From a virus, in the IMG/VR virus record IMGVR_UViG_3300020172_001601, positions 64,198-128,197 of that record: a stretch of 64,000 bases of DNA; one strand, written 5' to 3'. A model generated the notes under the pieces. That model had not been told where the DNA came from. It worked only from the letters and a program-made list of their open reading frames with translations, and did not search any database. This document shows positions 1 through 64,000 of the stretch, in pieces. The position numbers were made by a program, and so were the translations under genes. Positions within the stretch are counted from its first letter, which is position 1. Every line of letters begins with the position of its first letter.

Positions 1-1
1 A

Positions 2-442
2 GTGCATCCTGGTTTTGTGGCTTGGGCGAAGAAGACCCAAGAGAACGCTTTGTATGCTACCGAGCGTACAACCAAGTTGAAGCCCGGTGCTACCTTCCGT
101 CGATTCTTGGCGACTGATAGCGGCGACAAGAATGGGTCGCAGTCCATTGTCAATAACCTCAAGCAAGAAATCATCACGGCGGTTGGAGCCATCGGTGGCG
201 ATATTCAATCCCTGTTGACCGCAGTGGACTTGGCTACTGAAAACCGTGAGAAGGCTCATGTTGAAACTCTCCAAGGCGTTCTGAAGGAAATCATTGTTCA
301 GGCATATGCTGAACTGTGGGAATACTTGCAGAAGCAACTTCAGGATGAGCGTGCCAAGCTGCAAAAGGAAATGCAGGAAGCCGCCAACAAGCTGAAGAAT
401 GATTTCGTGTATTACATGGACCAAAAGAAAAAGGTGTGGTAA
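2..442 (+). CDS. hypothetical protein, 5'-partial, helical/coiled-coil-like
   Basis: ORF runs in from window edge; Q/K/E-rich repeats; overlaps start of next ORF. Confidence 0.4.
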   Translation: MHPGFVAWAKKTQENALYATERTTKLKPGATFRRFLATDSGDKNGSQSIVNNLKQEIITAVGAIGGDIQSLLTAVDLATENREKAHVETLQGVLKEIIVQAYAELWEYLQKQLQDERAKLQKEMQEAANKLKNDFVYYMDQKKKVW

Positions 443-1482
443 TGGCCAATATCCAGGATACGATCCGTCGTATTCAGGAGGAAGCGAAACGCACGGTCGA
501 GGCTGCTCGTTTTAGCAAAAGCAAGCCGCCGATTCCCAAGGTCGCTGTTACTCCTGTCGCAAAGGTTCCCACGACTGATGAAGTCGTGGCGAGCCTTCGT
601 GAGCAGCTTTCTACGGCTATCGCTCAAGCATTGTCCACCAAGGCTGCACGCCGTTATATTGGCGACGTGACGGAAGAATTACAGGATATTGCTGCCGAAG
701 CTATTGAGAGCGCTCGGAACACAACCGACTTTGGTGGTGCTGTTAAGACTGGTGATAAAGTCATCATCTATCCCAACAATTGCAAACTTCTTGTGCAGAA
801 CGAGAATGGTCGTGGGTCTTTCATTATTGAGGAAGCCCCTCAATATCGAACAGTATTGACTCATAGTGGGCGAAAGCCACAGACCTATCGTATTCCCATG
901 CCATACATGGTTTACCTGATTGGTTTCCAATACCAAGGTGGTGAATATTACCATGCTGGTTCCGGTATTGGTTTTGGGAAAGAGCCGATTGATTCGATTG
1001 ACACTCGGATGCTTATGCCAAAGTTGCCGCACACCCAGGGCAATATGCACATTTGTCAGCCGATGAATAAAACCAATCACAAGACCGTAAAAGAGTTGGG
1101 CGAATATGTAGTTCAGACGTTTTGGAGTACCATCTTCCATTACTCGTTTGCACACTCACGTTGCCAATTCAAAGTCGATGGCAAGAGCATCAACAGTTTT
1201 GCTGATTGGGCTAAGATCAAAAATCCTCTTGATATTCTCAAGGGCGATTTTGAGCGGGGACAATCCGTTCAAGAAGTTTTGGGCCACTTTGGTCAAGTAC
1301 AAGAGACTCGTGGAACCAATACTGCCAATCACAAGATTCAGTCAGCGGTAACTCGTGTTGTAAACGGTGTCAACAGAAGCCTTTCGGCTGAAGAATTGTC
1401 GGATGTTATTCGCAGGACGGCAGAAGAAATCGTCAATGTTGCACTTCAAAATGCCATTGGCGATTCTGCTTTACAGCATTGA
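436..1482 (+). CDS. hypothetical protein directly upstream of the JAMM-E1-Ubl operon
   Basis: 348-aa ORF; no firm family match; contains segment LPHTQGNMHIC loosely reminiscent of a UBC-type HPN..C motif (speculative). Confidence 0.45.
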   Translation: MVMANIQDTIRRIQEEAKRTVEAARFSKSKPPIPKVAVTPVAKVPTTDEVVASLREQLSTAIAQALSTKAARRYIGDVTEELQDIAAEAIESARNTTDFGGAVKTGDKVIIYPNNCKLLVQNENGRGSFIIEEAPQYRTVLTHSGRKPQTYRIPMPYMVYLIGFQYQGGEYYHAGSGIGFGKEPIDSIDTRMLMPKLPHTQGNMHICQPMNKTNHKTVKELGEYVVQTFWSTIFHYSFAHSRCQFKVDGKSINSFADWAKIKNPLDILKGDFERGQSVQEVLGHFGQVQETRGTNTANHKIQSAVTRVVNGVNRSLSAEELSDVIRRTAEEIVNVALQNAIGDSALQH

Positions 1483-1498
1483 AAATCAGTGGTATAAT
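1470..1498 (+). promoter_or_regulatory. sigma70-type promoter TTTACA-N17-TGGTATAAT driving the JAMM-E1-Ubl operon
   Basis: -35 1470-1475, -10 1493-1498, 17-nt spacer; between upstream ORF stop and JAMM start. Confidence 0.6.
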
Positions 1499-1557
1499 CT
1501 TCCCACTCGATACGTTGTCGGTTTCAAGTTCAACAAGTTCTTTCACTGGAGTACCAA

Positions 1558-2481
1558 ATGGCAGACCAACCTCCTGTTCCCCTCGCACTGTTTCCGGTGT
1601 ATTTGTTCGATCATGAATTCGAGCCGCCGAAGACGGGAACGTATTATCTCGTCACCAAGACGGGCATCTATCTGCACAAAGAAACCAAGGCGGGCAATGC
1701 ACTCGTCAAGGTCGAAGGTATTCCTTGGTTGCAAGAGCCGACCATTGAATTCCGTCTCAAGCTGCCGAAGATTCCGGGGAGCATCATCGGTCAGGCCCTT
1801 ACCTTCTTTCGGAAGGTGTTTCAACAGTACAAGTCCGAAGCGTATGTGACGCTTTTGTACAGTGCCAAGTTGAATCAATATCGTCTCTGGTGTCCGGCAC
1901 AGAAGGTGTCCGCTGCCAGCGTCAACTACGACCGCACCGACCAGCCTTCGTTCGAGGATCGTCAGTCCAACGATTGGCAGATGTGTGGCACGATTCACTC
2001 GCACTGTGACTTCAGCGCCTATCACTCCGGCACGGATATTGGCGACGAAGCCAGCTTCGACGGTATCCACATTACCCTGGGCCACGTCAATCGGGCGCAG
2101 TTCAGTATGGAAGCCAGTGTCGCCATCAACGACAAGCGTGAGAAGTTGGAACCAGAAAACTGCTGCTCCGGCGTTATCCGGGTTTCCAACAAGGAAGTTG
2201 TTTCTCGCCCATACATGACCTGGGGTGAAAGTTGCTTCTTCGATCTCGAATTGTCGGAAGAAGACGCACAACAGCTTGTTGCTGATACGGCCATCATCAA
2301 CGCCGAGTGGATGCCCAAGGTCGAACACAATGGCTGGCAGGGCAACCAGATGGGCTTCTACGGTGGTGGAGGCAACTGGAAGGGCAAGGGGTCAAAAAAA
2401 AACGGAAACGATGATCTCTTCGACCAAGGCCCCGATGAAGGTACTGCCGACTGGTGGCGAAATCAGAATTTCATCGACTAA
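1558..2481 (+). CDS. JAMM/MPN+ family metalloprotease (deubiquitinase-like)
   Basis: Exact JAMM motif H-x-H-x7-S-x2-D in HSHCDFSAYHSGTD; GGAG RBS 9 nt upstream; first gene after promoter at 1470-1498. Confidence 0.75.
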   Translation: MADQPPVPLALFPVYLFDHEFEPPKTGTYYLVTKTGIYLHKETKAGNALVKVEGIPWLQEPTIEFRLKLPKIPGSIIGQALTFFRKVFQQYKSEAYVTLLYSAKLNQYRLWCPAQKVSAASVNYDRTDQPSFEDRQSNDWQMCGTIHSHCDFSAYHSGTDIGDEASFDGIHITLGHVNRAQFSMEASVAINDKREKLEPENCCSGVIRVSNKEVVSRPYMTWGESCFFDLELSEEDAQQLVADTAIINAEWMPKVEHNGWQGNQMGFYGGGGNWKGKGSKKNGNDDLFDQGPDEGTADWWRNQNFID

Positions 2482-2570
2482 TTGAACCTGATCGTCTTGA
2501 ACCTGATCGCCCTTTGGCTCTCTAGGTGTTTAGCAAAAACTCAATCTCCAATAACGAAGGGAATAGCCTC

Positions 2571-3341
2571 ATGGCAACAAAGAAGGCGGCGAAGGACGAA
2601 TCACCCGTCGCCAAGAAGCCGCTCAAGATTAAGGTGATTGGAACGGGCGGCATCGGCCTTTGCCTGCTTCCTTCGCTCTGTCGATACCTCAACTATAACG
2701 GCGAGAAATATCCCGCCGTGGAAGTGAGCCTGATCGACGGCGATACGTTCGAGGAACGCAATCGTGAGCGACAGGACTTTGTTGAGACGGGGCCGAAGGC
2801 GTCCATGACCGCTGCCGAATATCGGGGCAAATTCCCACGACTGATGTTTTGGGACCATCCGGTATACGTCGCCGATCACAACGTCATTCAGTTGATTCGG
2901 GAGAACGATATTGTTCTTCTCTGTGTGGATAATCACAAGACCCGCAAGCTGATTAGCGACCGGGCCGAAGAACTGAAGAATGTTACCGTCATCAGTGGCG
3001 GCAACGATTGGACTGATGGAAACGTGTTGCTTCATATTCGACGGGATGAGAAGAACCTGACGCCACCTTTGGCGAGCAAGTTTCACCCGGAGATTTTGAA
3101 TCCGACCGACGAGAACCCTGCCGACGTGGAACAGAAGGCAGAAGGTTGTGCAGAGTTGGCTGTTGCTGCACCGCAACTGCTGATTACGAACAACTACATT
3201 GCCGCCAACATGCTGGCGGGACTGTACAACGTGATTGACGAAGGGCGATACGAGAAGGTTCTCGCCGCTCCGCACAATTTCGCAGAGGTCTACTGTGATC
3301 TCTCCGTGATGAAGTCCATCCCACGAGAACGCAAGGTGTAA
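2571..3341 (+). CDS. E1-like adenylyltransferase (ThiF/MoeB/ubiquitin-activating family)
   Basis: Rossmann motif KVIGTGGIG; DGDTFEERNRERQ and CVDNHKTRK resemble ThiF/MoeB adenylation motifs; alternative GTG start at 2526. Confidence 0.7.
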   Translation: MATKKAAKDESPVAKKPLKIKVIGTGGIGLCLLPSLCRYLNYNGEKYPAVEVSLIDGDTFEERNRERQDFVETGPKASMTAAEYRGKFPRLMFWDHPVYVADHNVIQLIRENDIVLLCVDNHKTRKLISDRAEELKNVTVISGGNDWTDGNVLLHIRRDEKNLTPPLASKFHPEILNPTDENPADVEQKAEGCAELAVAAPQLLITNNYIAANMLAGLYNVIDEGRYEKVLAAPHNFAEVYCDLSVMKSIPRERKV

Positions 3342-3406
3342 TCCTTCGTTCGGTTCCACAAAACATACAGAAGTTTCTTTCTCAACCGTGACAGGAGTAA
3401 TTAGCA

Positions 3407-3739
3407 ATGGCTCAAGAGCAGAAAAAGCCGGGTGGTGGGTTTTCCAACAAGAAGGCGTCGAGCGAGACGCAGTTACCACAAGGTCAGACCAGCGCCCCAA
3501 GCGCTCAGGATGCCTTGGCAAAGCTGGACGCAGCCGTGAAGGTCATTCACGGTGCCAACGACGGGTCGTTCAATCTGGCTGGATCGAAGGTTTCGACCGT
3601 TCGAGCCTCGCTGGTGGACGCCTTCAATATTCCCGGTGACGCTCAAACCTTCGTCAACGGCGAACAGGTCGATGCCAACTACACGCTCCAGAGCAACGAC
3701 ACTCTGGAATTCGTGAAGCAGGCTGGAGTCAAGGGTTAA
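3407..3739 (+). CDS. ubiquitin-like beta-grasp protein (ThiS/MoaD-like), C-terminal Gly
   Basis: C-terminal VNGEQV..LQSNDTLEFVKQAGVKG resembles the ThiS/MoaD fold and ends in Gly; disordered N-terminus; AGGAG RBS; third gene of operon. Confidence 0.6.
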   Translation: MAQEQKKPGGGFSNKKASSETQLPQGQTSAPSAQDALAKLDAAVKVIHGANDGSFNLAGSKVSTVRASLVDAFNIPGDAQTFVNGEQVDANYTLQSNDTLEFVKQAGVKG

Positions 3740-3789
3740 GGACTCAGAATGAGCGCATAACTAAGGTGGTTATGCAGTGTTTCGATGGT

Positions 3790-3817
3790 TAACCACAGGC
3801 TCACAAGCCTGTGGTTA
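3790..3817 (+). terminator. perfect 12-bp hairpin after Ubl operon (no T-run)
   Basis: TAACCACAGGCT-CACA-AGCCTGTGGTTA. Confidence 0.35.
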
Positions 3818-3856
3818 CAACCATAGGTATGAGCCTATGTAGAAAGGGTATCTCAG

Positions 3857-4360
3857 ATGAGATTTATTGTAAGTTGTTTTGCTTTGATGGCTGTCATTCC
3901 AAGTGTATGTTTTGCTCAAACGTCATGTGTGAATGGCATTTGCAATACATCAAGGGTTGTTTCTAAACATGATCTTGGTGGATTTAATTTGGCCCCTGGA
4001 GAAACTTTGGTTTCTGTCAATGGAGTTCCAGTTTCTCAATTGCAAGGGCCTTTGGTTTCGGCGGCGCAAATTGTCAAAGGTTTTGTCGGTGCAGTTGATG
4101 CAATTAGTAGCCGCATAGTCAATCGTGACTCTGCTGCTTACAACCACGCATTACGAGAAGCGCAAATTCTGGCAAACAACAGGTGGAAAGGCCACCCGTT
4201 AGGAGTAGCCCCTGGTTGCTCTTACTCAGGAACGGGGACAAGTTCTCATCCTGAAGCCCCGAATCACTGTTACGCCGGAAGTTCAGAAAGTCGATTGGTG
4301 GCTAGAGCATGTGTGCTTGGATCAGATGGAAAGTATTATTGGTCTGCTCACTATCGTTAA
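3857..4360 (+). CDS. secreted protein of unknown function (signal peptide), AT-rich possible moron
   Basis: N-terminal MRFIVSCFALMAVIPSVCFAQ signal peptide; visibly lower GC than flanks. Confidence 0.5.
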   Translation: MRFIVSCFALMAVIPSVCFAQTSCVNGICNTSRVVSKHDLGGFNLAPGETLVSVNGVPVSQLQGPLVSAAQIVKGFVGAVDAISSRIVNRDSAAYNHALREAQILANNRWKGHPLGVAPGCSYSGTGTSSHPEAPNHCYAGSSESRLVARACVLGSDGKYYWSAHYR

Positions 4361-4397
4361 TTGGAAGTCACAGTGGAAGCCAATAAAATAAATGCAC

Positions 4398-4436
4398 AAG
4401 GCGGGCGTGCCATCAGTACGCCCGCCTTGTTTCGTT
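4398..4436 (+). terminator. rho-independent terminator
   Basis: AAGGCGGGCGT..ACGCCCGCCTT stem then GTTTCGTT. Confidence 0.6.
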
Positions 4437-4497
4437 ACAATTTCTTGTAGTTCATTGAAAGAGCATTGTATACAAATCTACTATTCCGTGGTAAGAT

Positions 4498-5190
4498 ATG
4501 TCCATGAAAACCACAGCACGCTTGATTTGCATAGGTGACATACATGGTTGTGCCAATACTCTTCGAGTAATATTGAAGGATATTGACCCACAACCAGAAG
4601 ACTCTTTCGTATTTCTCGGCGACTATATCAACCGTGGTCCTGACAGCAAGGGCGTGATCGACCAGATCATTGCTCTCGGCGAAAAGTGCCACGTCGATAC
4701 GATATTGGGAAATCACGAAGAAATGCTCTTGGGTGCATACCAAGGTGGCAAATCCGATCATGCGTTTTGGTGCAAGTTCGGCGGGGACCAAACGCTGGCA
4801 TCCTACGGAGTGAATAACGTCAAAGATATTCCCGGCCAGCATTTGTTGTTCATTGCTCATTGCAAAGAATATCTGGAAACAGATGACTTTATTTTCGTTC
4901 ACGCTGGTTGCGATCCTGATCTTCCGCTGGACAAGAATGACGGTGCCGCTTTGCGATGGAATAAATTGGATACCAAGCAGACCAAGAAGCACATGACAGG
5001 CAAGACTGTTGTGTGTGGTCACACAGTTCAGCGACAGATATTTGACTTGGGCTATATCTGTTGTATTGATACAGGGTGTGGCGTTTGGCCCGGTGGCCGA
5101 TTAACTGCGATTGACCTTCGCTCCGGCAAGATTTGGCAAGCCGGTGGAAGAAGCAAGAAGGCCACAATCAAGCAGAGGGAAAACACATGA
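4498..5190 (+). CDS. Ser/Thr protein phosphatase, PPP/calcineurin-like metallophosphoesterase (lambda-PPase-like)
   Basis: GDIHG, GDYINRG and GNHE motifs. Confidence 0.75.
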   Translation: MSMKTTARLICIGDIHGCANTLRVILKDIDPQPEDSFVFLGDYINRGPDSKGVIDQIIALGEKCHVDTILGNHEEMLLGAYQGGKSDHAFWCKFGGDQTLASYGVNNVKDIPGQHLLFIAHCKEYLETDDFIFVHAGCDPDLPLDKNDGAALRWNKLDTKQTKKHMTGKTVVCGHTVQRQIFDLGYICCIDTGCGVWPGGRLTAIDLRSGKIWQAGGRSKKATIKQRENT

Positions 5191-5624
5191 GCGGATTCAA
5201 GCCAGCAGGAGCCTTCGCATATAAAACCAAGGATGGTCAAGAAACCGTTGCAGCTACGGCGAGTATGGGTTTGGTGCATTGGTATATGAGATCGTTGCCT
5301 AAGTTGGGCGATGTTCCTGATCCTTTGCCGGTCCTCGAAGTGACACCGATGGCGAGGGAGTTTCCTGGGCCATATGAACCGAACTTTTTTACGGTCGTAA
5401 TCGGCTGCATCGAGAGAACTTATGGAACAGCGCCGGAAATCGCTTCTGAGTTTTTGAGTCGAGAATGGTACAATAATCTACCAGAACGCCTTAACGACCA
5501 TAAGATTGTTGTTCAGGCTCGTCGTGATGCCGACCCTAAAGTGGTCGCTTACGAGGAAGTTTGCCTGGGCATCCTCAAGTGGTTGGCAAAGTATGGAGAC
5601 ATTATTGACCTGGAGGAACCTTGA
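5187..5624 (+). CDS. hypothetical protein
   Basis: ORF with internal ATG start after preceding gene. Confidence 0.4.
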   Translation: MSGFKPAGAFAYKTKDGQETVAATASMGLVHWYMRSLPKLGDVPDPLPVLEVTPMAREFPGPYEPNFFTVVIGCIERTYGTAPEIASEFLSREWYNNLPERLNDHKIVVQARRDADPKVVAYEEVCLGILKWLAKYGDIIDLEEP

Positions 5625-5870
5625 GCGATTTGGTGATGTGGATATGTATCGGCACGATGCTGATCGTACTCACTGAGATTTTTGGTCCGCTTTATGTAAA
5701 GTATTTCTGGCATGATCCAGAACGCCGCCTCAAAGAAATTGAGCGGCAAAATGCTTTGCTTGACAGAATCGAAAACTTCTGATATTCTCTGAGCAGTGAA
5801 ATAAACCGGGGCAGCGATGCCCTGGTTCTTTTGAAAAACAAAAAGAAAGTCGCCAGAAACCCAAATCGAC

Positions 5871-5899
5871 TTTACAAGCCTTGAAGACCGTGGTAGAAT
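5871..5899 (+). promoter_or_regulatory. sigma70-type promoter TTTACA-N17-TGGTAGAAT, first of tandem pair
   Basis: -35 TTTACA 5871-5876, 17-nt spacer, extended -10 TGGTAGAAT. Confidence 0.6.
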
Positions 5900-5968
5900 G
5901 ATTGCACAACGCTGATGAAACCGACGACGGAATCAAAAAAGAAAAGTTGTCGGAAACCTGAAGTGGAC

Positions 5969-5997
5969 TTTACAAGGATGGAAAGCTGTGGTAGAAT
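5969..5997 (+). promoter_or_regulatory. sigma70-type promoter, second of tandem pair upstream of tRNA-like cluster
   Basis: TTTACA-N17-TGGTAGAAT; upstream block repeats sequence from first copy. Confidence 0.6.
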
Positions 5998-6127
5998 GAT
6001 GACACAACGGAAATGATCCAGCAACCTTGCAGCGATGGTTGATGGGTAACAAGGGTGTGTGAGGGAGGCGCTGTGACCTCCGCACTTAATGTAAACCTGT
6101 AAAATGGTTTCGCCCTTAAAACGATAT

Positions 6128-6218
6128 GGCGAGGTAGCTCAGTCTGTTAGAGCATTGTGAATAGGGGCCGAAAGGTCTACTAACGCAAGGGTCGGTGGTT
6201 AAAATCCATCCCTCGCCA
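6128..6218 (+). tRNA. oversized tRNA-like gene (91 nt); anticodon stem TTGTG/CGCAA encloses a 24-nt loop with GAAA-tetraloop hairpin
   Basis: Acceptor GGCGAGG/CCTCGCC, D-arm GCTC..GAGC, T-arm GGTGG-TTAAAAT-CCATC. Confidence 0.4.
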
Positions 6219-6295
6219 CTTTGTAAGTCAAATGCCGTCAGGACTACATTTGCAAAACGTAACGTCTTGGCAACCATTTGTTGACTTACATTTAT

Positions 6296-6410
6296 GGACT
6301 GTTAGCTCAGTGGCCTGTTTACAGGGAAGCCGGTTGTATTAGCCGAGAAATCGGATGATACAAACACTTCAGAGCGTCGTAGCAATACGAAGGTCGATGG
6401 TTCGATTCCA
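6296..6410 (+). tRNA. oversized tRNA-like gene (115 nt) with ~60-nt D-loop insertion and a 4-nt loop where the anticodon loop should be
   Basis: Acceptor GGACTGT/ACGGTCC, T-arm GATGG-TTCGATT-CCATC; internal GAAA/GCAA tetraloop hairpins. Confidence 0.4.
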
Positions 6411-6424
6411 TCACGGTCCACTAT

Positions 6425-6602
6425 GGGGAAGTAGTAGAATCCAACTCAGAGCAGTTGGAGTGGAAAAGCAGTTTAGGCTCACGGAGCAATCCGCATGTTG
6501 ATGGGGAAACCCATAAACATGAACCAAGAGGGGCGACCCTCGAACAACTGCCGAGAATACCGGGGTAACTCGGTGATGCTGGTTCGAGTCCAGCCTTCCC
6601 CA
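6425..6602 (+). tRNA. tRNA-like termini (GGGGAAG...CTTCCCC plus T-arm) separated by 178 nt; may be one interrupted gene or composite
   Basis: 5' acceptor/D-like start and 3' CTGG-TTCGAGT-CCAG T-arm with complementary acceptor strand. Confidence 0.25.
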
Positions 6603-6606
6603 CTAC

Positions 6607-6717
6607 GCAGCGGTAGCTCAAATAGAACCGTTTTACAGGTAGTGGCAACATTACTTGCATTTGGTAGAGCCTTCCGTAAGGAAGAGGTTGAAGGTGAGAG
6701 TCCTTCCCGCTGCACCA
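6607..6717 (+). tRNA. oversized tRNA-like gene (110 nt) with ~38-nt D-loop insertion and encoded CCA
   Basis: Acceptor GCAGCGG/CCGCTGC, D-stem GCTC/GAGC enclosing insert, T-arm GAAGG-TGAGAGT-CCTTC, ACCA end. Confidence 0.35.
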
Positions 6718-6880
6718 TGCTGGGGTAGTAGAATTGGAATGTATGACTAGGAAGCGACATGAGGTTGTAATGACCTTTAATTCGCCCCCATGACCATACA
6801 GAGAACGCTACAGTAATGTGGAAATGCAGGTTCGAGTCCTGCCCCCGGCACTTAACATTCAACACACAGGAGATTGCACG

Positions 6881-7351
6881 ATGGCATCAATTTCGCTTGC
6901 GAAGGCCCTGAAGCTGAAGAACCGTCTGGCTGGTCGTCTGAACAAAGTTCAGAATGATATTGTGACGTACAACTCAGTCCTGACCGAACAAGCGGGCAAA
7001 GTTGATGTTCCCGCTCTGTGCAAACTGCGTGATGAGATCGCCGACAACCTCATCGCATTGAAGACGAAGATCATCGTCTCCAATGCTGAGATTCAGGGCG
7101 ACCTGATTCGTCAGGGAGAATTGAAGTCCAAGTTGACGTGGCTTGCCACGCTCGACACCCGTGACGGCAAGGAACGTCATGGCTACCAAAACACCGAAGT
7201 AACCTGGACGGCCACGCTCAAGAAGAAAGACGTGGACGACGAAACCAGGAAGCTGGAAACCGAGATCGACGCCATCCAGGATAAGCTGGACAGCTTCAAC
7301 CACACGAAGAAAGTGGAAGTTGCTGATCGTTCGCTCGAACTCGCCAGCTAA
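6881..7351 (+). CDS. hypothetical protein (coiled-coil-like)
   Basis: AGGAG RBS then ATG at 6881; track ORF 6818 start trimmed because it began inside a tRNA-like gene. Confidence 0.45.
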   Translation: MASISLAKALKLKNRLAGRLNKVQNDIVTYNSVLTEQAGKVDVPALCKLRDEIADNLIALKTKIIVSNAEIQGDLIRQGELKSKLTWLATLDTRDGKERHGYQNTEVTWTATLKKKDVDDETRKLETEIDAIQDKLDSFNHTKKVEVADRSLELAS

Positions 7352-7392
7352 CGAGCCACCACGATCCGGGAGAGTAAGAGGGTCTGTGAGGA

Positions 7393-7440
7393 AACTATCG
7401 GGGGCTTCGGCCACCGATGGTCGTTTCTCCGAAAGGAGAG
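7393..7440 (+). terminator. two consecutive stable tetraloop hairpins (UUCG then GAAA) after ORF
   Basis: ATCGGGGGC-TTCG-GCCACCGAT and TCTCC-GAAA-GGAGA; contains GGGCTTCGGCCA 12-mer also found in tRNA-like inserts. Confidence 0.35.
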
Positions 7441-8146
7441 ACATTACATATTGTTCACGGTCAAGGTGACGCCTTATAGTTGAAACCTGATCGACTCAAA
7501 ATGTAAGCCTCAAGCTACAAAACTTTTCCCCTCCTGGCTTTCCCTTTTCCGGGTCGTGGCCTTTTCATGAACGGTAACTTCAGACGCTTAGTACGCAACC
7601 TTCGGAGGCAATCCATGAAGACTTACATCTTCACTCTCACAGATGAAGCGCAGGCAGAACCAGCACGGTTCTTGCCGTTCATCGAGAGCGAACTTGCTGC
7701 CCAGGGTTGTAGGAATTTCCAATACCTCACAGAAGTTGGTTGCATCACAGCCGACTTCCCAGGTGAACGGACTTTCGGCCCGATCAACGGTATCGGATCA
7801 GCGGAAGAAAGCGTCGATTGCACGACGCAAGCGTAACATGCCTTGGAAGGGGACCAGCATCCTCCCCAAAGTTGACTATATGTTGGTGATAGGTAGCATC
7901 TTCGGATGCCAACCCGCTTTAAGAACAAGCCAAACGTCTAGTGCCGAGTAGCTTGTTCTCCAACATGACTTCTACCTAAAAGGTGGAAGCGGCCCCTTCC
8001 AGGCACCTTATAACCCGATGGGCGTGGCGCAGCCCTAGTCAAAACGATATGCTCTACTGATTAGTAGTAGCTGGCGTATACTACGGGACACAATCAGTGG
8101 TGTATCTACCTTAAACGGTGGGCAGCAGCCCCCATCGGGTTCCTTC

Positions 8147-8452
8147 ATGACACTTGCTGAATTGAAAGACAACTGGCAAAAGTACGGCGTGGATATTCAA
8201 GGTCAGATCAGGCCCTTGAAAGATTGCTTTGTGATTTGTTGGGGACCGATGCCCGATATTCCCGATGCCCTGTTGTTCGATACAGGCGGCGAACAAGGCG
8301 CACCGGCATATGCGTTGAAGGTGGGAGAGAATGGGGAAGACCTGATTTCGGTCAACCCGGCCAATCCAGCCGAGACGACCGTGCTGGGGAAGTTGGTTCT
8401 TTTGGAAAATTCTGGAAATCGCAGTGAACCTTTTCCAGATTCGACTCTCTAG
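8147..8452 (+). CDS. hypothetical protein
   Basis: 101-aa ORF. Confidence 0.35.
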   Translation: MTLAELKDNWQKYGVDIQGQIRPLKDCFVICWGPMPDIPDALLFDTGGEQGAPAYALKVGENGEDLISVNPANPAETTVLGKLVLLENSGNRSEPFPDSTL

Positions 8453-8602
8453 TAATGTGCGGACGTGGAGGGCCGATATGTGTGGCTTTCTCTCGGCAGT
8501 CACATATGGTTAGCGAAGCCGGGAGTTTTTGAAAAAATAGATGACGAAAAAATTTCTTGGAAAAGTGAACCTTTTTTTGAAGTAAGTCGTCTATAATACT
8601 GT

Positions 8603-8673
8603 AGCGGGTTGGAGGAGTGGTTCCTTGCAAGGCTCATAACCTTGAGACACTGGTTCGAGTCCAGTACCCGCCA
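8603..8673 (+). tRNA. tRNA-Met/Ile2 (anticodon CAT); 1-72 unpaired (A1/C72)
   Basis: Anticodon arm CAAGG-CTCATAA-CCTTG; T-arm ACTGG-TTCGAGT-CCAGT. Confidence 0.7.
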
Positions 8674-8696
8674 CTAGGTCGAAAGACCTTATATAT

Positions 8697-8770
8697 CGTA
8701 GGGTGGAGCAGTCTGGTAGCTCGCAAGGCTCATAACCTTGAGGCCGCAGGTTCAAATCCTGCCCCTGCCA
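8697..8770 (+). tRNA. tRNA-Met/Ile2 (anticodon CAT), second copy; 1-72 unpaired (C1/C72)
   Basis: Same anticodon arm; D-arm GAGC..GCTC; T-arm GCAGG-TTCAAAT-CCTGC. Confidence 0.7.
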
Positions 8771-8771
8771 C

Positions 8772-8800
8772 TTTACAAGTCGAAAGACTTGTGGTAGAAT
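8772..8800 (+). promoter_or_regulatory. sigma70-type promoter TTTACA-N17-TGGTAGAAT
   Basis: Immediately 3' of tRNA; drives small ORF 8849-8986. Confidence 0.55.
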
Positions 8801-8848
8801 CTTGAAGTTCGATAAACAAACACACGGCTCGTTGCCGTGTCAGGAGAC

Positions 8849-8986
8849 ATGACAATGTTCGTTCAAATTACCAATATCGGTCGCTGGCATAATGGGCAAC
8901 AAGCCCAGCCACAGACAACGTGCGCCAAGCCCGCAGTGCGCACCGTCGTCGCCAATAAAGGTAATGAAGATACATTGCCTTCCTGA
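8849..8986 (+). CDS. small ORF (45 aa) with RBS and downstream terminator
   Basis: AGGAGA RBS, ATG 8849, followed by strong terminator at 9052. Confidence 0.3.
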   Translation: MTMFVQITNIGRWHNGQQAQPQTTCAKPAVRTVVANKGNEDTLPS

Positions 8987-9051
8987 CCGAACCATACAAG
9001 TTCGGCTCAGGATGCCTGAGCCGGACTGAAACAATATAAAGTTTCAGCAAA

Positions 9052-9089
9052 CCCCGCCCAGGCAAGAAAAGCCTGGGCGGGGTTTTTTT
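9052..9089 (+). terminator. rho-independent terminator
   Basis: CCCCGCCCAGGC..GCCTGGGCGGGG then TTTTTTT. Confidence 0.8.
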
Positions 9090-9103
9090 GTTGGATTTTT
9101 TAT

Positions 9104-9178
9104 TGCCGGGGGTTCTGTGCTGGTACGGAAACTTGACTCTGAATCAAGACGACGTAGGTTCGATTCCTACCCCGGCAG
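9104..9178 (+). tRNA. tRNA-Gln (CTG)
   Basis: U1-A72 acceptor TGCCGGG/CCCGGCA; anticodon arm CTTGA-CTCTGAA-TCAAG. Confidence 0.75.
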
Positions 9179-9242
9179 CTTCAAACTTGGGAGAATGATG
9201 ATGACAATGCACCGATATAAACGTGGAGCCATAACTGCATAT

Positions 9243-9315
9243 GGCTCCGACACCTTTAGTGGATGAGGCCCCGCCTTTTAAGCGGGTCAAGAGGGATCGT
9301 TACCCTACGGAGCCA
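9243..9315 (+). tRNA. tRNA-Lys(TTT)-like, atypical T-loop (possible pseudo-tRNA)
   Basis: Acceptor GGCTCCG/CGGAGCC, anticodon arm CCCGC-CTTTTAA-GCGGG; T-loop ATCGTTA. Confidence 0.45.
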
Positions 9316-9320
9316 CTTCT

Positions 9321-9405
9321 GCGCTCGACGCTGAATTGGTTGCAGCACCAGACTTTTAATCTGGTTTCCGCAAGGGACGTGTGGGTTCGAGTCCCACCGG
9401 GCGCA
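9321..9405 (+). tRNA. tRNA with anticodon TTT (Lys) carrying a 16-nt variable arm (85 nt)
   Basis: Acceptor GCGCTCG/CGGGCGC; anticodon arm CCAGA-CTTTTAA-TCTGG; T-arm GTGGG-TTCGAGT-CCCAC. Confidence 0.55.
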
Positions 9406-9430
9406 CTGTAACGAAATGAATGAACACTGA

Positions 9431-9856
9431 ATGAAACTGCAAGAATTGACGGGATTGAGTGACGCTGATCCGATTCATCGTTACTTAGGAATAGTGGATA
9501 GATTCCTTGGGGAACATGACTGGTTTGAAACTTGTCATAAACTCCAGAAGGACGAAGTGATTGAGGCGATGTGGTTGTGCCTCGGTCATCCAGTTCAATA
9601 TCCAATTGTTGAAGATTATTGTCTCGATAACTTCGAGGAATATCTTAAACAAAAAAGTGAACCTGAGATCGCCGATATTGTCTATAAGTTGAGGCGAAGG
9701 AAAGGGGAAGAAGGGATCGACAACCACGGGATTCGGGTAGTTATGATGTGGCTTATTGCCAATATCGACTATCTGAAAGAAAGATACTTGGAGGAAGGAT
9801 ACGGAAAACGCCATCGGAAAATAACAGCCGGTTGGTATCCAAGTATAGATGATTGA
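9431..9856 (+). CDS. hypothetical protein
   Basis: 141-aa ORF. Confidence 0.45.
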   Translation: MKLQELTGLSDADPIHRYLGIVDRFLGEHDWFETCHKLQKDEVIEAMWLCLGHPVQYPIVEDYCLDNFEEYLKQKSEPEIADIVYKLRRRKGEEGIDNHGIRVVMMWLIANIDYLKERYLEEGYGKRHRKITAGWYPSIDD

Positions 9857-9860
9857 ATAT

Positions 9861-9950
9861 TGTGAGATACGCTAGTTGGTAAGCGGCGAAGCTGTTAACT
9901 TCGTGCAATCCGTCTTGAACGGTACGCAGGTTCGACCCCTGCTCTCACAG
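9861..9950 (+). tRNA. tRNA with anticodon GTT (Asn) carrying a 22-nt variable arm (90 nt)
   Basis: Acceptor TGTGAGA/TCTCACA; anticodon arm CGAAG-CTGTTAA-CTTCG; T-arm GCAGG-TTCGACC-CCTGC. Confidence 0.55.
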
Positions 9951-9956
9951 CTTTCT

Positions 9957-10043
9957 ATTCCCGAACGGGAATAGAACGATCCCGAACGGGAATAATTTGA
10001 TGTTTTTGGCAACAGAATAGTCAAATTATTCCCGAACGGGAAT
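9957..10043. repeat. three copies of palindromic motif ATTCCCGAACGGGAAT within 90 bp between tRNA genes
   Basis: Copies at about 9957-9972, 9979-9993 (imperfect) and 10028-10043. Confidence 0.7.
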
Positions 10044-10047
10044 GAAA

Positions 10048-10121
10048 CGGGGTGTGGGCTAAAGGCGAGCCGCCTGCTTTGGGAGCAGGACAACGAGTGA
10101 GTTCGATTCTCACCACCCCGA
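10048..10121 (+). tRNA. tRNA-Pro (TGG)
   Basis: Acceptor CGGGGTG/CACCCCG; anticodon arm CCTGC-TTTGGGA-GCAGG. Confidence 0.75.
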
Positions 10122-10157
10122 CTCGGTTGGTTCTTTGACAATTTGGTGGCAAAAAAT

Positions 10158-10228
10158 GGGGTCGTGGTGAAACGGGATCACGTCTGCTTTGCAAGCAGAA
10201 ATTAAGGGTTCGATTCCCTTCGGCTCCA
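10158..10228 (+). tRNA. tRNA-Ala (TGC), G3:U70
   Basis: Acceptor GGGGTCG/CGGCTCC with G3:U70; anticodon arm TCTGC-TTTGCAA-GCAGA. Confidence 0.8.
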
Positions 10229-10240
10229 CTGGTTGATTGA

Positions 10241-10312
10241 CGGCGTATGTTGTAGTGGACTGCGAACTGCTCTGATAAGGCAGGAGTCCAGGTTCGATTC
10301 CTGGTACGCCGA
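10241..10312 (+). tRNA. tRNA-Ile (GAT)
   Basis: Acceptor CGGCGTA/TACGCCG; anticodon loop CTGATAA. Confidence 0.8.
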
Positions 10313-10318
10313 CTGAAT

Positions 10319-10386
10319 GGGGTAGCCTACGGGTAGGCTCTGTGCCTTGCAAGCACGGATATGGGGTTCAACTCCCCACTGCTCCA
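10319..10386 (+). tRNA. tRNA-Ala (TGC) second copy, shortened D-arm, G3:U70
   Basis: Acceptor GGGGTAG/CTGCTCC; anticodon arm TGTGC-CTTGCAA-GCACG. Confidence 0.6.
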
Positions 10387-10393
10387 CTGATAT

Positions 10394-10464
10394 AGGTGTG
10401 TGGTGTAGCGGTAGCACGCTGATCTCCAAAATCATCGGTGAGGGTTCGACTCCTTCCACACCTG
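10394..10464 (+). tRNA. tRNA-Trp (CCA)
   Basis: Acceptor AGGTGTG/CACACCT; anticodon loop CTCCAAA. Confidence 0.8.
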
Positions 10465-10517
10465 CTGAGTTTATTGGTTCTCGACAACTCTTCGGAGTAT
10501 AAAAACCAATACTGTAT

Positions 10518-10590
10518 TCCCTTGTAGCTCAATTGGTAGAGCGGCACGCTGTTAACGTGAAGGTTCTAGGTTCGAGTCCTAGCGAGGGAG
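10518..10590 (+). tRNA. tRNA-Asn (GTT)
   Basis: Acceptor TCCCTTG/CGAGGGA; anticodon loop CTGTTAA; standard class I. Confidence 0.8.
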
Positions 10591-10669
10591 CTTGGTTGAG
10601 AAATGTAGGTTCGATTCCTACCCTGAGTAAGAGTAGCATAATATGGCCTAATGCGACTCAACCAAATAT

Positions 10670-10745
10670 TGCCGGGTATTCGGTGTTGGTATCCGTTCTC
10701 TGCCTTTGAAGCAGAAGGTCGGTGGTTCGATTCCACCCCCGGCAG
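10670..10745 (+). tRNA. tRNA-Gln (TTG)
   Basis: Acceptor TGCCGGG/CCCGGCA; anticodon arm TCTGC-CTTTGAA-GCAGA. Confidence 0.75.
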
Positions 10746-10748
10746 CTA

Positions 10749-10995
10749 GAGAGTGTAGTGTGAATAGCCGCAGAGGTAAATTCACAAAAGTTGAAGGAAG
10801 TGCAAAGCTAAAACTGCAAGTAACAGTTGCAAAAGCTATAAAAACCGTGAGCGGCTGTAAGGGCCGACAGGCTTGGAGAAAATAACTTTGCATAGAGATC
10901 AATGAGTAGTGTTTCGAGATAAGCGGTAGGCAGCACAGAGGCTATAGCATTTGCAACCGGAGCCTCCAGTTTAGGTTCGAGTCCTAACGCTCTCA
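10749..10995 (+). tRNA. tRNA-like termini (GAGAGTG...CGCTCTC plus T-arm) flanking a ~170-nt structured insert (247 nt total)
   Basis: Complementary acceptor halves and TTAGG-TTCGAGT-CCTAA T-arm; no ORF inside; could be composite. Confidence 0.2.
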
Positions 10996-11008
10996 CTTGT
11001 TAGTTTAC

Positions 11009-11081
11009 GGTTCCGTGGTGTAGTGGTACTGCATACCTCCCTGTCACGGAGAAGGTACGAGTTCGATCCTCGTCGGAACCG
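11009..11081 (+). tRNA. tRNA-Asp (GTC)
   Basis: Acceptor GGTTCCG/CGGAACC; anticodon loop CTGTCAC. Confidence 0.8.
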
Positions 11082-11083
11082 CT

Positions 11084-11155
11084 GTGATTGAAGCCAAACG
11101 GTGCGGCGTCTCTTTGTGAAAGAGATAATAGTGGGTTCGACTCCCATCAATCACC
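11084..11155 (+). tRNA. tRNA-His (GTG), discriminator C73, no encoded G-1
   Basis: Acceptor GTGATTG/CAATCAC; anticodon loop TTGTGAA. Confidence 0.75.
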
Positions 11156-11167
11156 TGTTAGTTTTTT

Positions 11168-11240
11168 GGGCGTGGAGTTCGGTTGGTAGAACATCCCCCT
11201 GTCACGGGGAAGGCTGCGGGTTCAACTCCCGTCACGCTCG
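11168..11240 (+). tRNA. tRNA-Asp (GTC) second copy
   Basis: Acceptor GGGCGTG/CACGCTC; anticodon arm TCCCC-CTGTCAC-GGGGA. Confidence 0.8.
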
Positions 11241-11252
11241 CTAGTTAGTTTC

Positions 11253-11324
11253 GCCTTCGTGGTATAGTGGTATTACGCCTTCTTGGTAAGAAGGAAATCG
11301 TGAGTTCGATTCTCACCGAAGGCT
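11253..11324 (+). tRNA. tRNA-Thr (GGT)
   Basis: Acceptor GCCTTCG/CGAAGGC; anticodon arm CCTTC-TTGGTAA-GAAGG. Confidence 0.8.
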
Positions 11325-11327
11325 CTT

Positions 11328-11400
11328 GATCTTGAAGCTCAAATGGATGAGCGACCACTTGTCTAGTGGAAGGTTGTAGGTTCGACTCCTATTGAGATCG
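11328..11400 (+). tRNA. tRNA, anticodon ambiguous (loop TTGTCTA; GTC by position, pyrimidine at 37)
   Basis: Acceptor GATCTTG/TGAGATC; D-arm GCTC..GAGC; T-arm GTAGG-TTCGACT-CCTAT. Confidence 0.55.
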
Positions 11401-11467
11401 CTATGTTCATCAGGTCCGCTAACTTGGTGAACAGAAAGGTTGCGGCGAGTTTAGCGGCTCGTTTGAG

Positions 11468-11539
11468 GTTGTGTTCGTCTAGTGGTCTAGGATGCCGTCG
11501 TTGAAGACGGCGACATGGGTTCAAATCCCATACACAATC
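11468..11539 (+). tRNA. tRNA with non-canonical anticodon loop (6 or 8 nt, contains TTGAAG)
   Basis: Acceptor GTTGTGT/ACACAAT; T-arm ATGGG-TTCAAAT-CCCAT; anticodon stem GCCGTC/GACGGC. Confidence 0.5.
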
Positions 11540-11556
11540 TCGCAACTGAATTTTAT

Positions 11557-11635
11557 GGCCGTGGAAACGAAAGCTCCGTGGTGGGGCATCAGACTGCAAA
11601 TCTGACGTTAAGAGGTTCGACTCCTCCTGCGGCCT
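11557..11635 (+). tRNA. tRNA-Cys (GCA), enlarged D region
   Basis: Acceptor GGCCGTG/TGCGGCC; anticodon arm TCAGA-CTGCAAA-TCTGA. Confidence 0.65.
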
Positions 11636-11640
11636 CTCGA

Positions 11641-11708
11641 TTCGGGTTAGTGTAACGGTAGCACGGAGCCGTCAAAGGCTCCAGAGTGGTTCGACTCCAC
11701 ACCCTTAT
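11641..11708 (+). tRNA. tRNA-like gene, family member 1 of 3 (shared D-arm TAGTGTAACGGTAGCACG), anticodon-position loop only 6 nt
   Basis: T-arm AGTGG-TTCGACT-CCAC; stem GGAGCC/GGCTCC with loop GTCAAA. Confidence 0.4.
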
Positions 11709-11716
11709 CACAATAT

Positions 11717-11786
11717 GTTCTGTCCTGCGGATTCAGGCATTGAGTCTACGAAACTCGACTGGAAGGTTCGACTCCTTCACGGAACA
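11717..11786 (+). tRNA. tRNA-Arg (ACG)
   Basis: Acceptor GTTCTGT/ACGGAAC; anticodon arm TGAGT-CTACGAA-ACTCG. Confidence 0.75.
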
Positions 11787-11794
11787 CTTGATAT

Positions 11795-11865
11795 GCCCGG
11801 TTGATGAAATGGTATCGTGTCTGCATTACAAGCAGAATTCGGGGGTTCGATTCCCTCACCGGGTA
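11795..11865 (+). tRNA. tRNA-Val (TAC)
   Basis: Acceptor GCCCGGT/ACCGGGT; anticodon arm TCTGC-ATTACAA-GCAGA. Confidence 0.75.
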
Positions 11866-11878
11866 CTGGATTGAATAT

Positions 11879-11950
11879 GGCCCATTCGTCTACTGGCTAG
11901 GACCGCTGTTTTTCAGGCAGCAGAAGACGGATCGAAACCGTCATGGGTCA
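11879..11950 (+). tRNA. tRNA-Glu (TTC), T-loop ATCGAAA
   Basis: Acceptor GGCCCAT/ATGGGTC; anticodon loop TTTTCAG. Confidence 0.75.
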
Positions 11951-11955
11951 CTTAG

Positions 11956-12030
11956 TTGTTGGATAAATTAGTGTAACGGTAGCACGCCTCTCACCAAGGG
12001 GAAGATTGGTTCGATTCCAATACCAACAAC
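11956..12030 (+). tRNA. tRNA-like gene, family member 2 (extra ATAAATTA between acceptor and D-stem; 6-nt loop ACCAAG)
   Basis: Acceptor TTGTTGG/CCAACAA; D-arm GTGTAACGGTAGCAC; T-arm ATTGG-TTCGATT-CCAAT. Confidence 0.4.
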
Positions 12031-12032
12031 TA

Positions 12033-12105
12033 AATGAGACAAATTAGTGTAACGGTAGCACGCTCCCGTGGAGGGAGAAGATTGGTTCAACTCCAATACT
12101 CATTT
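12033..12105 (+). tRNA. tRNA-like gene, family member 3 (extra ACAAATTA; 5-nt loop GTGGA)
   Basis: Acceptor AATGAGA/ACTCATT; same D-arm; T-arm ATTGG-TTCAACT-CCAAT. Confidence 0.4.
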
Positions 12106-12107
12106 AC

Positions 12108-12180
12108 GCCGCTTTGAGCAGAGTGGGATTGCGCCTGTCTTGTAAACAGGAATGAGTGAGTTCGATTCTCACAGGCGGCT
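12108..12180 (+). tRNA. tRNA-Thr (TGT)
   Basis: Acceptor GCCGCTT/AGGCGGC; anticodon arm CCTGT-CTTGTAA-ACAGG. Confidence 0.8.
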
Positions 12181-12957
12181 CTGAAACATTTAACCTTTGG
12201 AGAAATACTATGGTGCGTCTTTGGCTCGAAACTGTGCGGATTTAGACCAACAGGTAGGTTACACCTGGGGCATTACTTCTCGGTGATTCAACCGGGACAA
12301 GCTGGGTGTACCGTACTGGTGGCAAACTATCATGCACCGGAGGTAAAGAATCTGGAAGTATCCGTGAACGCCTTACGGCAATACGGTGTCCAGACCATAG
12401 TGATTCAGAAGGACGTGTTTGACGCTGAGTTGTTCTTCCGACTATTGACGCTCGCTAAAATGGGCGACTTGAGCCGGATGACACAATTCAAGTCAACAGA
12501 AGAGGACGATAGGACTGGCCAATTGTTGACCTACCCTGTTCTCATGGCGCATGATGTTGCGGGTTACTCCGAAGTCATTGTGGGCCTGGATCAGAAGCAG
12601 CATTTGGAATATGCCAGAAAGCTGTTGAGAAAATACAACAGTGTATATGGCACGACATATCCAATCCCGATAGCGAATATCGTGGTGGGACGTGTCAAAG
12701 ATTTGCGTGACCCGACGAAGAAAATGTCGAAGTCATCACCACAAGGATGTTTATTCCTTGATGATAAGGTTGATGATATTCAACAAAAGATTCGGAAAGC
12801 GACCGCAGATGAAGAGGGCCTGAATAACTTGAAGTTTTTGTATGGGGAGTTTGTAAGAGAAACGCCTCCAACAAGTAATCAAGAACTAAAAGAAAAGCTG
12901 GCCGATGGTTTGGTGAAATGCTTTGCAAGCTGTAGTGGCACAGCATCCGGCTCTTAA
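12160..12957 (+). CDS. trpS: tryptophanyl-tRNA synthetase-like (short; no canonical start codon before the HIGH region)
   Basis: FRPTGRLHLGHY (HIGH region) at 12241-12276 lies upstream of first ATG/GTG; LTYPVLMAHDV and KMSKS present; frame opens at 12160 after TGA; 5' end abuts tRNA-Thr, 3' end overlaps tRNA-Lys. Confidence 0.6.
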   Translation, partial: VRFSQAALKHLTFGEILWCVFGSKLCGFRPTGRLHLGHYFSVIQPGQAGCTVLVANYHAPEVKNLEVSVNALRQYGVQTIVIQKDVFDAELFFRLLTLAKMGDLSRMTQFKSTEEDDRTGQLLTYPVLMAHDVAGYSEVIVGLDQKQHLEYARKLLRKYNSVYGTTYPIPIANIVVGRVKDLRDPTKKMSKSSPQGCLFLDDKVDDIQQKIRKATADEEGLNNLKFLYGEFVRETPPTSNQELKEKLADGLVKCFASCSGTASGS

Positions 12958-12992
12958 CCGGAAGGTTCAGGGTTCAAGTCCCTGGCGAAGCA
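12919..12992 (+). tRNA. tRNA-Lys (CTT); overlaps 3' end of TrpRS-like ORF
   Basis: Acceptor TGCTTTG/CGAAGCA; anticodon arm TCCGG-CTCTTAA-CCGGA. Confidence 0.7.
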
Positions 12993-12997
12993 CTCTT

Positions 12998-13079
12998 GCA
13001 GGTATGGCAGAACGGTTATGCACCTGACTCTTAATCAGGGATCGCAAGATCAACGTAGGTTCGACTCCTACTGCCTGCA
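12998..13079 (+). tRNA. tRNA with anticodon CTT by position but type-II-like scaffold (3-bp D-stem, 15-nt variable arm)
   Basis: Acceptor GCAGGTA/TGCCTGC; anticodon arm CCTGA-CTCTTAA-TCAGG; variable hairpin GATC-GCAA-GATC. Confidence 0.5.
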
Positions 13080-13087
13080 CTATTTAC

Positions 13088-13159
13088 GGCGTGTTCGACT
13101 TCTGGTGAGGTCATCTGCCTTTCAAGCAGATTAGATGGGATCGAAACCCATACACGTCA
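13088..13159 (+). tRNA. tRNA-Glu (TTC) second copy
   Basis: Acceptor GGCGTGT/ACACGTC; anticodon arm TCTGC-CTTTCAA-GCAGA; T-loop ATCGAAA. Confidence 0.7.
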
Positions 13160-13396
13160 CTTGTTGGTGGAAGAGTTCATATACAGTTGCCCAATACTAT
13201 TTGCCTTCTAAGCAAATATAGGGCTACCAGGGCCATATGAAGGTCAACTGAAAAAACTGGAATATCGGCCACCCGAAACCAACAAAACAAAAACGGTTAG
13301 AGGGTTTGTACTCGACGCCGTGGATTGCCAATCTTGGGTGGGCGGCATTCCGAAGGCTGGTCTTTGACAATTTGGTAGTTAAATTAAGGCCAAGAA

Positions 13397-13531
13397 GTGC
13401 CTGTGGTGTAAGCTGGTCGGCAGCGTCGTGGAAACACGAAACACTACATTGCACGTTAATCACATTTTCCGGCAAGACCGGCTCTGTGATTAGCGTATAA
13501 TGCCAATAGAGGTCGATTCCTCTCAGGCACA
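13397..13531 (+). tRNA. tRNA-like termini (GTGCCTG...CAGGCAC) flanking ~80-nt insert
   Basis: Complementary acceptor halves, GTGT D-like start, AGAGG..CCTCT T-like arm. Confidence 0.2.
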
Positions 13532-13710
13532 CTTCCCGGTCCAGAAATGGATCGGATTTTGGACTTGTCGTTCGTCTAAAATACGCTTCGGCGTATCTCA
13601 GGACGCCTGCACCGCCAATGCCGTTCGGCGGTTGATGATGTGATTGGTTGGGTTGGAATACTTCTCAAGCCAGGAAGCGCAAGCTGAACTTGCACGACAA
13701 GTCTCTTTAT

Positions 13711-13784
13711 GGTGATCGTAGTGTAGCGGCTCTGCACGTCTCCCTGTGAAGGAGAAAGTGGCGGTTCGACCCCGCTCGATCACC
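13711..13784 (+). tRNA. tRNA-His (GTG) with genome-encoded G-1 and C73
   Basis: G-1 then GTGATCG/CGATCAC; anticodon arm TCTCC-CTGTGAA-GGAGA. Confidence 0.8.
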
Positions 13785-13890
13785 CTTGATATTTTTCAAA
13801 TTGGGTCACTCTTTTAAGTCGGCATTGATCGACTACGAGATTTGGATATACTCATCTCGTCCCAAACTTCATTCAGGAAAGAGAGAAATT

Positions 13891-14697
13891 ATGGACCCAA
13901 AATATACCGTTGGCCAAAAGGTGCTTTTCGCCAATCAAGAAGCCATCATTCGTAAGCTCGAAGAGAGCGACGGAAAATTCAAGTATTACTGCGAAGTGGG
14001 CGGCGTCCCACTGACCATGTGGATTCCTGAAGATTCCCTTGATGTTGGAAATCCATCCGGCCCGCCATCAGTGTTCTTCAATCGAAGAATGCCACACTTG
14101 TTGATTGTGGATAACTTCTACAAAGACCCGGATGATGTGCGAGCCTTCGCCCTGGAGCAAGAGTTCAAGCCGAACTTGAGAAACTACAAGGGCGAAAGAA
14201 CTGATGAGCGATTCCTGTGGCCATTCCTCAAAGAAGAATTTGAGCGACTATTGGGCCGTCCGATTGTTGACTGGCTGAATCAGCCTTGCAACGGATGTTT
14301 CCAGATTACTGGTTTCAATGATCCGTTGGTGTGGCACTCCGACTTGCAGAGTTACGCCGCTGCTGTATATTTGACGCCAGATGCCCCGGTAAGTGCTGGG
14401 ACTAGCTTCTGGAAAGATACAAATCACGGAAGCCGTCGTCCACCAAATCACCCGCTTGAGTTCGACCGATTTGCTTCAGATGAAGCACGAGCTTTGGCGG
14501 CGAATGAGATTTACAGCGAATACAATATCCTTCACCCGGATAATTGGGAACTGGTCGATAAAGTTGGAGCCGTATATAACCGGCTTGCAATTTGGGATGC
14601 TCAAATGATCCACTCGGCAAGTTCCTACGAAGGCATGGTAAGTGGCGAGGCTGATAAGGCCCGACTTGTCCAATTGTTCTTCTTTACCGTAAGGTAA
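13891..14697 (+). CDS. hypothetical protein
   Basis: ATG 13891 after GAGAGAAATT; 268 aa. Confidence 0.5.
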   Translation: MDPKYTVGQKVLFANQEAIIRKLEESDGKFKYYCEVGGVPLTMWIPEDSLDVGNPSGPPSVFFNRRMPHLLIVDNFYKDPDDVRAFALEQEFKPNLRNYKGERTDERFLWPFLKEEFERLLGRPIVDWLNQPCNGCFQITGFNDPLVWHSDLQSYAAAVYLTPDAPVSAGTSFWKDTNHGSRRPPNHPLEFDRFASDEARALAANEIYSEYNILHPDNWELVDKVGAVYNRLAIWDAQMIHSASSYEGMVSGEADKARLVQLFFFTVR

Positions 14698-14702
14698 ACA
14701 AA

Positions 14703-14984
14703 ATGGCTTTCCGGTTGAGCAAAAAAGTCTCTCTCGAAGAGGGCGACAGGATACGAGTTTCAGGTGGTCCATACTTCCTCGCTCAATCTGGAAAAAAGAT
14801 CAGCATGGGTGAGCATGGGATTGGAACATTTGCTGGGGCAGAAGAAAATGGCGAAGCGATATACGTCAAGTTTGATCGCATGTCTGCTCCAAGATTTGTC
14901 TATATCGGGCCTGAGCGTTTGTCGGCATCAACTGGCACAACGCTCAGGCCCCATAAGATTGTCAAGCTGCGAAAGAAGGTGTGA
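14703..14984 (+). CDS. hypothetical protein
   Basis: 93-aa ORF. Confidence 0.4.
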   Translation: MAFRLSKKVSLEEGDRIRVSGGPYFLAQSGKKISMGEHGIGTFAGAEENGEAIYVKFDRMSAPRFVYIGPERLSASTGTTLRPHKIVKLRKKV

Positions 14985-15316
14985 CCATGTGGTATATTCT
15001 TGATGAAAATAATGATCCAGTTCCAGCCGACACATTGGTTGCAGCCCAATTCCTGGAAGATGGCAAGCGACGAACTGTTGCTTACGACGACATGCCTGAT
15101 GGCAGTTTGTTGTCCACGGTCTTCTTGTGTTTAGATCACGGCATGGGCCGGTCAGACGGTCCTGTGTTGTTTGAGTCGATGTGGTTTGGTGGTCCGCACG
15201 ATGGCCATCAGCGTCGGTACAAAACTTGGGACGAAGCCAAAGAAGGTCATGCCGATATGCTGGAGGCATATATGGAATATCAAAGATATAATGCGGAACA
15301 ATTGGCGAAGATGTAG
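14981..15316 (+). CDS. hypothetical protein
   Basis: 111-aa ORF overlapping previous stop. Confidence 0.4.
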   Translation: MTMWYILDENNDPVPADTLVAAQFLEDGKRRTVAYDDMPDGSLLSTVFLCLDHGMGRSDGPVLFESMWFGGPHDGHQRRYKTWDEAKEGHADMLEAYMEYQRYNAEQLAKM

Positions 15317-15320
15317 TTAT

Positions 15321-15392
15321 GCGACTATGGTGTAGGGGTTGTCACGCTTGCTTGCCATGCAAGAGGACAGGGTTCGAGTCCCTGTAGTCGCT
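15321..15392 (+). tRNA. tRNA-Gly (GCC)
   Basis: Acceptor GCGACTA/TAGTCGC; anticodon arm CTTGC-TTGCCAT-GCAAG. Confidence 0.8.
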
Positions 15393-15403
15393 CTGGTTTT
15401 TAT

Positions 15404-15475
15404 GCGGGTGTAGCTCAGTGGTAGAGCGTCACGTTGCCAACGTGGATGTCGTGGGTTCAAGTCCCATCACCCGCT
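15404..15475 (+). tRNA. tRNA-Gly (GCC) second copy
   Basis: Acceptor GCGGGTG/CACCCGC; anticodon loop TTGCCAA. Confidence 0.8.
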
Positions 15476-15479
15476 CTTT

Positions 15480-15550
15480 GCAGATATGATGTAGTGGTAG
15501 CCTTCGACTTTCCCAAAGTCGCTGTGTGAGTTCGATTCTCACTATCTGCT
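15480..15550 (+). tRNA. tRNA-Gly (CCC)
   Basis: Acceptor GCAGATA/TATCTGC; anticodon arm CGACT-TTCCCAA-AGTCG. Confidence 0.75.
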
Positions 15551-15561
15551 CTGTTCGATAT

Positions 15562-15701
15562 GCGTCTTTAGTGTAACTGTTAGAGCCGACCGACCTGAAA
15601 GGCCACCGGGCAACCGAGTTCTTCAGGCACGACAAGCGATAACGGCTGAAGCACGTCGCCTCTGGAGGGCAAGAGACTAGGTGCGAATCCTAGAGGACGC
15701 T
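15562..15701 (+). tRNA. tRNA-like termini (GCGTCTT...AGGACGC) with ~65-nt internal insert (140 nt)
   Basis: D-arm GTGT..GAGC; T-arm CTAGG-TGCGAAT-CCTAG. Confidence 0.3.
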
Positions 15702-15717
15702 CTTATAATGAAAGTAT

Positions 15718-15789
15718 GGCCCATTCGTCTAGCGGCTAGGACGTAACCCTCTCAAGGTTAAAACAGGAGTTCGATTCTCCTATGGGTCA
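15718..15789 (+). tRNA. tRNA-Glu (CTC)
   Basis: Acceptor GGCCCAT/ATGGGTC; anticodon arm TAACC-CTCTCAA-GGTTA. Confidence 0.8.
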
Positions 15790-15801
15790 CTGTTAATGAT
15801 T

Positions 15802-15926
15802 GCCGGGTTAGCTCAATGGTAGAGCGCCAAAAACTACTCTCAGCAATATTTGGGCTTCGGCCATGCTCGTTGGGAATACATTCCACTCGGAGGAGGAGGT
15901 CGTTGGTCCGATTCCAACACCCGGCA
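15802..15926 (+). ncRNA. tRNA-like RNA with ~50-nt structured insert at the anticodon-arm position; paralog of 41936-42058
   Basis: Perfect acceptor GCCGGGT/ACCCGGC, canonical D-arm, T-arm GTTGG-TCCGATT-CCAAC; insert has ATATTTGGGCTTCGGCCATGC (UUCG hairpin) and ATGCTCGTTGGGAATACATT hairpin. Confidence 0.5.
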
Positions 15927-15928
15927 CT

Positions 15929-16825
15929 ATGATTTGCGTTTACTTAGTAAATGAAGAACCGGCTTATATTGGGATGTTGTCCCTCAGCCTTAAAATGCTG
16001 CGACAGCATAACCCTAATGTGCCAGTTATTGTTTACTATGTCCAAGATGGCAAAAGGGATTCACGAAAAATCCCGCTCACTGAAATAACGAGAGCCTTGA
16101 ATAAGTTGCCAAACGACTATGCGTCGTTCAGTAATCTCTGCGAAGAACTCAATGTCGAGATTAGAGTTCGCAAGCCAAAACAAGAAGAAGCATATTACTC
16201 TCTGCATCGTTTGCTGTTGCAGGAGATCGAAGAAGAGACAGTGCTTCTGTTAGATGGCGACACCTTTATCTTCGGCAATATTGAGGAATTTCCCAAGATA
16301 TATGCTGGATACGATTTTGTCGCCACACCGAATTCTTGGGGCATGGTTCATCCGGTTCCTGGTTTAGACCCCAGCTTCAAGTCGTTCAACTCCGGCGTGG
16401 TGTTATGTCAGAACGGCATATTCAAGCGTTGGATGAATACAATAGGCGATTACTGTCAGAGATTATATGACGGTCGCCATCCACAGTCAGAATGGTTGTG
16501 GAGTGTAAGTTTAGAGTGTGCTGGCCGAGAAGAGTTGGCGGCGAGTTTGTTTGTTTTAGACAACGGTTTGAAGTACAGATACTTCGAGGATCAGCATGTG
16601 CAAATGGGGAGTTACGATGGCAACACCCGCATATTGCACACGCTAAGTCCTAGTTGGCATTCGTTGTATAACGAATGCTTCAAACCACAACGGCGAATGC
16701 TTTTTAAGCCACGCTTAAAAAATGATGCAGATGCCAGTCGTGAAGCAGATGATGATCTTGATTATCCACCAGAGGCCGATGGCAATACCGCCAACGCCCA
16801 GGCCGAACAACCAAGTTTTGAATGA
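15929..16825 (+). CDS. putative glycosyltransferase (GT8-like nucleotide-sugar transferase)
   Basis: LLDGDTFIF DxD-like motif; track start 15863 trimmed because it lay inside the tRNA-like RNA. Confidence 0.4.
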   Translation: MICVYLVNEEPAYIGMLSLSLKMLRQHNPNVPVIVYYVQDGKRDSRKIPLTEITRALNKLPNDYASFSNLCEELNVEIRVRKPKQEEAYYSLHRLLLQEIEEETVLLLDGDTFIFGNIEEFPKIYAGYDFVATPNSWGMVHPVPGLDPSFKSFNSGVVLCQNGIFKRWMNTIGDYCQRLYDGRHPQSEWLWSVSLECAGREELAASLFVLDNGLKYRYFEDQHVQMGSYDGNTRILHTLSPSWHSLYNECFKPQRRMLFKPRLKNDADASREADDDLDYPPEADGNTANAQAEQPSFE

Positions 16826-16909
16826 TTTAAGTTTAGAAATGAACTTGTCCTTGTCCATGTGTACCTCCTTGATACGATAAGGTATATATGCAACAATGAT
16901 GATGATTTT

Positions 16910-16985
16910 CAGGGTGTAGCTCAGTTTGGTAGAGCGCCTGGTTCGGGACCAGGAGGTTTCGGAGGTTCAAGTCCTCTCACCCTGA
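16910..16985 (+). tRNA. tRNA-Pro (CGG)
   Basis: Acceptor CAGGGTG/CACCCTG; anticodon arm CCTGG-TTCGGGA-CCAGG. Confidence 0.8.
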
Positions 16986-16998
16986 CTTGTAGAGACAA

Positions 16999-17018
16999 AT
17001 GCTAGTTGGGTTTACATT
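16999..17018 (+). repeat. copy of motif ATGCTAGTTGGGTTTACATT in 3' trailer of tRNA-Pro(CGG)
   Basis: Homologous to 15863-15882, 17182-17202, 42000-42018; region 16990-17092 bounded by inverted repeat AGAGACAA/TTGTCTCT. Confidence 0.55.
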
Positions 17019-17094
17019 GGATGCTAAGGCTCGGACCTAAAAGCTACCGCAAGGTGGCTGCAAAACAACTCAGCGCAATTTGTTGTCTCTATAT

Positions 17095-17169
17095 CAGGGT
17101 GTAGCTCAGTTTGGCTAGAGCGCCCGGTCTGGAACCGGGAGGCCGTAGGTTCAAGTCCTACTACCCTGA
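17095..17169 (+). tRNA. tRNA-Pro (TGG by position; C at 33)
   Basis: Acceptor CAGGGTG/TACCCTG; anticodon arm CCCGG-TCTGGAA-CCGGG. Confidence 0.7.
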
Positions 17170-17181
17170 CTTTTGTGACAA

Positions 17182-17202
17182 ATGCTCGTTTGGGATTACA
17201 TT
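17182..17202 (+). repeat. copy of motif ATGCTCGTTTGGGATTACATT in 3' trailer of tRNA-Pro(TGG)
   Basis: Region 17172-17300 bounded by inverted repeat TTTGTGACAA/TTGTCACAAA and contains a T-arm-like TTGG-TTCGACT-CCAA. Confidence 0.55.
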
Positions 17203-17327
17203 TGGTTCGACTCCAAGGGGCGGCTCTTTCAAAAACATGCCGCCCAACCAGCACAGGGCAACCTGGGGCTGGGGTCCGATCTCAGCACAATTTGTTGTCA
17301 CAAAATACACTTAAAAGAAAGATTGCT

Positions 17328-17699
17328 ATGCCAGAAAAATACAATTCGGTACTTTGGAAGGACTTTCCAACACTCGTTAAAAACGAACTGGAAAGAGCTA
17401 GGAATAAACACCCCGGCACTCAACATAACCTGCATGAAGGTTATGCGGTCATCCTTGAAGAAGTGGACGAATTTTGGGACATAGTAAAGAGCCAAAGGCC
17501 CGATCCGGTTCACGCCATTGAGGAATTGGTTCAAATCGCCGCTATGTGCCAAAGGACAGCGGAAGACTTGCTGTTGCGGAAAGAAAAGCGATGCAGTCGT
17601 TGCAATGTCCTATTGTCAGAAAACATTGCTAAGTATTGTGGCGATAGTGAAGAGAAAGAATCTCACAGATGGATGTCTGTTCCAGACGAGAAGACTTAA
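17328..17699 (+). CDS. MazG-like nucleotide pyrophosphohydrolase domain protein (putative)
   Basis: HEGYAVILEEVDEFWD resembles the MazG EExxE metal site; start trimmed to ATG 17328. Confidence 0.4.
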   Translation: MPEKYNSVLWKDFPTLVKNELERARNKHPGTQHNLHEGYAVILEEVDEFWDIVKSQRPDPVHAIEELVQIAAMCQRTAEDLLLRKEKRCSRCNVLLSENIAKYCGDSEEKESHRWMSVPDEKT

Positions 17700-17702
17700 T
17701 TC

Positions 17703-17776
17703 AGGCTGTAGCTCAGTTTGGCTAGAGCGCTTGCATGGGGTGCAAGAGGTCGGAGGTTCAAGTCCTCTCAGCCTGA
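17703..17776 (+). tRNA. tRNA-Pro (GGG)
   Basis: Acceptor CAGGCTG/CAGCCTG; anticodon arm CTTGC-ATGGGGT-GCAAG. Confidence 0.8.
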
Positions 17777-17963
17777 CTGAATTTCGTATTTTTTTTCTTA
17801 TTACGAATGCGACCATCGAGGCAACAAGAAAGGTGATGTAAGTGCAATGCTTACACTTAGCAAAAATTCTATATTAGCTGAAATGCAAAAATGCGATGTA
17901 AGATGTGTTCGTTGTCATCGTCTTAAAACAGCGAAAGAATTTGGCTATTACAAAATGATACTT

Positions 17964-18034
17964 GCTTCCTTGGTATAACGGTATTACGCCGCCCTCGTAA
18001 AGCGGAAATGAGTGTTCAATTCACTCAGGAAGCT
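17964..18034 (+). tRNA. tRNA-Thr (CGT)
   Basis: Acceptor GCTTCCT/AGGAAGC; anticodon loop CTCGTAA. Confidence 0.75.
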
Positions 18035-18043
18035 CTGATATAT

Positions 18044-18116
18044 GACAGCGAAGCCAAACGGCTCGGCGACAGTTTCATAAGCTGTTCATTAGTGGGTTCG
18101 ACTCCCACCGCTGTCA
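18044..18116 (+). tRNA. tRNA-Met/Ile2 (CAT) third copy
   Basis: Acceptor GACAGCG/CGCTGTC; anticodon arm ACAGT-TTCATAA-GCTGT. Confidence 0.65.
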
Positions 18117-18207
18117 CTTGGTTCAAATGCAGGCAGGATTACATTTATCGGGCGATGAGCCGAAAGGGTCGCTGGTTCGATTCCAGCCCCAGCAGCTTAG
18201 ATAGATT

Positions 18208-18789
18208 ATGTTGAAACCCACACGTTTAATTTGGCAAGACTTGGTTAGTCGGATTGTTCAATTGGGACATGATCGAGATCAAGTTGTGCATGGCTCAATG
18301 CCTGAAAGTACACTGGCTCTTTTGTCAAATGTATTGACAGGGAATGGTTTGCAAATTGGTGGATTTGTTGGCGTGTCTCATTGTTATTTGGCGTGGGCCT
18401 TGCGAGACAAAGGCTCGATATGCACTGTGGACCCCAATTTGAAACATCGTGGTATTGAAAATCCTTTCTTGGTTGCGACCAGGATGGTTTCTGAGTTTGG
18501 ATTATTGAAAAACTCAATGCTGATATGTGGATATGGCCTAAAACAAATGCGGTTGTTTGCGATCTTGGGAGTGAAATTTGATTTCATCATTTTGGATGGC
18601 AATCATGATTTTCAGATGGTGAATGATGAGATCGAGTGCGCCACACCGATATTGAAAGACGGTGGATATTTGGTCTTGGATGACATCGACCATTGGGACG
18701 GTCCAAAAAAGGTTTACAACAGCGGTCCAGCAGGGTATAATCGGATCGAACTGGATTCGAGGGCTGGACTTTTGCAGAAAATGGGGTAA
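18208..18789 (+). CDS. class I SAM-dependent methyltransferase (Methyltransf_24/TylF-like)
   Basis: ILDGNHDFQMV..LKDGGYLVLDDI matches the DGDHSYE..PGG..DD pattern. Confidence 0.5.
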   Translation: MLKPTRLIWQDLVSRIVQLGHDRDQVVHGSMPESTLALLSNVLTGNGLQIGGFVGVSHCYLAWALRDKGSICTVDPNLKHRGIENPFLVATRMVSEFGLLKNSMLICGYGLKQMRLFAILGVKFDFIILDGNHDFQMVNDEIECATPILKDGGYLVLDDIDHWDGPKKVYNSGPAGYNRIELDSRAGLLQKMG

Positions 18790-18865
18790 TTCGTCAGAGC
18801 ATCCTTTGAGAAGTGAAAAGAGAGTCTGCTGTACTTTTGCAGCACTTTTTTCAAAGGAGATTCAG

Positions 18866-19222
18866 ATGAAGATTTACCAAGTTGGTCCAGACGTTCCTTA
18901 CGATTTGCCTGGGGAGGACAACCAGCAGTTCGAGTGGGTAGTGTTCTGGTATGAGGACGGTGGATACGATGGTTCGGGTGAAGCAGTTGGACTGTGCAAG
19001 GATGACGGGCTGCTTTACATCAAGGACTTGGGACACTGTTTTTGCTACGGTCCAATGGACGGCGGGTTGGAATCCGGCGACAAGATGACCGTAGAGGATT
19101 TTTTGAAGCACAATGAAAGTGTACTTGCTTATGAACCCAAGGATGAAATCAAAAGCAAGGTAGCAGAACTACTTCAATGGAAGGCTCCGGTCTTCTTTGA
19201 AAAGTTTCACTTCCTTGGCTGA
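18866..19222 (+). CDS. hypothetical protein
   Basis: AAGGAG RBS and ATG 18866. Confidence 0.4.
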   Translation: MKIYQVGPDVPYDLPGEDNQQFEWVVFWYEDGGYDGSGEAVGLCKDDGLLYIKDLGHCFCYGPMDGGLESGDKMTVEDFLKHNESVLAYEPKDEIKSKVAELLQWKAPVFFEKFHFLG

Positions 19223-19284
19223 AATGTGATCGTGAATCCTAAATATTGTGGACTGCTTCGGTGGTCCATATTGTTTAGGAAAAT

Positions 19285-19359
19285 CGGGGTGTAGCTCAGT
19301 TTGGCTAGAGCGCCTGCTTTGGGAGCAGGAAGTCGCAGGTTCGAGTCCTGTCACCCCGA
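19285..19359 (+). tRNA. tRNA-Pro (TGG) further copy
   Basis: Acceptor CGGGGTG/CACCCCG; anticodon arm CCTGC-TTTGGGA-GCAGG. Confidence 0.8.
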
Positions 19360-19462
19360 CTTTCGCCTAAGACAACCAGTGCTGGTCTTGGATGACGTAA
19401 AATGCTGAAATTCTGCGGGGACTGATAAGGAAAACTAAAGAAGCTGGTCGAGGCGATCTATC

Positions 19463-19732
19463 ATGAAATTCAAACGTCGCAAAACTGACAAGGGATTCCT
19501 GTACATATTCTGGTGTCCAGGTTGTCGAGCAAACCACACATTTGATGTGCGGGATGGCGAATGGGAATTCGATGGTGATTGGGAAAATCCAACTTTCTCT
19601 CCATCACTGAATCTCATTCCTCAAGGCGGTCGATGCCACTTGTTTGTCAAGAACGGCATCATTGAGTTCTTAGGTGATTGCAAACATCATTTGTGTGGGC
19701 AACATATTCCAATGGTGGAATTGCCTGAATAA
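19463..19732 (+). CDS. small Cys-rich (zinc-ribbon-like) protein
   Basis: WCPGC...C..HLCGQH. Confidence 0.35.
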   Translation: MKFKRRKTDKGFLYIFWCPGCRANHTFDVRDGEWEFDGDWENPTFSPSLNLIPQGGRCHLFVKNGIIEFLGDCKHHLCGQHIPMVELPE

Positions 19733-19733
19733 T

Positions 19734-19806
<73 letters not shown>

Positions 19807-20030
19807 CTACCTCTGGTTGTTTTACGACCGGAAGGCTGAATCAACAGTGTATCGGTCGTATTACGACTGATGGGGTTTCGGATCAGACCGGCTTTGGATT
19901 AAGCTAACCCGCAGGGCGTAGCCTCGTGCAACATCTGTCCCGGCAAAACCGTTCTTCGGGTGCCTAGCGAGGGCTGTAGTGAGTGTCAGTCACCCACCCT
20001 GGGGAATCAACGAGTTGTTCCGAATTTTAT

Positions 20031-20101
20031 GGTCGATTGGTGAAACGGTATCACGCTACTATGACACGGTAGACTCAGAGGTTCGACTCCTCTATCGACC
20101 A
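20031..20101 (+). tRNA. tRNA-Val (GAC)
   Basis: Acceptor GGTCGAT/ATCGACC; anticodon loop ATGACAC. Confidence 0.8.
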
Positions 20102-20106
20102 CTATC

Positions 20107-20445
20107 TTGAATACGACATGGCTACTCACAATTCCAGCATTCATCGTCTTCTGTGCCGGTGCTTATTGCACATATACTAAAGGCATCCGGGAGTCGTGGG
20201 TATATTTGCCTGCGTATATTGGCCTGTCTCTCATTTCTTCGTTTATTTGGGTTGTCGTCGCTCGCCGACTTGACACGACAAATAACCTTCTCTTGTTCTC
20301 TTTGGTTTGGGATGTATTGATGGTCTTGGCGTATTACGCCGGGCCTCTCATCTTCAAAGGCGAGAACCTAAGTTGGCAGGCATATGCTGCTGCCGCCCTC
20401 ACTGTGACCGGCATATGTTGGTTCAAAATCGCCACGGGCGATTAG
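20107..20445 (+). CDS. small integral membrane protein
   Basis: Three hydrophobic segments. Confidence 0.4.
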   Translation: MNTTWLLTIPAFIVFCAGAYCTYTKGIRESWVYLPAYIGLSLISSFIWVVVARRLDTTNNLLLFSLVWDVLMVLAYYAGPLIFKGENLSWQAYAAAALTVTGICWFKIATGD

Positions 20446-20476
20446 TTTGTAATTGTCACCATCAAAGGATTCTGGT

Positions 20477-20749
20477 ATGAATACCGCTGACAAATGCGAA
20501 GCCATCATTCGACGTATCGTTGAACTGGCGAATGCAGGGAAGCCTGTTACATTTGAAGAAGATTGGGGAGGCAATTCGTTGACCATTAACGTGGGATCAG
20601 GACATACCCATGTCGGTTACGATGATGCTCCATTTGATCTTCTTGTTGATAATCTTTACAACACGCTTCATGGTGGTCCAGGTTTGTCTTGGGCCGGTCC
20701 TGGCCCTGACGATGAAGTTGATCCAAGCCCCGGCCAATTAGTCTCGTAG
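20477..20749 (+). CDS. hypothetical protein
   Basis: ATG 20477 (track start 20453 is TTG). Confidence 0.35.
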   Translation: MNTADKCEAIIRRIVELANAGKPVTFEEDWGGNSLTINVGSGHTHVGYDDAPFDLLVDNLYNTLHGGPGLSWAGPGPDDEVDPSPGQLVS

Positions 20750-20756
20750 GTGATAA

Positions 20757-21089
20757 ATGCTTCCTAGTGATATTGGTATTCAAAGAATGATCCGCAGGGA
20801 AGCGGCAAATGGAATGGCGGTAGCTGAGTTGGAATATCTCGGTCTATCTTTGCGAGTCATCAATACACTTGAAGAAAAGGTTGGCATTGTCTATATCAAG
20901 CAATTGATCGAAAAATCAAAAGAAGACCTGCTCGATATTCGCCAACTCGGATCAGGCGCAGTCAAACAAATCATTGCAGCCTTGGAACGCTTTCCAGAGC
21001 TTGAAAGCGAGCGACAACGCTGGCACCAAGGCTCAGAAAGAACTGAGTATTACAAGACCCGAATCAATATCAGAGCCATTCTTGCGTGA
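20757..21089 (+). CDS. hypothetical protein with RNA polymerase alpha-CTD-like helix-hairpin-helix (putative)
   Basis: LEYLGLSLRVINTLEE...DLLDIRQLGSGAVKQIIAAL resembles alpha-CTD. Confidence 0.3.
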   Translation: MLPSDIGIQRMIRREAANGMAVAELEYLGLSLRVINTLEEKVGIVYIKQLIEKSKEDLLDIRQLGSGAVKQIIAALERFPELESERQRWHQGSERTEYYKTRINIRAILA

Positions 21090-21099
21090 AGGGTAAATC

Positions 21100-21927
21100 A
21101 TGGCAGTCAATCTTGGTCCCCTCGGTCCTTCTGGTCCTCCAGGTTTACTTGGTCCTGTTGGAGTTGATCCAACATGGTATCAACCTTGTCGTGGGGCCGA
21201 AGATGGCGGCTATACAATTCGCATCTGCCCGCCATTGAAGGGCAGAAAGTTTTGCTTGCGAACTCGCAATCATCGAGTTGGCAGCAAGACGTTTCAATGT
21301 CACAAAGAGGTCGTTGACAATAAATGGCAAGGCGAATGTGCCATTTGCGATCAATATAGCAAGTTGTGGAAAGAGTATTTGGGCGATGGCTTTGAAATGC
21401 TGTCTTCTACTCCTATGTCCAAGCCAAGATTCTTCCCAGGAAGTCTCGAAGACTTTAAGCGTGAACTCACCGCAATTAAACCCAACGAACGATATTACTT
21501 CAACATTATTGTTCGTGACGAAGAAGAACGTGGCGTTGTTAAATGGTCCTGCGGCAAGACCATATACACCAAAATCCTTGAAGGCATTGTGGGAAACGAA
21601 AGCAACCCAAATGTGCCTCGGCTTGGTGATATAACCGATCCCAAAAAGGGATATGATCTGCATATCCGAAAGATTGCAAAGAATGGCGGTGGCTCTCACG
21701 GGTGGCCAGATTATTCTGCTTCTCAGTTCTTGCCATCTACGCCGCTGGGTAAACCTAAACAAATCAAATTGTGGTTATCGCAATTGCATGATTTGTCTGC
21801 GTTGCGTATATTGTCTTCTAAGGAGAGCATGGAATCTGCTCTCGAAGACGTGTTTGGGCATCTCGGTGCTGTGAACCCAAAACAAAAATATCGCTCTCTG
21901 ACCGACCCATTTGAACCAGCGTGGTAA
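21100..21927 (+). CDS. hypothetical protein, short collagen-like G-x-y N-terminus; ends KYRSLTDPFEPAW
   Basis: GPLGPSGPPGLLGPVG N-terminus; shared C-terminal motif. Confidence 0.45.
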   Translation: MAVNLGPLGPSGPPGLLGPVGVDPTWYQPCRGAEDGGYTIRICPPLKGRKFCLRTRNHRVGSKTFQCHKEVVDNKWQGECAICDQYSKLWKEYLGDGFEMLSSTPMSKPRFFPGSLEDFKRELTAIKPNERYYFNIIVRDEEERGVVKWSCGKTIYTKILEGIVGNESNPNVPRLGDITDPKKGYDLHIRKIAKNGGGSHGWPDYSASQFLPSTPLGKPKQIKLWLSQLHDLSALRILSSKESMESALEDVFGHLGAVNPKQKYRSLTDPFEPAW

Positions 21928-21937
21928 TAGATAACAT

Positions 21938-22351
21938 ATGCTCCCTAGCAAGCTAAAACTCTTTTTTGATGGGTCATGCGAGCCAAAAAACCCCGGTGGA
22001 ATAGCTGGGTATGGATGGCGTCTAGTTGACATGGATGGCAACGAGGTCGGGACAGACCGTGGTGAGGTCTGCCGGGGTCCGGGAGCAACAAACAATATTG
22101 CAGAATGGGCAGGTGTAACGAATGGATTGCGTTACCTAAAAGAAAAAGAATGGCAAGGCACGCTGGAAATACTCGGCGACTCTCAGCTTGTCATTCGACA
22201 ATTGCTTGGTGAATATAAGGTTCGCAAAGATACCTTAATCCCTTATCATCAAGAGTGCATGGGCCTACTGAAAGACCTTCAGTGGAAGGCAACGTGGATT
22301 CCACGAGAACAAAATGAGGAATGTGACCGGCTTTCTAAGCACGGAGATTGA
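21938..22351 (+). CDS. rnhA: ribonuclease H (RNase HI-like)
   Basis: FFDGSCEPKNPGGIAGYGW matches the RNase H1 TDGSC.GNPG.GG.G motif. Confidence 0.55.
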   Translation: MLPSKLKLFFDGSCEPKNPGGIAGYGWRLVDMDGNEVGTDRGEVCRGPGATNNIAEWAGVTNGLRYLKEKEWQGTLEILGDSQLVIRQLLGEYKVRKDTLIPYHQECMGLLKDLQWKATWIPREQNEECDRLSKHGD

Positions 22352-22409
22352 TCGAGGTATATCCTTCCCATATAATTGAACATTCCAGCTTCAAATATGG
22401 GAGATCAAT

Positions 22410-23657
22410 ATGCAGGTCAATTATCGTGTTTCAGCATCGGGCTATCCTGTTTACCATGTTCAAATGAAAGATGCCTCAGTATGTGAGGCGCATATCGTGT
22501 CTAACTGTGGGTCTGCCCACGAAGACGCTGATTCTTGGGGCGTGGCACACTTCCTGGAGCATATGTGCTTCCAAGGAACTCCCACTAAGAACAAACATCA
22601 AGTAAGCCGTGAACAGTCCTTGATTGGTTCGTACAACGCATACACAAACCAATTCAATACTGTCTATCACTTCGACGCACTTAACGAAGACTTTGAGAAA
22701 GGTTTTGTTCTTCTTAAAGAAGCCGTCTTCGATTCTTGTTATCCTGAAAAGGAATTCGAGAAGGAAAAGAGTGTTATTGTCGAAGAGTGGAGGATGTATG
22801 ACAATTATCCTTCCGAACACTTTTCTGACTATGTGATCGAGAAGTGCTTTGGGGCCGAAGAAGGCCACCCAATCATCGGCACAGAAGAGTCTATTCGGGG
22901 CATGAATCCCGAAAAGCTGCACAGATTCAGAAACAAGTGGTACGGCAAAAACAATATCTTTGTTGTTATTGTTGGTAACTTGGATTTTGAAAAGGTGATG
23001 GAAGTCGTTGACAAAACACTCCCGCCAGCACCAGAAGTAGAAACCAGCCCTGTATGTTTGAACGGCGTCTTTGCAGATCAACCGAAGTACACTTTCGAGA
23101 CTGATCGCTTTGAACAAGCTGCATTCGGCATGGTTCGCAAGTGGTCATCGCCAAAAGAGGTTTACAAGAACCGCTATATTGCGAGCTTCTTTTCCTCTGC
23201 TTTGTCTAAGTATATGTACGAGTATATTCGAGACGACCTGGGCTTGTGCTATGGTGTCTGGAGCAGTCGCTTCCGTCACTTCGATAATTCCAATTTGATG
23301 ATCTCGATGCTCACCAATAATGGATACTTGGAGAAGGCCGAAACTGAACTGGCGAATTTGTTTTCCAAAATTAAATCAGAGGGCTTCCCGAACGAAGTCT
23401 TTGAGATTGCCAAGAAGAGTTTGACTTATAACCAAGTCAAAACGCTTGATAACGTGGGCGGCATCGCTGGCTCAGTGGTTTTTGGTGTGCTTGGCTCGTC
23501 TGACAAAGACTGGTTCTTGACTGAAGGACAAAAGGGCATGGACCCTGTTTGGCTCAAGTCTGTGGCCGCACAACTGACCCAGGAAGACCTGAAGGAATTT
23601 GCTAACACTTGGCTCGGCGACTTCACGAAGTTCGCTATGGTTTCAACCAAGAAGTAA
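22410..23657 (+). CDS. M16 (pitrilysin/insulinase) family zinc peptidase
   Basis: HFLEHMCFQGT contains the inverted zincin HxxEH motif. Confidence 0.65.
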   Translation: MQVNYRVSASGYPVYHVQMKDASVCEAHIVSNCGSAHEDADSWGVAHFLEHMCFQGTPTKNKHQVSREQSLIGSYNAYTNQFNTVYHFDALNEDFEKGFVLLKEAVFDSCYPEKEFEKEKSVIVEEWRMYDNYPSEHFSDYVIEKCFGAEEGHPIIGTEESIRGMNPEKLHRFRNKWYGKNNIFVVIVGNLDFEKVMEVVDKTLPPAPEVETSPVCLNGVFADQPKYTFETDRFEQAAFGMVRKWSSPKEVYKNRYIASFFSSALSKYMYEYIRDDLGLCYGVWSSRFRHFDNSNLMISMLTNNGYLEKAETELANLFSKIKSEGFPNEVFEIAKKSLTYNQVKTLDNVGGIAGSVVFGVLGSSDKDWFLTEGQKGMDPVWLKSVAAQLTQEDLKEFANTWLGDFTKFAMVSTKK

Positions 23658-23661
23658 GTGC

Positions 23662-23690
23662 TTTACAGGTCAGTTGATTTGTGGTACTAT
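23662..23690 (+). promoter_or_regulatory. sigma70-type promoter TTTACA-N17-TGGTACTAT
   Basis: Upstream of ORF 23714. Confidence 0.5.
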
Positions 23691-23713
23691 CAGACGTAAG
23701 GAACGGAGATACC

Positions 23714-24217
23714 ATGAAGTACGTCGAAGCATTCTCAATGGAACACCCGGCTCAATATCGAGGCGGGCCTCTAGGCAATATCGTCCCAGGCGAAAACAGT
23801 TTATTCCTGGGCGGTGGCATCACGGGCTGTTTTGATTGGCAGGCCGAAATGTGTCGCCTATTGAAAGATGTGGACGACCTCGTGGTACTCAATCCTCGGC
23901 GCAAGAACTGGCCGATGAACGACCCTAGCGCCACTGACAAGCAAATCAAGTGGGAATACGAACATCTTCAGACAGCGAACATGATTATGTTCTGGTTCGC
24001 CCCTGAGACGCTGTGTCCCATCACTCTGTTTGAATATGGCAAGTGGTTGGTTCGCAACAAACCACTGTTCGTCGGTTGTGATCCGCAATATAAGCGGCTT
24101 CTCGACGTGCAGGTTCAGACTGCTCTGGAGCGACCCTTCCAGAAAGTTCATACGAGTCTTGAAGAAGTGGCAGATAGCATTCTGCTACATATCGACAGAT
24201 ACACGGCGACTGAGTGA
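23714..24217 (+). CDS. hypothetical Rossmann-like protein (nucleoside 2-deoxyribosyltransferase-like, tentative)
   Basis: SLFLGGGITGCFDWQ glycine-rich motif; ATG 23714 after GGAGA. Confidence 0.3.
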   Translation: MKYVEAFSMEHPAQYRGGPLGNIVPGENSLFLGGGITGCFDWQAEMCRLLKDVDDLVVLNPRRKNWPMNDPSATDKQIKWEYEHLQTANMIMFWFAPETLCPITLFEYGKWLVRNKPLFVGCDPQYKRLLDVQVQTALERPFQKVHTSLEEVADSILLHIDRYTATE

Positions 24218-24427
24218 CCATGCTAGTTACGACTATTGAAGAGTTGTGGCGTGAAGTCATGAAGGACGAAGTGCCGGGTTCAAAAGCCTACTACAAGGCT
24301 GAATACTATATGGGGCAAGCTGTTGCTTTGTATGGAGCCGAAACGCTCATTAAGGCTCATAATGAGCGAGAATTGGAAGCAAAGGTTTTTGATGATCCTT
24401 TTAATTTCTTGGTAAATAGATAAATAT

Positions 24428-24496
24428 GTCTCGGCCTGCGGATCAGGCGTTGGGCCTCCGAAGCCCGAATGAAAGGTTCGACTCCTTTCCGGGATA
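24428..24496 (+). tRNA. tRNA-Arg (CCG)
   Basis: Acceptor GTCTCGG/CCGGGAT; anticodon arm TGGGC-CTCCGAA-GCCCG. Confidence 0.7.
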
Positions 24497-24499
24497 CTT

Positions 24500-24567
24500 G
24501 CCCCTGGTGATGGACACAGCAGATCGTTCTAAGGTCAGCGTTGAGGGTTCGATTCCTTCCGGGGGCG
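24500..24567 (+). tRNA. tRNA, anticodon unresolved (loop region GTTCTAAGG; possibly TCT)
   Basis: Acceptor GCCCCTG/CGGGGGC; T-arm GAGGG-TTCGATT-CCTTC. Confidence 0.5.
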
Positions 24568-24697
24568 CTTGGGTCAAATGCCATGATGGGAGTACATTCT
24601 GTTAAAATGACCCCTCTCATCGAATAATTTGTTGACCCATTTTTTAGAAATTGTGCCTACCATTGGCACTTACTCAAGCTAAGGGTACGGGCGTGTA

Positions 24698-25126
24698 ATG
24701 GCAGTCAAGAAGAGGTTTGTCGAGTGTGAATGCGGCGAGGTATTCATAGAAGGCAAAAATAATCAACTTGAAGGCAATACAGCATTAGGTCCGTGGCGTC
24801 TCAAAGACAATCGCAAGCGTCAAGGCAAGACTACACAGCAGGGCGATATTTTAGCGGCTATATTTGAACGCAGTGTATTCTGCATCAAATGTAAAAATGA
24901 ACTAATGCGAGAAAAACGTCAGTACGAACTGACGCCGCCAGTCACACAGTCTGATGAACCAGTTACATCGTATTCGACTCGTGAGTTTGTGTATCGACAG
25001 GCTCCAAAGCCAACTGCGAGTGACTTGAGCGCTGTGAACATCAGTGTTTCGTCAGAAGGATACAATGCTGGTGAGTTGATCGCCGTAGATCAAGTCATAG
25101 CTGGATATGGTAAACATGGCTCGTAA
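24698..25126 (+). CDS. hypothetical protein
   Basis: 142-aa ORF; 3' end overlaps tRNA-Arg(TCG). Confidence 0.4.
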   Translation: MAVKKRFVECECGEVFIEGKNNQLEGNTALGPWRLKDNRKRQGKTTQQGDILAAIFERSVFCIKCKNELMREKRQYELTPPVTQSDEPVTSYSTREFVYRQAPKPTASDLSAVNISVSSEGYNAGELIAVDQVIAGYGKHGS

Positions 25127-25188
25127 GTGTACCGGAAACACGCTGGTCTTCGGAACCAGAAAAGCAGGTTCGATTCCTGCACGGGCTA
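25118..25188 (+). tRNA. tRNA-Arg (TCG)
   Basis: Acceptor GGCTCGT/ACGGGCT; anticodon arm CTGGT-CTTCGGA-ACCAG. Confidence 0.7.
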
Positions 25189-25191
25189 CTC

Positions 25192-25530
25192 ATGAAATAT
25201 GAAAAGATGGAAAACTTGCGACCCTGGGAAAAGAATCCTAAACAATATCTGTTATGCAGAAAGCATAGCATGGTGTTCTTAGAGGGTTGGGAGTGTCCAG
25301 ATTGTGAGCGGTCCCAGGCTCGAAACATATTCGATCCTTGGGAGCCGAGCGTTGAACAAGATCAACAAGAAGAAAACCACGACCCGCTCATTCTGAGTAT
25401 GGTCGCAGCGGCAGCAGAAGAAAAGATTCCTATGCCGGGCGTTTACAAACTTGAAGTATGTCCTCTACACAACTTACAATATGTGGCGGGGCTAAATGAA
25501 TGCCCGGAATGTAAATGTTGGGCCTCATGA
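25192..25530 (+). CDS. zinc-finger protein (two CxxC pairs)
   Basis: CPDCERS and CPECKC. Confidence 0.4.
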   Translation: MKYEKMENLRPWEKNPKQYLLCRKHSMVFLEGWECPDCERSQARNIFDPWEPSVEQDQQEENHDPLILSMVAAAAEEKIPMPGVYKLEVCPLHNLQYVAGLNECPECKCWAS

Positions 25531-25601
25531 TTCGGTAACTCAATTGGCAGAGTAGCAGACTCTTAATCTGTTTGTTGTGGGTTCGACTCCCACCCGGATC
25601 A
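25529..25601 (+). tRNA. tRNA-Lys (CTT) further copy
   Basis: Acceptor GATTCGG/CCGGATC; anticodon arm GCAGA-CTCTTAA-TCTGT. Confidence 0.75.
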
Positions 25602-25828
25602 CTATGGAAAACTTCAAAGGCATATTGGCTGGAGTTGGAATAAACGACCTACAGATGTTAGGCCGAGCCGTCAGGCCCTTGAACAACAAGGACGTTACTT
25701 GGAATGGCTCTCAATATTCCATCAATGCCTTTTTCGATCAATTTGGATACGAAACGCCGATTCATTTGACGATAAAGAAAAAGAAAAAGTATCGCTCGAT
25801 TGACGAACCGTTCGAGCCGAGTTGGTAA
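25577..25828 (+). CDS. small protein ending KKKKKYRSIDEPFEPSW
   Basis: 83-aa ORF with shared C-terminal motif; 5' region overlaps tRNA-Lys, true start may be downstream. Confidence 0.35.
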   Translation: MGSTPTRITMENFKGILAGVGINDLQMLGRAVRPLNNKDVTWNGSQYSINAFFDQFGYETPIHLTIKKKKKYRSIDEPFEPSW

Positions 25829-25831
25829 TAT

Positions 25832-25904
25832 AGTCGCATAGCTCAGTTGGCAGAGCATCACCCTGATAAGGTGGGGGTCGGTGGTTCAAGTCCACCTGCG
25901 ACTA
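25832..25904 (+). tRNA. tRNA-Ile (GAT) second copy
   Basis: Acceptor AGTCGCA/TGCGACT; anticodon arm TCACC-CTGATAA-GGTGG. Confidence 0.8.
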
Positions 25905-25909
25905 CTTGA

Positions 25910-25938
25910 TTTACAATGCCACCCATTCGTGGTACAAT
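25910..25938 (+). promoter_or_regulatory. sigma70-type promoter TTTACA-N17-TGGTACAAT
   Basis: Upstream of ORF 25965. Confidence 0.5.
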
Positions 25939-25964
25939 AAAGCATTCGTAGCTTTAACCATTGA

Positions 25965-26507
25965 GTGAGTTCGATGAATACTCAGTATTTCTTCATCCAT
26001 GTAATCCTGCTTGGGATTTTGACAGTTGTTGCATTCGTTGCCGCAGTGATTCTAGCAATCATTTGGTATAACGAAAAAGAAGAAAATCCAAGTTGGATGA
26101 TTGGCTCAAGAACAAAATGGGGCATAGCGTCTGTGCTTTGTTTTCTTTTGTTCGGCGGCGGTCTTGGTTGGTGGATTGCTTCTGGCAACGAGCCGTGGCG
26201 TCATGAATATACGTCCCTGCACGATATTAAGGACGTGACGTTCCCTGATGGAACGAAAGTGCAGATGTTTACTTGTGACAATACCCATCACAATGTAACG
26301 TCCATGTTCGGCAAAGTGATTGACGAGAAGGAATGGCAGATTCGCCGAGTTCGGTGGAGTCCGTTATACCTGGGAGTGAGTTGGTCTTGTTGTACAAGGT
26401 GTCAACAAGGCGATCACTATTTTCTTGAACATAAAAAGGGCGAACAACCCTCTATTGAATTGCAGGATAATCTTCCAGCAGAAAAGCTGCCTCCACCGGC
26501 TAAATAA
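25965..26507 (+). CDS. membrane protein
   Basis: Two N-terminal hydrophobic helices. Confidence 0.4.
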   Translation: MSSMNTQYFFIHVILLGILTVVAFVAAVILAIIWYNEKEENPSWMIGSRTKWGIASVLCFLLFGGGLGWWIASGNEPWRHEYTSLHDIKDVTFPDGTKVQMFTCDNTHHNVTSMFGKVIDEKEWQIRRVRWSPLYLGVSWSCCTRCQQGDHYFLEHKKGEQPSIELQDNLPAEKLPPPAK

Positions 26508-26615
26508 GTTGAACCCGGTCTGCTAGTGGTGGGCGTTTTTGCTGTTTCCTGCTCCGGTATCAGTTTGAATGTCTCCCGAAGATTAACAGCGTCAGGAGCA
26601 TTACGGGTTTAAGAA

Positions 26616-26688
26616 GCGGAATGCGCATAATGGCTGTTGCCCCTGATTTCCAATCAGGTCTGAATGGGTTCGATTCCCATATTCCGCA
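26616..26688 (+). tRNA. tRNA-Gly (TCC)
   Basis: Acceptor GCGGAAT/ATTCCGC; anticodon arm CCTGA-TTTCCAA-TCAGG. Confidence 0.75.
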
Positions 26689-26692
26689 CTAT

Positions 26693-26764
26693 GCGGGTGT
26701 AACTCAATGGTAGAGTACCTGCCTTCCAAGCAGGTTGTTGTGGGTTCGAGTCCCATCGCCCGCT
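26693..26764 (+). tRNA. tRNA-Gly (TCC) second copy
   Basis: Acceptor GCGGGTG/CGCCCGC; anticodon arm CCTGC-CTTCCAA-GCAGG. Confidence 0.8.
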
Positions 26765-26847
26765 CTAATCACCCTCCATGCCTCTTTTTGTGATTGCAAG
26801 TAGCAACGCTACCGATTACAATTACGCACACTTTGGAGGGTTTTTTC

Positions 26848-27231
26848 ATGAAACAAGAAACTGAAGATAAGATAGTTGCAGAGTTCCCGGAATACTTTCC
26901 TGATTTCCGTGGCGATCCGACCAAGACTTGCCTTGCGTGGGGCCTAGCTGTTGGCGAAGGCTGGAGTAACTTGTTCCACCAGTTGTGTCGTGATATAAAA
27001 GCAACCAACCCACCCGAAGGTTTCAAGTTCGAGCAGGTCAAGGAAAAGTTCGGCGGTTTGCGAGTGTACGCTTCTGGCGGCACGAGCGAGATCGGCAAAT
27101 TGATTGATGCCGCCGAAAACGATTCCTATACGATATGCGAAAATTGTGGAACTAAAGACGGCGTGAAGTCCGAGGGTGCTTGGATTACTACCTTGTGTGG
27201 CAATTGTCGTGGAACGATCAAAGCTGTATGA
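26848..27231 (+). CDS. hypothetical protein
   Basis: GGAGGG RBS, ATG 26848; Cys-rich C-terminus. Confidence 0.45.
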   Translation: MKQETEDKIVAEFPEYFPDFRGDPTKTCLAWGLAVGEGWSNLFHQLCRDIKATNPPEGFKFEQVKEKFGGLRVYASGGTSEIGKLIDAAENDSYTICENCGTKDGVKSEGAWITTLCGNCRGTIKAV

Positions 27232-27237
27232 GTAAAT

Positions 27238-27310
27238 GCCGGTGTAACTCAGTTGGTAGAGTAGCAGTTTTGTAAACTGCCTGTCGTGGGTTCGACTCCC
27301 TCCACCGGCT
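27238..27310 (+). tRNA. tRNA-Thr (TGT) second copy
   Basis: Acceptor GCCGGTG/CACCGGC; anticodon arm GCAGT-TTTGTAA-ACTGC. Confidence 0.75.
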
Positions 27311-27314
27311 CTTT

Positions 27315-27524
27315 TTGACAAGTCTGATTTGTGACCTATGCTTCAAGCAGGAGGCCACAATGAAAGTGATATGTGCTTGGTGCAAAAAAGATATGGGGCA
27401 AAAGGAACCGTTAGAAGATGATTTGATCTCTCACGGTATTTGCCCCATTTGTGCTTCTGCTATTGAGGCAGAAATACATACTCTTCAGGATATTTGCCCT
27501 GTGGGTTATTGCGATCCACAATAG
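27315..27524 (+). CDS. small Cys-rich protein
   Basis: CDLC..CAWC..CPIC motifs. Confidence 0.3.
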   Translation: MTSLICDLCFKQEATMKVICAWCKKDMGQKEPLEDDLISHGICPICASAIEAEIHTLQDICPVGYCDPQ

Positions 27525-28374
27525 GCAGAAATGGTACACCCGACTTTCCAAATATCGTGAAGTCGCCGCTCTTAGCGTGTACTCGACTGCCATAGGAGCC
27601 GTTGATGTTATTCATAAATGCCCTCAGTTCTGTGGCAGCAATCTTTCCATCCCCGTTCGGGTCGATGGCACTACTCTTCTCAGCCATAGCGTTGAATATC
27701 TTTGCCATGATATTTCCTTGAACATATGCAGCGCTTGTCTCGCTTGCCGATGAAGTAGCAAATATGGTTATGAGTTCTTGCTGGCGAGGCGACAAACTTC
27801 CAATATCAGGAAGCCCGGCACTCGCATAGCAACTCAGTTGCCACCAGAATATCTTCTGATTGTTCTTCTCAGCAATATCGGCGATGACCTTGAGGACATC
27901 TGATCTGCGTCCCATGTTGTCTAAGCTGCCACCAGGGAAACCGTGTCCAATAGTGAATAGAATCAATGTGTCGCCCGGTGTTGCATCGGTCTTGATATAC
28001 TGGTTCAGATATTGTGACAATGTTTCAATGGAGTACATTCTATCGACGGTTTCTGGATCATTATTTTGGAAGCCCATATACCGACCATCTACGAAGTGGT
28101 TGCCGACCACCTTGATGTTCAGGCCCTTTTCAGAAGCCTTCTGAGCGGCTTTAATGGCTAGATTGGCATCGCCGTCAGCCATGTGTTCTCTGGAGTGCTT
28201 GATGCACAACAAGCGAATCTTGGGGGTTGGTGCTTCGGCACCGTAGTACCGAGTTTGCACCGTGGGCTGTTGAATAGAATTGACATTGCTACAGCCGACA
28301 ATGCCGAATATAAACACAAGCGGAAGTATCCACCCGAATAGGCGTCGATCCATCGTATACCTCATTTTGAACAA
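27460..28374 (-). CDS. lipoprotein, clan CD cysteine peptidase-like (C11/C13/caspase-like His-Cys dyad)
   Basis: Lipobox IVGCS after signal peptide; FTIGHGFPGG (His) and WWQLSCYASAG (Cys); one of three minus-strand genes in the window. Confidence 0.5.
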   Translation of the reverse strand: MFKMRYTMDRRLFGWILPLVFIFGIVGCSNVNSIQQPTVQTRYYGAEAPTPKIRLLCIKHSREHMADGDANLAIKAAQKASEKGLNIKVVGNHFVDGRYMGFQNNDPETVDRMYSIETLSQYLNQYIKTDATPGDTLILFTIGHGFPGGSLDNMGRRSDVLKVIADIAEKNNQKIFWWQLSCYASAGLPDIGSLSPRQQELITIFATSSASETSAAYVQGNIMAKIFNAMAEKSSAIDPNGDGKIAATELRAFMNNINGSYGSRVHAKSGDFTIFGKSGVPFLPIVDRNNPQGKYPEEYVFLPQ

Positions 28375-28414
28375 TCCTTGTTGCTACATCTAGTTATGAA
28401 AGTGGGGACGATAA

Positions 28415-28807
28415 ATGGTAATCGTCGGTAGAATATCCTTAGTCGATCATCCTACGGCTGCTCACCTACAAGTTGGCACAATTCAGGGCAAAACCGTTGT
28501 TGTGGGTCGCCACTATGACGAAGGCACCTTTGGATTTTTCATTCCAAATGGGGCGATTGTGCCGGACAAGCTGGCTGATGAGATGTGGGTGAAGGGCAAA
28601 TTGTCCGGCAAAAACAAGGATCGGGTCAAAGCCAGGGAGATGCACGGCGTTTTTTCCGAAGGGCTGTTTTACGGCAGTCGGTACTTTGTGGTACAATCTG
28701 GAGAAAAGGTCTACATCGACACGCCAAGCTGGAACCCTGCCTGGGTTGAGGGTCAAGATGTAGCGAATGAAGTGGGCGTTCTTGAAAGTGGCCCACTATC
28801 AACTTAA
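28415..28807 (+). CDS. hypothetical protein
   Basis: 130-aa ORF. Confidence 0.4.
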   Translation: MVIVGRISLVDHPTAAHLQVGTIQGKTVVVGRHYDEGTFGFFIPNGAIVPDKLADEMWVKGKLSGKNKDRVKAREMHGVFSEGLFYGSRYFVVQSGEKVYIDTPSWNPAWVEGQDVANEVGVLESGPLST

Positions 28808-28850
28808 AATACTGAGTCAGTAGTCCATACATAAGGAGTAGTGCTTCAAT

Positions 28851-29189
28851 ATGAGTGAAACAATAACGCTCCCGGAGCCAAAAGAGAAAGTAGATAACAA
28901 GACTGATAATAAGACTAAGCGTCAACCGCCATATAACGTCATTCTGATGAATGACGACGATCATACGGTCGAATATGTCGTGACGTTGTGCCAAAAAATA
29001 TTTGGCTTTCCAATAGAGAAGGGTCTATTGAAAGCCAAAGAGGTTCACGAACAGGGTCGGTCTATTTTGTGGACTGGCGCTCTCGAATTGGCCGAGTTGA
29101 AGCAAGAACAAATTCACGCTGTTGGCAAAGACCCGCAGATTAAACGCTGCAAGGGTAGTATGACTGCGGTACTGGAACCGGCAGCGTAA
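28851..29189 (+). CDS. clpS: ATP-dependent Clp protease adaptor ClpS
   Basis: YNVILMNDDDHTVEYVVTLCQKIFGF...EVHEQG aligns with the ClpS core [24 protein letters not shown]...AVHYQG. Confidence 0.8.
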   Translation: MSETITLPEPKEKVDNKTDNKTKRQPPYNVILMNDDDHTVEYVVTLCQKIFGFPIEKGLLKAKEVHEQGRSILWTGALELAELKQEQIHAVGKDPQIKRCKGSMTAVLEPAA

Positions 29190-29199
29190 CAGGAGAACA

Positions 29200-29661
29200 A
29201 TGAGAGGAATATTGGTTTCGCTGGCCGTTGTATTCGGTTTTATAATCGTGGTCGCTCTCGTGTATCAAAAACCAAGCGAGCCACAACAGATTGCTGTTAT
29301 ATCAACAGAATCACCCATCCCCGCTCCCACACAAGTTGAGCCTCAAGTAAAAATAGATAATCCTCCGGCTGTTAAAATGCCGGAGCCAATGGTAATCACG
29401 TCATATAAAGACGTGAATCGCATTCCAGATGCGGGTCTTCGCACCTTTGTTCGCCGCAAGGCAGATTTTCGTCACGATAATGTTCTCTTCTTTGAGTGGA
29501 AGGGCATTTCTGGTGACAAGATGACTGGTGAGGTTAAAGACAAAAAATACACGATCACTTTGCATCCTGCACATACCGTCATGTTTGGACAAGAAGTTGT
29601 GCATCGCCAGATATTTGTGATTCCAGCTTCGTACCCTTATGTTTGCGAAGTCGCCAAGTGA
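29200..29661 (+). CDS. secreted or membrane-anchored protein
   Basis: N-terminal hydrophobic segment. Confidence 0.4.
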   Translation: MRGILVSLAVVFGFIIVVALVYQKPSEPQQIAVISTESPIPAPTQVEPQVKIDNPPAVKMPEPMVITSYKDVNRIPDAGLRTFVRRKADFRHDNVLFFEWKGISGDKMTGEVKDKKYTITLHPAHTVMFGQEVVHRQIFVIPASYPYVCEVAK

Positions 29662-29683
29662 GTGAATGTCTATACTGTAGATC

Positions 29684-29917
29684 ATGAACCTTTGGCTTAA
29701 ACTCGCCGTCGCAAGAAGGATTGCAGCGGAACTACAAATCAAGTATTGTGGCGTTCCTTACGGCGACGACTCCGAGCCTATCGAAGACGAGATGATCGAA
29801 CATCTCTGGAACCATCCAGAATACGATGAGGATATGTGGCTCAACGTCCATTGGGACGACTTCGATTGTGTTTGCTGGGTCCAGATTGGGGTCGGTCTTG
29901 AACTCGTTCCGAGATAA
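29684..29917 (+). CDS. small acidic hypothetical protein
   Basis: 77-aa ORF. Confidence 0.3.
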   Translation: MNLWLKLAVARRIAAELQIKYCGVPYGDDSEPIEDEMIEHLWNHPEYDEDMWLNVHWDDFDCVCWVQIGVGLELVPR

Positions 29918-29919
29918 AC

Positions 29920-30189
29920 ATGGCAAGAATCAGTAAAATCATTTGGATCGAAGATGATGATGGGACGATTTCTTTGGACACAATTCCTGGCATGACTCGT
30001 CAGGATATATTCCAAGCATCCCTTATCATGACCGATAAAGGCCGCATTCTGAAAAATCGTACTGGTCCGGCCAATCAAATGATTCCGTCATTCGAGCTTG
30101 TGAAGCAAGCGGTCAAGCCGCCCAAGAAAAAAACCAAGACCAAATATCGTTCGATATACGATTCGATGGATGTGAAAGCTGAATTATGA
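29920..30189 (+). CDS. small protein with C-terminal KKKTKTKYRSIYDS (partial shared motif)
   Basis: 89-aa ORF. Confidence 0.35.
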   Translation: MARISKIIWIEDDDGTISLDTIPGMTRQDIFQASLIMTDKGRILKNRTGPANQMIPSFELVKQAVKPPKKKTKTKYRSIYDSMDVKAEL

Positions 30190-30437
30190 GTGATTCAATT
30201 TGGCTGGAAGCATCGGTCAAGTTTCTCAAGACTTCATGGGAAGAAGTCCAAGACGGTGATGTGGTATATTACCAAATCATTCGGCGTCATCACGATAACA
30301 ATGCCCACGGGCCATTTATCGTTGTCGATAAAACCCGTGGCAGATTGCGGAATGGAAATGGGGTTGAATTGAATTTCAATTCTGATAATCTGCAACTATT
30401 GAAGTTCGACCTTGTGTCGATATTGATGGGCGATTAG
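30186..30437 (+). CDS. small hypothetical protein
   Basis: 83-aa ORF; stop overlaps tRNA-Val start. Confidence 0.3.
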   Translation: MSDSIWLEASVKFLKTSWEEVQDGDVVYYQIIRRHHDNNAHGPFIVVDKTRGRLRNGNGVELNFNSDNLQLLKFDLVSILMGD

Positions 30438-30501
30438 CTCAGTTGGCTAGAGCGCCACGCTTACACCGTGGATGTCGCAGGTTCGAGTCCTGCATCGCCC
30501 A
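30428..30501 (+). tRNA. tRNA-Val (TAC) second copy
   Basis: Acceptor GGGCGAT/ATCGCCC; anticodon arm CCACG-CTTACAC-CGTGG. Confidence 0.8.
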
Positions 30502-30507
30502 CTCGAA

Positions 30508-30536
30508 TTTACAAGTCATCAATTTCGTGGTATAGT
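30508..30536 (+). promoter_or_regulatory. sigma70-type promoter TTTACA-N17-TGGTATAGT
   Basis: Upstream of ORF 30546. Confidence 0.5.
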
Positions 30537-30545
30537 TCCATCACT

Positions 30546-31013
30546 ATGGCACAGAAACTTTTTATTCCGAATCTCGGAACGCTGATGATTTTGGCTGAAG
30601 ATTGGACCTTCAAGCTCTATTTTGAGGGTCGCAACTCCACCTTGTTAGAGGCGTTCGGCGGCGAAAAGAAGGCATGGTGGTCCCAACATCGTGGGTTGGA
30701 CCCCAAATACTTCGTGAACGGTGAAATCCCGTCCTGTGTCGAGTACGAGAAGGCCATGTCGGAAGAAGAGTTGGGTGAAGCCTACCAATCCTTCCGGGCC
30801 ACGAATGCCAGGGACAACCCGTTTATCCGGGTCACGTTTCCCAAAGGCACTCAACTCAAGGTTGACCGAATCTATATTCGCCGAGGCGGTGAATCATTCA
30901 GTTCTGTGACGTTTCGTACCACCAAGATTTCTCCTGATAAGCGCTTCGCAAGCAAGCGATTTTGGGTTAAACTTCGTGAAGCTAATGAAATTGTTGCTGA
31001 CGTTATTGGGTAG
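30546..31013 (+). CDS. hypothetical protein
   Basis: ATG 30546; track start 30468 lay inside tRNA. Confidence 0.4.
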   Translation: MAQKLFIPNLGTLMILAEDWTFKLYFEGRNSTLLEAFGGEKKAWWSQHRGLDPKYFVNGEIPSCVEYEKAMSEEELGEAYQSFRATNARDNPFIRVTFPKGTQLKVDRIYIRRGGESFSSVTFRTTKISPDKRFASKRFWVKLREANEIVADVIG

Positions 31014-31057
31014 TTCGCCCAAGCTATAAGCAACATACTCAAATTTGGAGACAGTTT

Positions 31058-33004
31058 GTGGAACAGCTAGTGTTTTATGCGGTCGCAGCAGGCGTTGTCC
31101 TACTCAGTGGTTTGTTTTTGTTTTGGCTCGGCTTCCGATATATCCCCAACCCAAAAGTGGGCATCGTCGAAAAGCTATGGTCCCGCAAGGGATCATTGAG
31201 TGAAGGCAACATCGTTGCCCTCAACGGCGAGGCCGGTTTCGAGGCTGATATTCTTCGAGGCGGTTTTCATTTTGGATATTGGCGGTGGCAGTATTCCGTG
31301 CATAAACGGCCTCTGATTACCATCAAGCAGGGCAAGATGGGTTACGTCTTTGCTCGCACTGGCGAAGCACTAGGCCCTAGCCAAACGCTTGCCAAGGTCG
31401 TGGATTGCAATCACTTCCAAAACGTGCAAGCGTTCCTAGAACATGGCCAGAAAGGTCGTCAACGAGCCATTCTTCGTGAAGGCGTATACGCCATCAACTT
31501 GGCTGTATTCAGCGTCATTACCGAAGACGGTATTTTCGCTATTGACGCCGACCGTGATCTGGCCGAATGGCAGCAACACTTGGCAGAAATCAACGGCTTC
31601 GATCCAGTTGTGATTGGCAGTAATGCCGAGAACAAAACTGACAATATCGGCGTCGTAACTACGCATGATGGGCCTTCCTGCCAACAGGGAGAAATCATTG
31701 CTCCTCCTGTCGGCAATGAAGTTGGTGATGAAAACTATCACAACAACTTCCAGGACGTTGAAGCCTTCTTGAAAGCTGGTGGTCGTCGTGGAAAGCAATA
31801 CGCCAGCTTGATCGACGGCACATACTTCATCAATCGTTGGTTTGCCACGATTGAGCTTATCCAGAAGGAAACCATCGAGATCGGCGAAGTCGGTGTCGTG
31901 GTGAGTTACTTCGGTAAGCAGGGCGACGATACATCCGGCAAGCAGTTCCGACACGGCGAACGAGTCCATCAGGGCGAGCGTGGTGTGTGGGACAATACGC
32001 TGGGGCCGGGCAAGTATCCGTTCAATACTTATGCTGGCAAGATCATCCGTGTGCCTACGACAAACTTCGTATTGCACTGGATCACCGGCAAGTCCGAAGG
32101 TCACAAGTATGATGAGAGCCTGAAGTCCATCGACTTGATTACGAAGGATGCCTACGAGCCGATTCTACCGCTTTCCGTGGTGGTGCATATCGACTACCAG
32201 AAGGCTCCGAACGTCATTCAGCGATTTGGCGACGTGAAGAAGTTGATTACGCAGACCATCGACCCGATGTTGTCGGCGTACTTCCGAGACGTGGCGCACA
32301 AGAAGACTATGTTGGAACTTGTCCATAGCCGTGATGAAATCCAGCAGCAGGCTCGGAATGAACTCAAGGCGAAGTTTGAACAGTTCGACATTCAGTGTGT
32401 GGACGTGCTGATCGGTAAGCCCGAAAGCAAGTCGGACGATGGCAAGATTGAGAATTTGCTCGAACAGCTTCGTCTCCGTCAGTTGTCGTTGGAGCAGATC
32501 GAAACCTACGGCAAGCAAGAGGCGGCAGCGGCTAAACGTCAGACGTTGAATGAAGCCAACGCTAAGTCTGAAATGCAGGCAGAATTGACTCAATCCTCAA
32601 TTCAGATCAGCATTCAGACGAACGAGGCTGAAGCACAACTGGCACGAGCCAGGAAAGACGCCGAGCGTAAGGTCGTTACGGCCAAAGCCGACAGCGAAAG
32701 TATTTCGCTTGAAGGCAAGGGTCAATCCGACAAGATCAGCTTGGTTGGTACGTCCGAAGCTGACGTGCTTCGCAAGAAGGTCGAATCGTTCGGCGATGGA
32801 AAGTTGTACGCTTTGTCCTTGGTGGCTGATGCACTGTCTCATAGCGAGCAACCGCTTGTGCCTGAGACGGTTCTTGGTGGCTCAGGTGACAATGGCGGCA
32901 TGATGGCAACTTTGATCGGTTTGATTACCGCCGAGAAACTTGGCGTTAAGATCGGGCCGATTCAGAAACCGGAAGTGCAACCTGCCGAGGCCGAAAAGGT
33001 CTAA
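31058..33004 (+). CDS. SPFH/band-7 (flotillin-like) membrane protein with long coiled-coil C-terminus
   Basis: N-terminal TM helix then GFRYIPNPKVGIVEKLWS... SPFH-like; E/Q/A/K-rich coiled coil. Confidence 0.6.
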   Translation: MEQLVFYAVAAGVVLLSGLFLFWLGFRYIPNPKVGIVEKLWSRKGSLSEGNIVALNGEAGFEADILRGGFHFGYWRWQYSVHKRPLITIKQGKMGYVFARTGEALGPSQTLAKVVDCNHFQNVQAFLEHGQKGRQRAILREGVYAINLAVFSVITEDGIFAIDADRDLAEWQQHLAEINGFDPVVIGSNAENKTDNIGVVTTHDGPSCQQGEIIAPPVGNEVGDENYHNNFQDVEAFLKAGGRRGKQYASLIDGTYFINRWFATIELIQKETIEIGEVGVVVSYFGKQGDDTSGKQFRHGERVHQGERGVWDNTLGPGKYPFNTYAGKIIRVPTTNFVLHWITGKSEGHKYDESLKSIDLITKDAYEPILPLSVVVHIDYQKAPNVIQRFGDVKKLITQTIDPMLSAYFRDVAHKKTMLELVHSRDEIQQQARNELKAKFEQFDIQCVDVLIGKPESKSDDGKIENLLEQLRLRQLSLEQIETYGKQEAAAAKRQTLNEANAKSEMQAELTQSSIQISIQTNEAEAQLARARKDAERKVVTAKADSESISLEGKGQSDKISLVGTSEADVLRKKVESFGDGKLYALSLVADALSHSEQPLVPETVLGGSGDNGGMMATLIGLITAEKLGVKIGPIQKPEVQPAEAEKV

Positions 33005-33106
33005 GCAACTCTGACAATTGTTGAATTCAACCGATCCCGTGGTCAAACTGCGGGATCGGTTTTTCGCTGTAAAAAAGACGAAAATTCGTGGTACAATGGA
33101 GGACAT

Positions 33107-33358
33107 ATGAAAGAGCCATTGAGAGGACCGAACCTGGAAGGTTTTTCAGTTGGTGCGTGGTGTCCGACACCAGATGGCACGGGGAAACCTACAGCGGTCG
33201 CCATCACTTTGCAGGTGAAGGGATTGGGAGATTTGGTTATGCGACTAAAATCTCCAGAACGTGTCGATGAAATGGTGCGATTGCTCCTACAATATAAGCA
33301 GGAGGTTTGGCCGAAACCGACAACGGATGGTCAGCATAGGCACGCAAGCCTCAACTGA
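33107..33358 (+). CDS. small hypothetical protein
   Basis: 83-aa ORF after promoter-like TGGTACAAT at about 33089. Confidence 0.35.
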   Translation: MKEPLRGPNLEGFSVGAWCPTPDGTGKPTAVAITLQVKGLGDLVMRLKSPERVDEMVRLLLQYKQEVWPKPTTDGQHRHASLN

Positions 33359-33361
33359 TAT

Positions 33362-33432
33362 TGCCCGATGGTGTAATGGTAGCACAATTGACTTTGACTC
33401 AATTAGACCAAGTTCGAGTCTTGGTTGGGCAA
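33362..33432 (+). tRNA. tRNA-Gln (TTG) second copy
   Basis: Acceptor TGCCCGA/TTGGGCA; anticodon arm ATTGA-CTTTGAC-TCAAT. Confidence 0.75.
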
Positions 33433-33621
33433 CTATGGCAAGATCACTACATAAAGATCAAAGCATCACTCAAAAGAATGATGCCAGCAGCATTGGGAAC
33501 AAGCGTCGGAAGGCTCGTAAGGCCAAGACGAATTCCAATAAACGTGACCGTCAATTTCTAAACAAAGACCTAAAGGAACAGATCATGAGCTTGTGCTAAC
33601 TTAAACGAAGCCCGGTCCTCG

Positions 33622-34092
33622 ATGGACAAGGCGTTTGAATTTTTCCGTGACCAAATGCGAGGCATCAGGCATGGAGAAATCTCCACTGGCCTCATCGACA
33701 CAATCCGGGTGGAAGCATACGAGCAGCGATTGCCGCTCAAGCAACTGGCCTGGACCTCACCAGATAAAAACAACCGAATCCTAGTGTCACCGTATGACAC
33801 GGCTTTATTGGGAGCAATTGATCGTGCCATTAAAGCAGAAGGGTTCAACTCCTATGTTTTCTCCAAAACCCAGGTGGTAGTCAATTGTCCGGTTCGTAGT
33901 GGTGAAGATACAGAACGGGTGATCCAACAGATCAATAAGCTGGCCGAAGAAGCCAGAGTTGTGATTAGGAATATCCGAAAGAAGATTCGCCAAAAAGCCG
34001 AAGAGGATATAGACAAACCACTTCAAAAGTTGACGGATGAAAAGATCAAAGAAATCAATGATCTCGTTGACTACAAGGTGAAGTGCTTATGA
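33622..34092 (+). CDS. frr: ribosome recycling factor (RRF/Frr)-like
   Basis: GLIDTIRVEAYEQRLPLKQLA..ILVSPYD..IDRAIKA..ARVVIRNIRKK follows the RRF pattern. Confidence 0.7.
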   Translation: MDKAFEFFRDQMRGIRHGEISTGLIDTIRVEAYEQRLPLKQLAWTSPDKNNRILVSPYDTALLGAIDRAIKAEGFNSYVFSKTQVVVNCPVRSGEDTERVIQQINKLAEEARVVIRNIRKKIRQKAEEDIDKPLQKLTDEKIKEINDLVDYKVKCL

Positions 34093-34520
34093 CGCATCCG
34101 AATATGATCCCGGTCAGTTGTGCCAACTTAGACGAAATGCGTATGCTGGCACAGCAGATGCGTGCCTTGTGTCTCGTGGACCCTGATAAAGTCGAAGGAT
34201 ATACGGCCTCGACTACTAAGGAAGAATGCGACAAGCGTTCTTTGGATGTTCAGGCAGACATAATCGCAAGTGGTCATTTGCGATTCATTCACTACCCACC
34301 AGATGGTCGTATTGTGAATGTTGTATGCACGCTATTGGAACCTGAGAGTGGCGAAAAGGAATGGAACCTTTCCATGAGCCATGCCACTCTTGCCGGGCCG
34401 AGGCGAGTTGAAGACGATCTTGCCAAGATGATTTGTGAAGCGTTCTTGGATGACTTTTACCAAGAAGTTGATCCCAAGGCGTATTGGAAAAACGTGAGGC
34501 ATTTCATCAAGGCTGCGTGA
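34083..34520 (+). CDS. hypothetical protein
   Basis: 145-aa ORF overlapping RRF stop. Confidence 0.4.
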   Translation: MLMTHPNMIPVSCANLDEMRMLAQQMRALCLVDPDKVEGYTASTTKEECDKRSLDVQADIIASGHLRFIHYPPDGRIVNVVCTLLEPESGEKEWNLSMSHATLAGPRRVEDDLAKMICEAFLDDFYQEVDPKAYWKNVRHFIKAA

Positions 34521-35159
34521 AAAACACGATGGTTGGTTTTGGTTTGCGTCAATTATATTATGATTGACTGCTAAACCAGGGATAGGAACCGATGATGGAC
34601 TCTTTAGTGTAAGCAACACGCCCAGAGATGGCTTCAAAGGGAAATGCTTGGTAAATCCAATAGGCCACCAGTTCGCTGGGTTCTATGGGCTAGTCCGAGA
34701 GAGAGCGAGTCAAAGGGTGGTATTCCCTGTACGCAAATTGACAACGCCTACGGGATTAACGACCGGGGCCGATAGTCTAGCAGTCCTTCGGCAGTGGGTT
34801 TGACCCCCACAGGGACCAGCCATCGTGCTTTTAAGAAACGTGCCTACCATTGGCACATATGGAAAGGATCAATGGATATTTACAAACCTATTCGTGACGG
34901 GCCAAACAGCATTTTAATGCTCGTTTGGAGCTACGTTGAGAATCTAATGCCAACAATCTCAATGAGATTAGTTTGGATGCTCCCTGGCCACCGGAAAACC
35001 GAGATCAGGGTCAATGATTTGAGTGGTTCTTGGCACTGGCAGGCTGTCATGAGTGGGGATTCTGTCATAGAATAGCCGAACTAAGGTTCGCTCAAAGGGA
35101 GTGGACTCGAATAAGGCGAATAAAGGCAGAGCGGGACCACAGATTATCTGCTAACTATG

Positions 35160-35229
35160 CCCCGTCCGTTGGATAGCGGCGTCGAGTTTCCTAAACTTGA
35201 TAAATTGGTTCGATTCCAATACGGGGTAC
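35160..35229 (+). tRNA. tRNA-Arg (CCT), short D-arm
   Basis: Acceptor GCCCCGT/ACGGGGT; anticodon arm CGAGT-TTCCTAA-ACTTG. Confidence 0.6.
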
Positions 35230-35483
35230 TTTGGTTTGTCGGAAAGGATTGCCATGAAATATTGCACTTACGTTAGATTCCAAGGCATCCTGGGTTGGTT
35301 GCATGGATGGTTCTTAGTCGGTATTTCCGACGAACAACGAACATCTGGATATGTGACCGAGTTTGCCCACTTTGGAATCAAAGTGTTGCTGCTCGAAATG
35401 CAACCTCCACTAACGCCAAGATTTCATTTCGTTCCCAAGGGAGCGAAGATCATGGGATCAGGGACCATATCGGTATACAGAAT

Positions 35484-35831
35484 ATGAAAACAATTTTCGA
35501 TTACCTCGATCAACATGGCGTCATTGACGATGAGTCGGTGGCTTATGCGAAACCCGGTGACTATCCGTTCTCTCTGGAAGAGTTCAGGGCATTCACGGAT
35601 AAGATATGGGACGATGCAGGCGGCTGGGATTCATCCGACAAGTACGTTGTCGAAGGTGCATGTTTCGAGACGTATTACATTCCATTCGATATGGAAGGCA
35701 AAAAGTATTGTCTTCACATCATGTATGGACAAGGCTCTGCTTGGACCGTCTTTACGGAGGCCGAGCATATCGAAGCCGCCAAGCGACTTGCTGAATTGGA
35801 CCTGAAACTGGAGTTGGAAGACGATGAATAA
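35484..35831 (+). CDS. hypothetical protein
   Basis: ATG 35484; track start 35295 lay in tRNA region. Confidence 0.4.
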   Translation: MKTIFDYLDQHGVIDDESVAYAKPGDYPFSLEEFRAFTDKIWDDAGGWDSSDKYVVEGACFETYYIPFDMEGKKYCLHIMYGQGSAWTVFTEAEHIEAAKRLAELDLKLELEDDE

Positions 35832-36018
35832 GTGGCTTATATTTGCTCTCTTTTGTTTGTTGTTATTGGGATGCAAACACAAACCAACCAAGGTGACGAA
35901 TCCAACTCCTGGCGGCATTATTGTTGTAGACGAAGAAGGCAACGAATCAGAGTTCCTTCCTTTGACTGAAGATGAGTTTAAGAAACTCCAAGACGATTTG
36001 CGAAAGCAAAAACCATGA
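35824..36018 (+). CDS. small lipoprotein
   Basis: MNKWLIFALFCLLLLGC lipobox. Confidence 0.4.
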   Translation: MNKWLIFALFCLLLLGCKHKPTKVTNPTPGGIIVVDEEGNESEFLPLTEDEFKKLQDDLRKQKP

Positions 36019-36227
36019 ATCAATATGTGATCTACAAAAAGCCCAAGGACTACCCAACCAAGTTCGTGGTGCGGCTATGGATCATTGGTCCTGGAACGGC
36101 ACAAGCAGGACCATTGATCTGTACCGCAGATACAATTGAGGAAGCACGAGCGAGTATGCCAGATGGCGTCGATCAGCTTCCTACGTTTGATTCCGACGAT
36201 CCGGTGATCGCCGAAGTTTGGATGTAA
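36015..36227 (+). CDS. small hypothetical protein
   Basis: 70-aa ORF. Confidence 0.3.
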   Translation: MNQYVIYKKPKDYPTKFVVRLWIIGPGTAQAGPLICTADTIEEARASMPDGVDQLPTFDSDDPVIAEVWM

Positions 36228-36232
36228 GCTAT

Positions 36233-36309
36233 GTCCCCATAGCTCAACTGGATAGAGCAACAGCCTTCTAAGCTGTAGGTTGCAGGTTCGAGTCCTGCTG
36301 GGGATACCA
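36233..36309 (+). tRNA. tRNA-Arg (TCT) with encoded CCA
   Basis: Acceptor GTCCCCA/TGGGGAT; anticodon arm ACAGC-CTTCTAA-GCTGT; A73-CCA. Confidence 0.8.
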
Positions 36310-36327
36310 TAAAGAAAGAAAATAAAT

Positions 36328-36702
36328 ATGTCTTGGGAAGGAAAGCCAAAATGGAACGGAGAGTATGCCAGCTTCGGAAAAATAATGGGCAAACTTTTTC
36401 CTGTGATGGGTGTAGAGCCATTCGTGATTGCCATTGAAGGCAGCGACGATATGTTCTTTATGCTTTTCTCCGATGAGGAAAAGCTGCGAGAAACCAGCAC
36501 GAAATTCCTCAAGAAATTGGGCGCACCAGAGAACCTTTTGAGTGTGGGTCGTGTCACAAGTGAAGAGTTTGTCGATGCCATGATTTCAATGGGGATTCGA
36601 CTCATGTGCGATCCGGTGGTGATTGACGACCACCATACAAAATGGTTGGAGATCGTTCGCCAGGGCGACGTTTACAAATATGTCGATGCCCAATCCAATT
36701 GA
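36328..36702 (+). CDS. hypothetical protein
   Basis: 124-aa ORF. Confidence 0.4.
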   Translation: MSWEGKPKWNGEYASFGKIMGKLFPVMGVEPFVIAIEGSDDMFFMLFSDEEKLRETSTKFLKKLGAPENLLSVGRVTSEEFVDAMISMGIRLMCDPVVIDDHHTKWLEIVRQGDVYKYVDAQSN

Positions 36703-36821
36703 TGCTGGTTTGCAAATTTCCAAATCATATTTGGAAAGTATTGAGTCTGGGCGAAGGATTCAAAGCAAAACAATAGATAATTACCTGCGGCTGTTTTTCG
36801 TAAGAGAGATAGCTTTTGCAC

Positions 36822-36924
36822 GGTCGGGTAACTCAGCGGCAGAGTCATCAGTGAATCCGGGTGGTTTTATAGTTGCCATTGCGGAAAGCTGATGAGGTCG
36901 CAGGTTCGAGTCCTGCCCCGGCCA
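36822..36924 (+). tRNA. tRNA (possibly Phe, TGAA in loop) with ~30-nt insertion in the anticodon loop (103 nt)
   Basis: Acceptor GGTCGGG/CCCGGCC; D-arm ACTC..GAGT; anticodon stem CATCA/TGATG enclosing GTGAA-[TCCGGG...GCGGA]-AAGC; T-arm GCAGG-TTCGAGT-CCTGC. Confidence 0.5.
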
Positions 36925-36943
36925 CTTGTTATAATGGAGTGAT

Positions 36944-37025
36944 GGGGGTGAACCCAAATGGTTGCGGGAACCGCCTTATAAGCGGCTTACAGTCAGATAA
37001 ACTGAGTATACAAGGTTCGATTCCT
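36944..37025 (+). tRNA. type-II-like tRNA (3-bp D-stem, 24-nt variable arm) with anticodon TAT by position
   Basis: Acceptor GGGGGTG/CACCCCT; anticodon arm CCGC-CTTATAA-GCGG; T-arm CAAGG-TTCGATT-CCTTG. Confidence 0.5.
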
Positions 37026-37331
37026 TGCACCCCTACTCAAAGTTGCAATGGGCAAGAACAACAAATACCATAAATTCCCTCCCCGCAAGCAGGTTCCTGT
37101 CGGCGGGGTTTGTCTTTTGTGTCAATGCAATAGACAAGTGCGAATGGCAGCACGACCCTTCGTTAAGGGCAAGTCGATTTCTCATGCCCTTGGTTTTCCG
37201 GCTGCGATGCCTTTGCTTTCTCCCGGAATGATATTCAAAGGCGTCAATAACTTGACAGGTGAAGAAGAATCATTCAAAGTACAATGTGTATTGATTTTGA
37301 ATCCAGAACGTAGTTCAGTAGAAAGAATAAA

Positions 37332-38240
37332 ATGAACATCACACGCATTGCTCCGTCGCCGACCGGCGATATGCACATTGGCACTGCCAGAACCGCATAT
37401 TTCAACTGGCTCGCAGCACGGGCCAGCGGTGGTAAGTTCATTCTTCGGGTGGACGACACCGATCAGAAGCGAAACGATCCAGCCTATACAGAAGTCATTC
37501 TGTCCACAATGAAGTGGCTAGGTTTGGACTACGATGAGATCGTCTTCCAGAGTTCCAGATTCGACGTATACAAGGCCGCAGCGGGCTTGTTGATCCATGA
37601 AGGCTGGGCCGTTCCAAAAGATGGAGCCACGGTTTTTAACTTGAAGAAGGACCATGTTTTTCCTTCTCATTGGAAGGACGAAATCAAGGGCGACATCAAG
37701 ATCAGCGATGATGACATATCCCATATGGATGGGATGGTTCTCATTAAGTCTGATGGGAGTCCATCTTATAACTTTTGTTCGATTGTTGATGATTTGCACA
37801 TGGGGGTCAACCTAATCATCCGTGGAGTGGATCATATAACAAACACAGCAAAGCAGGTGATGCTTTGGGATGTCCTCAATAGCGGACAGACGATACCAAG
37901 GTTTGCCCACCTGGGTCTTATTTGCATTGATGGAAAGCCTATGTCCAAAAGAGACGGGGCATCGAGCATGTTGAATTACATGAACGCCGGATATGATTCC
38001 GACGCCATGTTGAATTTTCTTGCACGCCTTGGTTGGGGGCCAACAAAGGACGACAAGTCCACAACCCTATTGCCGAGAGACAAGATGCTTGAAATGTTTC
38101 TAACTTCGGGTAAGATGAGGAGTCAGCCAGCTAGTTTCGATTCTGGCAAATTGGAGTCGTTCGACCGCAAGTACAAGGCCCGTAAGGGGACTTGGCGAAC
38201 GGGCGACAAGTTGATTTCTGACACTAACAAAGAGGCATAG
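37332..38240 (+). CDS. glutamyl-tRNA synthetase catalytic core lacking the anticodon-binding domain (GluQRS-like architecture)
   Basis: APSPTGDMHIGTARTAYFNWL (HIGH region), RVDDTDQKRN, KPMSKRDG (KMSKS); 302 aa, ends where GluRS anticodon-binding domain would begin. Confidence 0.7.
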   Translation: MNITRIAPSPTGDMHIGTARTAYFNWLAARASGGKFILRVDDTDQKRNDPAYTEVILSTMKWLGLDYDEIVFQSSRFDVYKAAAGLLIHEGWAVPKDGATVFNLKKDHVFPSHWKDEIKGDIKISDDDISHMDGMVLIKSDGSPSYNFCSIVDDLHMGVNLIIRGVDHITNTAKQVMLWDVLNSGQTIPRFAHLGLICIDGKPMSKRDGASSMLNYMNAGYDSDAMLNFLARLGWGPTKDDKSTTLLPRDKMLEMFLTSGKMRSQPASFDSGKLESFDRKYKARKGTWRTGDKLISDTNKEA

Positions 38241-38242
38241 GC

Positions 38243-38527
38243 ATGAACGAGGGAACTAAACCTGACATTGAACTGGCAAAGGATAAGGCGTGCGAGCAAT
38301 TCGTTCGTCGTTGTCGGTATGCCATTTGTATCGAGAAGATCGACAACGCCGGTCTACATGCTGGTGCGCCGATGTACTTCTACTGCAAGGACTGTGGCAT
38401 TCCTACAGAAGTTTTGCCCGAAGACTATCTGTTTACGCCATTGCGTCAGTGTAGCCAATGCCAAGGTCTTCACCAACAAGGCTGGCTGGACCATGCCAAG
38501 TCTATGGCGAAGGATGACGACCTGTAG
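38243..38527 (+). CDS. small zinc-ribbon protein
   Basis: CKDCGI...CSQCQG. Confidence 0.35.
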   Translation: MNEGTKPDIELAKDKACEQFVRRCRYAICIEKIDNAGLHAGAPMYFYCKDCGIPTEVLPEDYLFTPLRQCSQCQGLHQQGWLDHAKSMAKDDDL

Positions 38528-38579
38528 TATCGAATGAATATCTCAGGGATATGTTATACCCCGGACATACTTTCGGTGC

Positions 38580-38607
38580 TTGACCGATAGTTAGTCCGGG
38601 GTATAAT
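38580..38607 (+). promoter_or_regulatory. sigma70-type promoter TTGACC-N16-GGGTATAAT inside a 12-bp inverted repeat
   Basis: Inverted repeat TATACCCCGGAC/GTCCGGGGTATA flanks the -35 region. Confidence 0.45.
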
Positions 38608-38615
38608 TATTTACT

Positions 38616-38849
38616 ATGGATAATGAACAAGTCGTAGAGACAGAAAAGAAACCTCTGACACTCAGAGATGTATGCTTGGGAGTGTTGGGCGTATTCGTGA
38701 TTCTGGCGATATTTGCCTTGCCTATTATGTTTCTGATGAATTTCCTGTTACCAGTTTTCGGTGTAGAGCGGCAGATTGACTACCAGCACTCGTTGGCGTT
38801 TGCGGTTCTTCTGTTTTGCATGGGGCGTTGCTTCAGCCCAGCCAAGTGA
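38616..38849 (+). CDS. small membrane protein
   Basis: Two hydrophobic helices. Confidence 0.35.
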   Translation: MDNEQVVETEKKPLTLRDVCLGVLGVFVILAIFALPIMFLMNFLLPVFGVERQIDYQHSLAFAVLLFCMGRCFSPAK

Positions 38850-38850
38850 T

Positions 38851-38879
38851 TTTACAACTGAAGCAAATCAGGGTATAAT
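38851..38879 (+). promoter_or_regulatory. sigma70-type promoter TTTACA-N17-GGGTATAAT
   Basis: Supports ATG 38890 as the real start of the next gene. Confidence 0.5.
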
Positions 38880-38889
38880 CCGGGCTGTC

Positions 38890-39258
38890 ATGAAAAAAAC
38901 CGATGCCTACAAATTCTTGAATTCGTTGGTGGAAAAGTATCCGAGCGATGCGGCTCCGATGCTGATTGACATCATTGTGGACTATTTGCTGTTCCCAAAA
39001 GGTGACGGCACCAGTCCCCAACTTACTGGCATTGACCAAAAAGTTGCTGAAATGATGGTTGATTCGAGTCGCAAGATTGAGGCTGTGAAATACGTTCGGG
39101 AGCAACTGCAATGTGGTCTTAAAGAAGCCAAGGACTATGTTGAGCAACGAGTGTGGCCTGCTGGCGTCGGTCCTCAAAGTGAAAAGGCTTTAGAACTACA
39201 ATCCCGATATGTACAATCGGTTTTGGACAAAATTCGTGTTGATTATAACGTAGGGTGA
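38890..39258 (+). CDS. protein with ribosomal protein bL12 (L7/L12) C-terminal domain
   Basis: IEAVKYVREQLQCGLKEAKDYVEQ aligns with bL12 CTD [25 protein letters not shown]; N-terminal half unrelated. Confidence 0.5.
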   Translation: MKKTDAYKFLNSLVEKYPSDAAPMLIDIIVDYLLFPKGDGTSPQLTGIDQKVAEMMVDSSRKIEAVKYVREQLQCGLKEAKDYVEQRVWPAGVGPQSEKALELQSRYVQSVLDKIRVDYNVG

Positions 39259-39264
39259 TATTGC

Positions 39265-39837
39265 ATGGCTGGATCGTTAGAAAGATTCGACTTCCAAGGT
39301 CGAAGTCTTGTGCGTGATGTATTCATTGAAACTGGCACTTACCTGGGCCAGACTTCGGAGAATGCGGCTCGTGCGGGGTTCAAGCATGTCCATACCATCG
39401 AAGTCTCCGACAGGATATTTGCACTGGCTCAAGAGCGATTTGCAGGCCGAACAGACGTGACGCCACATCACGGCTCCAGCCCTAATGTGCTGCCAAGCCT
39501 TTGCGATCCTAAATTGTCAACTGTGTTTTATCTGGACGGCCATTACCAAGGTGGGCCGCTTGATGAAAATGATCCGTTGGTTGGGGAATGTCCTCTGATA
39601 TTGGAGTTGGATATTATTCGAGCGGTGGCTTGGGAAAAGTTGCCAGTCATCATAATTGATGACTCGAAGATATTCACTATTGCGGCTGAAAGTCGTGATG
39701 ACTATTTGAAAAACTGTCATCTTGATCCGGTCTTTTGGCCAAGTTATCAACAGGTGATTGATGCGTTGGGACCGGCCTATACGGTCTACGAAGAAGATGA
39801 TAGGCTGTACTGCATACCTGGGGATGACAATGAGTGA
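39265..39837 (+). CDS. putative SAM-dependent methyltransferase (TylF/Methyltransf_24-like)
   Basis: ETGTYLG glycine motif and VFYLDGHYQGG. Confidence 0.35.
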   Translation: MAGSLERFDFQGRSLVRDVFIETGTYLGQTSENAARAGFKHVHTIEVSDRIFALAQERFAGRTDVTPHHGSSPNVLPSLCDPKLSTVFYLDGHYQGGPLDENDPLVGECPLILELDIIRAVAWEKLPVIIIDDSKIFTIAAESRDDYLKNCHLDPVFWPSYQQVIDALGPAYTVYEEDDRLYCIPGDDNE

Positions 39838-40090
39838 CATGCCAAGGGCGTCTTGGATTCATCGTGTTGATGCCCGCCGATTTCATTCGGCGGCAAGAAT
39901 GATGGAAGACGATTTGGAAGGTGCCTACTTGACCTGTAGGGAAAAGTACGGTGCAGAAGTGGCTGGAGTAGTGTTGGTCACAATACTCCGACAAAAATTG
40001 AACAACAATCAAGACCAATGGCCTCCACCGGAAGACCTTATTCGCAAGGTGAACAACTTTCTCGTGGAACACGGCTTAATGATTGATTGA
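39824..40090 (+). CDS. hypothetical protein
   Basis: ATG 39824 overlapping previous stop. Confidence 0.35.
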   Translation: MTMSDMPRASWIHRVDARRFHSAARMMEDDLEGAYLTCREKYGAEVAGVVLVTILRQKLNNNQDQWPPPEDLIRKVNNFLVEHGLMID

Positions 40091-40134
40091 ATTTGTTGAC
40101 TGGATGTGGGGTGCGAACCTCACCATGACATAGT

Positions 40135-41880
40135 GTGTCTGGTCAAATAACTCGAAAGGCAATGGTGATTACGATGGCTAACAAGAATCTATTCAAGTCT
40201 GAGCGTGGCTCAATTGTTCCAGCAACGGACGTTCTCAACGAAGCTGGTGGTGTTGCATACAAGATGAGTGCAAAGCAGGCCCTTGCGCAGTACGTCTGCA
40301 CTGGCTGCTTGAACGGCACCTACTACACGTCTGCCAAGACGCAACTGGACACTGTTCGTCAGTTGCTTACTGAAGTCGAGCCTGAGTTCCTTGGTCAGTT
40401 GGCTGTGTACTCGCACGAAAAGTCCTTCATGAAGGACTTGCCTGCTCTGTTGGTCGCATTCCTCGCATCCGACAAGGGTGCTGGTGGTGGTCCAACTACG
40501 GCTACGCAGGAGCGAAAGCTGAAGACGCTCCGTAAGGTTTTCCATCGTGTCATCGACAGCGGCAACATGCTGCGCAACTTTGTGCAGATGATCCGTTCGG
40601 CAGCATTCGGTCGCAAGTCATTCGGTGAAGTGCCTCGCAAGCTGATTCGTGACTGGTTCGAGAATAAGTCTCCGGCTGGTATTTTCTTCCAGAGCATTGG
40701 CAATAGCCCATCCCTGGCAGATATTATCAAGCTGACCAAGCCGAAGCCGAACACGCCTGAAAAGGCGGCTGTATTGGCGTATCTGCTTGGTGCAGAAACC
40801 GTTGACGGCGAAGATGGCAAGTTGCTTGTTCGCAAGTATCTTGACCGTGCCGACAAGCAGGTGAAGGTTGCGTACTCGCAGCCTTACGACAACCTGCCGG
40901 AAATCATTCGTGAATACGAAGCGTGGAAGAAGGACAAGAGCCTCCCGGTTCCTGCCATCAACTTCCGCTTCCTGGACAACGAGAAGCTGTCAACTGCTCA
41001 GTGGGCAGATATTGCTTCCAAGGCAAACTGGCTTACGACCCTGAAGAACCTCAACGCATATGCCGACCACGGCGTATTCGGCGTTGAAGGCATGACTGAC
41101 ATGATCGCCGCACGTCTCAGCAATGCTGATGAAGTGCGTAAGGTTCGGGTATTCCCATACCAGATCATGATGGCCTACCTCGCAACCGATACGGAAGCGA
41201 AAGTACCGCCCAAGGTCCGTAACGCCATTCAGGATGCTATGGAAGTGGCATGTGAAAACGTACCAGCGTTGGGAAAGGTTAAGTTCTTCCCGGACGTGTC
41301 TGGTTCGATGAGGAGCGCTGCTATTACGGGCGACCGTGGTTCGGCGACTTCTAAGGTTCGGTGTGTTGACGTGGCTGCTCTGTTCGCAGTGGCAATGCTT
41401 CGTCGCAACCCGGAAGCGGAAGTAATTCCGTTCGAGCAGACGGTTCGTGAACTTACACTGAACCCTCGTGACAGCATCATGACCAACGCTACTCGCCTCG
41501 CAGCGATTGGCGGTGGTGGAACCAACTGTTCGGCCCCACTTGCTTTGCTCAACGCAAAGAAGGATTGGTCGGCAGACGTGTTGGTGTATATTTCGGACTA
41601 TGAGTCCTGGGTGGATAGCACTGGCTACCACGCTGGTAATGGCAACGGTACAGCACTGCTCAATGAGTGGGTGAAGTACAAGAGCCATAACAAGAATGCC
41701 AAGCTGATTTGCATCGACTTGACCCCTCGTGCAAACCATCAGGTCAAGGAACGTGATGATATTCTCCAGGTCGGTGGATTCTCGGACAACGTATTCAACG
41801 TGATCGCAAGGTTCGTTGAAGGCGGCTGGTCGAAGGATTTTTGGGTCAAGGAGATTGAAAGCGTTCAACTGGATACTTAA
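40135..41880 (+). CDS. rsr: Ro60 ortholog (Rsr): TROVE domain plus vWA domain with MIDAS
   Basis: NEAGGVAY..LAQYVCTGCLNGTYY matches Ro60 N..GG...L..F..G..GTYY; VRVFPYQIMMAY; MIDAS DVSGSM; GGGGTNCSAPL. Confidence 0.85.
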   Translation: MSGQITRKAMVITMANKNLFKSERGSIVPATDVLNEAGGVAYKMSAKQALAQYVCTGCLNGTYYTSAKTQLDTVRQLLTEVEPEFLGQLAVYSHEKSFMKDLPALLVAFLASDKGAGGGPTTATQERKLKTLRKVFHRVIDSGNMLRNFVQMIRSAAFGRKSFGEVPRKLIRDWFENKSPAGIFFQSIGNSPSLADIIKLTKPKPNTPEKAAVLAYLLGAETVDGEDGKLLVRKYLDRADKQVKVAYSQPYDNLPEIIREYEAWKKDKSLPVPAINFRFLDNEKLSTAQWADIASKANWLTTLKNLNAYADHGVFGVEGMTDMIAARLSNADEVRKVRVFPYQIMMAYLATDTEAKVPPKVRNAIQDAMEVACENVPALGKVKFFPDVSGSMRSAAITGDRGSATSKVRCVDVAALFAVAMLRRNPEAEVIPFEQTVRELTLNPRDSIMTNATRLAAIGGGGTNCSAPLALLNAKKDWSADVLVYISDYESWVDSTGYHAGNGNGTALLNEWVKYKSHNKNAKLICIDLTPRANHQVKERDDILQVGGFSDNVFNVIARFVEGGWSKDFWVKEIESVQLDT

Positions 41881-41905
41881 AATATATCCAGCTAGGTTTG
41901 GCTGG

Positions 41906-41937
41906 GGACCGGGTTGCCGGTCCTCGGCCTGCTTTTT
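41906..41937 (+). terminator. hairpin plus T-run after Ro60 gene
   Basis: GGACCGG-GTTG-CCGGTCC then TCGGCCTGCTTTTT. Confidence 0.45.
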
Positions 41938-42058
41938 GGCGGTAGCTCAATGGTAGAGCAAAAGTAAAAACAAATCTAAGCGATATTTGGGCTTCGGCCA
42001 TGCAGTTTGGATTACATTATCCAACTTTAGGTTGTGTGTTCGATTCACACCCCGCCAG
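41936..42058 (+). ncRNA. tRNA-like RNA with ~55-nt structured insert, about 55 nt downstream of Ro60 stop (Y-RNA-like candidate; alternatively an intron-bearing tRNA)
   Basis: Acceptor TTGGCGG/CCGCCAG, canonical D-arm GCTC-AATGGTA-GAGC, T-arm GTGTG-TTCGATT-CACAC; helix AAAGT/ACTTT encloses insert with ATATTTGGGCTTCGGCCATGC and ATGCAGTTTGGATTACATT hairpin, homologous to 15802-15926. Confidence 0.5.
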
Positions 42059-42205
42059 CTTCCAGCAGACTTTTATTTTCAGGTGATATATGGCTAAAGG
42101 CAATAACTCTCAGAAGAATGACAAGAAAGACAAAAAGCAACCCAAGAACGCTAAGAAGGCAGCAGCAAATCAGCCCGCTGTTATTGGCAAGTCTAAGGGT
42201 AAGTA

Positions 42206-42511
42206 ATGCCGAAAAGGACAAAACATCCTGACGGCTCTTTGTGTCTTGAAGGAATTCGCAGCATTCGTCGCAACAAGCAAGTCTGTTGCGACGAATTTTA
42301 CTTCCGCACTGCAACTTGTGTTTACGACATTAGGTATCAGTGGTATAATCGCCACAAGACTTGGGGCATTCCTGTTTGCGATGGCGGGAGTAGCTTCATT
42401 GCCATAACCTTCTGTCCACACTGCGGAGCGAAATGTGATCCCCGTCAAAGAAGACAAACTCCGACCAGTCCTGGCCACAATGACAGGGACCAGAGCCGAA
42501 GGCTTGCTTAG
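42206..42511 (+). CDS. small zinc-ribbon protein
   Basis: C..C...CPHCGAKC. Confidence 0.35.
   Translation: MPKRTKHPDGSLCLEGIRSIRRNKQVCCDEFYFRTATCVYDIRYQWYNRHKTWGIPVCDGGSSFIAITFCPHCGAKCDPRQRRQTPTSPGHNDRDQSRRLA
42321..42349 (+). promoter_or_regulatory. sigma70-type promoter TTTACG-N17-TGGTATAAT
   Basis: Conserved architecture; inside previous small ORF, upstream of 42435. Confidence 0.45.
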
Positions 42512-43289
42512 GTTCCACGACGATCACATCAGCGAAATCTTATCTGCCAAAGGCTCATCGGGCGGCAATCATCAAGCCTGGAGCGGCGGTCTTCACGACC
42601 ATCTTGTGCATTGCTTTGTATTAGCACAAGACCTCTATAAGCTCTTTCATGAGCGTATCGGCCCTGGTCCTCATGCCGGGCAACTCATCAATGGCGTGTA
42701 CGATCCACGTCCAATCCCGTTTTCTCTTGAAAGCGCAATCATTGTGCTTTATTTTCATGACATAGAGAAAATCTTCAAATACGGAAACAAGCCAGAGCGT
42801 TATCCTCAGCGGCTCATTGAAGCTAAGGACGCATGGTATCTTGGTATTTTGCCAACCAAATACGGTATTGTATTTGACGATCAAGAATATAACGCATTGA
42901 AGTACGCCCACGGCGAAGGCGATGACCATCGTAAAGATCAAAGAGTTGCCAGTCCCTTGGCGGGCTTCATTCATGCCATAGATTATCTATCGGCACGAGT
43001 TCTGTGGCAGATCAAAGATTTTGATTATGGTCTGGTCCCCAGGGAGCCAGTCTTGCCAGAAGCCGTTCAGAGCCTTCATTCCACTTGCTGTAAGGCAGTG
43101 GGCAAGCGTGTTAGGTACACCGGCACCAATGGCGATGAATACGACAAAATCAGGCATGGCCTCTTTGTCGAGGGCGAAGGGTTGTGTACAGAGCAACATG
43201 ACAGTCATGGACTGTGCATTATTGTTCAGCACGATGATCGCACTACCATTTGTGTTGATCCCATTACCGTCGAAATTCTCGGTGACTAA
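42435..43289 (+). CDS. hypothetical protein, possible HD-domain phosphohydrolase (tentative)
   Basis: GGLHDHLVH, YFHDIEK and HGEGDDH spaced like an HD domain; weak. Confidence 0.3.
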   Translation: MIPVKEDKLRPVLATMTGTRAEGLLRFHDDHISEILSAKGSSGGNHQAWSGGLHDHLVHCFVLAQDLYKLFHERIGPGPHAGQLINGVYDPRPIPFSLESAIIVLYFHDIEKIFKYGNKPERYPQRLIEAKDAWYLGILPTKYGIVFDDQEYNALKYAHGEGDDHRKDQRVASPLAGFIHAIDYLSARVLWQIKDFDYGLVPREPVLPEAVQSLHSTCCKAVGKRVRYTGTNGDEYDKIRHGLFVEGEGLCTEQHDSHGLCIIVQHDDRTTICVDPITVEILGD

Positions 43290-43624
43290 TGTTTAAGATC
43301 AAGCATGATTCTTTTGTCTATATTGACGACGCAAAGCGTATTGGCGAATGTCGCTATGACGTTATTGCAACTATTGATTCACGATGGATTGTGGTGTTCA
43401 CGGAATTGTTGAAGAATCCAGGGCCGAGCGTCACAAACGCTATTGAGTCTATTGTTCCACAATTTTGCCGATGCACTAGCCTCAAGCCAGAGGAAGTGAT
43501 GTTTATTGAGCGATACCAAACACATCCAGATGATCTTGATGTGATAAACTATCAGCCCGATGGCACAACGAGTTGGAGTAGGCTTCCAGAAGATCAAGCT
43601 CGTCCAATCTTGGAGTTGCTATGA
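43289..43624 (+). CDS. hypothetical protein
   Basis: 111-aa ORF. Confidence 0.35.
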   Translation: MFKIKHDSFVYIDDAKRIGECRYDVIATIDSRWIVVFTELLKNPGPSVTNAIESIVPQFCRCTSLKPEEVMFIERYQTHPDDLDVINYQPDGTTSWSRLPEDQARPILELL

Positions 43625-43690
43625 TTCCGTTGCCGGTAATAAAAGTGGACTATCCTTTGTCTGTGGTTCCGGCGTGGTGCCGGATGCCTA

Positions 43691-44416
43691 TTGAATATCA
43701 CCAAGATGGCATTGGTGGTTGTTGGGGAATCTATCACGGGGAAGTGGCAAAATATGGCGAAGCGCATTGCCAAACTTGCGAGTATAAAGCCGCAAGTACA
43801 AATGATCGAAAGTAATTTCTCTCCCATGTACAACGAAGGCGTTACTGTTATTTCACAGCCGCCCACTCGTCGTATTGTTCAAATCAATATGGAGTATCGT
43901 GGTGATGATGAAGACGAAGAGGGATACAACGGAAACTTCTTCCTGAGTTTTCCCTTGATGTATTTTCGTATTCAATACAAAAGATACTTTGAGAAAAACA
44001 AAGAACAATTTGTTGCATCGTCGCTTCACGTCATTTTTGCTGTTGCCGACAACAAAAGCAAAGCATTCATTCCACCACTTCCAAATGTTGACGACTCGAT
44101 GCGAGTTTGCATCGAGTTGCCAAAGAAGCGATTTTCAAATATTGACGACCTCTACAAAGAGGTTATTGCTTGCTTTTGGTCAACAGACTTCAATGATGGA
44201 ATGTACGACGCTTACGAACAATATGATTGGGAATCCTTGTTGGGCGATCACCGTAAATGGCAAAAGAAAACAAAGAAGCAGCCCACCTGGATTCCAAATG
44301 GTCGCAGCTTGAAGCCAATTGAAAATTTCGACAAGAAGTTTTTCTATGGAGCGTCCTTCAAAAAGAACATCCAGCCAGAAGACTGTTCCGATGACTACGA
44401 CGACGATGGTTACTGA
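43691..44416 (+). CDS. hypothetical protein with acidic C-terminus
   Basis: 241-aa ORF ending DDYDDDGY. Confidence 0.4.
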   Translation: MNITKMALVVVGESITGKWQNMAKRIAKLASIKPQVQMIESNFSPMYNEGVTVISQPPTRRIVQINMEYRGDDEDEEGYNGNFFLSFPLMYFRIQYKRYFEKNKEQFVASSLHVIFAVADNKSKAFIPPLPNVDDSMRVCIELPKKRFSNIDDLYKEVIACFWSTDFNDGMYDAYEQYDWESLLGDHRKWQKKTKKQPTWIPNGRSLKPIENFDKKFFYGASFKKNIQPEDCSDDYDDDGY

Positions 44417-44445
44417 TTTACAACCAGACAAGATTGCGGTATAAT
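44417..44445 (+). promoter_or_regulatory. sigma70-type promoter TTTACA-N17-GCGGTATAAT upstream of IleRS
   Basis: Conserved architecture. Confidence 0.55.
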
Positions 44446-44474
44446 CCCTCCTACTCTTTACTTGCGAGGGATCA

Positions 44475-47036
44475 ATGGGTTCGTTCAAAGATACGCTGCA
44501 ACTCCCGAAAACCGATATGCCCATCGCTGCCAACTTACCGGCCAGCGAACCCGCCGTTTACGCATCCTGGGGCAACGTCTATTCCCGCTTGAAGCGAGAC
44601 GGGAAGAACCCTTTCATTCTTCATGATGGCCCGCCGTATGCTAACGGCGATATTCATATCGGCCATGCTCTCAATAAAATCCTCAAAGACTTCGTTGTGA
44701 AGTTCCAATACTTCAACGGGCGAGCCGTCGAGTTTGTCCCCGGCTGGGACTGTCACGGACTTCCGATTGAATCGAAGGTTTATTCCATCATCCGAGTTGG
44801 CGGCGGCAATCCCAGCAAAGAGCCGTTGGAATTAGTCCAACGCATGTGTCGGAAATATGCCGGTGAGCAAATTGCTAAACAAAAAGAGCAATTTCAAACC
44901 CTGGGCGTAATCGCCGATTGGGAAAACCACTACGAGACGATGAGTCCGTGGTTTGAAAACATGATCTCTCAGCGACTTGCTGAATTGCGGGATCATGGAT
45001 ATTTGGTTCGCCGCAAGAAGCCTGTCTATTGGTCTTGGTCTTATGGCACTGCACTGGCTGAGGCAGAAGTCGAATATCGTGACCGAGTAGATAATTCGGT
45101 GTATGTCGTATTCAAAACTGATAAGTTCCCTTGGGGGCTTTTGGTTTGGACCACAACGCCGTGGACACTTCCGGCCAACGTCGCCGTGGCATTGAACCCC
45201 AAGATGAAATATCTTGCTGTTCGTGTGCGAGATTACAATCTCCCCGTGCTAGTAGCTGCCGATCTTGTCAAGACCTTGACAGATAAAGGAATCATTGAGC
45301 ATGTCTTTGACCTTTATAGTGCGCAAGGCGACGAGTTCAATGGTTGGCAATTTCAACATCCTGTTTATCCCGACCAAACCGTGCCGTGCGTAATGGCCGA
45401 CTTTGTGTCCGCTGATAGCGGCACTGGTTGTGTACATATCGCCCCTGGTCATGGAGAAGAAGACTATCGAGTAGGGTTGGCGAATAATCTTCCGGTCGTC
45501 ATGCCTGTTGACGGAACGGGCAGATACACCGAGGGCAAATACGAAGGTCAATGGATTTTTGATGAAACTGACGGTTCGTATAAAGAATACAACTCGAATC
45601 CCAATATCCTTGCTGATTTAAGGGAGCGTGGTCTATTGGTTCATACTGAGAAGATCACTCACAGCTATCCCTATTGCAGCCGATCTGGAACGCCGGTCAT
45701 CTTCCGTGCTACTGAACAGTGGTTCTTGGACTTGGACAAGATTCGCAATCTGATCTTGGGGCCGATGACTGCTATTGAGAATGTGCAGTTCTATCCAGAG
45801 CATTCCAAGAACCGTATGGTTCCGATGCTGGAGAACCGCCCTGACTGGTGCATCAGTCGCCAGCGAGTATGGGGCGTGCCGATCTTTGAAGGACCGGACA
45901 TTCTTGACGTATGGTTTGATTCAGGATTGACGTGGAACATCCTGGGAGATCGTCAGGCTGACGTTTATCTGGAAGGCAACGATCAGCACCGTGGATGGTT
46001 CCAGAGCAGCCTATGGCTGTCTGTGGCCCTTCAGGGCGTTGCGCCATACAAGAAGGTCATCACGCATGGCTTTGTTGTCGATCAAGACGGCAAAAAGATG
46101 GCTAAGTCCAAGGGCAATGTCGTGTCGCCATTGGAAGTGACTCAAAAGCAGGGAGCAGAAGTGCTTCGCTATTGGGTTGCGAGCATTGACTATACGAAGG
46201 ATGCGCAGTGCAGCCCGGAGATCATGAAGCGTGCTGCCGAGGGCCACAAGAAACTTCGTAATACTTTCAGATTCCTAGTGGCAAATATGCCCAAGGAATC
46301 TCCGTATAAGAACGACCAGAATATGGTTTTCCTGCCGGTCAATCGTTGGATTTACGAAAAGACTCAGAAGGTCTTTTCTGAAGTCCATCAGTTGTTTGCC
46401 GACAACCTGTTCCATGCTGGTCTGCAAAAGTTGACGGAGTATATCAATACTGATTTGAGCGGTATTTACATGAACGCCGTCAAAGACTGCTTGTATTGTG
46501 ATGCTGTCGATAGTGTGTCCCGAAAGAATGTTGTTCACGTCATGAGTAAAATCCTCAAGGCGATGATGACGCTTGTGGCTCCGTTGTTTACCTACACGGC
46601 GCAGGAAGTGTTCAATTATTGTCCTGAATGGGTGAAGGGTGACGCCAAGGATATTTTCGATCTTCAATACGAAGCATTGCCAGACTTGCCGCCACACTTG
46701 GCTCGGATGGACGAAGCGTATTGGAAAGAGGCGTTGTCCGCATTCCATACTGAGTTCGACAAGATCAAGACCGCAGGCAAGGCTCGTGATACTTTGGAAG
46801 TCGTTATTGAATCGACTTCTGGTGATACGTTCTTTGTCGGGGCTGAAGATTGGTTTGTCGTAAGTCATTGGGCATCACATCCTTCAACCTGTGAGGCCCT
46901 GGGGGAATTCTCGGTGGGCGACAAGGTTTATCGGATTGTCAAGAGTCAGAAGAATAAGTGCGAACGATGCTGGAAACGCAATGCAGAACAGGAGTTATGT
47001 CCTCGCTGTCTCGGTGTGGTGAATCCGCAGGTTTGA
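44475..47036 (+). CDS. ileS: isoleucyl-tRNA synthetase
   Basis: PPYANGDIHIGHALNKILKD (HIGH region), KMAKSKGN (KMSKS), C-terminal zinc finger CERCWKR..CPRC; 853 aa. Confidence 0.9.
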   Translation: MGSFKDTLQLPKTDMPIAANLPASEPAVYASWGNVYSRLKRDGKNPFILHDGPPYANGDIHIGHALNKILKDFVVKFQYFNGRAVEFVPGWDCHGLPIESKVYSIIRVGGGNPSKEPLELVQRMCRKYAGEQIAKQKEQFQTLGVIADWENHYETMSPWFENMISQRLAELRDHGYLVRRKKPVYWSWSYGTALAEAEVEYRDRVDNSVYVVFKTDKFPWGLLVWTTTPWTLPANVAVALNPKMKYLAVRVRDYNLPVLVAADLVKTLTDKGIIEHVFDLYSAQGDEFNGWQFQHPVYPDQTVPCVMADFVSADSGTGCVHIAPGHGEEDYRVGLANNLPVVMPVDGTGRYTEGKYEGQWIFDETDGSYKEYNSNPNILADLRERGLLVHTEKITHSYPYCSRSGTPVIFRATEQWFLDLDKIRNLILGPMTAIENVQFYPEHSKNRMVPMLENRPDWCISRQRVWGVPIFEGPDILDVWFDSGLTWNILGDRQADVYLEGNDQHRGWFQSSLWLSVALQGVAPYKKVITHGFVVDQDGKKMAKSKGNVVSPLEVTQKQGAEVLRYWVASIDYTKDAQCSPEIMKRAAEGHKKLRNTFRFLVANMPKESPYKNDQNMVFLPVNRWIYEKTQKVFSEVHQLFADNLFHAGLQKLTEYINTDLSGIYMNAVKDCLYCDAVDSVSRKNVVHVMSKILKAMMTLVAPLFTYTAQEVFNYCPEWVKGDAKDIFDLQYEALPDLPPHLARMDEAYWKEALSAFHTEFDKIKTAGKARDTLEVVIESTSGDTFFVGAEDWFVVSHWASHPSTCEALGEFSVGDKVYRIVKSQKNKCERCWKRNAEQELCPRCLGVVNPQV

Positions 47037-47065
47037 TTTACAACCATCAAAAATCGTGGTAGAAT
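47037..47065 (+). promoter_or_regulatory. sigma70-type promoter TTTACA-N17-TGGTAGAAT
   Basis: Overlaps IleRS stop; upstream of 47089. Confidence 0.55.
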
Positions 47066-47088
47066 CCCTGTAGGAAGGGAATAGAAAA

Positions 47089-47616
47089 ATGCAAAAGCAC
47101 AATGATCCAGAAGGTTGCAGGTGCGCTCGGTGTGAGGCTATTGCCGGGGGCATGACACCTGATGAAGCTGCCGCTGCTCAAACTGAGTGGGAGAACAAGG
47201 CGTTGGCCGAACGTGGATTTTATGTTCACTACGTCGGTGCCGATTCTTCTTCTCCGACAAACTTTAATGCCCATACTCATGGTATGCAGGCATTTGACAA
47301 TCATCTGGATTTTCAGCTTATTGTCCCTCTGCCGCCAGAATCCGCTCACAATATCATTTGCACACTTGCCGAACGAGTAAAGGCTGGTGAGCGGTTTGTG
47401 TCTGGTCAGAGGTTGGACAAGATTATTCGAGGATTTGAAATCAAGCTGGTCGAGGCTCCTGAAGACGACCGCAAGGTTCTTCGGATTGTATTGCCAGACC
47501 CGGATGGTAAATTGGAGCCTGAAGAAATCAACGAACAATACGCCGTCCAATACAAGGACGTTGAAGGGGTGAAGCTCCCGAAGCGTCCTTGGATGGCCTA
47601 CAAGCCAAGGCGATAA
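47089..47616 (+). CDS. hypothetical protein
   Basis: 175-aa ORF. Confidence 0.4.
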   Translation: MQKHNDPEGCRCARCEAIAGGMTPDEAAAAQTEWENKALAERGFYVHYVGADSSSPTNFNAHTHGMQAFDNHLDFQLIVPLPPESAHNIICTLAERVKAGERFVSGQRLDKIIRGFEIKLVEAPEDDRKVLRIVLPDPDGKLEPEEINEQYAVQYKDVEGVKLPKRPWMAYKPRR

Positions 47617-47620
47617 AGTT

Positions 47621-47911
47621 ATGACAGAAGACCCTCGTAATGTTGGCTGGTTGTGTCCCGACCACTCACCCAAGCCTGACCCGCAGTATTTCGACAAGCC
47701 CTTTGAATGGTTTGTCGGAAAGAATTGCAAATTGGGTTTTCCAACGGGTCGCACTGAGGCTCCGTTCACTGAGTTCATGTGGGTTTATGTCACTGGTCAA
47801 GAGAAAGACTTCCTGGTTGGCAGGTTGAATAACGATCCTTTATTCGTCGAAGAATATAAGGATGGTGATGGAGTTGCCTTCGAGCGTCATGAAATCTGTG
47901 CCGTTGAATAG
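47621..47911 (+). CDS. hypothetical protein
   Basis: 96-aa ORF. Confidence 0.35.
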   Translation: MTEDPRNVGWLCPDHSPKPDPQYFDKPFEWFVGKNCKLGFPTGRTEAPFTEFMWVYVTGQEKDFLVGRLNNDPLFVEEYKDGDGVAFERHEICAVE

Positions 47912-47920
47912 GAAGTTTTT

Positions 47921-48511
47921 ATGACCGTAATACTTGACTTTTACCGTGATGAGGCGGCTTGGGATAAAACCAAGACTCCGAACCCTAGCGGCTACACACA
48001 TTTTGACATTGTGAGGAATTGGTCAGACGACCAATGGGAAGGCGTACACGATTTCATTCAGTGGGTCTTTCCACTCAAGGAAGAATCAGCATTCAATCCA
48101 GATGCTCCATTGTTGACTGACGAAGACATAGCGATTTTTCGGGCCGATGACGAATTGAAGCAAGCCTTGTTTCTTTCGTTTCATCGGTTCCTTCGTTTTT
48201 TGGGTCTTCGTTGTCGATACGATCAACCAACCAACAAATGGATCACAACTCCTGTCGCAGCCAATGAACACGGTATTGGCGACGAGTTTTTGACCAAAGC
48301 GGAAATTGAAGAAAAACAAAAGGTGTGGGCATATCCGAACCATAATTGGTTGAGGATCACACGCTGCCTGCACAGCTTGCGTCTCCTGGGATTGGAGTAT
48401 GCTGCTGATTCCTTTTTTGATTCACTGTGTAAGTTGTATGACGAGAACCGAGGCATTACGCCAGATACATTCAAGTATTGGCAAGACGCCGCACAAGGAG
48501 GATTAGAATGA
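47921..48511 (+). CDS. hypothetical protein
   Basis: 196-aa ORF. Confidence 0.4.
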   Translation: MTVILDFYRDEAAWDKTKTPNPSGYTHFDIVRNWSDDQWEGVHDFIQWVFPLKEESAFNPDAPLLTDEDIAIFRADDELKQALFLSFHRFLRFLGLRCRYDQPTNKWITTPVAANEHGIGDEFLTKAEIEEKQKVWAYPNHNWLRITRCLHSLRLLGLEYAADSFFDSLCKLYDENRGITPDTFKYWQDAAQGGLE

Positions 48512-49017
48512 ACCTATTGCGTGATGTTGTGACCGAGTACGATGAGATACCGATCCAAGAGATCGGCAACGAGTTGAAGCCGGGCATGACTAAAGTGTTT
48601 TTCCCCGCTGAGACAAGGCGGTATGTTCACGTTAGCCGCTCGGCTATTATCCACAATACAAAGAATGGTCGCAATCATCCGACCATTCTGGTTGTGGACG
48701 AAAAAGGCAATAAACTCGCCTTTCATGCTGTGGTCCTGCGAGGGCCAGCAGCCTTGAAGTTTTCGCTGAATGAACCGGGTGTTGATGCCAATGCTTTCCT
48801 TGTTACCAAGGCTGGCATTGAAGCATACACCGACCCTTTTGGGGATGCTCCTGTCAAAGAAGTTCCCTTGTCTGGCGAATTGCCTACTGACAAGGAACCT
48901 TTCTCAATAGGGCGACTTCTTGTAAGGTCTGCCCGGCGAACTAAGCTGGGTGTCTGGAGATTCTTCTCCAGAATTCCTGTTGCATCCTGTTTGTTGCCAG
49001 ACCCACCGAGGGACTAA
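48508..49017 (+). CDS. hypothetical protein
   Basis: AGGAGG RBS then ATG 48508. Confidence 0.4.
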   Translation: MNLLRDVVTEYDEIPIQEIGNELKPGMTKVFFPAETRRYVHVSRSAIIHNTKNGRNHPTILVVDEKGNKLAFHAVVLRGPAALKFSLNEPGVDANAFLVTKAGIEAYTDPFGDAPVKEVPLSGELPTDKEPFSIGRLLVRSARRTKLGVWRFFSRIPVASCLLPDPPRD

Positions 49018-49019
49018 AC

Positions 49020-49571
49020 GTGCGAAGGCTAAATGACAGTCTGAAGTTCAATGAGGGTGAAGAACCTGAAAACGACATGCCGCATATTCACTACGCCACT
49101 GACGGCAAGGGCCGTTGGTGGAAGACTGAGTACAAGCGGCAATGTCCTGAAGGCGTCTTCTTGCGTGGTCGTTGTCAAGGCGTCGAAGGTCATTTAGGGG
49201 TTCACTGGAGCTATGATGCTCACGGTAGCTTCTGTTATGACGACAACGACAATGATCCAAGTGAAGGTGGCTGTTCTGGCAGTATCCCGCCAGACCATAA
49301 GAGCTATCGAACGCCATTAGAAATGTCGAGCCATTATTACATGAGTCATAGCACTCATGTTGAAGTGGTTGATCCCGCTGAGATTGCTCGGTTGGAAGCC
49401 GACGACGTTACTGAAGGTGAATCAGTAAGTCGTCCGGTCGATATGTCGAAACTTTCTCCTGAATATGCTGCCGAGTTACGGCAGCGTTCGGAAGAATACA
49501 AAGAAAACAAACCCAAGCGTCAGAATCCTTGGTGGGCATTCTGGCGTGCTGAAAAACCAAAGATCAACTAA
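49020..49571 (+). CDS. hypothetical protein
   Basis: 183-aa ORF. Confidence 0.4.
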   Translation: MRRLNDSLKFNEGEEPENDMPHIHYATDGKGRWWKTEYKRQCPEGVFLRGRCQGVEGHLGVHWSYDAHGSFCYDDNDNDPSEGGCSGSIPPDHKSYRTPLEMSSHYYMSHSTHVEVVDPAEIARLEADDVTEGESVSRPVDMSKLSPEYAAELRQRSEEYKENKPKRQNPWWAFWRAEKPKIN

Positions 49572-49593
49572 CCTTTCTCAGAGAAAGAACACG

Positions 49594-50970
49594 ATGTTTG
49601 ACTTCCTCAAGAATACGTTCTTGAACCGTGGCCGATACAAGACGCACTCCGAGGCAGTCGTTGTATCGTGTTTTTACAATCCTCAGAACAGCCCATACCG
49701 ACTTCTGGCCTTCCAGAAGTGGTATCACAGCATCAAGCACTTGAACTATCGCATCATCGAGTGCTTGATCGGTGATGCTAAGTCTCAACTCCCGGATGAT
49801 CCCAATATCATCCAGGTGCAAACCGACTCTGTTCTATGGCACAAAGAGTCGCTGTTGAACAAGGTCATTGCAGAGCTTCCCGAAAAGTTCAAGTATGTTT
49901 TTTGGGTGGACGCCGACGTATTGTTCACCAACGATAACTGGCTGGTCGATTCCGTGAAGGAACTCGAACGTGGTGCCAATATCGTTCAGCCCTTTGAGTA
50001 TTGTGTTCACTTGGAACGCAATCAACTCAAGCCTGGGTTTGATGTGGAAATGGCCAAGAAGACTGCTGGCATGACCAACAAGGAATTGGACAAGAAGAAG
50101 CGTCTCTGGCGTAGCTTCTGTGCCAACATTGTTGATATGCCTCAGCGTGGCAACGACAAAGACTATGACCGCCACGGTCACGTTGGGTTCGCCTGGGGCG
50201 CACGACGAGAAGTGCTGGAAGCGTGTCCTTTGTTCGACCGTGCCTTAATTGGCGGGGCCGACCATATTATTGCTCACGCAGCAGCCGGTCAAGTTCCTCA
50301 TACCTGCATCACCAACGGCTTTGCCGACAATATTGATGAAGTATTGGAATGGTCCAAGAACTTCTATCGTGTTGTTCAGGGCCAAATCGGATATGCTCCT
50401 GGTGATCTGTATCATATTTGGCACGGCGATATTGCCGCTCGCCAATATCTGAAGCGGATTCAGGATTTCACCGATCAGACGACGAAGATCAAAACTCGTG
50501 ACAAGAACGGTCTGCATGTGTCTGGTGGTCGGGATGGTTATGTCCGTCGATACTACCAAGATCGAGAAGTGGCCTATGTAGACGGCTATGACTACGAGGG
50601 CTTCGACGCAGGCTTCTACGAAGACATGGGGTATATGATTGCCGACATTGTTTATATGTTCGGCCAGCCCCAATATTATGACGAAGCAGCGGCTCCAGAC
50701 TATCAGCCCAACGACTTCTTGCCTTTCGATCAGGGTGGTGTTCCTGATTTTCAACAGAACGATCAGGTGCCTTTCGATCAGGGCGGCGCAGGCATCCCGG
50801 ATGATGGGCGTCATATCATCACTGATGAAATGCTTCAGGAAGCAACGATTTCTGGCGATGACGCTGAGTTGGAGACTGCCATCCATCACGCCAGTCAGCC
50901 GGACGATCAGCCAGACTTCACGCCAGCCGATGCTCTCGATCCTGCTGATGATGGTGGTAATTTCTCATGA
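49594..50970 (+). CDS. putative glycosyltransferase (DxD-type) with C-terminal acidic repeats
   Basis: VFWVDADVLF DxD-like motif; tandem PFDQGG peptide repeat from an 18-nt direct repeat at about 50718 and 50769. Confidence 0.35.
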   Translation: MFDFLKNTFLNRGRYKTHSEAVVVSCFYNPQNSPYRLLAFQKWYHSIKHLNYRIIECLIGDAKSQLPDDPNIIQVQTDSVLWHKESLLNKVIAELPEKFKYVFWVDADVLFTNDNWLVDSVKELERGANIVQPFEYCVHLERNQLKPGFDVEMAKKTAGMTNKELDKKKRLWRSFCANIVDMPQRGNDKDYDRHGHVGFAWGARREVLEACPLFDRALIGGADHIIAHAAAGQVPHTCITNGFADNIDEVLEWSKNFYRVVQGQIGYAPGDLYHIWHGDIAARQYLKRIQDFTDQTTKIKTRDKNGLHVSGGRDGYVRRYYQDREVAYVDGYDYEGFDAGFYEDMGYMIADIVYMFGQPQYYDEAAAPDYQPNDFLPFDQGGVPDFQQNDQVPFDQGGAGIPDDGRHIITDEMLQEATISGDDAELETAIHHASQPDDQPDFTPADALDPADDGGNFS

Positions 50971-51194
50971 GATTCCGCAAAGGTCGAGGCAAGGTCAAAG
51001 ACAAAGTATCTCTTACTGAAGGCGAAATCGTGCAAGCCTGTCACGATTTCCTTGAGAAGAAGGGATACCGTCTTTCCAATGTCAGTTATTTGAAAATTCC
51101 CATCAGGGATAACGTGGATTCTTTAGGCCGCAAGAAACGACGAGGGATCGAATTCCAAGTCGATATTGAGGGTCACGAAGAACCAGAAAGATAG
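50967..51194 (+). CDS. small hypothetical protein
   Basis: 75-aa ORF. Confidence 0.3.
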   Translation: MRFRKGRGKVKDKVSLTEGEIVQACHDFLEKKGYRLSNVSYLKIPIRDNVDSLGRKKRRGIEFQVDIEGHEEPER

Positions 51195-51197
51195 GCC

Positions 51198-51413
51198 ATG
51201 ACTTCAATTTATGAAAAACATAAACTTGAAGAGAAAGAGCTAGAGTCTCGTCACCAAAAAGAGCGAGAACAACTTAGGCTCTCTCTGAAAGCAAAACAAG
51301 CCTTATGTCCGCATCCATCATGGACACGATATGAGGAACTATTTTATGCTTTGGGCGAAACGTGTCCCGGTGAAATGTGTGACGAATGTGGGCAACAAAG
51401 ACACATTGGCTAA
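51198..51413 (+). CDS. small hypothetical protein
   Basis: 71-aa ORF. Confidence 0.3.
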   Translation: MTSIYEKHKLEEKELESRHQKEREQLRLSLKAKQALCPHPSWTRYEELFYALGETCPGEMCDECGQQRHIG

Positions 51414-51475
51414 AAGCACCAACTGGTCGTGGATTACAAGCCACGACCAGTTGGCGACCAACAAACCAGCAGGAG

Positions 51476-51934
51476 TTACTGGCAGATCACAGGTTTGATG
51501 TAGCTTTGAGTATTGAACATGCTGACAACTGCGTTGTCACGAGTTTCAGCGACCCAATACGGAAGCGACGTGTTGGGCTTCCAAAGGGCAAACTTTGTTT
51601 CATGGTCTTCGACCGATGGAACTTCAGTTCGCCCTTTGTTCGCATTGCGGAACTGGTAGTTGTGCATAAGTTCGTCAATGTACTTAGCACAAATACTGGT
51701 TGGGCTTAGACGATGACCGATGGCATCATGCTCGATAGGCACATTCAACTTGAGGTCGATCCTCTTGAAGTGTTTACAGTCTGCCACATCAGAATACTTG
51801 TTCTCGGTGAAGCGTGTTGTTCGTACAATGTCGCTATGAACAACGACTCCAGGTTGAATGGTGTCGATCCATTCTTTCACAGAGGTTACGTTGCCCTGAA
51901 GATTCAGGGTGAGATTGATAATCATTCTATCCAT
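51476..51934 (-). CDS. hypothetical protein (minus strand)
   Basis: 152-aa ORF co-oriented with the T5orf172 gene. Confidence 0.4.
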   Translation of the reverse strand: MDRMIINLTLNLQGNVTSVKEWIDTIQPGVVVHSDIVRTTRFTENKYSDVADCKHFKRIDLKLNVPIEHDAIGHRLSPTSICAKYIDELMHNYQFRNANKGRTEVPSVEDHETKFALWKPNTSLPYWVAETRDNAVVSMFNTQSYIKPVICQ

Positions 51935-51942
51935 ATTACTTC

Positions 51943-52722
51943 CTAATTTTTGATGTTAAAGGACTTTGAAACCGTGGTTAAACCATCTGCTGAATCAATT
52001 GCGATTCGTACTTTGCCAAGCACGGCATCTTGGCTAAGTGTCAGATTCACTCGTTCCAGAGGATCAAAACTCTGTACGAATTCCTGCACCATCTGAATCA
52101 GAAAGGAAGGGGTTATGCCCGGCAGCAATAACTCCTGTTGGTGCATTTGTTTTTTACGAATCTCCAACACCTGAGAGCGTGTATATCTTCGGTGGCCTTT
52201 TGTGGTATACTGTGGTTCAATCTTGCCCTGTTCTTCCCAATTTCTGAGAGTTTGTGACGAGATGCCAAGCAACCTAGCCGCCGAGTCAATACTCATGAGT
52301 TCTTCTGGTTCATCGCTCACCGGCAGGTTATTTGCGATTTTGATCCAGTTGTGGCATTCTTTGCCTTCACTCGTAGCGTCCTTACCCTTGAACTCCTTGA
52401 TGGCACGTCTCAGGTTAATTGGAGTATTCGCTTCCTTACTAACCCGCCCGATGAAATCGAGCAGTTCGGGTTCGGACTTATACCATTCCCCTTTGATGCG
52501 AAGACCGCTGAAGCGTTGGTGTAGCTTCATTTCTTCTGATATATCACCGGGAACAGCGCCCAATACTCTAAAGTTTGTGTCGTTGATTTTCACCGAATTG
52601 AAGCCGATCTGTATTGCTCCGGCCTCGATCTTAGTTGAGTTTTCACCACACCCGCAACAGAACTCGCTTAGGGCCTGGATGAAATAAATTGTCTTCTTCA
52701 TTGGTGAATTTCCTTCTTTCAT
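51943..52722 (-). CDS. T5orf172 (MUG113, GIY-YIG-related) domain protein fused to a MerR-type HTH (minus strand)
   Basis: N-terminus KTIYFIQ..KIGFNSVKI..RFSGLRIKGEWY fits T5orf172; MSIDSAARLLGISSQTLRNWEEQGKI is a MerR HTH; start may be the second Met at 52701. Confidence 0.55.
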   Translation of the reverse strand: MKEGNSPMKKTIYFIQALSEFCCGCGENSTKIEAGAIQIGFNSVKINDTNFRVLGAVPGDISEEMKLHQRFSGLRIKGEWYKSEPELLDFIGRVSKEANTPINLRRAIKEFKGKDATSEGKECHNWIKIANNLPVSDEPEELMSIDSAARLLGISSQTLRNWEEQGKIEPQYTTKGHRRYTRSQVLEIRKKQMHQQELLLPGITPSFLIQMVQEFVQSFDPLERVNLTLSQDAVLGKVRIAIDSADGLTTVSKSFNIKN

Positions 52723-52792
52723 TTGAGGTATCTATACATCACTTGAGAAAAATTCTCAATATTGTGTAGATTTTATCTAAAAGGATTAGAGT

Positions 52793-53233
52793 ATGAACGT
52801 AATCAATTTCTACAGCACCAAGGGCGAATATGGGTGCTTCTCCAATTTCTCCCGACATTCGGTGAAATTGGACGGCGAAGAATGGCCGACCACGGAGCAT
52901 TATTTCCAGGCGAAGAAGTTCGAGGGAACTCATCACGAGACAGAGCTTCGCAAGGCGTCGTCTGCAATGGAAGTGGCCAAGATGGGACGTGATCGCAAGC
53001 GTCCATTGCGGGCCGATTGGGAGCAAGTTAAGGACGACGTAATGCGAACGGCTGTGCGTGCCAAGTTTACTCAGCATAAGTCGCTTCAGGAAACCTTATT
53101 GTCCACTGGTGATGCCATATTGGTTGAGCATACGGTGAACGATTCGTATTGGGGCGATGGTGGTGATGGAACTGGCAAGAATATGCTGGGGAAGATTTTG
53201 GTGGAGATCAGGGAGGAATTGAAAAAGAAATAG
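52793..53233 (+). CDS. ybiA: NADAR/YbiA (DUF1768) family protein
   Basis: INFYSTKGEYGCFSNF..WPTTEHYFQAKKF..GRDRKRPLRADWE..LVEHTVNDSYWGDGGDGTGKN aligns along its length with E. coli YbiA. Confidence 0.85.
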   Translation: MNVINFYSTKGEYGCFSNFSRHSVKLDGEEWPTTEHYFQAKKFEGTHHETELRKASSAMEVAKMGRDRKRPLRADWEQVKDDVMRTAVRAKFTQHKSLQETLLSTGDAILVEHTVNDSYWGDGGDGTGKNMLGKILVEIREELKKK

Positions 53234-53268
53234 CTCGTATATCTTCATCCCTAATCAGAGAGGTTTGC

Positions 53269-53496
53269 GTGAAGAATTATCATGACCAATATATGAGGAC
53301 CGAAGAACTTGATTGGCAATGGAGTTTTGACTCCAAGTCCAAGACTCATACACTGAAGTTGACATATTTGCCCACCAATCAGTCTGTGAGTGGATCAATC
53401 GCTGAAGCGAGAGGGCGAAACCCTCTGTATCAGCGCAAGCGGGAACTACACGATTCGTTAAACGAACAATTGGAAAAACTGGTTTTTGGAGAATGA
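53269..53496 (+). CDS. small hypothetical protein
   Basis: 75-aa ORF. Confidence 0.3.
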   Translation: MKNYHDQYMRTEELDWQWSFDSKSKTHTLKLTYLPTNQSVSGSIAEARGRNPLYQRKRELHDSLNEQLEKLVFGE

Positions 53497-53830
53497 AATG
53501 AGCGAACCAAATGGGGTTTTCAAGGTCCAGGTTATTCCGTATCCTAACAACGGCGGTCCTGCTCCAGATGGTCCTGCTCCGAGAGTAGAATCAGGGGCCA
53601 TTCAGTTTGGCAATGATTGGCCGGGGATGTTTCTTCGTGGCGACAATGCTTTTGCAATCGCCATGACGATTGATGAGATTGGCGCATTTTTGAATGCGAT
53701 CCCGGACAAGCTGAAGGTTGAATGTGGTGGTGTTGGTTTGGCGATGGCATTCATGCGACTGAAGAGTTTGCGTGATACCATCATGACTGATGTTGTAAAA
53801 ATGGAACCGAAAAATGAAGACGGTAATTGA
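53486..53830 (+). CDS. hypothetical protein
   Basis: 114-aa ORF. Confidence 0.35.
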   Translation: MENEMSEPNGVFKVQVIPYPNNGGPAPDGPAPRVESGAIQFGNDWPGMFLRGDNAFAIAMTIDEIGAFLNAIPDKLKVECGGVGLAMAFMRLKSLRDTIMTDVVKMEPKNEDGN

Positions 53831-54230
53831 ACAACTGGCCGATTTCATTAAGTCCTCCGAGGACAGCCACACGAACAACCTGTGGTTGCAGGACGATATA
53901 ATGAAGGTGTACGTCCGCAAAGGTCGGCACATGGTATATCCAGGCAAGCTCTCTACGACTCTGGATATTGCCGCCGTCGAAGTGGATGAAGACAAGCAAA
54001 GTCAGGGACATTGGACGGCTTTTCTCGATAAGGCCCACGAAATGAATCCGTGGGAGGCAACCTATGTCGAGAATACGTTGAACCCTATTCTTGCTACATC
54101 CCTCATTCGACATGGGTGGATGCCGGTTCCGGGTGCGTATCCAGAATCCTTCTTCATGCCGAAAGATTCGGCAAAGTATTTCGAGCAACAGTTTTTACAA
54201 CAAAAGTTTTCTAAGAGAAATGTCTACTGA
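53814..54230 (+). CDS. hypothetical protein
   Basis: 138-aa ORF. Confidence 0.35.
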   Translation: MKTVIEQLADFIKSSEDSHTNNLWLQDDIMKVYVRKGRHMVYPGKLSTTLDIAAVEVDEDKQSQGHWTAFLDKAHEMNPWEATYVENTLNPILATSLIRHGWMPVPGAYPESFFMPKDSAKYFEQQFLQQKFSKRNVY

Positions 54231-54510
54231 AACACCAGTTTGCATGGGTTGCTTTGTGAGCAACCCAAATTCTTGGCATCCGTATATGTCGCCGCCAATC
54301 TTTGGTGCAACCGAGCGACCCGGTTTGACCGCCGACGAGAAATTATGTCTCAAGCATTTAGCTGATGCTTGGAGTGTGTTCGTCGATATGGCCGCAAAGC
54401 ATCCAGACGACAACAGCGAATTCCATACAGCAATACATGACGCACAAAAAATGATTGCTCTGCGGGTTGCCCGTCGAGTGGACACAGACGTATGGAAGCA
54501 GCCAGAATGA
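54220..54510 (+). CDS. hypothetical protein
   Basis: ATG 54220 within the longer track ORF. Confidence 0.3.
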   Translation: MSTETPVCMGCFVSNPNSWHPYMSPPIFGATERPGLTADEKLCLKHLADAWSVFVDMAAKHPDDNSEFHTAIHDAQKMIALRVARRVDTDVWKQPE

Positions 54511-55001
54511 TGAAAGTAATATCCGGTGGACAAAACGGTGCGGACCAAGCCGGTATTCGAGCGGCGAAGGCGTGCGGTTTTGAAACTGGAGGATGGTTGC
54601 CTCAAGGCTGTAAAACGCTTGATGGGCCACGACCAGACCTATTGACAGAATACGGCATGAAAGAGCATAGTAGTTCTCTCTACCCGCCCAGGACTGAGGC
54701 GAACGTCAAGGACAGTTGTGGCACCATAAGGTTTGCCAGGACATTCTCTTCAGCCGGGGAAAAGTGTACTCTCCGTGCGATCAAGTGGTTCAATCGTCCG
54801 TATTTGAACGTGGATATAAATAAGCCGATAGATAAACAAGAAGTATTGTCTTGGCTTAAAGAGCATGATATAAAGACTCTCAACATTGCTGGGAACTCTG
54901 AGGAAACCGCTCCCGGTATTGGTGATTTTGTCTTTAAGTATCTCATGGGTGTCTTTTCCGACTTAAAAAACGGGCTTGACAACATGACCCATACGGAGTA
55001 A
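54492..55001 (+). CDS. SLOG-superfamily, putative molybdenum-cofactor-carrier-like (LOG-fold) protein
   Basis: MKVISGGQNGADQAGIRAAKACGFETGGWLPQG...PPRTEANV matches ISGGQTG.D.A...A...G...GGW.P.G...RTE.NV. Confidence 0.6.
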   Translation: MEAARMMKVISGGQNGADQAGIRAAKACGFETGGWLPQGCKTLDGPRPDLLTEYGMKEHSSSLYPPRTEANVKDSCGTIRFARTFSSAGEKCTLRAIKWFNRPYLNVDINKPIDKQEVLSWLKEHDIKTLNIAGNSEETAPGIGDFVFKYLMGVFSDLKNGLDNMTHTE

Positions 55002-55006
55002 AACTG

Positions 55007-55324
55007 ATGTTGGACAAATTGAGAAGTCTGTTTACGACCCCTATCCAAAAGGAAGAACCGATGGCTGTGACTGCAACGACTGCAACGACCCCGACCCAAA
55101 CTCAGTCTCAAAAGACTTGCCCCGTTCAAGGAGCAGTTGAGCAATTGAGCGCTACATCCGAAACTTGTGAAAACACCGGATGCTGCGAGAACACTCTTTG
55201 CCAGGAGTCCGTCCGAGAGCGGGCTTATCTGCTGTGGGAGAAGGCTGGCTACCCAATCGGCGATGGCGTGGATTTCTGGATCACCGCCGAGCAAGAACTG
55301 TTGGCCGATGCCACTGCCGAGTAA
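55007..55324 (+). CDS. hypothetical protein
   Basis: 105-aa ORF. Confidence 0.35.
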   Translation: MLDKLRSLFTTPIQKEEPMAVTATTATTPTQTQSQKTCPVQGAVEQLSATSETCENTGCCENTLCQESVRERAYLLWEKAGYPIGDGVDFWITAEQELLADATAE

Positions 55325-55388
55325 ACCGGCCTGCCTTGATTCTTGGGGCGGGGTTTGGCGAGAGCTAAACCCTGCCTTTTTTTTTGAT

Positions 55389-55418
55389 TTTACAGAATGG
55401 TAGGCTCCGTGGTATAAT
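55389..55418 (+). promoter_or_regulatory. sigma70-type promoter TTTACA-N18-TGGTATAAT
   Basis: Conserved architecture. Confidence 0.45.
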
Positions 55419-55685
55419 CCACTGAAAATCTATGAAAGGCGTTCATGGAAAATATAGCCTATTTTTTCGCTGATATTGAGGTTCACAATGCTCGAATCAT
55501 GGCAATGGCTGTTTTTCTTCAATTTCCCGTGTCTTTTTTTGAATTTACTCGGCATGTACTTGTCGGTGTTTTCAATAAACGACGAGAAATTGGCCAAAAG
55601 ATGCTACTGGATAAATTCGGCGTGCATGTGCATGTCCATTGCGAACATACTGTCAAATTCTTTTTCCGTGGTCGCTACATAGGGC

Positions 55686-56033
55686 ATGGGCAAGAATGAT
55701 ACTTTGGTTGAAGGACTTCACTACTACATTGACGCAAAGGGCAAGTGGGTATTTACCTCTTACTTTTTGCTCAATCGTGGGTATTGCTGTCACAACGGTT
55801 GTCTTAACTGTCCATATGGTGCTAACATGAAAATCGAACCGGGTCAATATATCTGGAGATCGAAAGATACAGACCTTCCAGTAACAGTTGTTGAGTCCAT
55901 TGGCAAAGGCTCGGACGGGCGGTCCTATGTAAAAATCGCCGGTAGCACTACAGCCGTTCCAGCCGATGAACTCATAAAGGTTCCGAATGTGGCACAAGAA
56001 TCACGAAGACCCCAACCGAAGAGACTCTTTTGA
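55686..56033 (+). CDS. Cys-rich hypothetical protein
   Basis: GYCCHNGCLNCPYG. Confidence 0.35.
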   Translation: MGKNDTLVEGLHYYIDAKGKWVFTSYFLLNRGYCCHNGCLNCPYGANMKIEPGQYIWRSKDTDLPVTVVESIGKGSDGRSYVKIAGSTTAVPADELIKVPNVAQESRRPQPKRLF

Positions 56034-56154
56034 CGACTTGGTGATTGGGGGTTTACTTATTGTTACCCTTATCCTGTTGGGCGTTATGTCTTTTTATATG
56101 ATGATCTCGTTCATGACAATGACTCGTATTCATCCCATGTAGGCTATATACGGT

Positions 56155-56568
56155 ATGAAAAGGATATGCACATTCAACGAATTCATGGTCTTGAAGGAAG
56201 ATGATCGACGAACTGGTGGAAAGACTGGTTTGTATCCTCTTGGATATGGCGGCATTGGTCTATATCCAGATGCGGACATGATGACTCAATCTGCTGATGC
56301 TGTATTTTATCTGTCTATTGACAATAGATTGTTCAGCAATGGAGATGCAGCGCCTTTTAGCATTGCCCATTTGCCCGGACATAAACAATATGACAATCCA
56401 AATTCGGGCGAGAGTGAGCCATTTGACATTCGCCATCTCCCTGGTGATGCTGTTCCTCCGAAAGATAGCCCGTTGGCGGGTAAGTCCATACCGTTCAAGA
56501 GTTTTGTCAAGTTGGTAGAAAAACCAAAAGAAATTTCCCCGCCAGATTCCCCGAACCTTCCCAGGTAG
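56155..56568 (+). CDS. hypothetical protein
   Basis: 137-aa ORF. Confidence 0.35.
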   Translation: MKRICTFNEFMVLKEDDRRTGGKTGLYPLGYGGIGLYPDADMMTQSADAVFYLSIDNRLFSNGDAAPFSIAHLPGHKQYDNPNSGESEPFDIRHLPGDAVPPKDSPLAGKSIPFKSFVKLVEKPKEISPPDSPNLPR

Positions 56569-56581
56569 TTAGGGTCTTGTC

Positions 56582-56953
56582 ATGAAGCGTAATCCGATTG
56601 CCAACTACTGTAAGCAACAAGTAGAGGGCTGGGACAAGCTGCCAGAGTTCATGAATTTCGCCCCTCCTGGCGAAGAGAACTTTTGTTGCAGTTTTCTTCG
56701 TCGTGCTGACGGTATTCAAATGTTGGCGTCGGTGAAAGACCTGAATGCCCTTAATACCATCCATGTCTCTTTGGCTCCTATTCGAGATTGCCGCAAAGAC
56801 TGGACAGATGACGAACACAGCGGACACATATTCGATGTGGCCTTTGAAGTGGTTGAATCCTTTTTCCCCGGTCGAAGGTTTGCACGGCAACCTGATGATC
56901 CCCGCAGACCACAAGTGAAGCATTACTTCGCCATCCTGGAGGCCAATGAATGA
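56582..56953 (+). CDS. hypothetical protein
   Basis: 123-aa ORF. Confidence 0.35.
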   Translation: MKRNPIANYCKQQVEGWDKLPEFMNFAPPGEENFCCSFLRRADGIQMLASVKDLNALNTIHVSLAPIRDCRKDWTDDEHSGHIFDVAFEVVESFFPGRRFARQPDDPRRPQVKHYFAILEANE

Positions 56954-58599
56954 ACGAATTCCATATTTCGGAAAAAGACAACAACACCACGTTCGTCACA
57001 ACGGCGATTGATTATCCGAACGCTCTGCCACATATCGGCACAGCATTCGAGAAGATCGGCGCTGACGTATACGCCCGGTTCCGTCGTTTCCAGGGTCGTG
57101 ATGTATATTTCACGATGGGCAACGACGAGAACACTGTGAAGGTTCTCAAAGCAGCAAAAGCCGTAGACAAGCATCCTCAGCCATATGTCGATGAAATGGC
57201 CGATGCGTTTAAGGCTGTGTGGAAAGAACTCAACATTTCCTTTGACGACTTCATTCAGACCAGTGAAGATCGACACCTGTTGGGTGTTCAGAGATTCCTG
57301 CGTGCTGTGAATTCCGCTGGTTATATTGAGAAGCGACCATACAAGGCTTTGTATTGTGAGGGCTGTGAAGAGTTCAAGAGTCCAAATAGCTTGGACTATG
57401 CAAAGCGATGCCCGAACCATACTGGCACACCTTTGGTGGAACGGGAGGAAGAGAATTACTTCTTTCTTCTGTCTGCATTCAAGCAGCGTGTGGCTGATTT
57501 GATTTATCCCACTCCATTCCTCACTGCCTTCCTGAGTATTGAGCCTGAGTCTCGCTACAACGAAGTCACTAAGTTCATCGACACGGAACTGACGGATATT
57601 TCCATCAGTCGCCGTAATGAAGGCTGGGGCATTCCAATTCCGTGGGACGACACCCAAGCCACCTATGTCTGGTTCGACGCTTTGTTGAACTATTTGACTG
57701 TGATTGGTTTTGGGAACGATTGGGAGAAATTCCAAAAGTATTGGCCTGCTGAAGTTCACTTCATTGGCAAGGACATTACTCGGTTCCACTGTGCATTGTT
57801 CCCGGCAATGTGCATGGCCTATAACGAAGGATGTGATAAGCTGGGTGAGCCTCAATACAAGTTGAAGGCTTTTCCTCAGCGTGTATTTGCACACGGCTTC
57901 GTCAATCAAAAGAAGGGAAGTCAGGTTGTCAAGATTTCCAAGAGCGGAGATTCAATCCGACCTGGAGAACTGATTGAGCAGTTCGGGTCGGATGCGTACA
58001 GATACTATTTCTTGTCGAAGTTCAACTACGATACGGACGGTGAATATAGCCTGGACCACTTTAGAGAAGTGTATAACGCCGACCTCGCCAACTCCTTGGG
58101 CAACCTTGTGAGTCGCACCGTAGGAATGTCGTTGCAGTATTTCGACGGGAAGATTCCACCGATGGTCGCAGAAGGCCAGCCTTGGCTTGATGAGAAGACG
58201 GCGTTGGAATACGAGCAATTTATTGTTGATTGTTGTTCGTATCGGCACGCTATTGAATGGACGTGGAAGATCATCTTCAACGCCAACAAGTTGATCGAGA
58301 ATTCAAAGCCGTGGGAATTGGTTAAGTTGCCCGGCAACACCTGTGGTCAGGTGTTGGGCCAACTTGTGGGCAGTCTGAGAATCATCAGTCTGTTGATCCG
58401 ACCGTTCACGCCAGCGGTGGCCGAGAAGATTTACACGACGTTTCAGTGGGCTGAAGGATGGAATGAAGTTGATTGGGAGTTCGTTAAGAAGTTGGCGACG
58501 AACAACTTCCTGGGACTCGAAAACGGTATTGCCATCAACAGGAATGTTTTAGATAATGCTGGAAAGTTTCCGGTGCTTTTTCCGAGAGTCAAATCATGA
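56950..58599 (+). CDS. metS: methionyl-tRNA synthetase
   Basis: PNALPHIGTAFEKIGADVYARFRRFQG (HIGH region), CPNHTGTP zinc knuckle, KISKSGD (KMSKS); 549 aa. Confidence 0.85.
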   Translation: MNEFHISEKDNNTTFVTTAIDYPNALPHIGTAFEKIGADVYARFRRFQGRDVYFTMGNDENTVKVLKAAKAVDKHPQPYVDEMADAFKAVWKELNISFDDFIQTSEDRHLLGVQRFLRAVNSAGYIEKRPYKALYCEGCEEFKSPNSLDYAKRCPNHTGTPLVEREEENYFFLLSAFKQRVADLIYPTPFLTAFLSIEPESRYNEVTKFIDTELTDISISRRNEGWGIPIPWDDTQATYVWFDALLNYLTVIGFGNDWEKFQKYWPAEVHFIGKDITRFHCALFPAMCMAYNEGCDKLGEPQYKLKAFPQRVFAHGFVNQKKGSQVVKISKSGDSIRPGELIEQFGSDAYRYYFLSKFNYDTDGEYSLDHFREVYNADLANSLGNLVSRTVGMSLQYFDGKIPPMVAEGQPWLDEKTALEYEQFIVDCCSYRHAIEWTWKIIFNANKLIENSKPWELVKLPGNTCGQVLGQLVGSLRIISLLIRPFTPAVAEKIYTTFQWAEGWNEVDWEFVKKLATNNFLGLENGIAINRNVLDNAGKFPVLFPRVKS

Positions 58600-58781
58600 G
58601 TAGGTTGTCGTTGGTTCTCGGATTAGTCATTGGGTTTTGGGCGGGCCATTGGTTCGCCCGAACTTCATGGCATCAAAGATGGTACGCTCAGTGGTATGAG
58701 GGGTTTCTCAACGGCGCTGTTGTTGCAGCAATACTGGTAGGCATCTACTTTATTGTCATAAGAAGCCGTAATCAATCTTAG
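58596..58781 (+). CDS. small membrane protein
   Basis: Two hydrophobic helices. Confidence 0.35.
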   Translation: MSRLSLVLGLVIGFWAGHWFARTSWHQRWYAQWYEGFLNGAVVAAILVGIYFIVIRSRNQS

Positions 58782-58790
58782 TGGTATAAT
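58781..58790 (+). promoter_or_regulatory. extended -10 element GTGGTATAAT (weak -35)
   Basis: Same extended -10 as other promoters; upstream of 58799. Confidence 0.35.
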
Positions 58791-58798
58791 TAAACACT

Positions 58799-59563
58799 AT
58801 GAGAATCGCATCCGAATTCCACGACTACTACGATGTAGGCATGGCTGAGGGCCAGGATCAATCCTTGGTCTATCAGCGATACCCTATCGTAGAGGAACGG
58901 GAGCATTACCCGTTCGGTTCAATGTATTCAGGCTACAGCCTGAATGCTCGATCTCTTTACGTCCGCTCATATACCATTGGGTTCTGTGGCAAAATGTACA
59001 AGGTATTGGAACTCAATACCTTGGAGAACGGTTCACGCAACGACAAGGAAGGTCGATCTACTCGTAAGTGGGCATACAACCTGCGGGATGTTGACACTTA
59101 CATCCGTCACCATTATCCTAAGCAATACGCTGACTATTTAGAAAAGAATTGGCGGCGTGGCAATGGCTGGTCTGGCGAACAGCGTCAGCACGCCTTTGAT
59201 TCATTCTTCAATGGTCGTAATCAGTGGGATCGCAAGCCTACCGAAGAGGAATTGAACAAGAATGAAGAGTGGCGTCGAAGCTGGTTCGAGAAGCATCGCA
59301 GTCCTATATTCGTAGCTGAGTATTCTACTGTCGCCAACAAATACGGCGGTAGGATCACATATAACGCCCAACTGAAGCCATTTGAGTTTTATCGGGTGTT
59401 CGATCCTTATCAGGCTTATCAGGAAGTCGCCATGTGGCTTTCTAATCAAGCTGTTCCGATCAAGCCGATTCCAGAGCTTGATGATGTGACAATGGCTGAG
59501 AGCAAAGGTTTCAATAAGTTTAGTTTTAGAAAAGACCCCAGCAGCAAAAAGCGAAAGCACTAG
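58799..59563 (+). CDS. hypothetical protein
   Basis: 254-aa ORF. Confidence 0.45.
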   Translation: MRIASEFHDYYDVGMAEGQDQSLVYQRYPIVEEREHYPFGSMYSGYSLNARSLYVRSYTIGFCGKMYKVLELNTLENGSRNDKEGRSTRKWAYNLRDVDTYIRHHYPKQYADYLEKNWRRGNGWSGEQRQHAFDSFFNGRNQWDRKPTEEELNKNEEWRRSWFEKHRSPIFVAEYSTVANKYGGRITYNAQLKPFEFYRVFDPYQAYQEVAMWLSNQAVPIKPIPELDDVTMAESKGFNKFSFRKDPSSKKRKH

Positions 59564-59639
59564 GGGTTGAACGGTGAGTCCAATCGGTAAGGCGCAAGTC
59601 GCTCCGATGTAACTGAGGGTTCGATTCCCTCCAACTCCA
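59563..59639 (+). tRNA. tRNA-like gene with G3:U70 acceptor, non-canonical core
   Basis: Acceptor GGGGTTG/CAACTCC, T-arm GAGGG-TTCGATT-CCCTC; internal nested hairpins ATCGG..CCGAT. Confidence 0.45.
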
Positions 59640-59641
59640 CT

Positions 59642-59926
59642 ATGAATGAAAAACCAGCAGATGGCGTCCGAGGCTTTTTTCTTTACAGTCCGTTTTCGCA
59701 TCGGCACTTCTTCCGTGTTTACGGAGAAGTCGATCCGACGACGGGCCATAAGACGTTCACTGATTACAAGGTGTGCGCCGAAGATATAGAAGTCACTATT
59801 GAAGCAAATGGGTTGTCCCTGTATGAAGGGGATGAAGATAAAAACCGTCTCGATTGGTCCAGTCGTGTCTTAGGAAGAGATGGCAAAGACCACCTGGATG
59901 TGCGAACACCAAAAAAGGAACAGTAA
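59642..59926 (+). CDS. hypothetical protein
   Basis: 94-aa ORF. Confidence 0.35.
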   Translation: MNEKPADGVRGFFLYSPFSHRHFFRVYGEVDPTTGHKTFTDYKVCAEDIEVTIEANGLSLYEGDEDKNRLDWSSRVLGRDGKDHLDVRTPKKEQ

Positions 59927-60414
59927 TGGGACTTGCATTGCGTGTAGATGGAAATACTTATGCTGAGTGGGCATATTCTGGATATGGTCAATTCAGGAAG
60001 AAGATTGCCGCTCAGGTCGGAATTGATCTCCATCAAATGGAAGGATTTCACAATGTTGATAAGTCAATATTGTCCATTCAGGGTTGGGAAGCCTACCGAG
60101 AAGCAATTGAAACCGATCTGTCCCAGGAGAAGATTAGCTGGGACACAGTGAATGATCCCATCAAGATTTTGCTGAATCATTCTGATTGTGAGGGAGAAAT
60201 CCCGGCTGAGGATTGCAAAGTCTTGGCTGACCGGCTTGAGCAAATCATTAAGGAATGGCCTGAGCGGGTTAAATTGAAGACCGATCCTTTCTGGCAGGAT
60301 CGAGGCTATCCAGCAGAATTAGACCTGGATGCTTACGACACAACACAGGCAAAGGGTCTTATTGCGGGTTTGCGAGAAGCTGCTAAAATTGGCAAGCCCG
60401 TAGAATTTTCCTGA
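59926..60414 (+). CDS. hypothetical protein
   Basis: AAAGGAACAGTA-ATG start overlapping previous stop. Confidence 0.4.
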   Translation: MGLALRVDGNTYAEWAYSGYGQFRKKIAAQVGIDLHQMEGFHNVDKSILSIQGWEAYREAIETDLSQEKISWDTVNDPIKILLNHSDCEGEIPAEDCKVLADRLEQIIKEWPERVKLKTDPFWQDRGYPAELDLDAYDTTQAKGLIAGLREAAKIGKPVEFS

Positions 60415-60467
60415 TACGATCACTCCTTTATTATGTCTGAAAGATATAATGAACCAAGGAGTAAATC

Positions 60468-60683
60468 ATGGACAAAGACTACGCAAAAGCTGTTTCCAAC
60501 TTCGAGCAAGCGGGAGCGCACCTGGGAAACTTCGCCACATTATTGTTCACATATCATAAATCGCTATGTGAATCCGGCTTCCAGAGAGACGAAGCATTGG
60601 AATTGGTGAGAGAACTCCAGACGACCTTATTTGCACAGGCTTTTAATTTCGGCCCACAACCGAGTCAAGATGATGACGACTAA
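60468..60683 (+). CDS. small hypothetical protein
   Basis: 71-aa ORF. Confidence 0.3.
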   Translation: MDKDYAKAVSNFEQAGAHLGNFATLLFTYHKSLCESGFQRDEALELVRELQTTLFAQAFNFGPQPSQDDDD

Positions 60684-60764
60684 AGTAATCATTGTTAAGC
60701 CAGAAAGATTTGCAGGAACGGTCGCTGTTTATAGGCGACCGTTTTTCGTTACCGGAGCAATACA

Positions 60765-61022
60765 ATGAGTGACTGTGAAGTAGCCCAATTCAAAAGAATA
60801 AGCATTCCTTTGATGAGGAGGATATATCCTCAGCTTATTGCCAACCAGATATGCAGTGTTCAGCCATTGGCTGGCCCAACTGGTTTAGTGCATTATTTGC
60901 GATATAAATATTCTGAGAACAAGGGTGGCATCATCAACACTGATGGCTGGACCATCAAACCCAAGAAGAAAAAGATTTGGCGTGACATCAACGATCCGTG
61001 GGAGCCTTCTAGCAATGGCTAA
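60765..61022 (+). CDS. small protein ending KKKKIWRDINDPWEPSSNG
   Basis: 85-aa ORF with shared C-terminal motif. Confidence 0.4.
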   Translation: MSDCEVAQFKRISIPLMRRIYPQLIANQICSVQPLAGPTGLVHYLRYKYSENKGGIINTDGWTIKPKKKKIWRDINDPWEPSSNG

Positions 61023-61269
61023 GAATATATGGTATCGTATACGCAAGACGCTTGGGATGTTGTCCTATGAGGAACGTCGCCTTGAATCGACTGAGTGGGC
61101 AAGGAACTCGATCAGGGCGCAAATGATACATCCTGATGTTGTTTTGGACGCATCCAAGATTACAAAGGGGGCCGAGAATATTCCCGGTCCTCAACCCGTT
61201 CCCAAAAAAGAGAAAGTGCGGCCCAGGTCAATTCTCGAAGATTGGGAAGTAACCCAAGATTCGGGCTGA
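61015..61269 (+). CDS. small hypothetical protein
   Basis: ATG 61015 in the frame of track ORF 60925. Confidence 0.3.
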   Translation: MAKNIWYRIRKTLGMLSYEERRLESTEWARNSIRAQMIHPDVVLDASKITKGAENIPGPQPVPKKEKVRPRSILEDWEVTQDSG

Positions 61270-61313
61270 ACCTTTTGGCAGTGGCGCTCTCTAGGAGTGC
61301 AAGGAGAAATATC

Positions 61314-61718
61314 ATGGCAGTAAAGCAAGTTATCGTTTGGCGACACGATTTGGGTTGTCGAGTCGGGAAGAAGATGTCGCAAGCGGGTCATGCTGCTTTG
61401 GCCGACTTGTCGAACACGATTCGTGACAATGTTGATGCCGAAGGTAATGTATCGTTCAAGCTGTCGCCTGCACAGTTTGAGTGGTATTTGACGAACTTCC
61501 GCAAGATCGTTCTCCGTGTTGACAGTGAGGCCGACCTGTTGCTTCTGTACCATCGGGCGCAGGAAGTGGGGTTGCCGACTGAACTCATCATCGACAGCGG
61601 TTTGACGGAATGGGATCAGCCCACAAAGACTTGCATCGCTATCGGGCCAGCAGAAGATGCCGAGATTGACGAGATCACTGGCGAACGTGGCCCTTTGGGA
61701 AGATTGAAGTTGATGTGA
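61314..61718 (+). CDS. pth2: peptidyl-tRNA hydrolase, PTH2 family
   Basis: KQVIVWRHDLGCRVGKKMSQAGHAAL matches PTH2 K.V.VVR.DL.MGKGK.AAQ..HAA; AGGAGA RBS, ATG 61314. Confidence 0.55.
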   Translation: MAVKQVIVWRHDLGCRVGKKMSQAGHAALADLSNTIRDNVDAEGNVSFKLSPAQFEWYLTNFRKIVLRVDSEADLLLLYHRAQEVGLPTELIIDSGLTEWDQPTKTCIAIGPAEDAEIDEITGERGPLGRLKLM

Positions 61719-61720
61719 CC

Positions 61721-61750
61721 TTTACTGAATGGTGATTTTTGTGGTATATA
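61721..61750 (+). promoter_or_regulatory. sigma70-type promoter TTTACT-N18-TGGTATATA
   Basis: Upstream of ORF 61761. Confidence 0.45.
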
Positions 61751-61760
61751 ATACAATACC

Positions 61761-62270
61761 ATGATTGCAACCATCATAATTGCCGCAGCGACCTTTTTCG
61801 TCCTGATAGCCTTAACGTATTGCTGCCTACGTTTATGGTCGGCACGGAATGCTTTACAACATAAACTTTCCGTGGTAGAATCGACAGTAGCGGAGCAGGC
61901 AAGATGCCTTAGTGCATTTGGAGAGCGACTGTCTAGTGTTGAGGCTGCTCAAGAAGAAGAATTGACGCAAGATCAGGCCGAATACAGAGATCAGCTACAG
62001 GCACAATACGCTGCCCTGTTCAAGCAGATCGAAGACAACATGAAGAACGATCTGAAGACGGCGAGAACCGAAACTTCAGACTTGGTGAAGAAAAGTCGTG
62101 CTGAATTCGACAAGAAGTTGAAGGACGAGTTCGAGAAAGCCTGCGAACAAATCAAGTTCAACGAAATCGAATACAAGCGAACAATCACCAAAAAGCGGAA
62201 AGAATTCAGTCGCAAAAATGCAAAGAACGCCAAACCTCAGAGGATATGGCGATACATAGATGAAGAATAA
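61761..62270 (+). CDS. membrane-anchored coiled-coil protein
   Basis: N-terminal TM helix then charged helical region. Confidence 0.4.
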   Translation: MIATIIIAAATFFVLIALTYCCLRLWSARNALQHKLSVVESTVAEQARCLSAFGERLSSVEAAQEEELTQDQAEYRDQLQAQYAALFKQIEDNMKNDLKTARTETSDLVKKSRAEFDKKLKDEFEKACEQIKFNEIEYKRTITKKRKEFSRKNAKNAKPQRIWRYIDEE

Positions 62271-62384
62271 CCCGTATAAAAGCGGGGTCGAGTGAACCCC
62301 GTTCATGCGGGCATTGTCCCTTTGAACGCAGAGGAAAAAATGGGTCCGTAGATACACGAAAGGAACCATCAACCGGAGGTCAGT

Positions 62385-62999
62385 ATGTCATTAGCACAGA
62401 GAAAAGTCTTAGTTTTGAACAAGTCGTGGACTGCCATTGGCGTCGTCACGTTGGAAAAGGCACTCAAGAAAGTCGCCGGAACCTACAAAGACGGTACACC
62501 GAAGGCACGCATCATCGACGCACTTCATGACTTTGCTATGCTGACCTGGGATGATTGGGCAAAACTCCGTCCAGCGGAAAACGAGCCAGCAATGCGTTCT
62601 GTGAACGCAGTGTTCCGTATTCCTGAAGTTATCCAGTACACTCGATACGACAAGCTGCCTTCACAGAAGGTCCACTACAACCGTAGGACTATCTACCGGC
62701 GTGATGGTAACATCTGCCAGTATTGTGGAAAGCAGAAGCCGGGCAGTGAGTTGTCATTGGACCACGTTATCCCACGTTGCCAGGGTGGTTTGACCACCTG
62801 GGAAAACATTGTCGTGGCTTGCACTGACTGCAACGCACGGAAGGCTGGTCGTACTCCGAAGGAAGCCAATATGAAGTTGCTCTCTGTGCCTAAGAAGCCA
62901 AAGCACAACTTCTTCCCTGGTGATGTTCGGGTGAAGTCTTGGGAGCAATTCCTTGGCGAAGCGTACTGGCTCACAGAGCTAGAACATGACGGTGACTAG
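62385..62999 (+). CDS. HNH endonuclease
   Basis: CQYCGK..LSLDHVIPRCQGGLTTWENIVVACTDCNARK. Confidence 0.75.
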   Translation: MSLAQRKVLVLNKSWTAIGVVTLEKALKKVAGTYKDGTPKARIIDALHDFAMLTWDDWAKLRPAENEPAMRSVNAVFRIPEVIQYTRYDKLPSQKVHYNRRTIYRRDGNICQYCGKQKPGSELSLDHVIPRCQGGLTTWENIVVACTDCNARKAGRTPKEANMKLLSVPKKPKHNFFPGDVRVKSWEQFLGEAYWLTELEHDGD

Positions 63000-63022
63000 C
63001 TGTCTACGGATTGCTAAACAAT

Positions 63023-63062
63023 AGCCTCTGGCGTGTGGCGACATGCGCCAGAGGCTTTTTTA
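63023..63062 (+). terminator. rho-independent terminator after HNH gene
   Basis: AGCCTCTGGCG..CGCCAGAGGCT then TTTTTTATT. Confidence 0.8.
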
Positions 63063-63483
63063 TTCTTCATGGTGCGATATGGAAAAGTTATCACCCGCAG
63101 TTCAAAAACTCATTGCTATCCGCACCAAGTTGGAAGACGAGCGGCATCAATTTGCCCTGAAGCATGGCTTTGCATACAAGCGGGCGCAGGACTTCAAAAG
63201 CTGCGTAGTCATCCGTTGGAAAACATCTCGGAAGAAATACGAAATCAATTATCCTCGTCTCGATGAGTATGGCAAAATAACCCATGAACTCTCGGAAAAG
63301 TACGACCTGTACGTTGAGGAATATCCACTGCTTAGTGCGGACCTTCGATTGTTGAAGGCAGGCATTTACGTTTTCTCATCATGGGATTATCAGGCATGGG
63401 CCATCCCAAATGAAAACAAGGAAATTCAGGACTATGTTCTGAGCAAGTTACCTAAATGGGTCAAAGTGAGTGTGAAGAAATGA
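63043..63483 (+). CDS. hypothetical protein
   Basis: 146-aa ORF; its start overlaps the terminator, so true start may be downstream. Confidence 0.35.
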   Translation: MRQRLFYSSWCDMEKLSPAVQKLIAIRTKLEDERHQFALKHGFAYKRAQDFKSCVVIRWKTSRKKYEINYPRLDEYGKITHELSEKYDLYVEEYPLLSADLRLLKAGIYVFSSWDYQAWAIPNENKEIQDYVLSKLPKWVKVSVKK

Positions 63484-64000
63484 TTCGCCCTATTCCGCTA
63501 TCTCATGGCGTTGGGTTTTTCTCAATGCAGCAATTGCCTCAATTTGCAGGCAAGTACCGTGAGGAAAATGTCGGTCGCTATTGGAACTACTATGTCACTC
63601 CAGAGTGCCAGGAATGGCCCGAAGCTGTGACGTATAAGGGTCCGTATGTAATCGACGGGTTCTCCCCAAACCTCAACAAGAGTCTGCACGTCGGGCATCT
63701 ACGTCAATTGGCCTTGGCCAAGTCTTTGGAGAGCATTATGAACTTTGCTCAACCTAAGCCTAATGCCAAGTTCGTTTCCCTATTGGGAGCTTCACAAGGC
63801 GTTTTTCAATACGCTACTGAGCAACTGAATGGATGGTTCGATTTCTTGAACTTCCATCCAGAGTTGCACTATGACGTATTGATGCCACGAGATCAGGAGA
63901 TCGTTCCTCGTTACAAAACCAAGGTGCCGGTCAAAGACCCTATTTCGACTGACATTAACGGCAAGCCTTTCGAGCATGAAGAAGAATGTGAAGTATGGGA
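63480..64000 (+). CDS. argS: arginyl-tRNA synthetase-like, 3'-partial (runs off window)
   Basis: Open frame from ATG 63480 to window end, not in ORF track; GFSPNLNKSLHVGHLRQLALAKSL matches ArgRS HIGH region (E. coli NVAKEMHVGHLRS). Confidence 0.55.
   Translation, partial: MIRPIPLSHGVGFFSMQQLPQFAGKYREENVGRYWNYYVTPECQEWPEAVTYKGPYVIDGFSPNLNKSLHVGHLRQLALAKSLESIMNFAQPKPNAKFVSLLGASQGVFQYATEQLNGWFDFLNFHPELHYDVLMPRDQEIVPRYKTKVPVKDPISTDINGKPFEHEEECEVW

Follow-up and report, generated by a model that had tools for sequence, protein, structure and literature searches.

The 64,000-nucleotide stretch of virus DNA analyzed here (hereafter the window) probably carries most of a phage-encoded E1-E2-ubiquitin-like protein (Ubl)-isopeptidase cascade of the PRTRC/"6d" type. 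The cassette encodes a Ubl with a G-x-K-G end, an E1 of the ThiF type, a JAMM peptidase (JAB) whose zinc site is intact, and two paralogs, gA and gB, that are related to the Pfam family Prok-E2_D (Table 1). PRTRC stands for ParB-related, ThiF-related cassette (TIGR03734-03742) and corresponds to what Iyer, Burroughs and Aravind 2006 described as operon type "6d", a Ubl/JAB/E1/E2 operon of plasmids and ICEs (PMC1779556). The literature that we searched gave no function for PRTRC/"6d", a cassette that plasmid and ICE annotations have listed since 2006; judged from titles and abstracts, PRTRC appeared there as an annotation term only, with no tie to ubiquitin biology. The phage cassette itself was not described in the literature searched for PRTRC together with ubiquitin, for Prok-E2 names, for phage Ubl or E1, and for jumbo phage together with ubiquitin.

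Table 1. Cassette features and their positions in the window.
Feature	Position	Strand	Remarks
gA, E2-like paralog A (370 aa): C-terminal 146 codons in the window	2..442	+	Prok-E2_D match
gB, E2-like paralog B, 346 aa	442..1482	+	candidate catalytic Cys205 at 1054-1056
Promoter-like site TTTACA-N17-TATAAT, extended -10 TG	1470..1498	+	score 11/12; overlaps gB 3' end
JAMM/MPN+ metallopeptidase (gene 1, JAB), 307 aa, PRTRC_A-like N-terminal domain	1558..2481	+	Prok-JAB, PRTRC_A matches
E1-like adenylating enzyme (gene 2), 256 aa, single ThiF domain	2571..3341	+	Pfam ThiF, PRTRC_ThiF matches
Ubiquitin-like beta-grasp protein (gene 3, Ubl), 110 aa	3407..3739	+	C-terminus AGVKG; Gly110 at 3734-3736
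Perfect hairpin, 12-nt arms 3790-3801 and 3806-3817, 4-nt loop	3790..3817	+	arms 100% complementary; 3' of the Ubl gene

The JAB, E1 and Ubl genes are co-oriented on the + strand and are separated by gaps of 89 bp (JAB-E1) and 65 bp (E1-Ubl). A preliminary description of the window had reported these three genes with their motifs, a promoter and a hairpin, and direct reading of the sequence confirmed every one of them. The motif TTTACA-N17-TAnAAT was found in 10 copies in the window, on the + strand each time, where 0.01 copies were expected, indicating that it is a genuine recurrent promoter type of the phage genome. The three genes had been taken for an operon with a single promoter. The site before gene 1 is present as described, whereas a second copy of the motif lies upstream of the unit that holds a sigma factor gene, a gene for a 168-aa protein, gA and gB; thus two phage promoters appear to drive the units sigma factor/168-aa protein/gA/gB and JAB/E1/Ubl. 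The hairpin is likely a transcript end or stabiliser. RNA folding of region 3740-3860 gave z = -3.9; a T tract is absent downstream of the hairpin, which was not among the calls of the terminator scan. The huge-phage setting with translation genes was also borne out, as tRNA and aminoacyl-tRNA synthetase genes are present. Note that PHROGs assigned no functional family to the cassette genes.

Peptidase, activating enzyme and modifier

Gene 1 had been described as a JAMM peptidase, and profile searches agreed with this. JAB matched Pfam Prok-JAB with E 2.9e-5 (score 24.3, just below the cut-off of 25) and PRTRC_A with E 1.5e-7, the latter over profile positions 18-188 of 192, and the JAB family profile matched Rpn11/PSMD14 (E 0.004) and AMSH. 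The single JAB sequence gave no match when run against PDB by phmmer; the family profile later reached Rpn11. Residues 147-160 are HSHCDFSAYHSGTD, the JAMM zinc site (1996-2037). The predicted catalytic set consists of Glu94 and His147-x-His149-x7-Ser157-x2-Asp160. The exact JAMM motif was found in 75 of 75 non-redundant orthologs, with E94, H147, H149, S157 and D160 invariant.

The length of the E1 was counted from ATG, and GTG at 2526 is an alternative start. The motifs VIGTGGIG, DGDTF..RNRERQ and CVDNHKTRK were read directly in gene 2, and its assignment as an E1/ThiF enzyme was upheld by Pfam ThiF at E 1.7e-12 (47.5 bits, exceeding the curated cut-off of 28.1). The best NCBIfam match was PRTRC_ThiF (E 1.2e-14), and the E1 family profile matched MoeB (E 1.9e-8), Uba4 and SUMO E1. 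The adenylation residues G24, G26, D56, R67, Q68, K76, D120 and R125 were invariant in all 74 phage E1s compared. In addition, the crossover-loop Cys193 (3147-3149), which aligns to the ATG7 catalytic Cys region, was conserved in 73 of the 74 as well as in all PRTRC ThiF proteins examined, and is a candidate thioester Cys of E1.

Gene 3 had been proposed to encode a beta-grasp protein with a terminal Gly, and both the motif VNGEQV...NDTLEFV and the G-x-K-G C-terminus (...AGVKG) are indeed present. In the model of the Ubl, residues 1-32 had low confidence, residues 33-41 formed a helix and residues 43-105 formed the beta-grasp; a beta-grasp fold and a flexible tail with a terminal Gly, the features by which Ubl modifiers, which are often made as precursors, are recognized, were found together. 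The C-terminal motif (A/S)G(V/T)KG was observed in 100 of 117 homologs. Among these 100, 43 stop at the motif, 52 extend beyond it by 1-15 aa of unrelated sequence, and long tails are present in 5; unrelated short tails beyond the terminal Gly in many orthologs are the pattern of processed modifiers. The Ubl gave no match to Pfam Prok_Ub, and its family profile gave none to PDB sequences. Since hhalign aligned the Ubl with PRTRC_C over just the last 12 residues, we do not claim homology to Prok_Ub.

E2-like paralogs upstream of the peptidase gene

The preliminary description had found no recognisable E2. We had to revise this point, because the two genes upstream of JAB belong to a family of which 29 of 64 members matched Prok-E2_D (E <= 0.01), with no other family recurring, and which has an invariant Cys and a near-invariant Asn. 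Note that gA is cut by the window edge and so could not be seen whole by the author of that description. Its start lies 670 bp before the window, in DNA taken from contig L006, which is identical to the window at positions 1-13000, and its core Asn163-x7-Cys171 falls outside the window. The start codon of gB (ATG at 442) shares a nucleotide with the TAA stop of gA (440-442), and gA and gB are translationally coupled. The two are distant paralogs (BLASTP E 8e-6), and the genome has a third.

The match of gA to Prok-E2_D had E 0.0025 (18 bits, under the cut-off of 25), and that of its ortholog on contig L005 had E 1.6e-6 (28.4 bits, above the curated cut-off). More distant members of the family likewise matched Prok-E2_D; gB itself did not. 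In canonical E2s, the spacing from the oxyanion Asn to the catalytic Cys is 8. The consensus of the E2-like family is L-x-N-I-x6-C-x-G, in which the near-invariant Asn stands 8 residues before the Cys, and this Cys (C205 of gB) was invariant in 79 divergent members averaging 18-19% column identity. In gB, His197 is found where the family has Asn.

The link to PRTRC was also seen in this family: gA matched PRTRC_B with E 0.029, and hhalign of the E2-like family against PRTRC_B gave probabilities of 36-71% (best E 3.7e-5, at 71%) with the N-x7-C-x-G motif aligned. When the phage E2-like and Ubl profiles were run by hmmsearch against PRTRC B and C proteins, no PRTRC protein was matched, so that hhalign was needed to link the E2-like family with PRTRC_B; the sole match was gp196 of a Bacillus phage. 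The structure search did not confirm a UBC fold for the family, and its profile had no matches among PDB sequences. The name Prok-E2 is in itself no proof, as the domain called Prok-E2_C proved to be an adenylation domain without activity in BilD (PMC10557695).

Relatives of the cassette and alternative readings

By sequence comparison, the closest curated families of the cassette are PRTRC A, B and ThiF, not Bil. The best curated matches of JAB, E1 and gA were PRTRC_A, PRTRC_ThiF and PRTRC_B, respectively, and the order E2-like (B), JAB (A), E1 (ThiF) is the same in both (the canonical set being that of locus L089). Both have an extra N-terminal domain on JAB, a short single-ThiF-domain E1 with the same conserved Cys, and N-x7-C-x-G in the E2-like protein; the C-terminal motif of PRTRC protein C is G(A/T)KG, sometimes followed by a short tail, as the phage Ubl ends in G-x-K-G, and both cassettes reside on mobile genetic elements. 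However, the scores stood far below the equivalog cut-offs (ThiF 54.2 vs 144.75, A 31.2 vs 101.8, B 13.7 vs 131.45), and the PRTRC proteins, although the best matches, are distant relatives only. The phage Ubl gene follows E1, whereas that of PRTRC precedes E2, and the phage Ubl has a 40-aa N-terminal extension besides lacking a Prok_Ub match. The phage E2-like gene is present in two copies (three in the whole genome) and encodes long helical extensions, and the carrier is a phage instead of a plasmid or ICE. No match to ParB, PRTRC_E, PRTRC_F/alpha-hel2 or Prok_Ub was obtained for the genes scanned around the cassette.

The earlier label "Bil-type" did not survive these comparisons. Bil E1s have the multidomain architecture IAD-AAD-CYS (PMC11601596), whereas the phage E1 is a single ThiF domain of 256 aa with its Cys in the crossover loop. 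The E2 families differ as well, and Bil is a host defence, whereas the phage cassette is a conserved phage gene block. In PADLOC, no cassette component matched any model beyond generic E1 similarity, and these negative scans ruled out filing the cassette with any of the defence systems listed, Bil and CBASS included. The cassette could still be Bil-like cargo for antiviral or inter-phage competition, tagging structural proteins of rivals (superinfection exclusion) and not serving the phage's own infection programme. The PADLOC result and the single-domain E1 speak against this too, and, unlike mobile defence cargo, the cassette keeps fixed synteny with sigma factor or RNA polymerase genes at E1 identities down to 38%; we regard such a role as improbable.

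Relatives were also found in isolates: the Bacillus jumbo phages vB_BauM_KLEB27-3 (gp196, gp195, gp194), vB_BceM_WH1 and Edson have a related trio. Its order is E2_D-like (Prok-E2_D E 2.7e-4), JAB with a "PRTRC_A domain" and ThiF; gp196 was matched by the phage E2-like profile with E ~1e-8, and the E1 Cys is kept. However, identity with the cassette E1 is only 26-29%, no Ubl is annotated beside E1, and the hosts, which are Firmicutes, differ. A phage-encoded beta-grasp protein and JAB peptidase are also found in TAPI/TAPK, the tail-assembly Ubl-JAB pair of lambdoid and T1 phages (row 5 of Iyer et al. 2006; PMC1779556). This pair has no E1/E2 and lies among tail genes, whereas the cassette includes genes for E1 and E2-like proteins and has no structural genes close by.

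Another reading is that the Ubl is a sulfur carrier of the ThiS/MoaD/TtuB type, adenylated and thiocarboxylated by E1 for tRNA thiolation or a cofactor, the JAMM peptidase merely maturing the carrier. The nearby tRNA and synthetase genes would fit. However, E1 is without a rhodanese domain, and no desulfurase, TtuA/PP-loop or other sulfur-insertion enzyme was found among the neighbours and the ten largest window ORFs scanned. Furthermore, the Ubl ends in G-x-K-G, not G-G, the adjacent partner family, which has an invariant Cys and the Asn spacing of E2s, is conserved (77 of 86 loci), conservation is equal in phages with RNA polymerase genes at the cassette, as judged from the cassette surroundings, and the nearest relatives are plasmid PRTRC genes, not biosynthetic operons. 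Given that partner enzymes were not found and that a Cys-bearing partner family is conserved, we rejected the sulfur carrier as very unlikely. We give hardly any credence to the E2-less three-gene pathway of the preliminary description, in which E1 would pass the Ubl straight to targets like Urm1/Uba4 or SAMP/UbaA: the JAB, E1 and Ubl genes do have their own promoter and hairpin, the structure search left the UBC fold of gB unconfirmed, and E2-independent conjugation is known for Urm1 (PMC9574740), but a gA/gB-type domain with an invariant Cys and Prok-E2_D matches in its family lies immediately upstream of JAB in those same 77 loci, and the canonical PRTRC order is identical (B, A, ThiF).

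Proposed cascade and distribution

In the PRTRC/"6d"-type cascade that we favor, the terminal Gly of the Ubl would be adenylated by E1, and the Ubl would then move onto Cys193 of E1 as a thioester. An E2-like protein would next accept it on its own Cys (gA Cys171, perhaps gB Cys205) and place it on lysines of target proteins, while the JAMM peptidase would remove precursor tails in the orthologs having them and undo conjugation. The role may lie in host takeover, counter-defence or virion maturation. Since the cassette is apparently co-transcribed with a sigma factor in huge phages and lies beside RNA polymerase genes in others, the transcription machinery would be one candidate target.

To our knowledge, every bacterial Ubl-conjugation system of known role (type II CBASS, Bil) is an anti-phage defence, and the phage side appears to hold the complete set of activities otherwise known from anti-phage systems. 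It is possible, though less likely than not, that phages, huge ones included, encode an E1-E2-Ubl-deconjugase cascade of their own that is complete, active and deployed offensively in infection; host or phage proteins would then be tagged to seize the cell or disarm its defence. If this is true, viruses of prokaryotes would have a "ubiquitin writer" of their own, and the PRTRC/6d class would gain its first function. Activity of the cassette would mean that phages both write a protein modification and erase it while infecting. The phage family also gives a second, independent context for deciphering the PRTRC/"6d" class, and the cultivable Bacillus jumbo phages with the related trio offer an experimental way in.

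The order JAB, E1, Ubl is kept in 84-85 of 86 loci, with the E2-like domain immediately upstream of JAB in 77. The cassette occupies a fixed position in ~85 viral contigs, many of them from uncultured phages, and its neighbourhood with phage sigma factor or RNA polymerase genes extends across very divergent phages. The E1 and E2-like families amount to about 900-1000 protein clusters in metagenomes. The E2-like protein of other phages carries a fused C-terminal region of ~570 aa.

JAMM peptidase, E1 and ubiquitin-like protein

The cassette formed by gA and gB (E2-like paralogs A and B), gene 1 (JAB/JAMM peptidase), gene 2 (E1) and gene 3 (ubiquitin-like protein, Ubl) is a new form, carried by phages, of the Ubl-conjugation systems predicted in prokaryotes as the PRTRC/6d class, an operon type of plasmids and ICEs. 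The three co-oriented open reading frames of the preliminary description, and every motif quoted for them, were present in the sequence. Gene 1 matched NCBIfam PRTRC_A over profile positions 18-188 of 192 (E 1.5e-7) and Pfam Prok-JAB at E 2.9e-5, its 24.3 bits falling just short of the Pfam cut-off (25). The exact H-x-H-x7-S-x2-D motif was found in 75 of 75 non-redundant orthologs, in which E94, H147, H149, S157 and D160 were invariant, and the family profile reached the deubiquitinases Rpn11/PSMD14 (E 0.004) and AMSH. The matches, the invariant motif and the link to Rpn11 bear out the assignment as a JAMM peptidase.

Gene 2 belongs to the ThiF family (E 1.7e-12, over the Pfam cut-off), and its best NCBIfam match was PRTRC_ThiF (E 1.2e-14); its profile also reached MoeB, Uba4 and SUMO E1. 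The E1 adenylation residues were invariant in 74 phage sequences, supporting, together with the ThiF match, the proposed ThiF/E1-type identity. Cys193 falls in the stretch aligned to the catalytic cysteine of ATG7 and was kept in all but one of these sequences (73/74), as well as in four PRTRC ThiF proteins and one Bacillus jumbo-phage ThiF. The E1 family had 902 matches in a 90%-identity cluster database, many of them on contigs of 350-670 kb.

Family searches with gene 3 returned weak matches only, to TGS and ThiS; the reading of the third protein as a Ubl was judged right. The motif (A/S)G(V/T)KG was present in 100 of 117 homologs, where it was terminal in 43, followed by unrelated tails of 1-15 residues in 52 and by long tails in 5; one tailed example reads ...AGVKG-NPPFGW. 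Such a pattern is to be expected of a modifier that depends on a peptidase to uncover its terminal Gly. Model confidence was low for residues 1-32, and the extreme N-terminus, MxQEQKKxxGF, was conserved among close relatives. Distant Ubl-domain homologs (proteins P0260-P0262, P0240 and P0245; locus L001, 1044-1628) carried a DNA-binding domain of the HTH_17/excisionase type at the C-terminus, and the terminal G-x-K-G is lost from most of these fusions. A lone E1, 61% identical, lies ~9 kb from one of them; that E1 belongs to an integrated element with PriCT, ArdC-N and an integrase in the chromosome of a Planctomycetaceae MAG.

E2-like genes upstream of the JAMM gene

Logan contig L006 matches the window exactly over positions 1-13000 and extends it upstream by 7.4 kb. 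The window begins within gA (370 aa); gB (346 aa) starts at an ATG (442) that shares a base with the gA stop codon TAA (440-442), and the two genes are distant paralogs (BLASTP E 8e-6). Their E2-like cores span about residues 75-260 in gA and 100-285 in gB. gA matched Pfam Prok-E2_D at E 0.0025 and PRTRC_B at E 0.029; its ortholog on a 602-kb contig matched Prok-E2_D at E 1.6e-6, over the Pfam cut-off, and the gB ortholog gave a weak match as well in these scans. Among 64 divergent members of the E2-like family, Prok-E2_D was the only recurrent match, found in 29 (E <= 0.01); still more distant members likewise matched it. The family comprises 1021 clusters at 50% identity.

Over 79 E2-like members, with an average column identity of 18-19%, one Cys was invariant (gB C205, gA C171). 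It lies in the consensus L-x-N-I-x6-C-x-G, with the Asn eight residues ahead of the Cys; in canonical E2s, the catalytic Cys follows the HPN Asn at the same distance. In hhalign comparisons with PRTRC_B, the motif was aligned to ...N-t-w-d-h-g-k-I-C-i-G (probability 36-71%, E 4e-5 to 4e-4). Note that the family Asn position is a His in gB. Since the Pfam family Prok-E2_C, despite its name, has turned out to be something other than an E2 (PMC10557695), gA and gB are called E2-like on sequence grounds alone. A third E2-like paralog (L006 4465-5565, 359-366 aa), with DUF2934 at its N-terminus, is located upstream of the sigma factor gene, and its motif LPNSHAEGTVCC has the N-x7-C spacing.

Genomic setting, related systems and proposed pathway

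We compared gene order in 86 loci, consisting of 80 IMG/VR loci and other fetched loci. The order JAB, E1, Ubl was kept in 84-85 of them, and an E2-like domain stood immediately 5' of JAB in 77. Huge-phage relatives share the order NAD ligase ... sigma factor, 168-aa protein, gA, gB, JAB, E1, Ubl, with a copy of the promoter motif just 5' of the sigma gene. The sigma factor and 168-aa genes directly precede and overlap gA behind this copy, an arrangement that recurs in huge-phage contigs L005, L011, L012, L032 and L091. Most other phages carry the E2-like domain as the N-terminal ~280 residues of an 820-890 aa protein, whose ~570-aa C-terminal region matched no known family (L025, likewise L015 and L060). 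The Ubl of the L025 group is ~155 aa long, and its N-terminal stretch matches an endonuclease VII-like PHROG. At the one locus examined, downstream of the cassette come a second ThiF-like gene (phrog_19840) and genes for the beta and beta-prime subunits of a multisubunit RNA polymerase. Among isolated phages, the relatives were all remote; Bacillus jumbo phages such as vB_BauM_KLEB27-3 (gp194-196) and vB_BceM_WH1 encode a Prok-E2_D-like protein, a "PRTRC_A domain" protein and a ThiF protein as a trio. Matches in bacterial and archaeal genomes were all in MAGs (57/57), most resembling binned phage contigs; the best was an integrated element of a Planctomycetaceae MAG chromosome.

The canonical PRTRC cassette of a Cupriavidus plasmid, which matches row 6d in Iyer et al. 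2006, consists of ParB, E, C (Prok_Ub), F (alpha-hel2), B (Prok-E2_D), A (DUF2016 + JAB) and ThiF. The phage cassette has in common with it the gene order (B, A, ThiF), the cysteine of the E1, the E2 motif and a Ubl ending in G-x-K-G. However, it is without ParB, E and F, its Ubl has no match to Prok_Ub, and it scores far under the PRTRC equivalog cut-offs throughout; it is sister to PRTRC rather than one of its members. The kinship with Bil, the bacterial antiphage conjugation system, had been drawn imprecisely, as PRTRC is closer: the Bil E1 is a multidomain IAD-AAD-CYS enzyme, and PADLOC scans gave no match in the phage cassette. The literature searched described no function for PRTRC or the phage cassette, and the Aravind-lab jumbo-phage survey did not mention JAB, ThiF or E1-like proteins, its two mentions of ubiquitin being unrelated.

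The best-supported reading of these identities and conserved residues is a phage-encoded conjugation cascade, of which we infer the chemistry and the targets. Ubl Gly110 would be adenylated by E1, probably forming a thioester at C193, and the Ubl would be accepted by the E2-like Cys and then passed to target lysines, while the JAMM peptidase would mature tail-bearing precursors and reverse conjugation. A role as defence cargo is possible, but neither the constant position of the cassette in the gene order of very divergent phages nor the negative PADLOC result agrees well with it. It is unlikely that the Ubl is a sulfur carrier, given the K-G C-terminus, the lack of a rhodanese domain in the E1 and of a sulfur-insertion partner among the genes scanned, the adjacent Cys-bearing E2-like family, and the conservation of the cassette beside RNA polymerase genes too, in other phages. 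A pathway without an E2, as the preliminary description had suggested, is contradicted by the upstream genes gA and gB, whose family has an invariant Cys and includes many Prok-E2_D matches.

Transcription signals and other genes of the window

Positions of the cassette genes and surrounding features (window positions unless a contig is named)
Feature	Position	Strand	Basis or remark
Sigma-70/ECF-type phage sigma factor gene	L006 5608-6306		1.1-1.8 kb upstream of window start (with 168-aa gene)
Conserved 168-aa gene, no assigned function	L006 6254-6760		Directly 5' of gA
Gene 1, JAMM peptidase, 307 aa	1558-2481	+	ORF
Gene 2, E1, 256 aa	2571-3341	+	ORF
Gene 3, Ubl, 110 aa	3407-3739	+	ORF
Promoter motif copies (starts)	1470, 5871, 5969, 8772, 18713, 25910, 38851, 44417, 47037, 61853	+	Motif search
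tRNA genes	8603-37036, plus 6128-6218, 6719-6850, 18044-18116	+	ARAGORN, Rfam
Trp/Tyr-class synthetase fragment	12283-12957		Translation/takeover gene
gp32-like ssDNA-binding protein	21100-21927		Translation/takeover gene
M16 peptidase	22410-23657		Translation/takeover gene
SPFH/Band 7 protein	31058-33004		Translation/takeover gene
Glu/Gln-class synthetase catalytic domain	37332-38240		Translation/takeover gene
Full class I (Leu/Ile/Val-type) synthetase	44475-47036		Translation/takeover gene
Cassette locus with fused E2-like domain	L025 4524-16683		IMG/VR contig of 224 kb; likewise L015, L060

The conserved promoter placed at 1470-1498 was recovered as TTTACA-17-TATAAT with a TG (score 11/12), and the motif is recurrent: TTTACA-N17-TAnAAT occurs in 10 copies in the window, all on the + strand, vs 0.01 expected, usually with (T/G)GGTA ahead of the -10 element. 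Just 5' of the first tRNA (6128) are two copies in tandem, at 5871 and 5969. The 12-bp hairpin is, as described, a perfect stem (3790-3801/3806-3817) with a 4-nt loop; it has no T tract and was absent from the intrinsic-terminator calls of the terminator scan. Directly 3' of it, a 167-aa Cys-rich protein (3857-4360) with a signal-peptide-like N-terminal segment, MRFIVSCFALMAVIPSVCFA, had no family match and was not conserved among the relatives examined. A NinI-like Ser/Thr phosphatase (4498-5190; Metallophos E 4e-15, phrog_246 E 6e-47) is encoded downstream of the cassette, with a homolog at the equivalent relative position in the 602-kb relative L005.

ARAGORN identified 49 tRNA genes, all on the + strand, and Rfam three more. 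Introns or insertions are suggested by the unusual length (86-132 nt) of several, e.g. Asn 9861-9951, Ile-tat 36944-37036 and 6719-6850; the anticodon loop is irregular in two (11467-11541 and 11639-11711). Among the phage tRNA genes, a 581-aa Ro60-like RNA-binding protein is encoded at 40135-41880, matching the Ro60 vWA domain at E 7e-16 and TROVE weakly.

Follow-up and report, generated by a model that had tools for sequence, protein, structure and literature searches.

A probable single array of five tRNA-like RNAs without an anticodon loop and a Y-RNA-like hairpin in a huge phage

The tRNA-like domain of tmRNA and the TYMV-type 3′ structures of viruses carry an acceptor/T-arm and a CCA end and have no decoding anticodon loop. 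Enzymes that act on tRNA process these structures and often charge them with an amino acid (summarised in 10.1101/312249). YrlA and YrlB are bacterial Y RNAs that are bound by Ro60 (Rsr) and encoded together with it, in phages as well as elsewhere; YrlA is a tRNA mimic without an anticodon loop that frequently shares its transcript with tRNAs and another Y RNA, of the hairpin type, and in Mycobacterium smegmatis it is cut by RNase P and receives CCA (PMC4201824; 10.1101/312249). A further case is provided by RNAC and RNAD (species 1 and 2), small stable RNAs of the tRNA cluster of phage T4 whose role is unexplained (PMC3014915).

We analysed a 64-kb stretch (64,000 nucleotides, referred to here as the window) of the 390-kb contig of a huge phage and propose that positions 5871-6850 form a single transcription unit encoding five non-decoding tRNA-like RNAs (c1 to c5) and a Y-RNA-like hairpin (Yh), a reading to which we assign a probability of roughly 0.7. 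The five units were defined by scanning for a 7-bp acceptor stem together with a T arm, and with Yh they make six RNA genes in the array. The features, in window positions, are as follows.

5871..5899, + strand: promoter P1, sigma-70-like (TTTACA, 17 nt, TG-n-TAGAAT)
5969..5997, + strand: promoter P2, sigma-70-like (TTTACA-17-TAGAAT with TG extension), a tandem copy of P1
5998..6127, + strand: leader with hairpins, 130 nt
6128..6218, + strand: c1, tRNA-like RNA, 91 nt
6222..6291, + strand: Yh, conserved hairpin RNA with Y-RNA-like module, 70 nt, between c1 and c2
6296..6420, + strand: c2, tRNA-like RNA, 125 nt
6425..6602, + strand: c3, tRNA-like RNA, 178 nt, the largest unit
6607..6717, + strand: c4, tRNA-like RNA, 111 nt, with an encoded CCA at 6715-6717
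6719..6850, + strand: c5, tRNA-like RNA, 132 nt
6881..7351, + strand: DUF6847 gene, 156 aa, used as the syntenic marker for the array

The composite 33-nt promoter pattern occurs three times in the window against an expectation of 0, and promoters of the same type lie upstream of the array in five related contigs (L020, L021, L022, L026 and L029). In L020 and L022 the −10 box of the second promoter is ~12 nt 5′ of c1, so that these contigs have no comparable leader; in L028, the part of the leader that was compared (window 6033-6127) is identical. Gaps of 3-5 nt separate the units from c2 to c5, and the 77 nt between c1 and c2 are taken up by the conserved hairpin RNA Yh. No terminator-like site was predicted on the + strand between c5 and the DUF6847 gene, which is therefore probably co-transcribed with the array. 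The AlphaFold model of the DUF6847 protein (pLDDT 93.6) had a single structural match in a PDB search (3kdq, a protein of unknown function), and no relative of the protein was found in IMG/VR. Elsewhere in the window, the phage encodes aminoacyl-tRNA synthetases of the Trp/Tyr type (12283-12957), the Glu/Gln type (37332-38240) and the Leu/Ile/Val type (44475-47036) as well as a MetRS (56950-58599).

Much of this layout had been anticipated by a sequence-only reading of the locus. The two tandem promoters that it proposed were both found, its estimate of 4-6 consecutive RNA genes agrees with the five tRNA-like units plus Yh, and the acceptor and T-arm that it ascribed to each gene are present in five of five units, the acceptor stem having 7 bp. 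It had also described, correctly, 24 nt between the anticodon-stem halves of c1 with a GGCC-GAAA-GGUC hairpin inside, and a single unit with an encoded CCA, which is c4. The second unit had been placed at 6296-6410; its start stands, but its true end is 10 nt further on, at 6420. The D-loop insert of ~60 nt reported for that unit measures ~57 nt, and its GCAA tetraloop caps a UCGUA-GCAA-UACGA hairpin that stands at the anticodon position.

Common to all five units are a 7-bp acceptor stem, A as the discriminator and a T-stem of 5 bp closing a 7-nt loop. In c2, c3 and c5 this loop has the canonical form, UUCGAnU, from which c1 (UUAAAAU) and c4 (UGAGAGU) depart. A 4-bp D-stem is retained in c1, c2 and c4, and c1 and c4 keep nucleotides that could form a 15-48 Levitt pair. 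A 7-nt anticodon loop is found in none of the five: its position is occupied by a closed hairpin of 4-13 bp, mostly GNRA capped, with a loop of 4 nt in c2, c3, c4 and c5 and a 13-bp helix under a GNRA cap in c1. The GNRA cap is not absolute, being replaced by GUAU in c4 of L019 and by UUAC or AUA in relatives of c2. In c2 and c4, the variable pocket of the D-loop gives rise to additional hairpins. We considered whether the GNRA hairpins are the long variable arms of type-II tRNAs and rejected this for c2 and c4, in which a normal 5-nt variable loop (AGGUC/AGGUU) follows; for c3 and c5 it is possible.

Standard tRNA finders deal poorly with these units. ARAGORN at its default settings called none of the five, and just c1 (49.5 bits) and c5 (31.9 bits) exceeded the gathering score of the Rfam tRNA model, in alignments that skip inserts of 28 and 78 nt, respectively. 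Compared with shuffled sequences, folding energies gave z values of −3.3 for c1, −4.3 for c4, −3.2 for c5 and −5.3 for c3. The dinucleotide CU directly follows the discriminator in 48 of the 51 ordinary tRNAs of the window and likewise in c1, c2, c3 and c5, and this common 3′ trailer points to maturation by the tRNA pathway. CCA is encoded in only 1 of those 51 ordinary tRNAs.

The helices of the individual units are maintained by compensatory changes. In place of an anticodon arm, c1 has an irregular helix of 13 bp (5 bp, internal loop, 5 bp, GNRA cap), and its D-loop lacks GG. Across six orthologues, 98.9% of the pairing is kept and 6 pairs have changed on both sides; none of 500 shuffles (relatedness ignored) was as good, and with the partners slid ~47% was paired. 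The covarying stems include UUGUG/CGCAA, which becomes UUAUG/CAUAA, and GGGCC/GGUCU, which becomes GAACC/GGUUU. The internal loop is conserved as (A/G)AUAG...ACUAA. Inspected by eye, this loop shows a partial resemblance, no more, to the 11-nt receptor of GAAA tetraloops. Unit c2 combines a canonical T-loop and G18G19 with two hairpins in the D-loop after the GG, a hairpin of 5 bp with a GCAA cap at the anticodon position and the variable loop AGGUC; its nine homologues, three of which are tandem copies in L036, show 11 compensatory pairs, which fall in the acceptor, the T-arm and the hairpin at the anticodon position.

The D-loop of c4 combines AAAUAGA with a hairpin under a GNRA cap; A15 could pair with U48, and CUUCC-GUAA-GGAAG occupies the anticodon position. 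RNAalifold yields a cloverleaf consensus that has 7 compensatory pairs, the stem CUUCC/GGAAG covaries to CUGCC/GGCAG among relatives, and the CCA end is kept in five of six aligned orthologues (CUU in L022). The c4 covariance model recovers 8 members at 95-109 bits, and the next match reaches at most 43 bits; c4 is thus a discrete family. In c5, a Leu-type D region (GUAGAAUUGGAAUG) is followed by a UGUAU/AUACA helix around a 50-nt insert, with a GUAA-capped hairpin and then a canonical T-arm. Compensatory changes in c5 include A-U to G-C in the hairpin (compared with L019) and UGUAU/AUACA to UGUAC/GUACA (compared with L029 and L022). A degenerate extra copy of c5 lies amid short tandem repeats in L029. 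The c5 paralogue c3, with a multi-hairpin insert bearing four GNRA caps, is the least conserved unit. It is present in L019, L029 (202 nt) and L026 (105 nt), degenerate in L020 and absent from L028, L031 and L033. This unit is dispensable, since it is missing in relatives whose DUF6847 protein is 95-97% identical, and its degeneration in L020 implies that part of the array may be drifting. Between relatives the tRNA core is preserved, whereas the inserts differ in both sequence and length, which suggests that the core and the absent anticodon are the functional part; c1, with its sequence-conserved internal loop, is the exception.

At least eight related contigs of huge phages share the position of the array, a gene-free stretch of 0.85-1.1 kb that precedes the DUF6847 gene. 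Homologous units occur in L019-L022, L026, L028-L031 and L033, and c2-like units occur at the same place in L036. Identity of the DUF6847 protein to that of the window ranges from 97% down to 51% among these relatives; c1, c2 and c4 are retained at the locus where it drops to 58-77%, and c2-like units persist even at 51%. The RNA part of L019 is 98% identical to that of the window, whereas the spacer that directly follows c5 is diverged and contains an insertion. In some relatives the slots of the array hold other RNAs: L021 and L030 have an element resembling SRP RNA (31 bits, E 0.009 in L021), and another RNA of ~190 nt occurs in L020, L021, L028 and L029. The covariation analyses rested on alignments of 6-9 related sequences each.

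Database searches beyond these relatives were negative. Blastn of positions 5800-6900 against 50,697 phage records gave no match, the exact c1 29-mer had none in IMG/VR, and the promoter pattern matched 12 IMG/VR loci, none related to the window. A 15-mer of c4 (GGTAGCTCAAATAGA) gave chance matches only, at 62 loci in IMG/VR and, in GTDB genomes, among the matches listed (at least 120 loci); none of the IMG/VR loci, nor of the GTDB loci among the matches listed, has the c4 cloverleaf, and the known distribution of the family is therefore one phage clade. At permissive thresholds, Rfam models yielded no intron, ribozyme, riboswitch or YrlA match in the array, the Ro60 neighbourhood or 17165-18260; the other matches were weak, non-significant and to unrelated families, the one relevant exception being a sub-threshold match to YrlB. 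Our literature search found no description of these RNAs.

The YrlB match is to Yh, which is built of a stem, an AUGC/AUUUG internal loop and an apical part, GGACUACAUU. The layout is that of YrlB, although the match itself is weak (19.6 bits, E 0.73, against a gathering score of 97). Seven orthologues of Yh keep 95% of its pairing with 7 compensatory pairs, and a model built from Yh finds 3 paralogues in the window. By its layout, Yh resembles the Y RNA YrlB, and we treat it as a putative Y-like RNA; it has a terminal stem and GUCAAAUG, one mismatch away from the GNCGAAN0-1G motif. The composite Y motif occurs seven times in the window (0.17 expected), always on the + strand. The window also contains a Ro60 gene (40135-41880), whose product matches vWA_Ro60 (7e-16) and TROVE and is ~50% identical to bacterial Ro60 proteins. 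Directly 3′ of it is one of the seven module copies, a tRNA/Y hybrid (41937-42058). This hybrid and a second one at 15802-15929 are un-permuted and carry AUUUG-stem-UUCG-stem-AUGC...GGAUUACAUU in the anticodon arm. Further RNAs that bear the module are 16989-17093, 17172-17305 and 24568-24642. In this one genome, the Y module is found in a permuted tRNA, as plain hairpins and inside un-permuted tRNA. The array is 33 kb upstream of Ro60 on the same strand, and 41937-42058 is the only element within ~4 kb of that gene. Homologues of Ro60 and of DUF6847 have longest contigs of the same lengths (602679, 55975 and 673178), and the contig of L029 is as long as that of a Ro60 cluster (462616); we read these as the same contigs, carrying both genes.

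How far, then, do c1-c5 correspond to the described systems? With YrlA/YrlB the window shares a Ro60 gene and, in seven copies, a YrlB-like module. YrlA, however, is a circularly permuted tRNA that ends in the Ro-binding stem and has a closed acceptor stem, whereas in c1-c5 the acceptor ends are open, the anticodon arm is closed and a Ro-binding module is lacking: their ends pair as a tRNA acceptor stem, and the terminal stem with the GNCGAAN0-1G Ro-binding strand is absent. The Rfam YrlA and YrlB models give no match to c1-c5 and, for Yh, 19.6 of the 97 bits required, and the array's distance from Ro60 compares with less than 4 kb for YrlA/YrlB. The possibility that c1 is a permuted YrlA was rejected, for although the spacing fits, the motif is the tetraloop itself and varies.

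T4 offers an architectural parallel. Its rnaC (139 nt) has a canonical T-arm (CCGGG-UUCGAAU-CCCGG), an imperfect acceptor-like pairing of the ends with two U-U mismatches and, where the D and anticodon arms would be, two long hairpins. Both rnaC and the c units are small RNAs of a phage tRNA region with a T-arm, paired termini and no anticodon arm, but they show no sequence similarity or homology; T4 has two such RNAs, and the window five or more. The other T4 RNA, rnaD, folds no better than shuffles (z = −0.8). To our knowledge, no cloverleaf with D-loop inserts has been described for T4, and we know of no formal family definition for stable RNAs of the T4 species 1 kind. Compared with the tmRNA domain and TYMV-type structures, c1-c5 are free-standing RNAs of 91-178 nt with no mRNA-like domain, G3-U70 pair or pseudoknotted acceptor. 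No Rfam family of the tmRNA or TYMV type was significant over c1-c5, the best being a 17-nt beta_tmRNA fragment at 6396-6412 (10.6 bits, E 0.99). Finally, the units are like intron-containing tRNAs, whether bacterial with group I introns or archaeal and eukaryal with bulge-helix-bulge introns (D-loop positions included), in being oversized, in their insertions into the anticodon region or D-loop and in being missed by default tRNA finders, and unlike them in having no intron core, no bulge-helix-bulge layout and no conserved anticodon that could be reconstituted, their inserts being conserved helices.

This last comparison bears on the suggestion in the sequence-only reading that the genes are interrupted type-II Leu, Ser or Tyr tRNAs. 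The absence of Leu, Ser, Tyr and Phe tRNAs on which it was based holds for the 49 ARAGORN calls in the window, from which Cys is missing too, and an intron account, in which a phage or host endonuclease and a ligase excise the inserts, also draws on the extended anticodon arm with internal loops, which resembles eukaryal and archaeal pre-tRNA, on the Leu-type D-loop of c5 and on the fact that ARAGORN -i can force c1 into Ser-ACU with a 17-nt intron. The forced anticodons, however, conflict among orthologues: with intron models at relaxed thresholds, c1 becomes Ser-ACU, Pro-AGG or Ser-AGA, c2 becomes Cys, His, Ile or Leu, and c5 becomes Ser, Gly, Val, Gln or Ala. The sole U33-containing loop that c1 could form, CUACUAA, is UAACUAA in L021 and L030, and an ACU anticodon with a 5-nt variable loop is unfit for Ser identity. 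Where c2 and c4 should have an anticodon there is a 5-bp hairpin with a loop of 3-4 nt, and after it comes a variable loop of the normal 5 nt, so that removal of the D-loop insert would still leave no anticodon. There is no match to Intron_gpI (E ≤ 10 in 5700-7000; E ≤ 1 in the whole window), and inserts of 17 to ~110 nt are too short for a group I intron; a manual check by eye found no bulge-helix-bulge, the internal loops being symmetric or opposed rather than 3-nt bulges staggered by 4 bp. Among the ~50 window ORFs scanned against Pfam, none had an RtcB, RNA ligase or splicing endonuclease (EndA) domain. Since, in addition, the insert stems covary as structural elements and no relative has an uninterrupted orthologue, we regard introns as very improbable, and the interrupted type-II proposal gives way before a closed, covarying helix at the anticodon position. 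Even less credence is due to the idea that the units are functionless, either decaying tRNA pseudogenes or tRNA genes broken by small palindromic insertions. The tRNA arrays of huge phages turn over fast, and the presence, absence or degeneration of c3 among close relatives and the degenerate additional c5 of L029 would fit this idea, but c1, c2 and c4 persist beside a diverging neighbour protein, compensatory changes maintain the helices, including those within the inserts, eight genomes carry c4 at 95-109 bits, the tandem promoters have been retained, and the divergence of the spacer after c5 in L019 did not extend to the RNA part. We concluded that the units of the array are real genes and not broken or intron-split tRNAs. 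The other suggestion of that reading, a new class of tRNA-scaffolded or tRNA-like RNAs, is backed by synteny, covariation and the common tRNA-type 3′ trailers.

Two further explanations accept the RNAs as genes and differ over what they are for. Under one, c1-c5 are Ro60 ligands, the un-permuted equivalents of YrlA in a phage Ro60 RNP for surveillance of tRNA or other RNA. The Ro60 gene in the window would agree with this, as would the location of c1-c5 and Yh in one gene-free stretch behind the same promoters, probably co-transcribed, and the existence in this phage of the un-permuted tRNA/Y hybrids; moreover, the tip of c1 (GCCGAAAG) fits the published GNCGAAN0-1G motif (PMC4201824), at a distance from the T-arm equal to that in YrlA of Salmonella Typhimurium (counted from 10.1101/312249). 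Against it, the AUGC...GGNNUACAUU module of the seven Y-like elements is in none of the five units, model R1 does not match them, Rfam YrlA has no match, Ro60 is 33 kb away, and the c1 motif is a mere GNRA loop closed by C-G pairs that reads GCCGCAAG or ACCGAAAG in relatives. We consider this explanation unlikely. Under the other, the tRNA frame would be a scaffold for processing or stability, or a form of punctuation, comparable to engineered tRNA scaffolds or to small RNAs linked to tRNAs, and the inserted hairpins or the RNAs between units would be the functional part. The position of Yh between c1 and c2, from which tRNA processing would release it, the SRP-RNA-like element or ~190-nt RNA in the same slots of relatives and the sequence conservation of the c1 internal loop are in its favour. 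However, c2 to c5 are only 3-5 nt apart, with nothing between them to release, and insert hairpins such as that in the c4 D-loop change freely in sequence and length, which argues against a sequence-specific cargo, c1 excepted; we judge this explanation quite improbable.

For the array read as a set of non-decoding tRNA-like RNAs, established tRNA processing suggests a route of maturation. RNase P would cut at the 5′ end of the acceptor of every c unit, the 3′ pathway of the phage tRNAs would trim at the common N73-CU trailer and CCA would be added, c4 encoding it already; about six stable RNAs, Yh among them, would be released. With the top half of a tRNA and no anticodon, the c RNAs would be unable to decode. 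Most likely, though we say so with low confidence, they would mimic tRNA and occupy or titrate proteins that read the elbow or the acceptor/T-arm; candidate targets are aminoacyl-tRNA synthetases, EF-Tu and host enzymes of tRNA maturation or of tRNA-directed defence. Recognition of c1 and c4 by enzymes that read the elbow is uncertain, because these two lack the canonical G18G19/T-psi-C elbow. It is also possible that the c RNAs are part of a Ro60/Y-RNA system of RNA surveillance in the phage. A function as decoy, sponge or carrier is something that we only infer. A more speculative extension, which we put forward tentatively and think rather doubtful, is that the c RNAs, and c4 especially, given its altered elbow and the CCA retained in its gene, are dedicated phage tRNA decoys or carriers, matured and CCA-tailed in the manner of tRNAs, possibly aminoacylated and non-decoding, that soak up host effectors or enzymes acting on tRNA or donate amino acids non-ribosomally, and that together with Ro60, the permuted Y RNAs and the tRNA/Y hybrids they make up an undescribed tRNA-mimic toolkit.

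Phage tRNA arrays are usually taken as supplements for codon usage or against defence. Here, a conserved and strongly promoted part of such an array encodes RNAs with a tRNA handle and no decoding ability. For annotation, this means that default tRNA finders miss c1-c5 and that settings which allow for introns wrongly report them as tRNAs that bear introns, with spurious anticodons. Units c1, c2 and c4 supply sequence-defined families, supported by covariation, for the old question of the non-tRNA stable RNAs in phage tRNA clusters, and the array ties the c RNAs by context to Ro60/Y-RNA biology in huge phages. If the decoy proposal were true, the targets would be host immune effectors or enzymes that act on the acceptor end or the body of tRNA.

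Scanning for a 7-bp acceptor stem enclosing a T-arm returned five oversized tRNA-shaped units (c1 to c5) with internal inserts, as the sequence-only reading had described. The two tandem promoters that it had placed upstream were also found again, and the window holds three copies of their 33-nt composite pattern versus zero expected. The second unit stands as a unit, but its earlier end, 6410, fell 10 nt short of the true end.

5871-5899, sigma-70-like promoter (TTTACA, 17 nt, TG-n-TAGAAT)
5969-5997, sigma-70-like promoter (TTTACA, 17 nt, TG-n-TAGAAT)
6128-6218, c1, 91 nt
6222-6291, Yh, a hairpin RNA between c1 and c2
6296-6420, c2, 125 nt
6425-6602, c3, 178 nt
6607-6714, c4, with CCA to 6717
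6719-6850, c5, 132 nt

Default ARAGORN called none of the five units, and the Rfam tRNA model reached threshold for c1 and c5 only, taking 28 and 78 nt as insertions. All five fold better than shuffled controls (z = -3.2 to -5.3). The anatomy reported earlier proved correct for c1, in which 24 nt between the anticodon-stem halves prolong the helix under a GAAA cap, for the D-loop insert and GCAA hairpin of c2, and for the CCA of c4. Both c2 and c4 have a normal D-stem and a D-loop bearing one or two additional hairpins; the anticodon position holds 5 bp under a GCAA or GUAA loop, and the variable loop after it has the normal 5 nt. The paralogues c3 and c5 combine a D region of Leu type with a large internal domain; a GUAA-capped hairpin then precedes their canonical T-arm.

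Two explanations had been offered for such units, namely, interrupted type-II tRNAs or a new class of tRNA-scaffolded RNAs. The former had drawn on a lack of Leu, Ser, Tyr and canonical Phe tRNAs, and this lack is real: the 49 tRNA genes that ARAGORN finds within the 64-kb window, which all lie on the + strand from 8.6 to 37 kb, include none for Leu, Ser, Tyr, Phe or Cys. We nevertheless rejected c1 to c5 as interrupted Leu, Ser or Tyr tRNAs because the anticodon position is a closed helix in every family, forced anticodons conflict and no group I intron model matches. With intron models, as proposed earlier, and relaxed thresholds, ARAGORN does yield “tRNAs,” but their anticodons differ between orthologous units: c1 is read as Ser-ACU, Pro-AGG or Ser-AGA, c2 as Cys, His, Ile or Leu, and c5 as Ser, Gly, Val, Gln or Ala. 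The sole U33-containing 7-mer obtainable from c1 loses U33 in two relatives (L021 and L030), and c2 and c4 are still without an anticodon once their D-loop inserts are taken out. Rfam group I intron and ribozyme models gave no match in the array region. The search for an encoded RtcB or endonuclease that had been proposed earlier found no RtcB, RNA ligase or splicing-endonuclease domain in about 50 window ORFs. We infer that c1 to c5 cannot decode.

The relatives were contigs fetched for homologues (219 in all) of the 156-aa gene directly 3' of the array (6881-7351; weak DUF6847 match), plus one metagenome scan using their alignment. Homologous units lie in the same 0.85- to 1.1-kb gene-free stretch upstream of the DUF6847 gene in 11 loci.

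L019, array homologue, 94% nucleotide identity
L028, L031 and L033, array homologues, 95-97% protein identity
L020 and L029, array homologues, 92% protein identity
L030, array homologue, 85%
L021, array homologue, 79%
L022, array homologue, 77%
L026, array homologue, 58%
L036, three tandem c2-like copies, 51%

Across six c1 orthologues, 98.9% of cells are paired, with both sides changed in six pairs; sliding the partners left ~47% paired and 0 of 500 shuffles did as well, a shuffle count that is not a probability because the alignments are small and the sequences related. Covariation in c1 includes the extended arm itself, and the internal loop, (A/G)AUAG...ACUAA, is invariant across orthologues. 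The c4 consensus is a cloverleaf with seven compensatory pairs (RNAalifold), and its D-loop hairpin is always present with a wholly different sequence between relatives. Because its covariance model gives 95 to 109 bits in eight genomes versus ≤43 bits elsewhere, c4 is a discrete single-copy family; the model did not score L002 5026-5163, a unit of the array's design on a different Ro60-encoding phage contig. Compensatory changes occur in the acceptor, T-arm and anticodon-position hairpin of nine c2 homologues, and in c5 relative to L019, L029 and L022. The weak member is c3, missing in three close relatives and degenerate in L020. As judged from these alignments, c1 to c5 are conserved genes.

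The array is also a rearrangement hotspot. In L029, an additional, degenerate c5 copy (2596-3000) has short tandem repeats, (CATTCAA)n and (CACTCA)n, on its flanks. In two relatives, c1 is followed in its next slot by an SRP (4.5S) RNA-like element, GGUCAGGCCGGAAGGUGCAGCC: L021 (4321-4409; 31 bits, E 0.009, under gathering) and L030 (about 2290-2370). Between c1 and Yh, several relatives have a conserved structured RNA of ~190 nt, absent from the window, whose sequence includes ...GGGCUGGUUCAACA...GGUUGCnUCnGCGACCAAACAC...ACGGnUUGAACCCGUC (L020 4208-4396, L021 4410-4630, L028 2338-2526, L029 1717-1949).

Among 51 ordinary window tRNAs, C-U directly follows the discriminator in 48 and CCA is encoded in 1, a uniformity that suggests a specific 3'-processing signal. 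The same C-U trailer follows c1, c2, c3 and c5; c4 alone has CCA, kept in five of six aligned orthologues. RNase P and tRNA 3' processing are well established. On that basis, and given acceptor stems of 7 bp, T-arms and a spacing of 3 to 5 nt, c1 to c5 probably enter the tRNA maturation pathway: the primary transcript would be cut into separate tRNA-like RNAs, to which CCA would then be added. Nucleotides able to form the Levitt pair are retained in c1 (G15/C48) and c4 (A15/U48). With U8, A14, G18G19 and A21 all retained and its T-loop canonical, c2 could plausibly form an L-shaped core, and the inserts would exit from the D-loop variable pocket.

Other unusual tRNA-like RNAs lie outside the array. 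Further oversized units occupy 36822-36924, 15562-15701 and possibly 10749-10995; the first (Rfam tRNA, 41 bits; conserved in L005) resembles c1 in that 37 nt separate its anticodon-stem halves, arranged as 5 bp, internal loop, 3 bp, bulge and 6 bp. Long variable arms, a type-II feature that in bacteria normally marks Leu, Ser or Tyr tRNAs, occur here on tRNAs with Lys-UUU, Asn-GUU, Lys-CUU and Ile-UAU anticodons (9321-9406, 9861-9951, 12998-13080, 36944-37036), two of the arms being GCAA capped; these tRNAs could have dual identity or be nuclease-evading body variants. In short tRNA-like genes of 68 to 70 nt, the two nucleotides that usually link acceptor stem and D-arm are absent (11717-11786, 24428-24496, 24500-24567, 35159-35229, 11467-11541, 11639-11711); ARAGORN missed three and gave two calls with 2-nt anticodons. 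At 59563-59639, a 77-nt element combines a G3-U70 acceptor stem (GGGGUUG/CAACUCC) with a canonical T-arm and lacks a D-arm; it gives a partial tmRNA tRNA-like-domain match (33 bits, under threshold).

The window's source, a 390,142-bp metagenomic contig (ENA ERZ25042327 NODE_1), looks like a huge phage. The window encodes a gp32-like SSB, RNase H, an HNH endonuclease and several aminoacyl-tRNA synthetases, as whole genes or fragments. One of them, the gene for the 853-aa synthetase, has no blastn match in L005 over most of its length (44383-46989), so it appears to be missing there. The JAB-like and ThiF/E1-like genes, syntenic in relatives, resemble a pair for ubiquitin-like conjugation or deconjugation.

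1558-2481 and 2526-3341, JAB-like and ThiF/E1-like genes, upstream of the array
12283-12957, Trp/Tyr-type fragment
33622-34092 and 38776-39258, ribosome recycling factor and L7/L12-like protein
37332-38240, Glu/Gln-type catalytic domain
40135-41880, +, Ro60/TROVE + vWA homologue, 581 aa
44475-47036, class I synthetase with LeuRS editing-domain match, 853 aa
56950-58599, MetRS

Between c1 and c2, the 77-nt spacer forms the conserved hairpin Yh, 95% paired with seven compensatory pairs in seven orthologues and with invariant CAAAUGC, GGACUACAUU, GUCUU and UUGUUG. Its best Rfam match, far under threshold (19.6 bits, E 0.73), is YrlB, a hairpin-type Y RNA of Salmonella with the same stem and internal-loop layout. 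A covariance model built from Yh found three paralogues in the window, and the motif AUGC-N(2-12)-GG-N(1-2)-UACAUU has seven occurrences versus 0.17 expected, every one of them on the + strand. The module consists of a stem, an AUGC/AUUUG internal loop and GGnnUACAUU; its copies, putative Y RNAs for the phage Ro60, are plain hairpins, hairpins with apical inserts or embedded in tRNA-like RNAs.

6222-6291, +, Yh
15863, +, module copy
16989-17093, +, Yh paralogue, 29.9 bits
17172-17305, +, Yh paralogue, 35.4 bits
18118-18232, +, module copy, folds poorly (z = +0.5)
24568-24642, +, Yh paralogue, 41.5 bits
42000, +, module copy

The copy at 17172-17305 has the terminal module stem and folds at z = -4.5. 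Its apical insert, 73 nt long, contains a T-arm (UUUGG-UUCGACU-CCAAG), an acceptor-like stem of 7 bp that is closed and, as third hairpin, one of GNRA type. This is the permuted-tRNA layout published for YrlA (PMC4201824), although the Rfam YrlA model gave it no score. Two copies sit in the anticodon arm of paralogous tRNA-like RNAs of ordinary topology and ~122 to 128 nt (15802-15929 and 41937-42058), where UUCG closes the module's terminal stem (AUUUG-GGC-UUCG-GCC-AUGC...). The latter begins 57 nt after the Ro60 stop codon, and its L005 counterpart (10348-10470) has an acceptor stem one G longer. The window Ro60 is ~50% identical to bacterial Ro60 proteins and 79 to 95% identical to its counterparts in related huge phages; L005, a close relative, has lost all of the gene but the last 96 codons. 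The longest contigs of Ro60 and DUF6847 homologues match in size (602,679, 55,975 and 673,178 bp), and L029's contig (462,616 bp) matches the longest of a Ro60 cluster, which we read as the two genes being on the same contigs. Given the Yh paralogues, the recurrence of the module, the adjacency of one copy to Ro60 and the shared contigs, a Ro60/Y-RNA system is very probably present in the phage, with Yh as one of its Y-like RNAs within the array.

Taken together, these results establish conserved, structured, anticodon-less tRNA-like RNAs with conserved promoters upstream and tRNA-type trailers, and we put the probability of this structural and identity statement at about 0.7. Through their conserved position, covariation and tRNA-type trailers, the units support the tRNA-scaffolded alternative of the sequence-only reading; no Rfam family covers them, and we found no description of them in the literature. 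Because most inserts drift around a conserved tRNA core, we tentatively favor tRNA mimicry, in which c1 to c5 might occupy or titrate proteins that read the acceptor/T domain or elbow. Less probably, they might serve as amino-acid carriers or take part in Ro60-based surveillance. Yh lies among them, but neither its covariance model nor the composite-motif scan of the window finds a Y module in c1 to c5, so their Ro60 link is contextual. YrlA and YrlB share with them the Ro60 context and the proposed tRNA mimicry, but the topology is opposite and c1 to c5 lack a Ro-binding stem. The T4 tRNA cluster also yields stable RNAs with no known role, RNAC and RNAD (PMC3014915); T4 rnaC has a T-arm of canonical form, an acceptor-like stem with imperfect pairing and a pair of long hairpins, and is an architectural parallel, not a homologue. 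As tRNA mimics, c1 to c5 would supply defined families for an old unanswered question.
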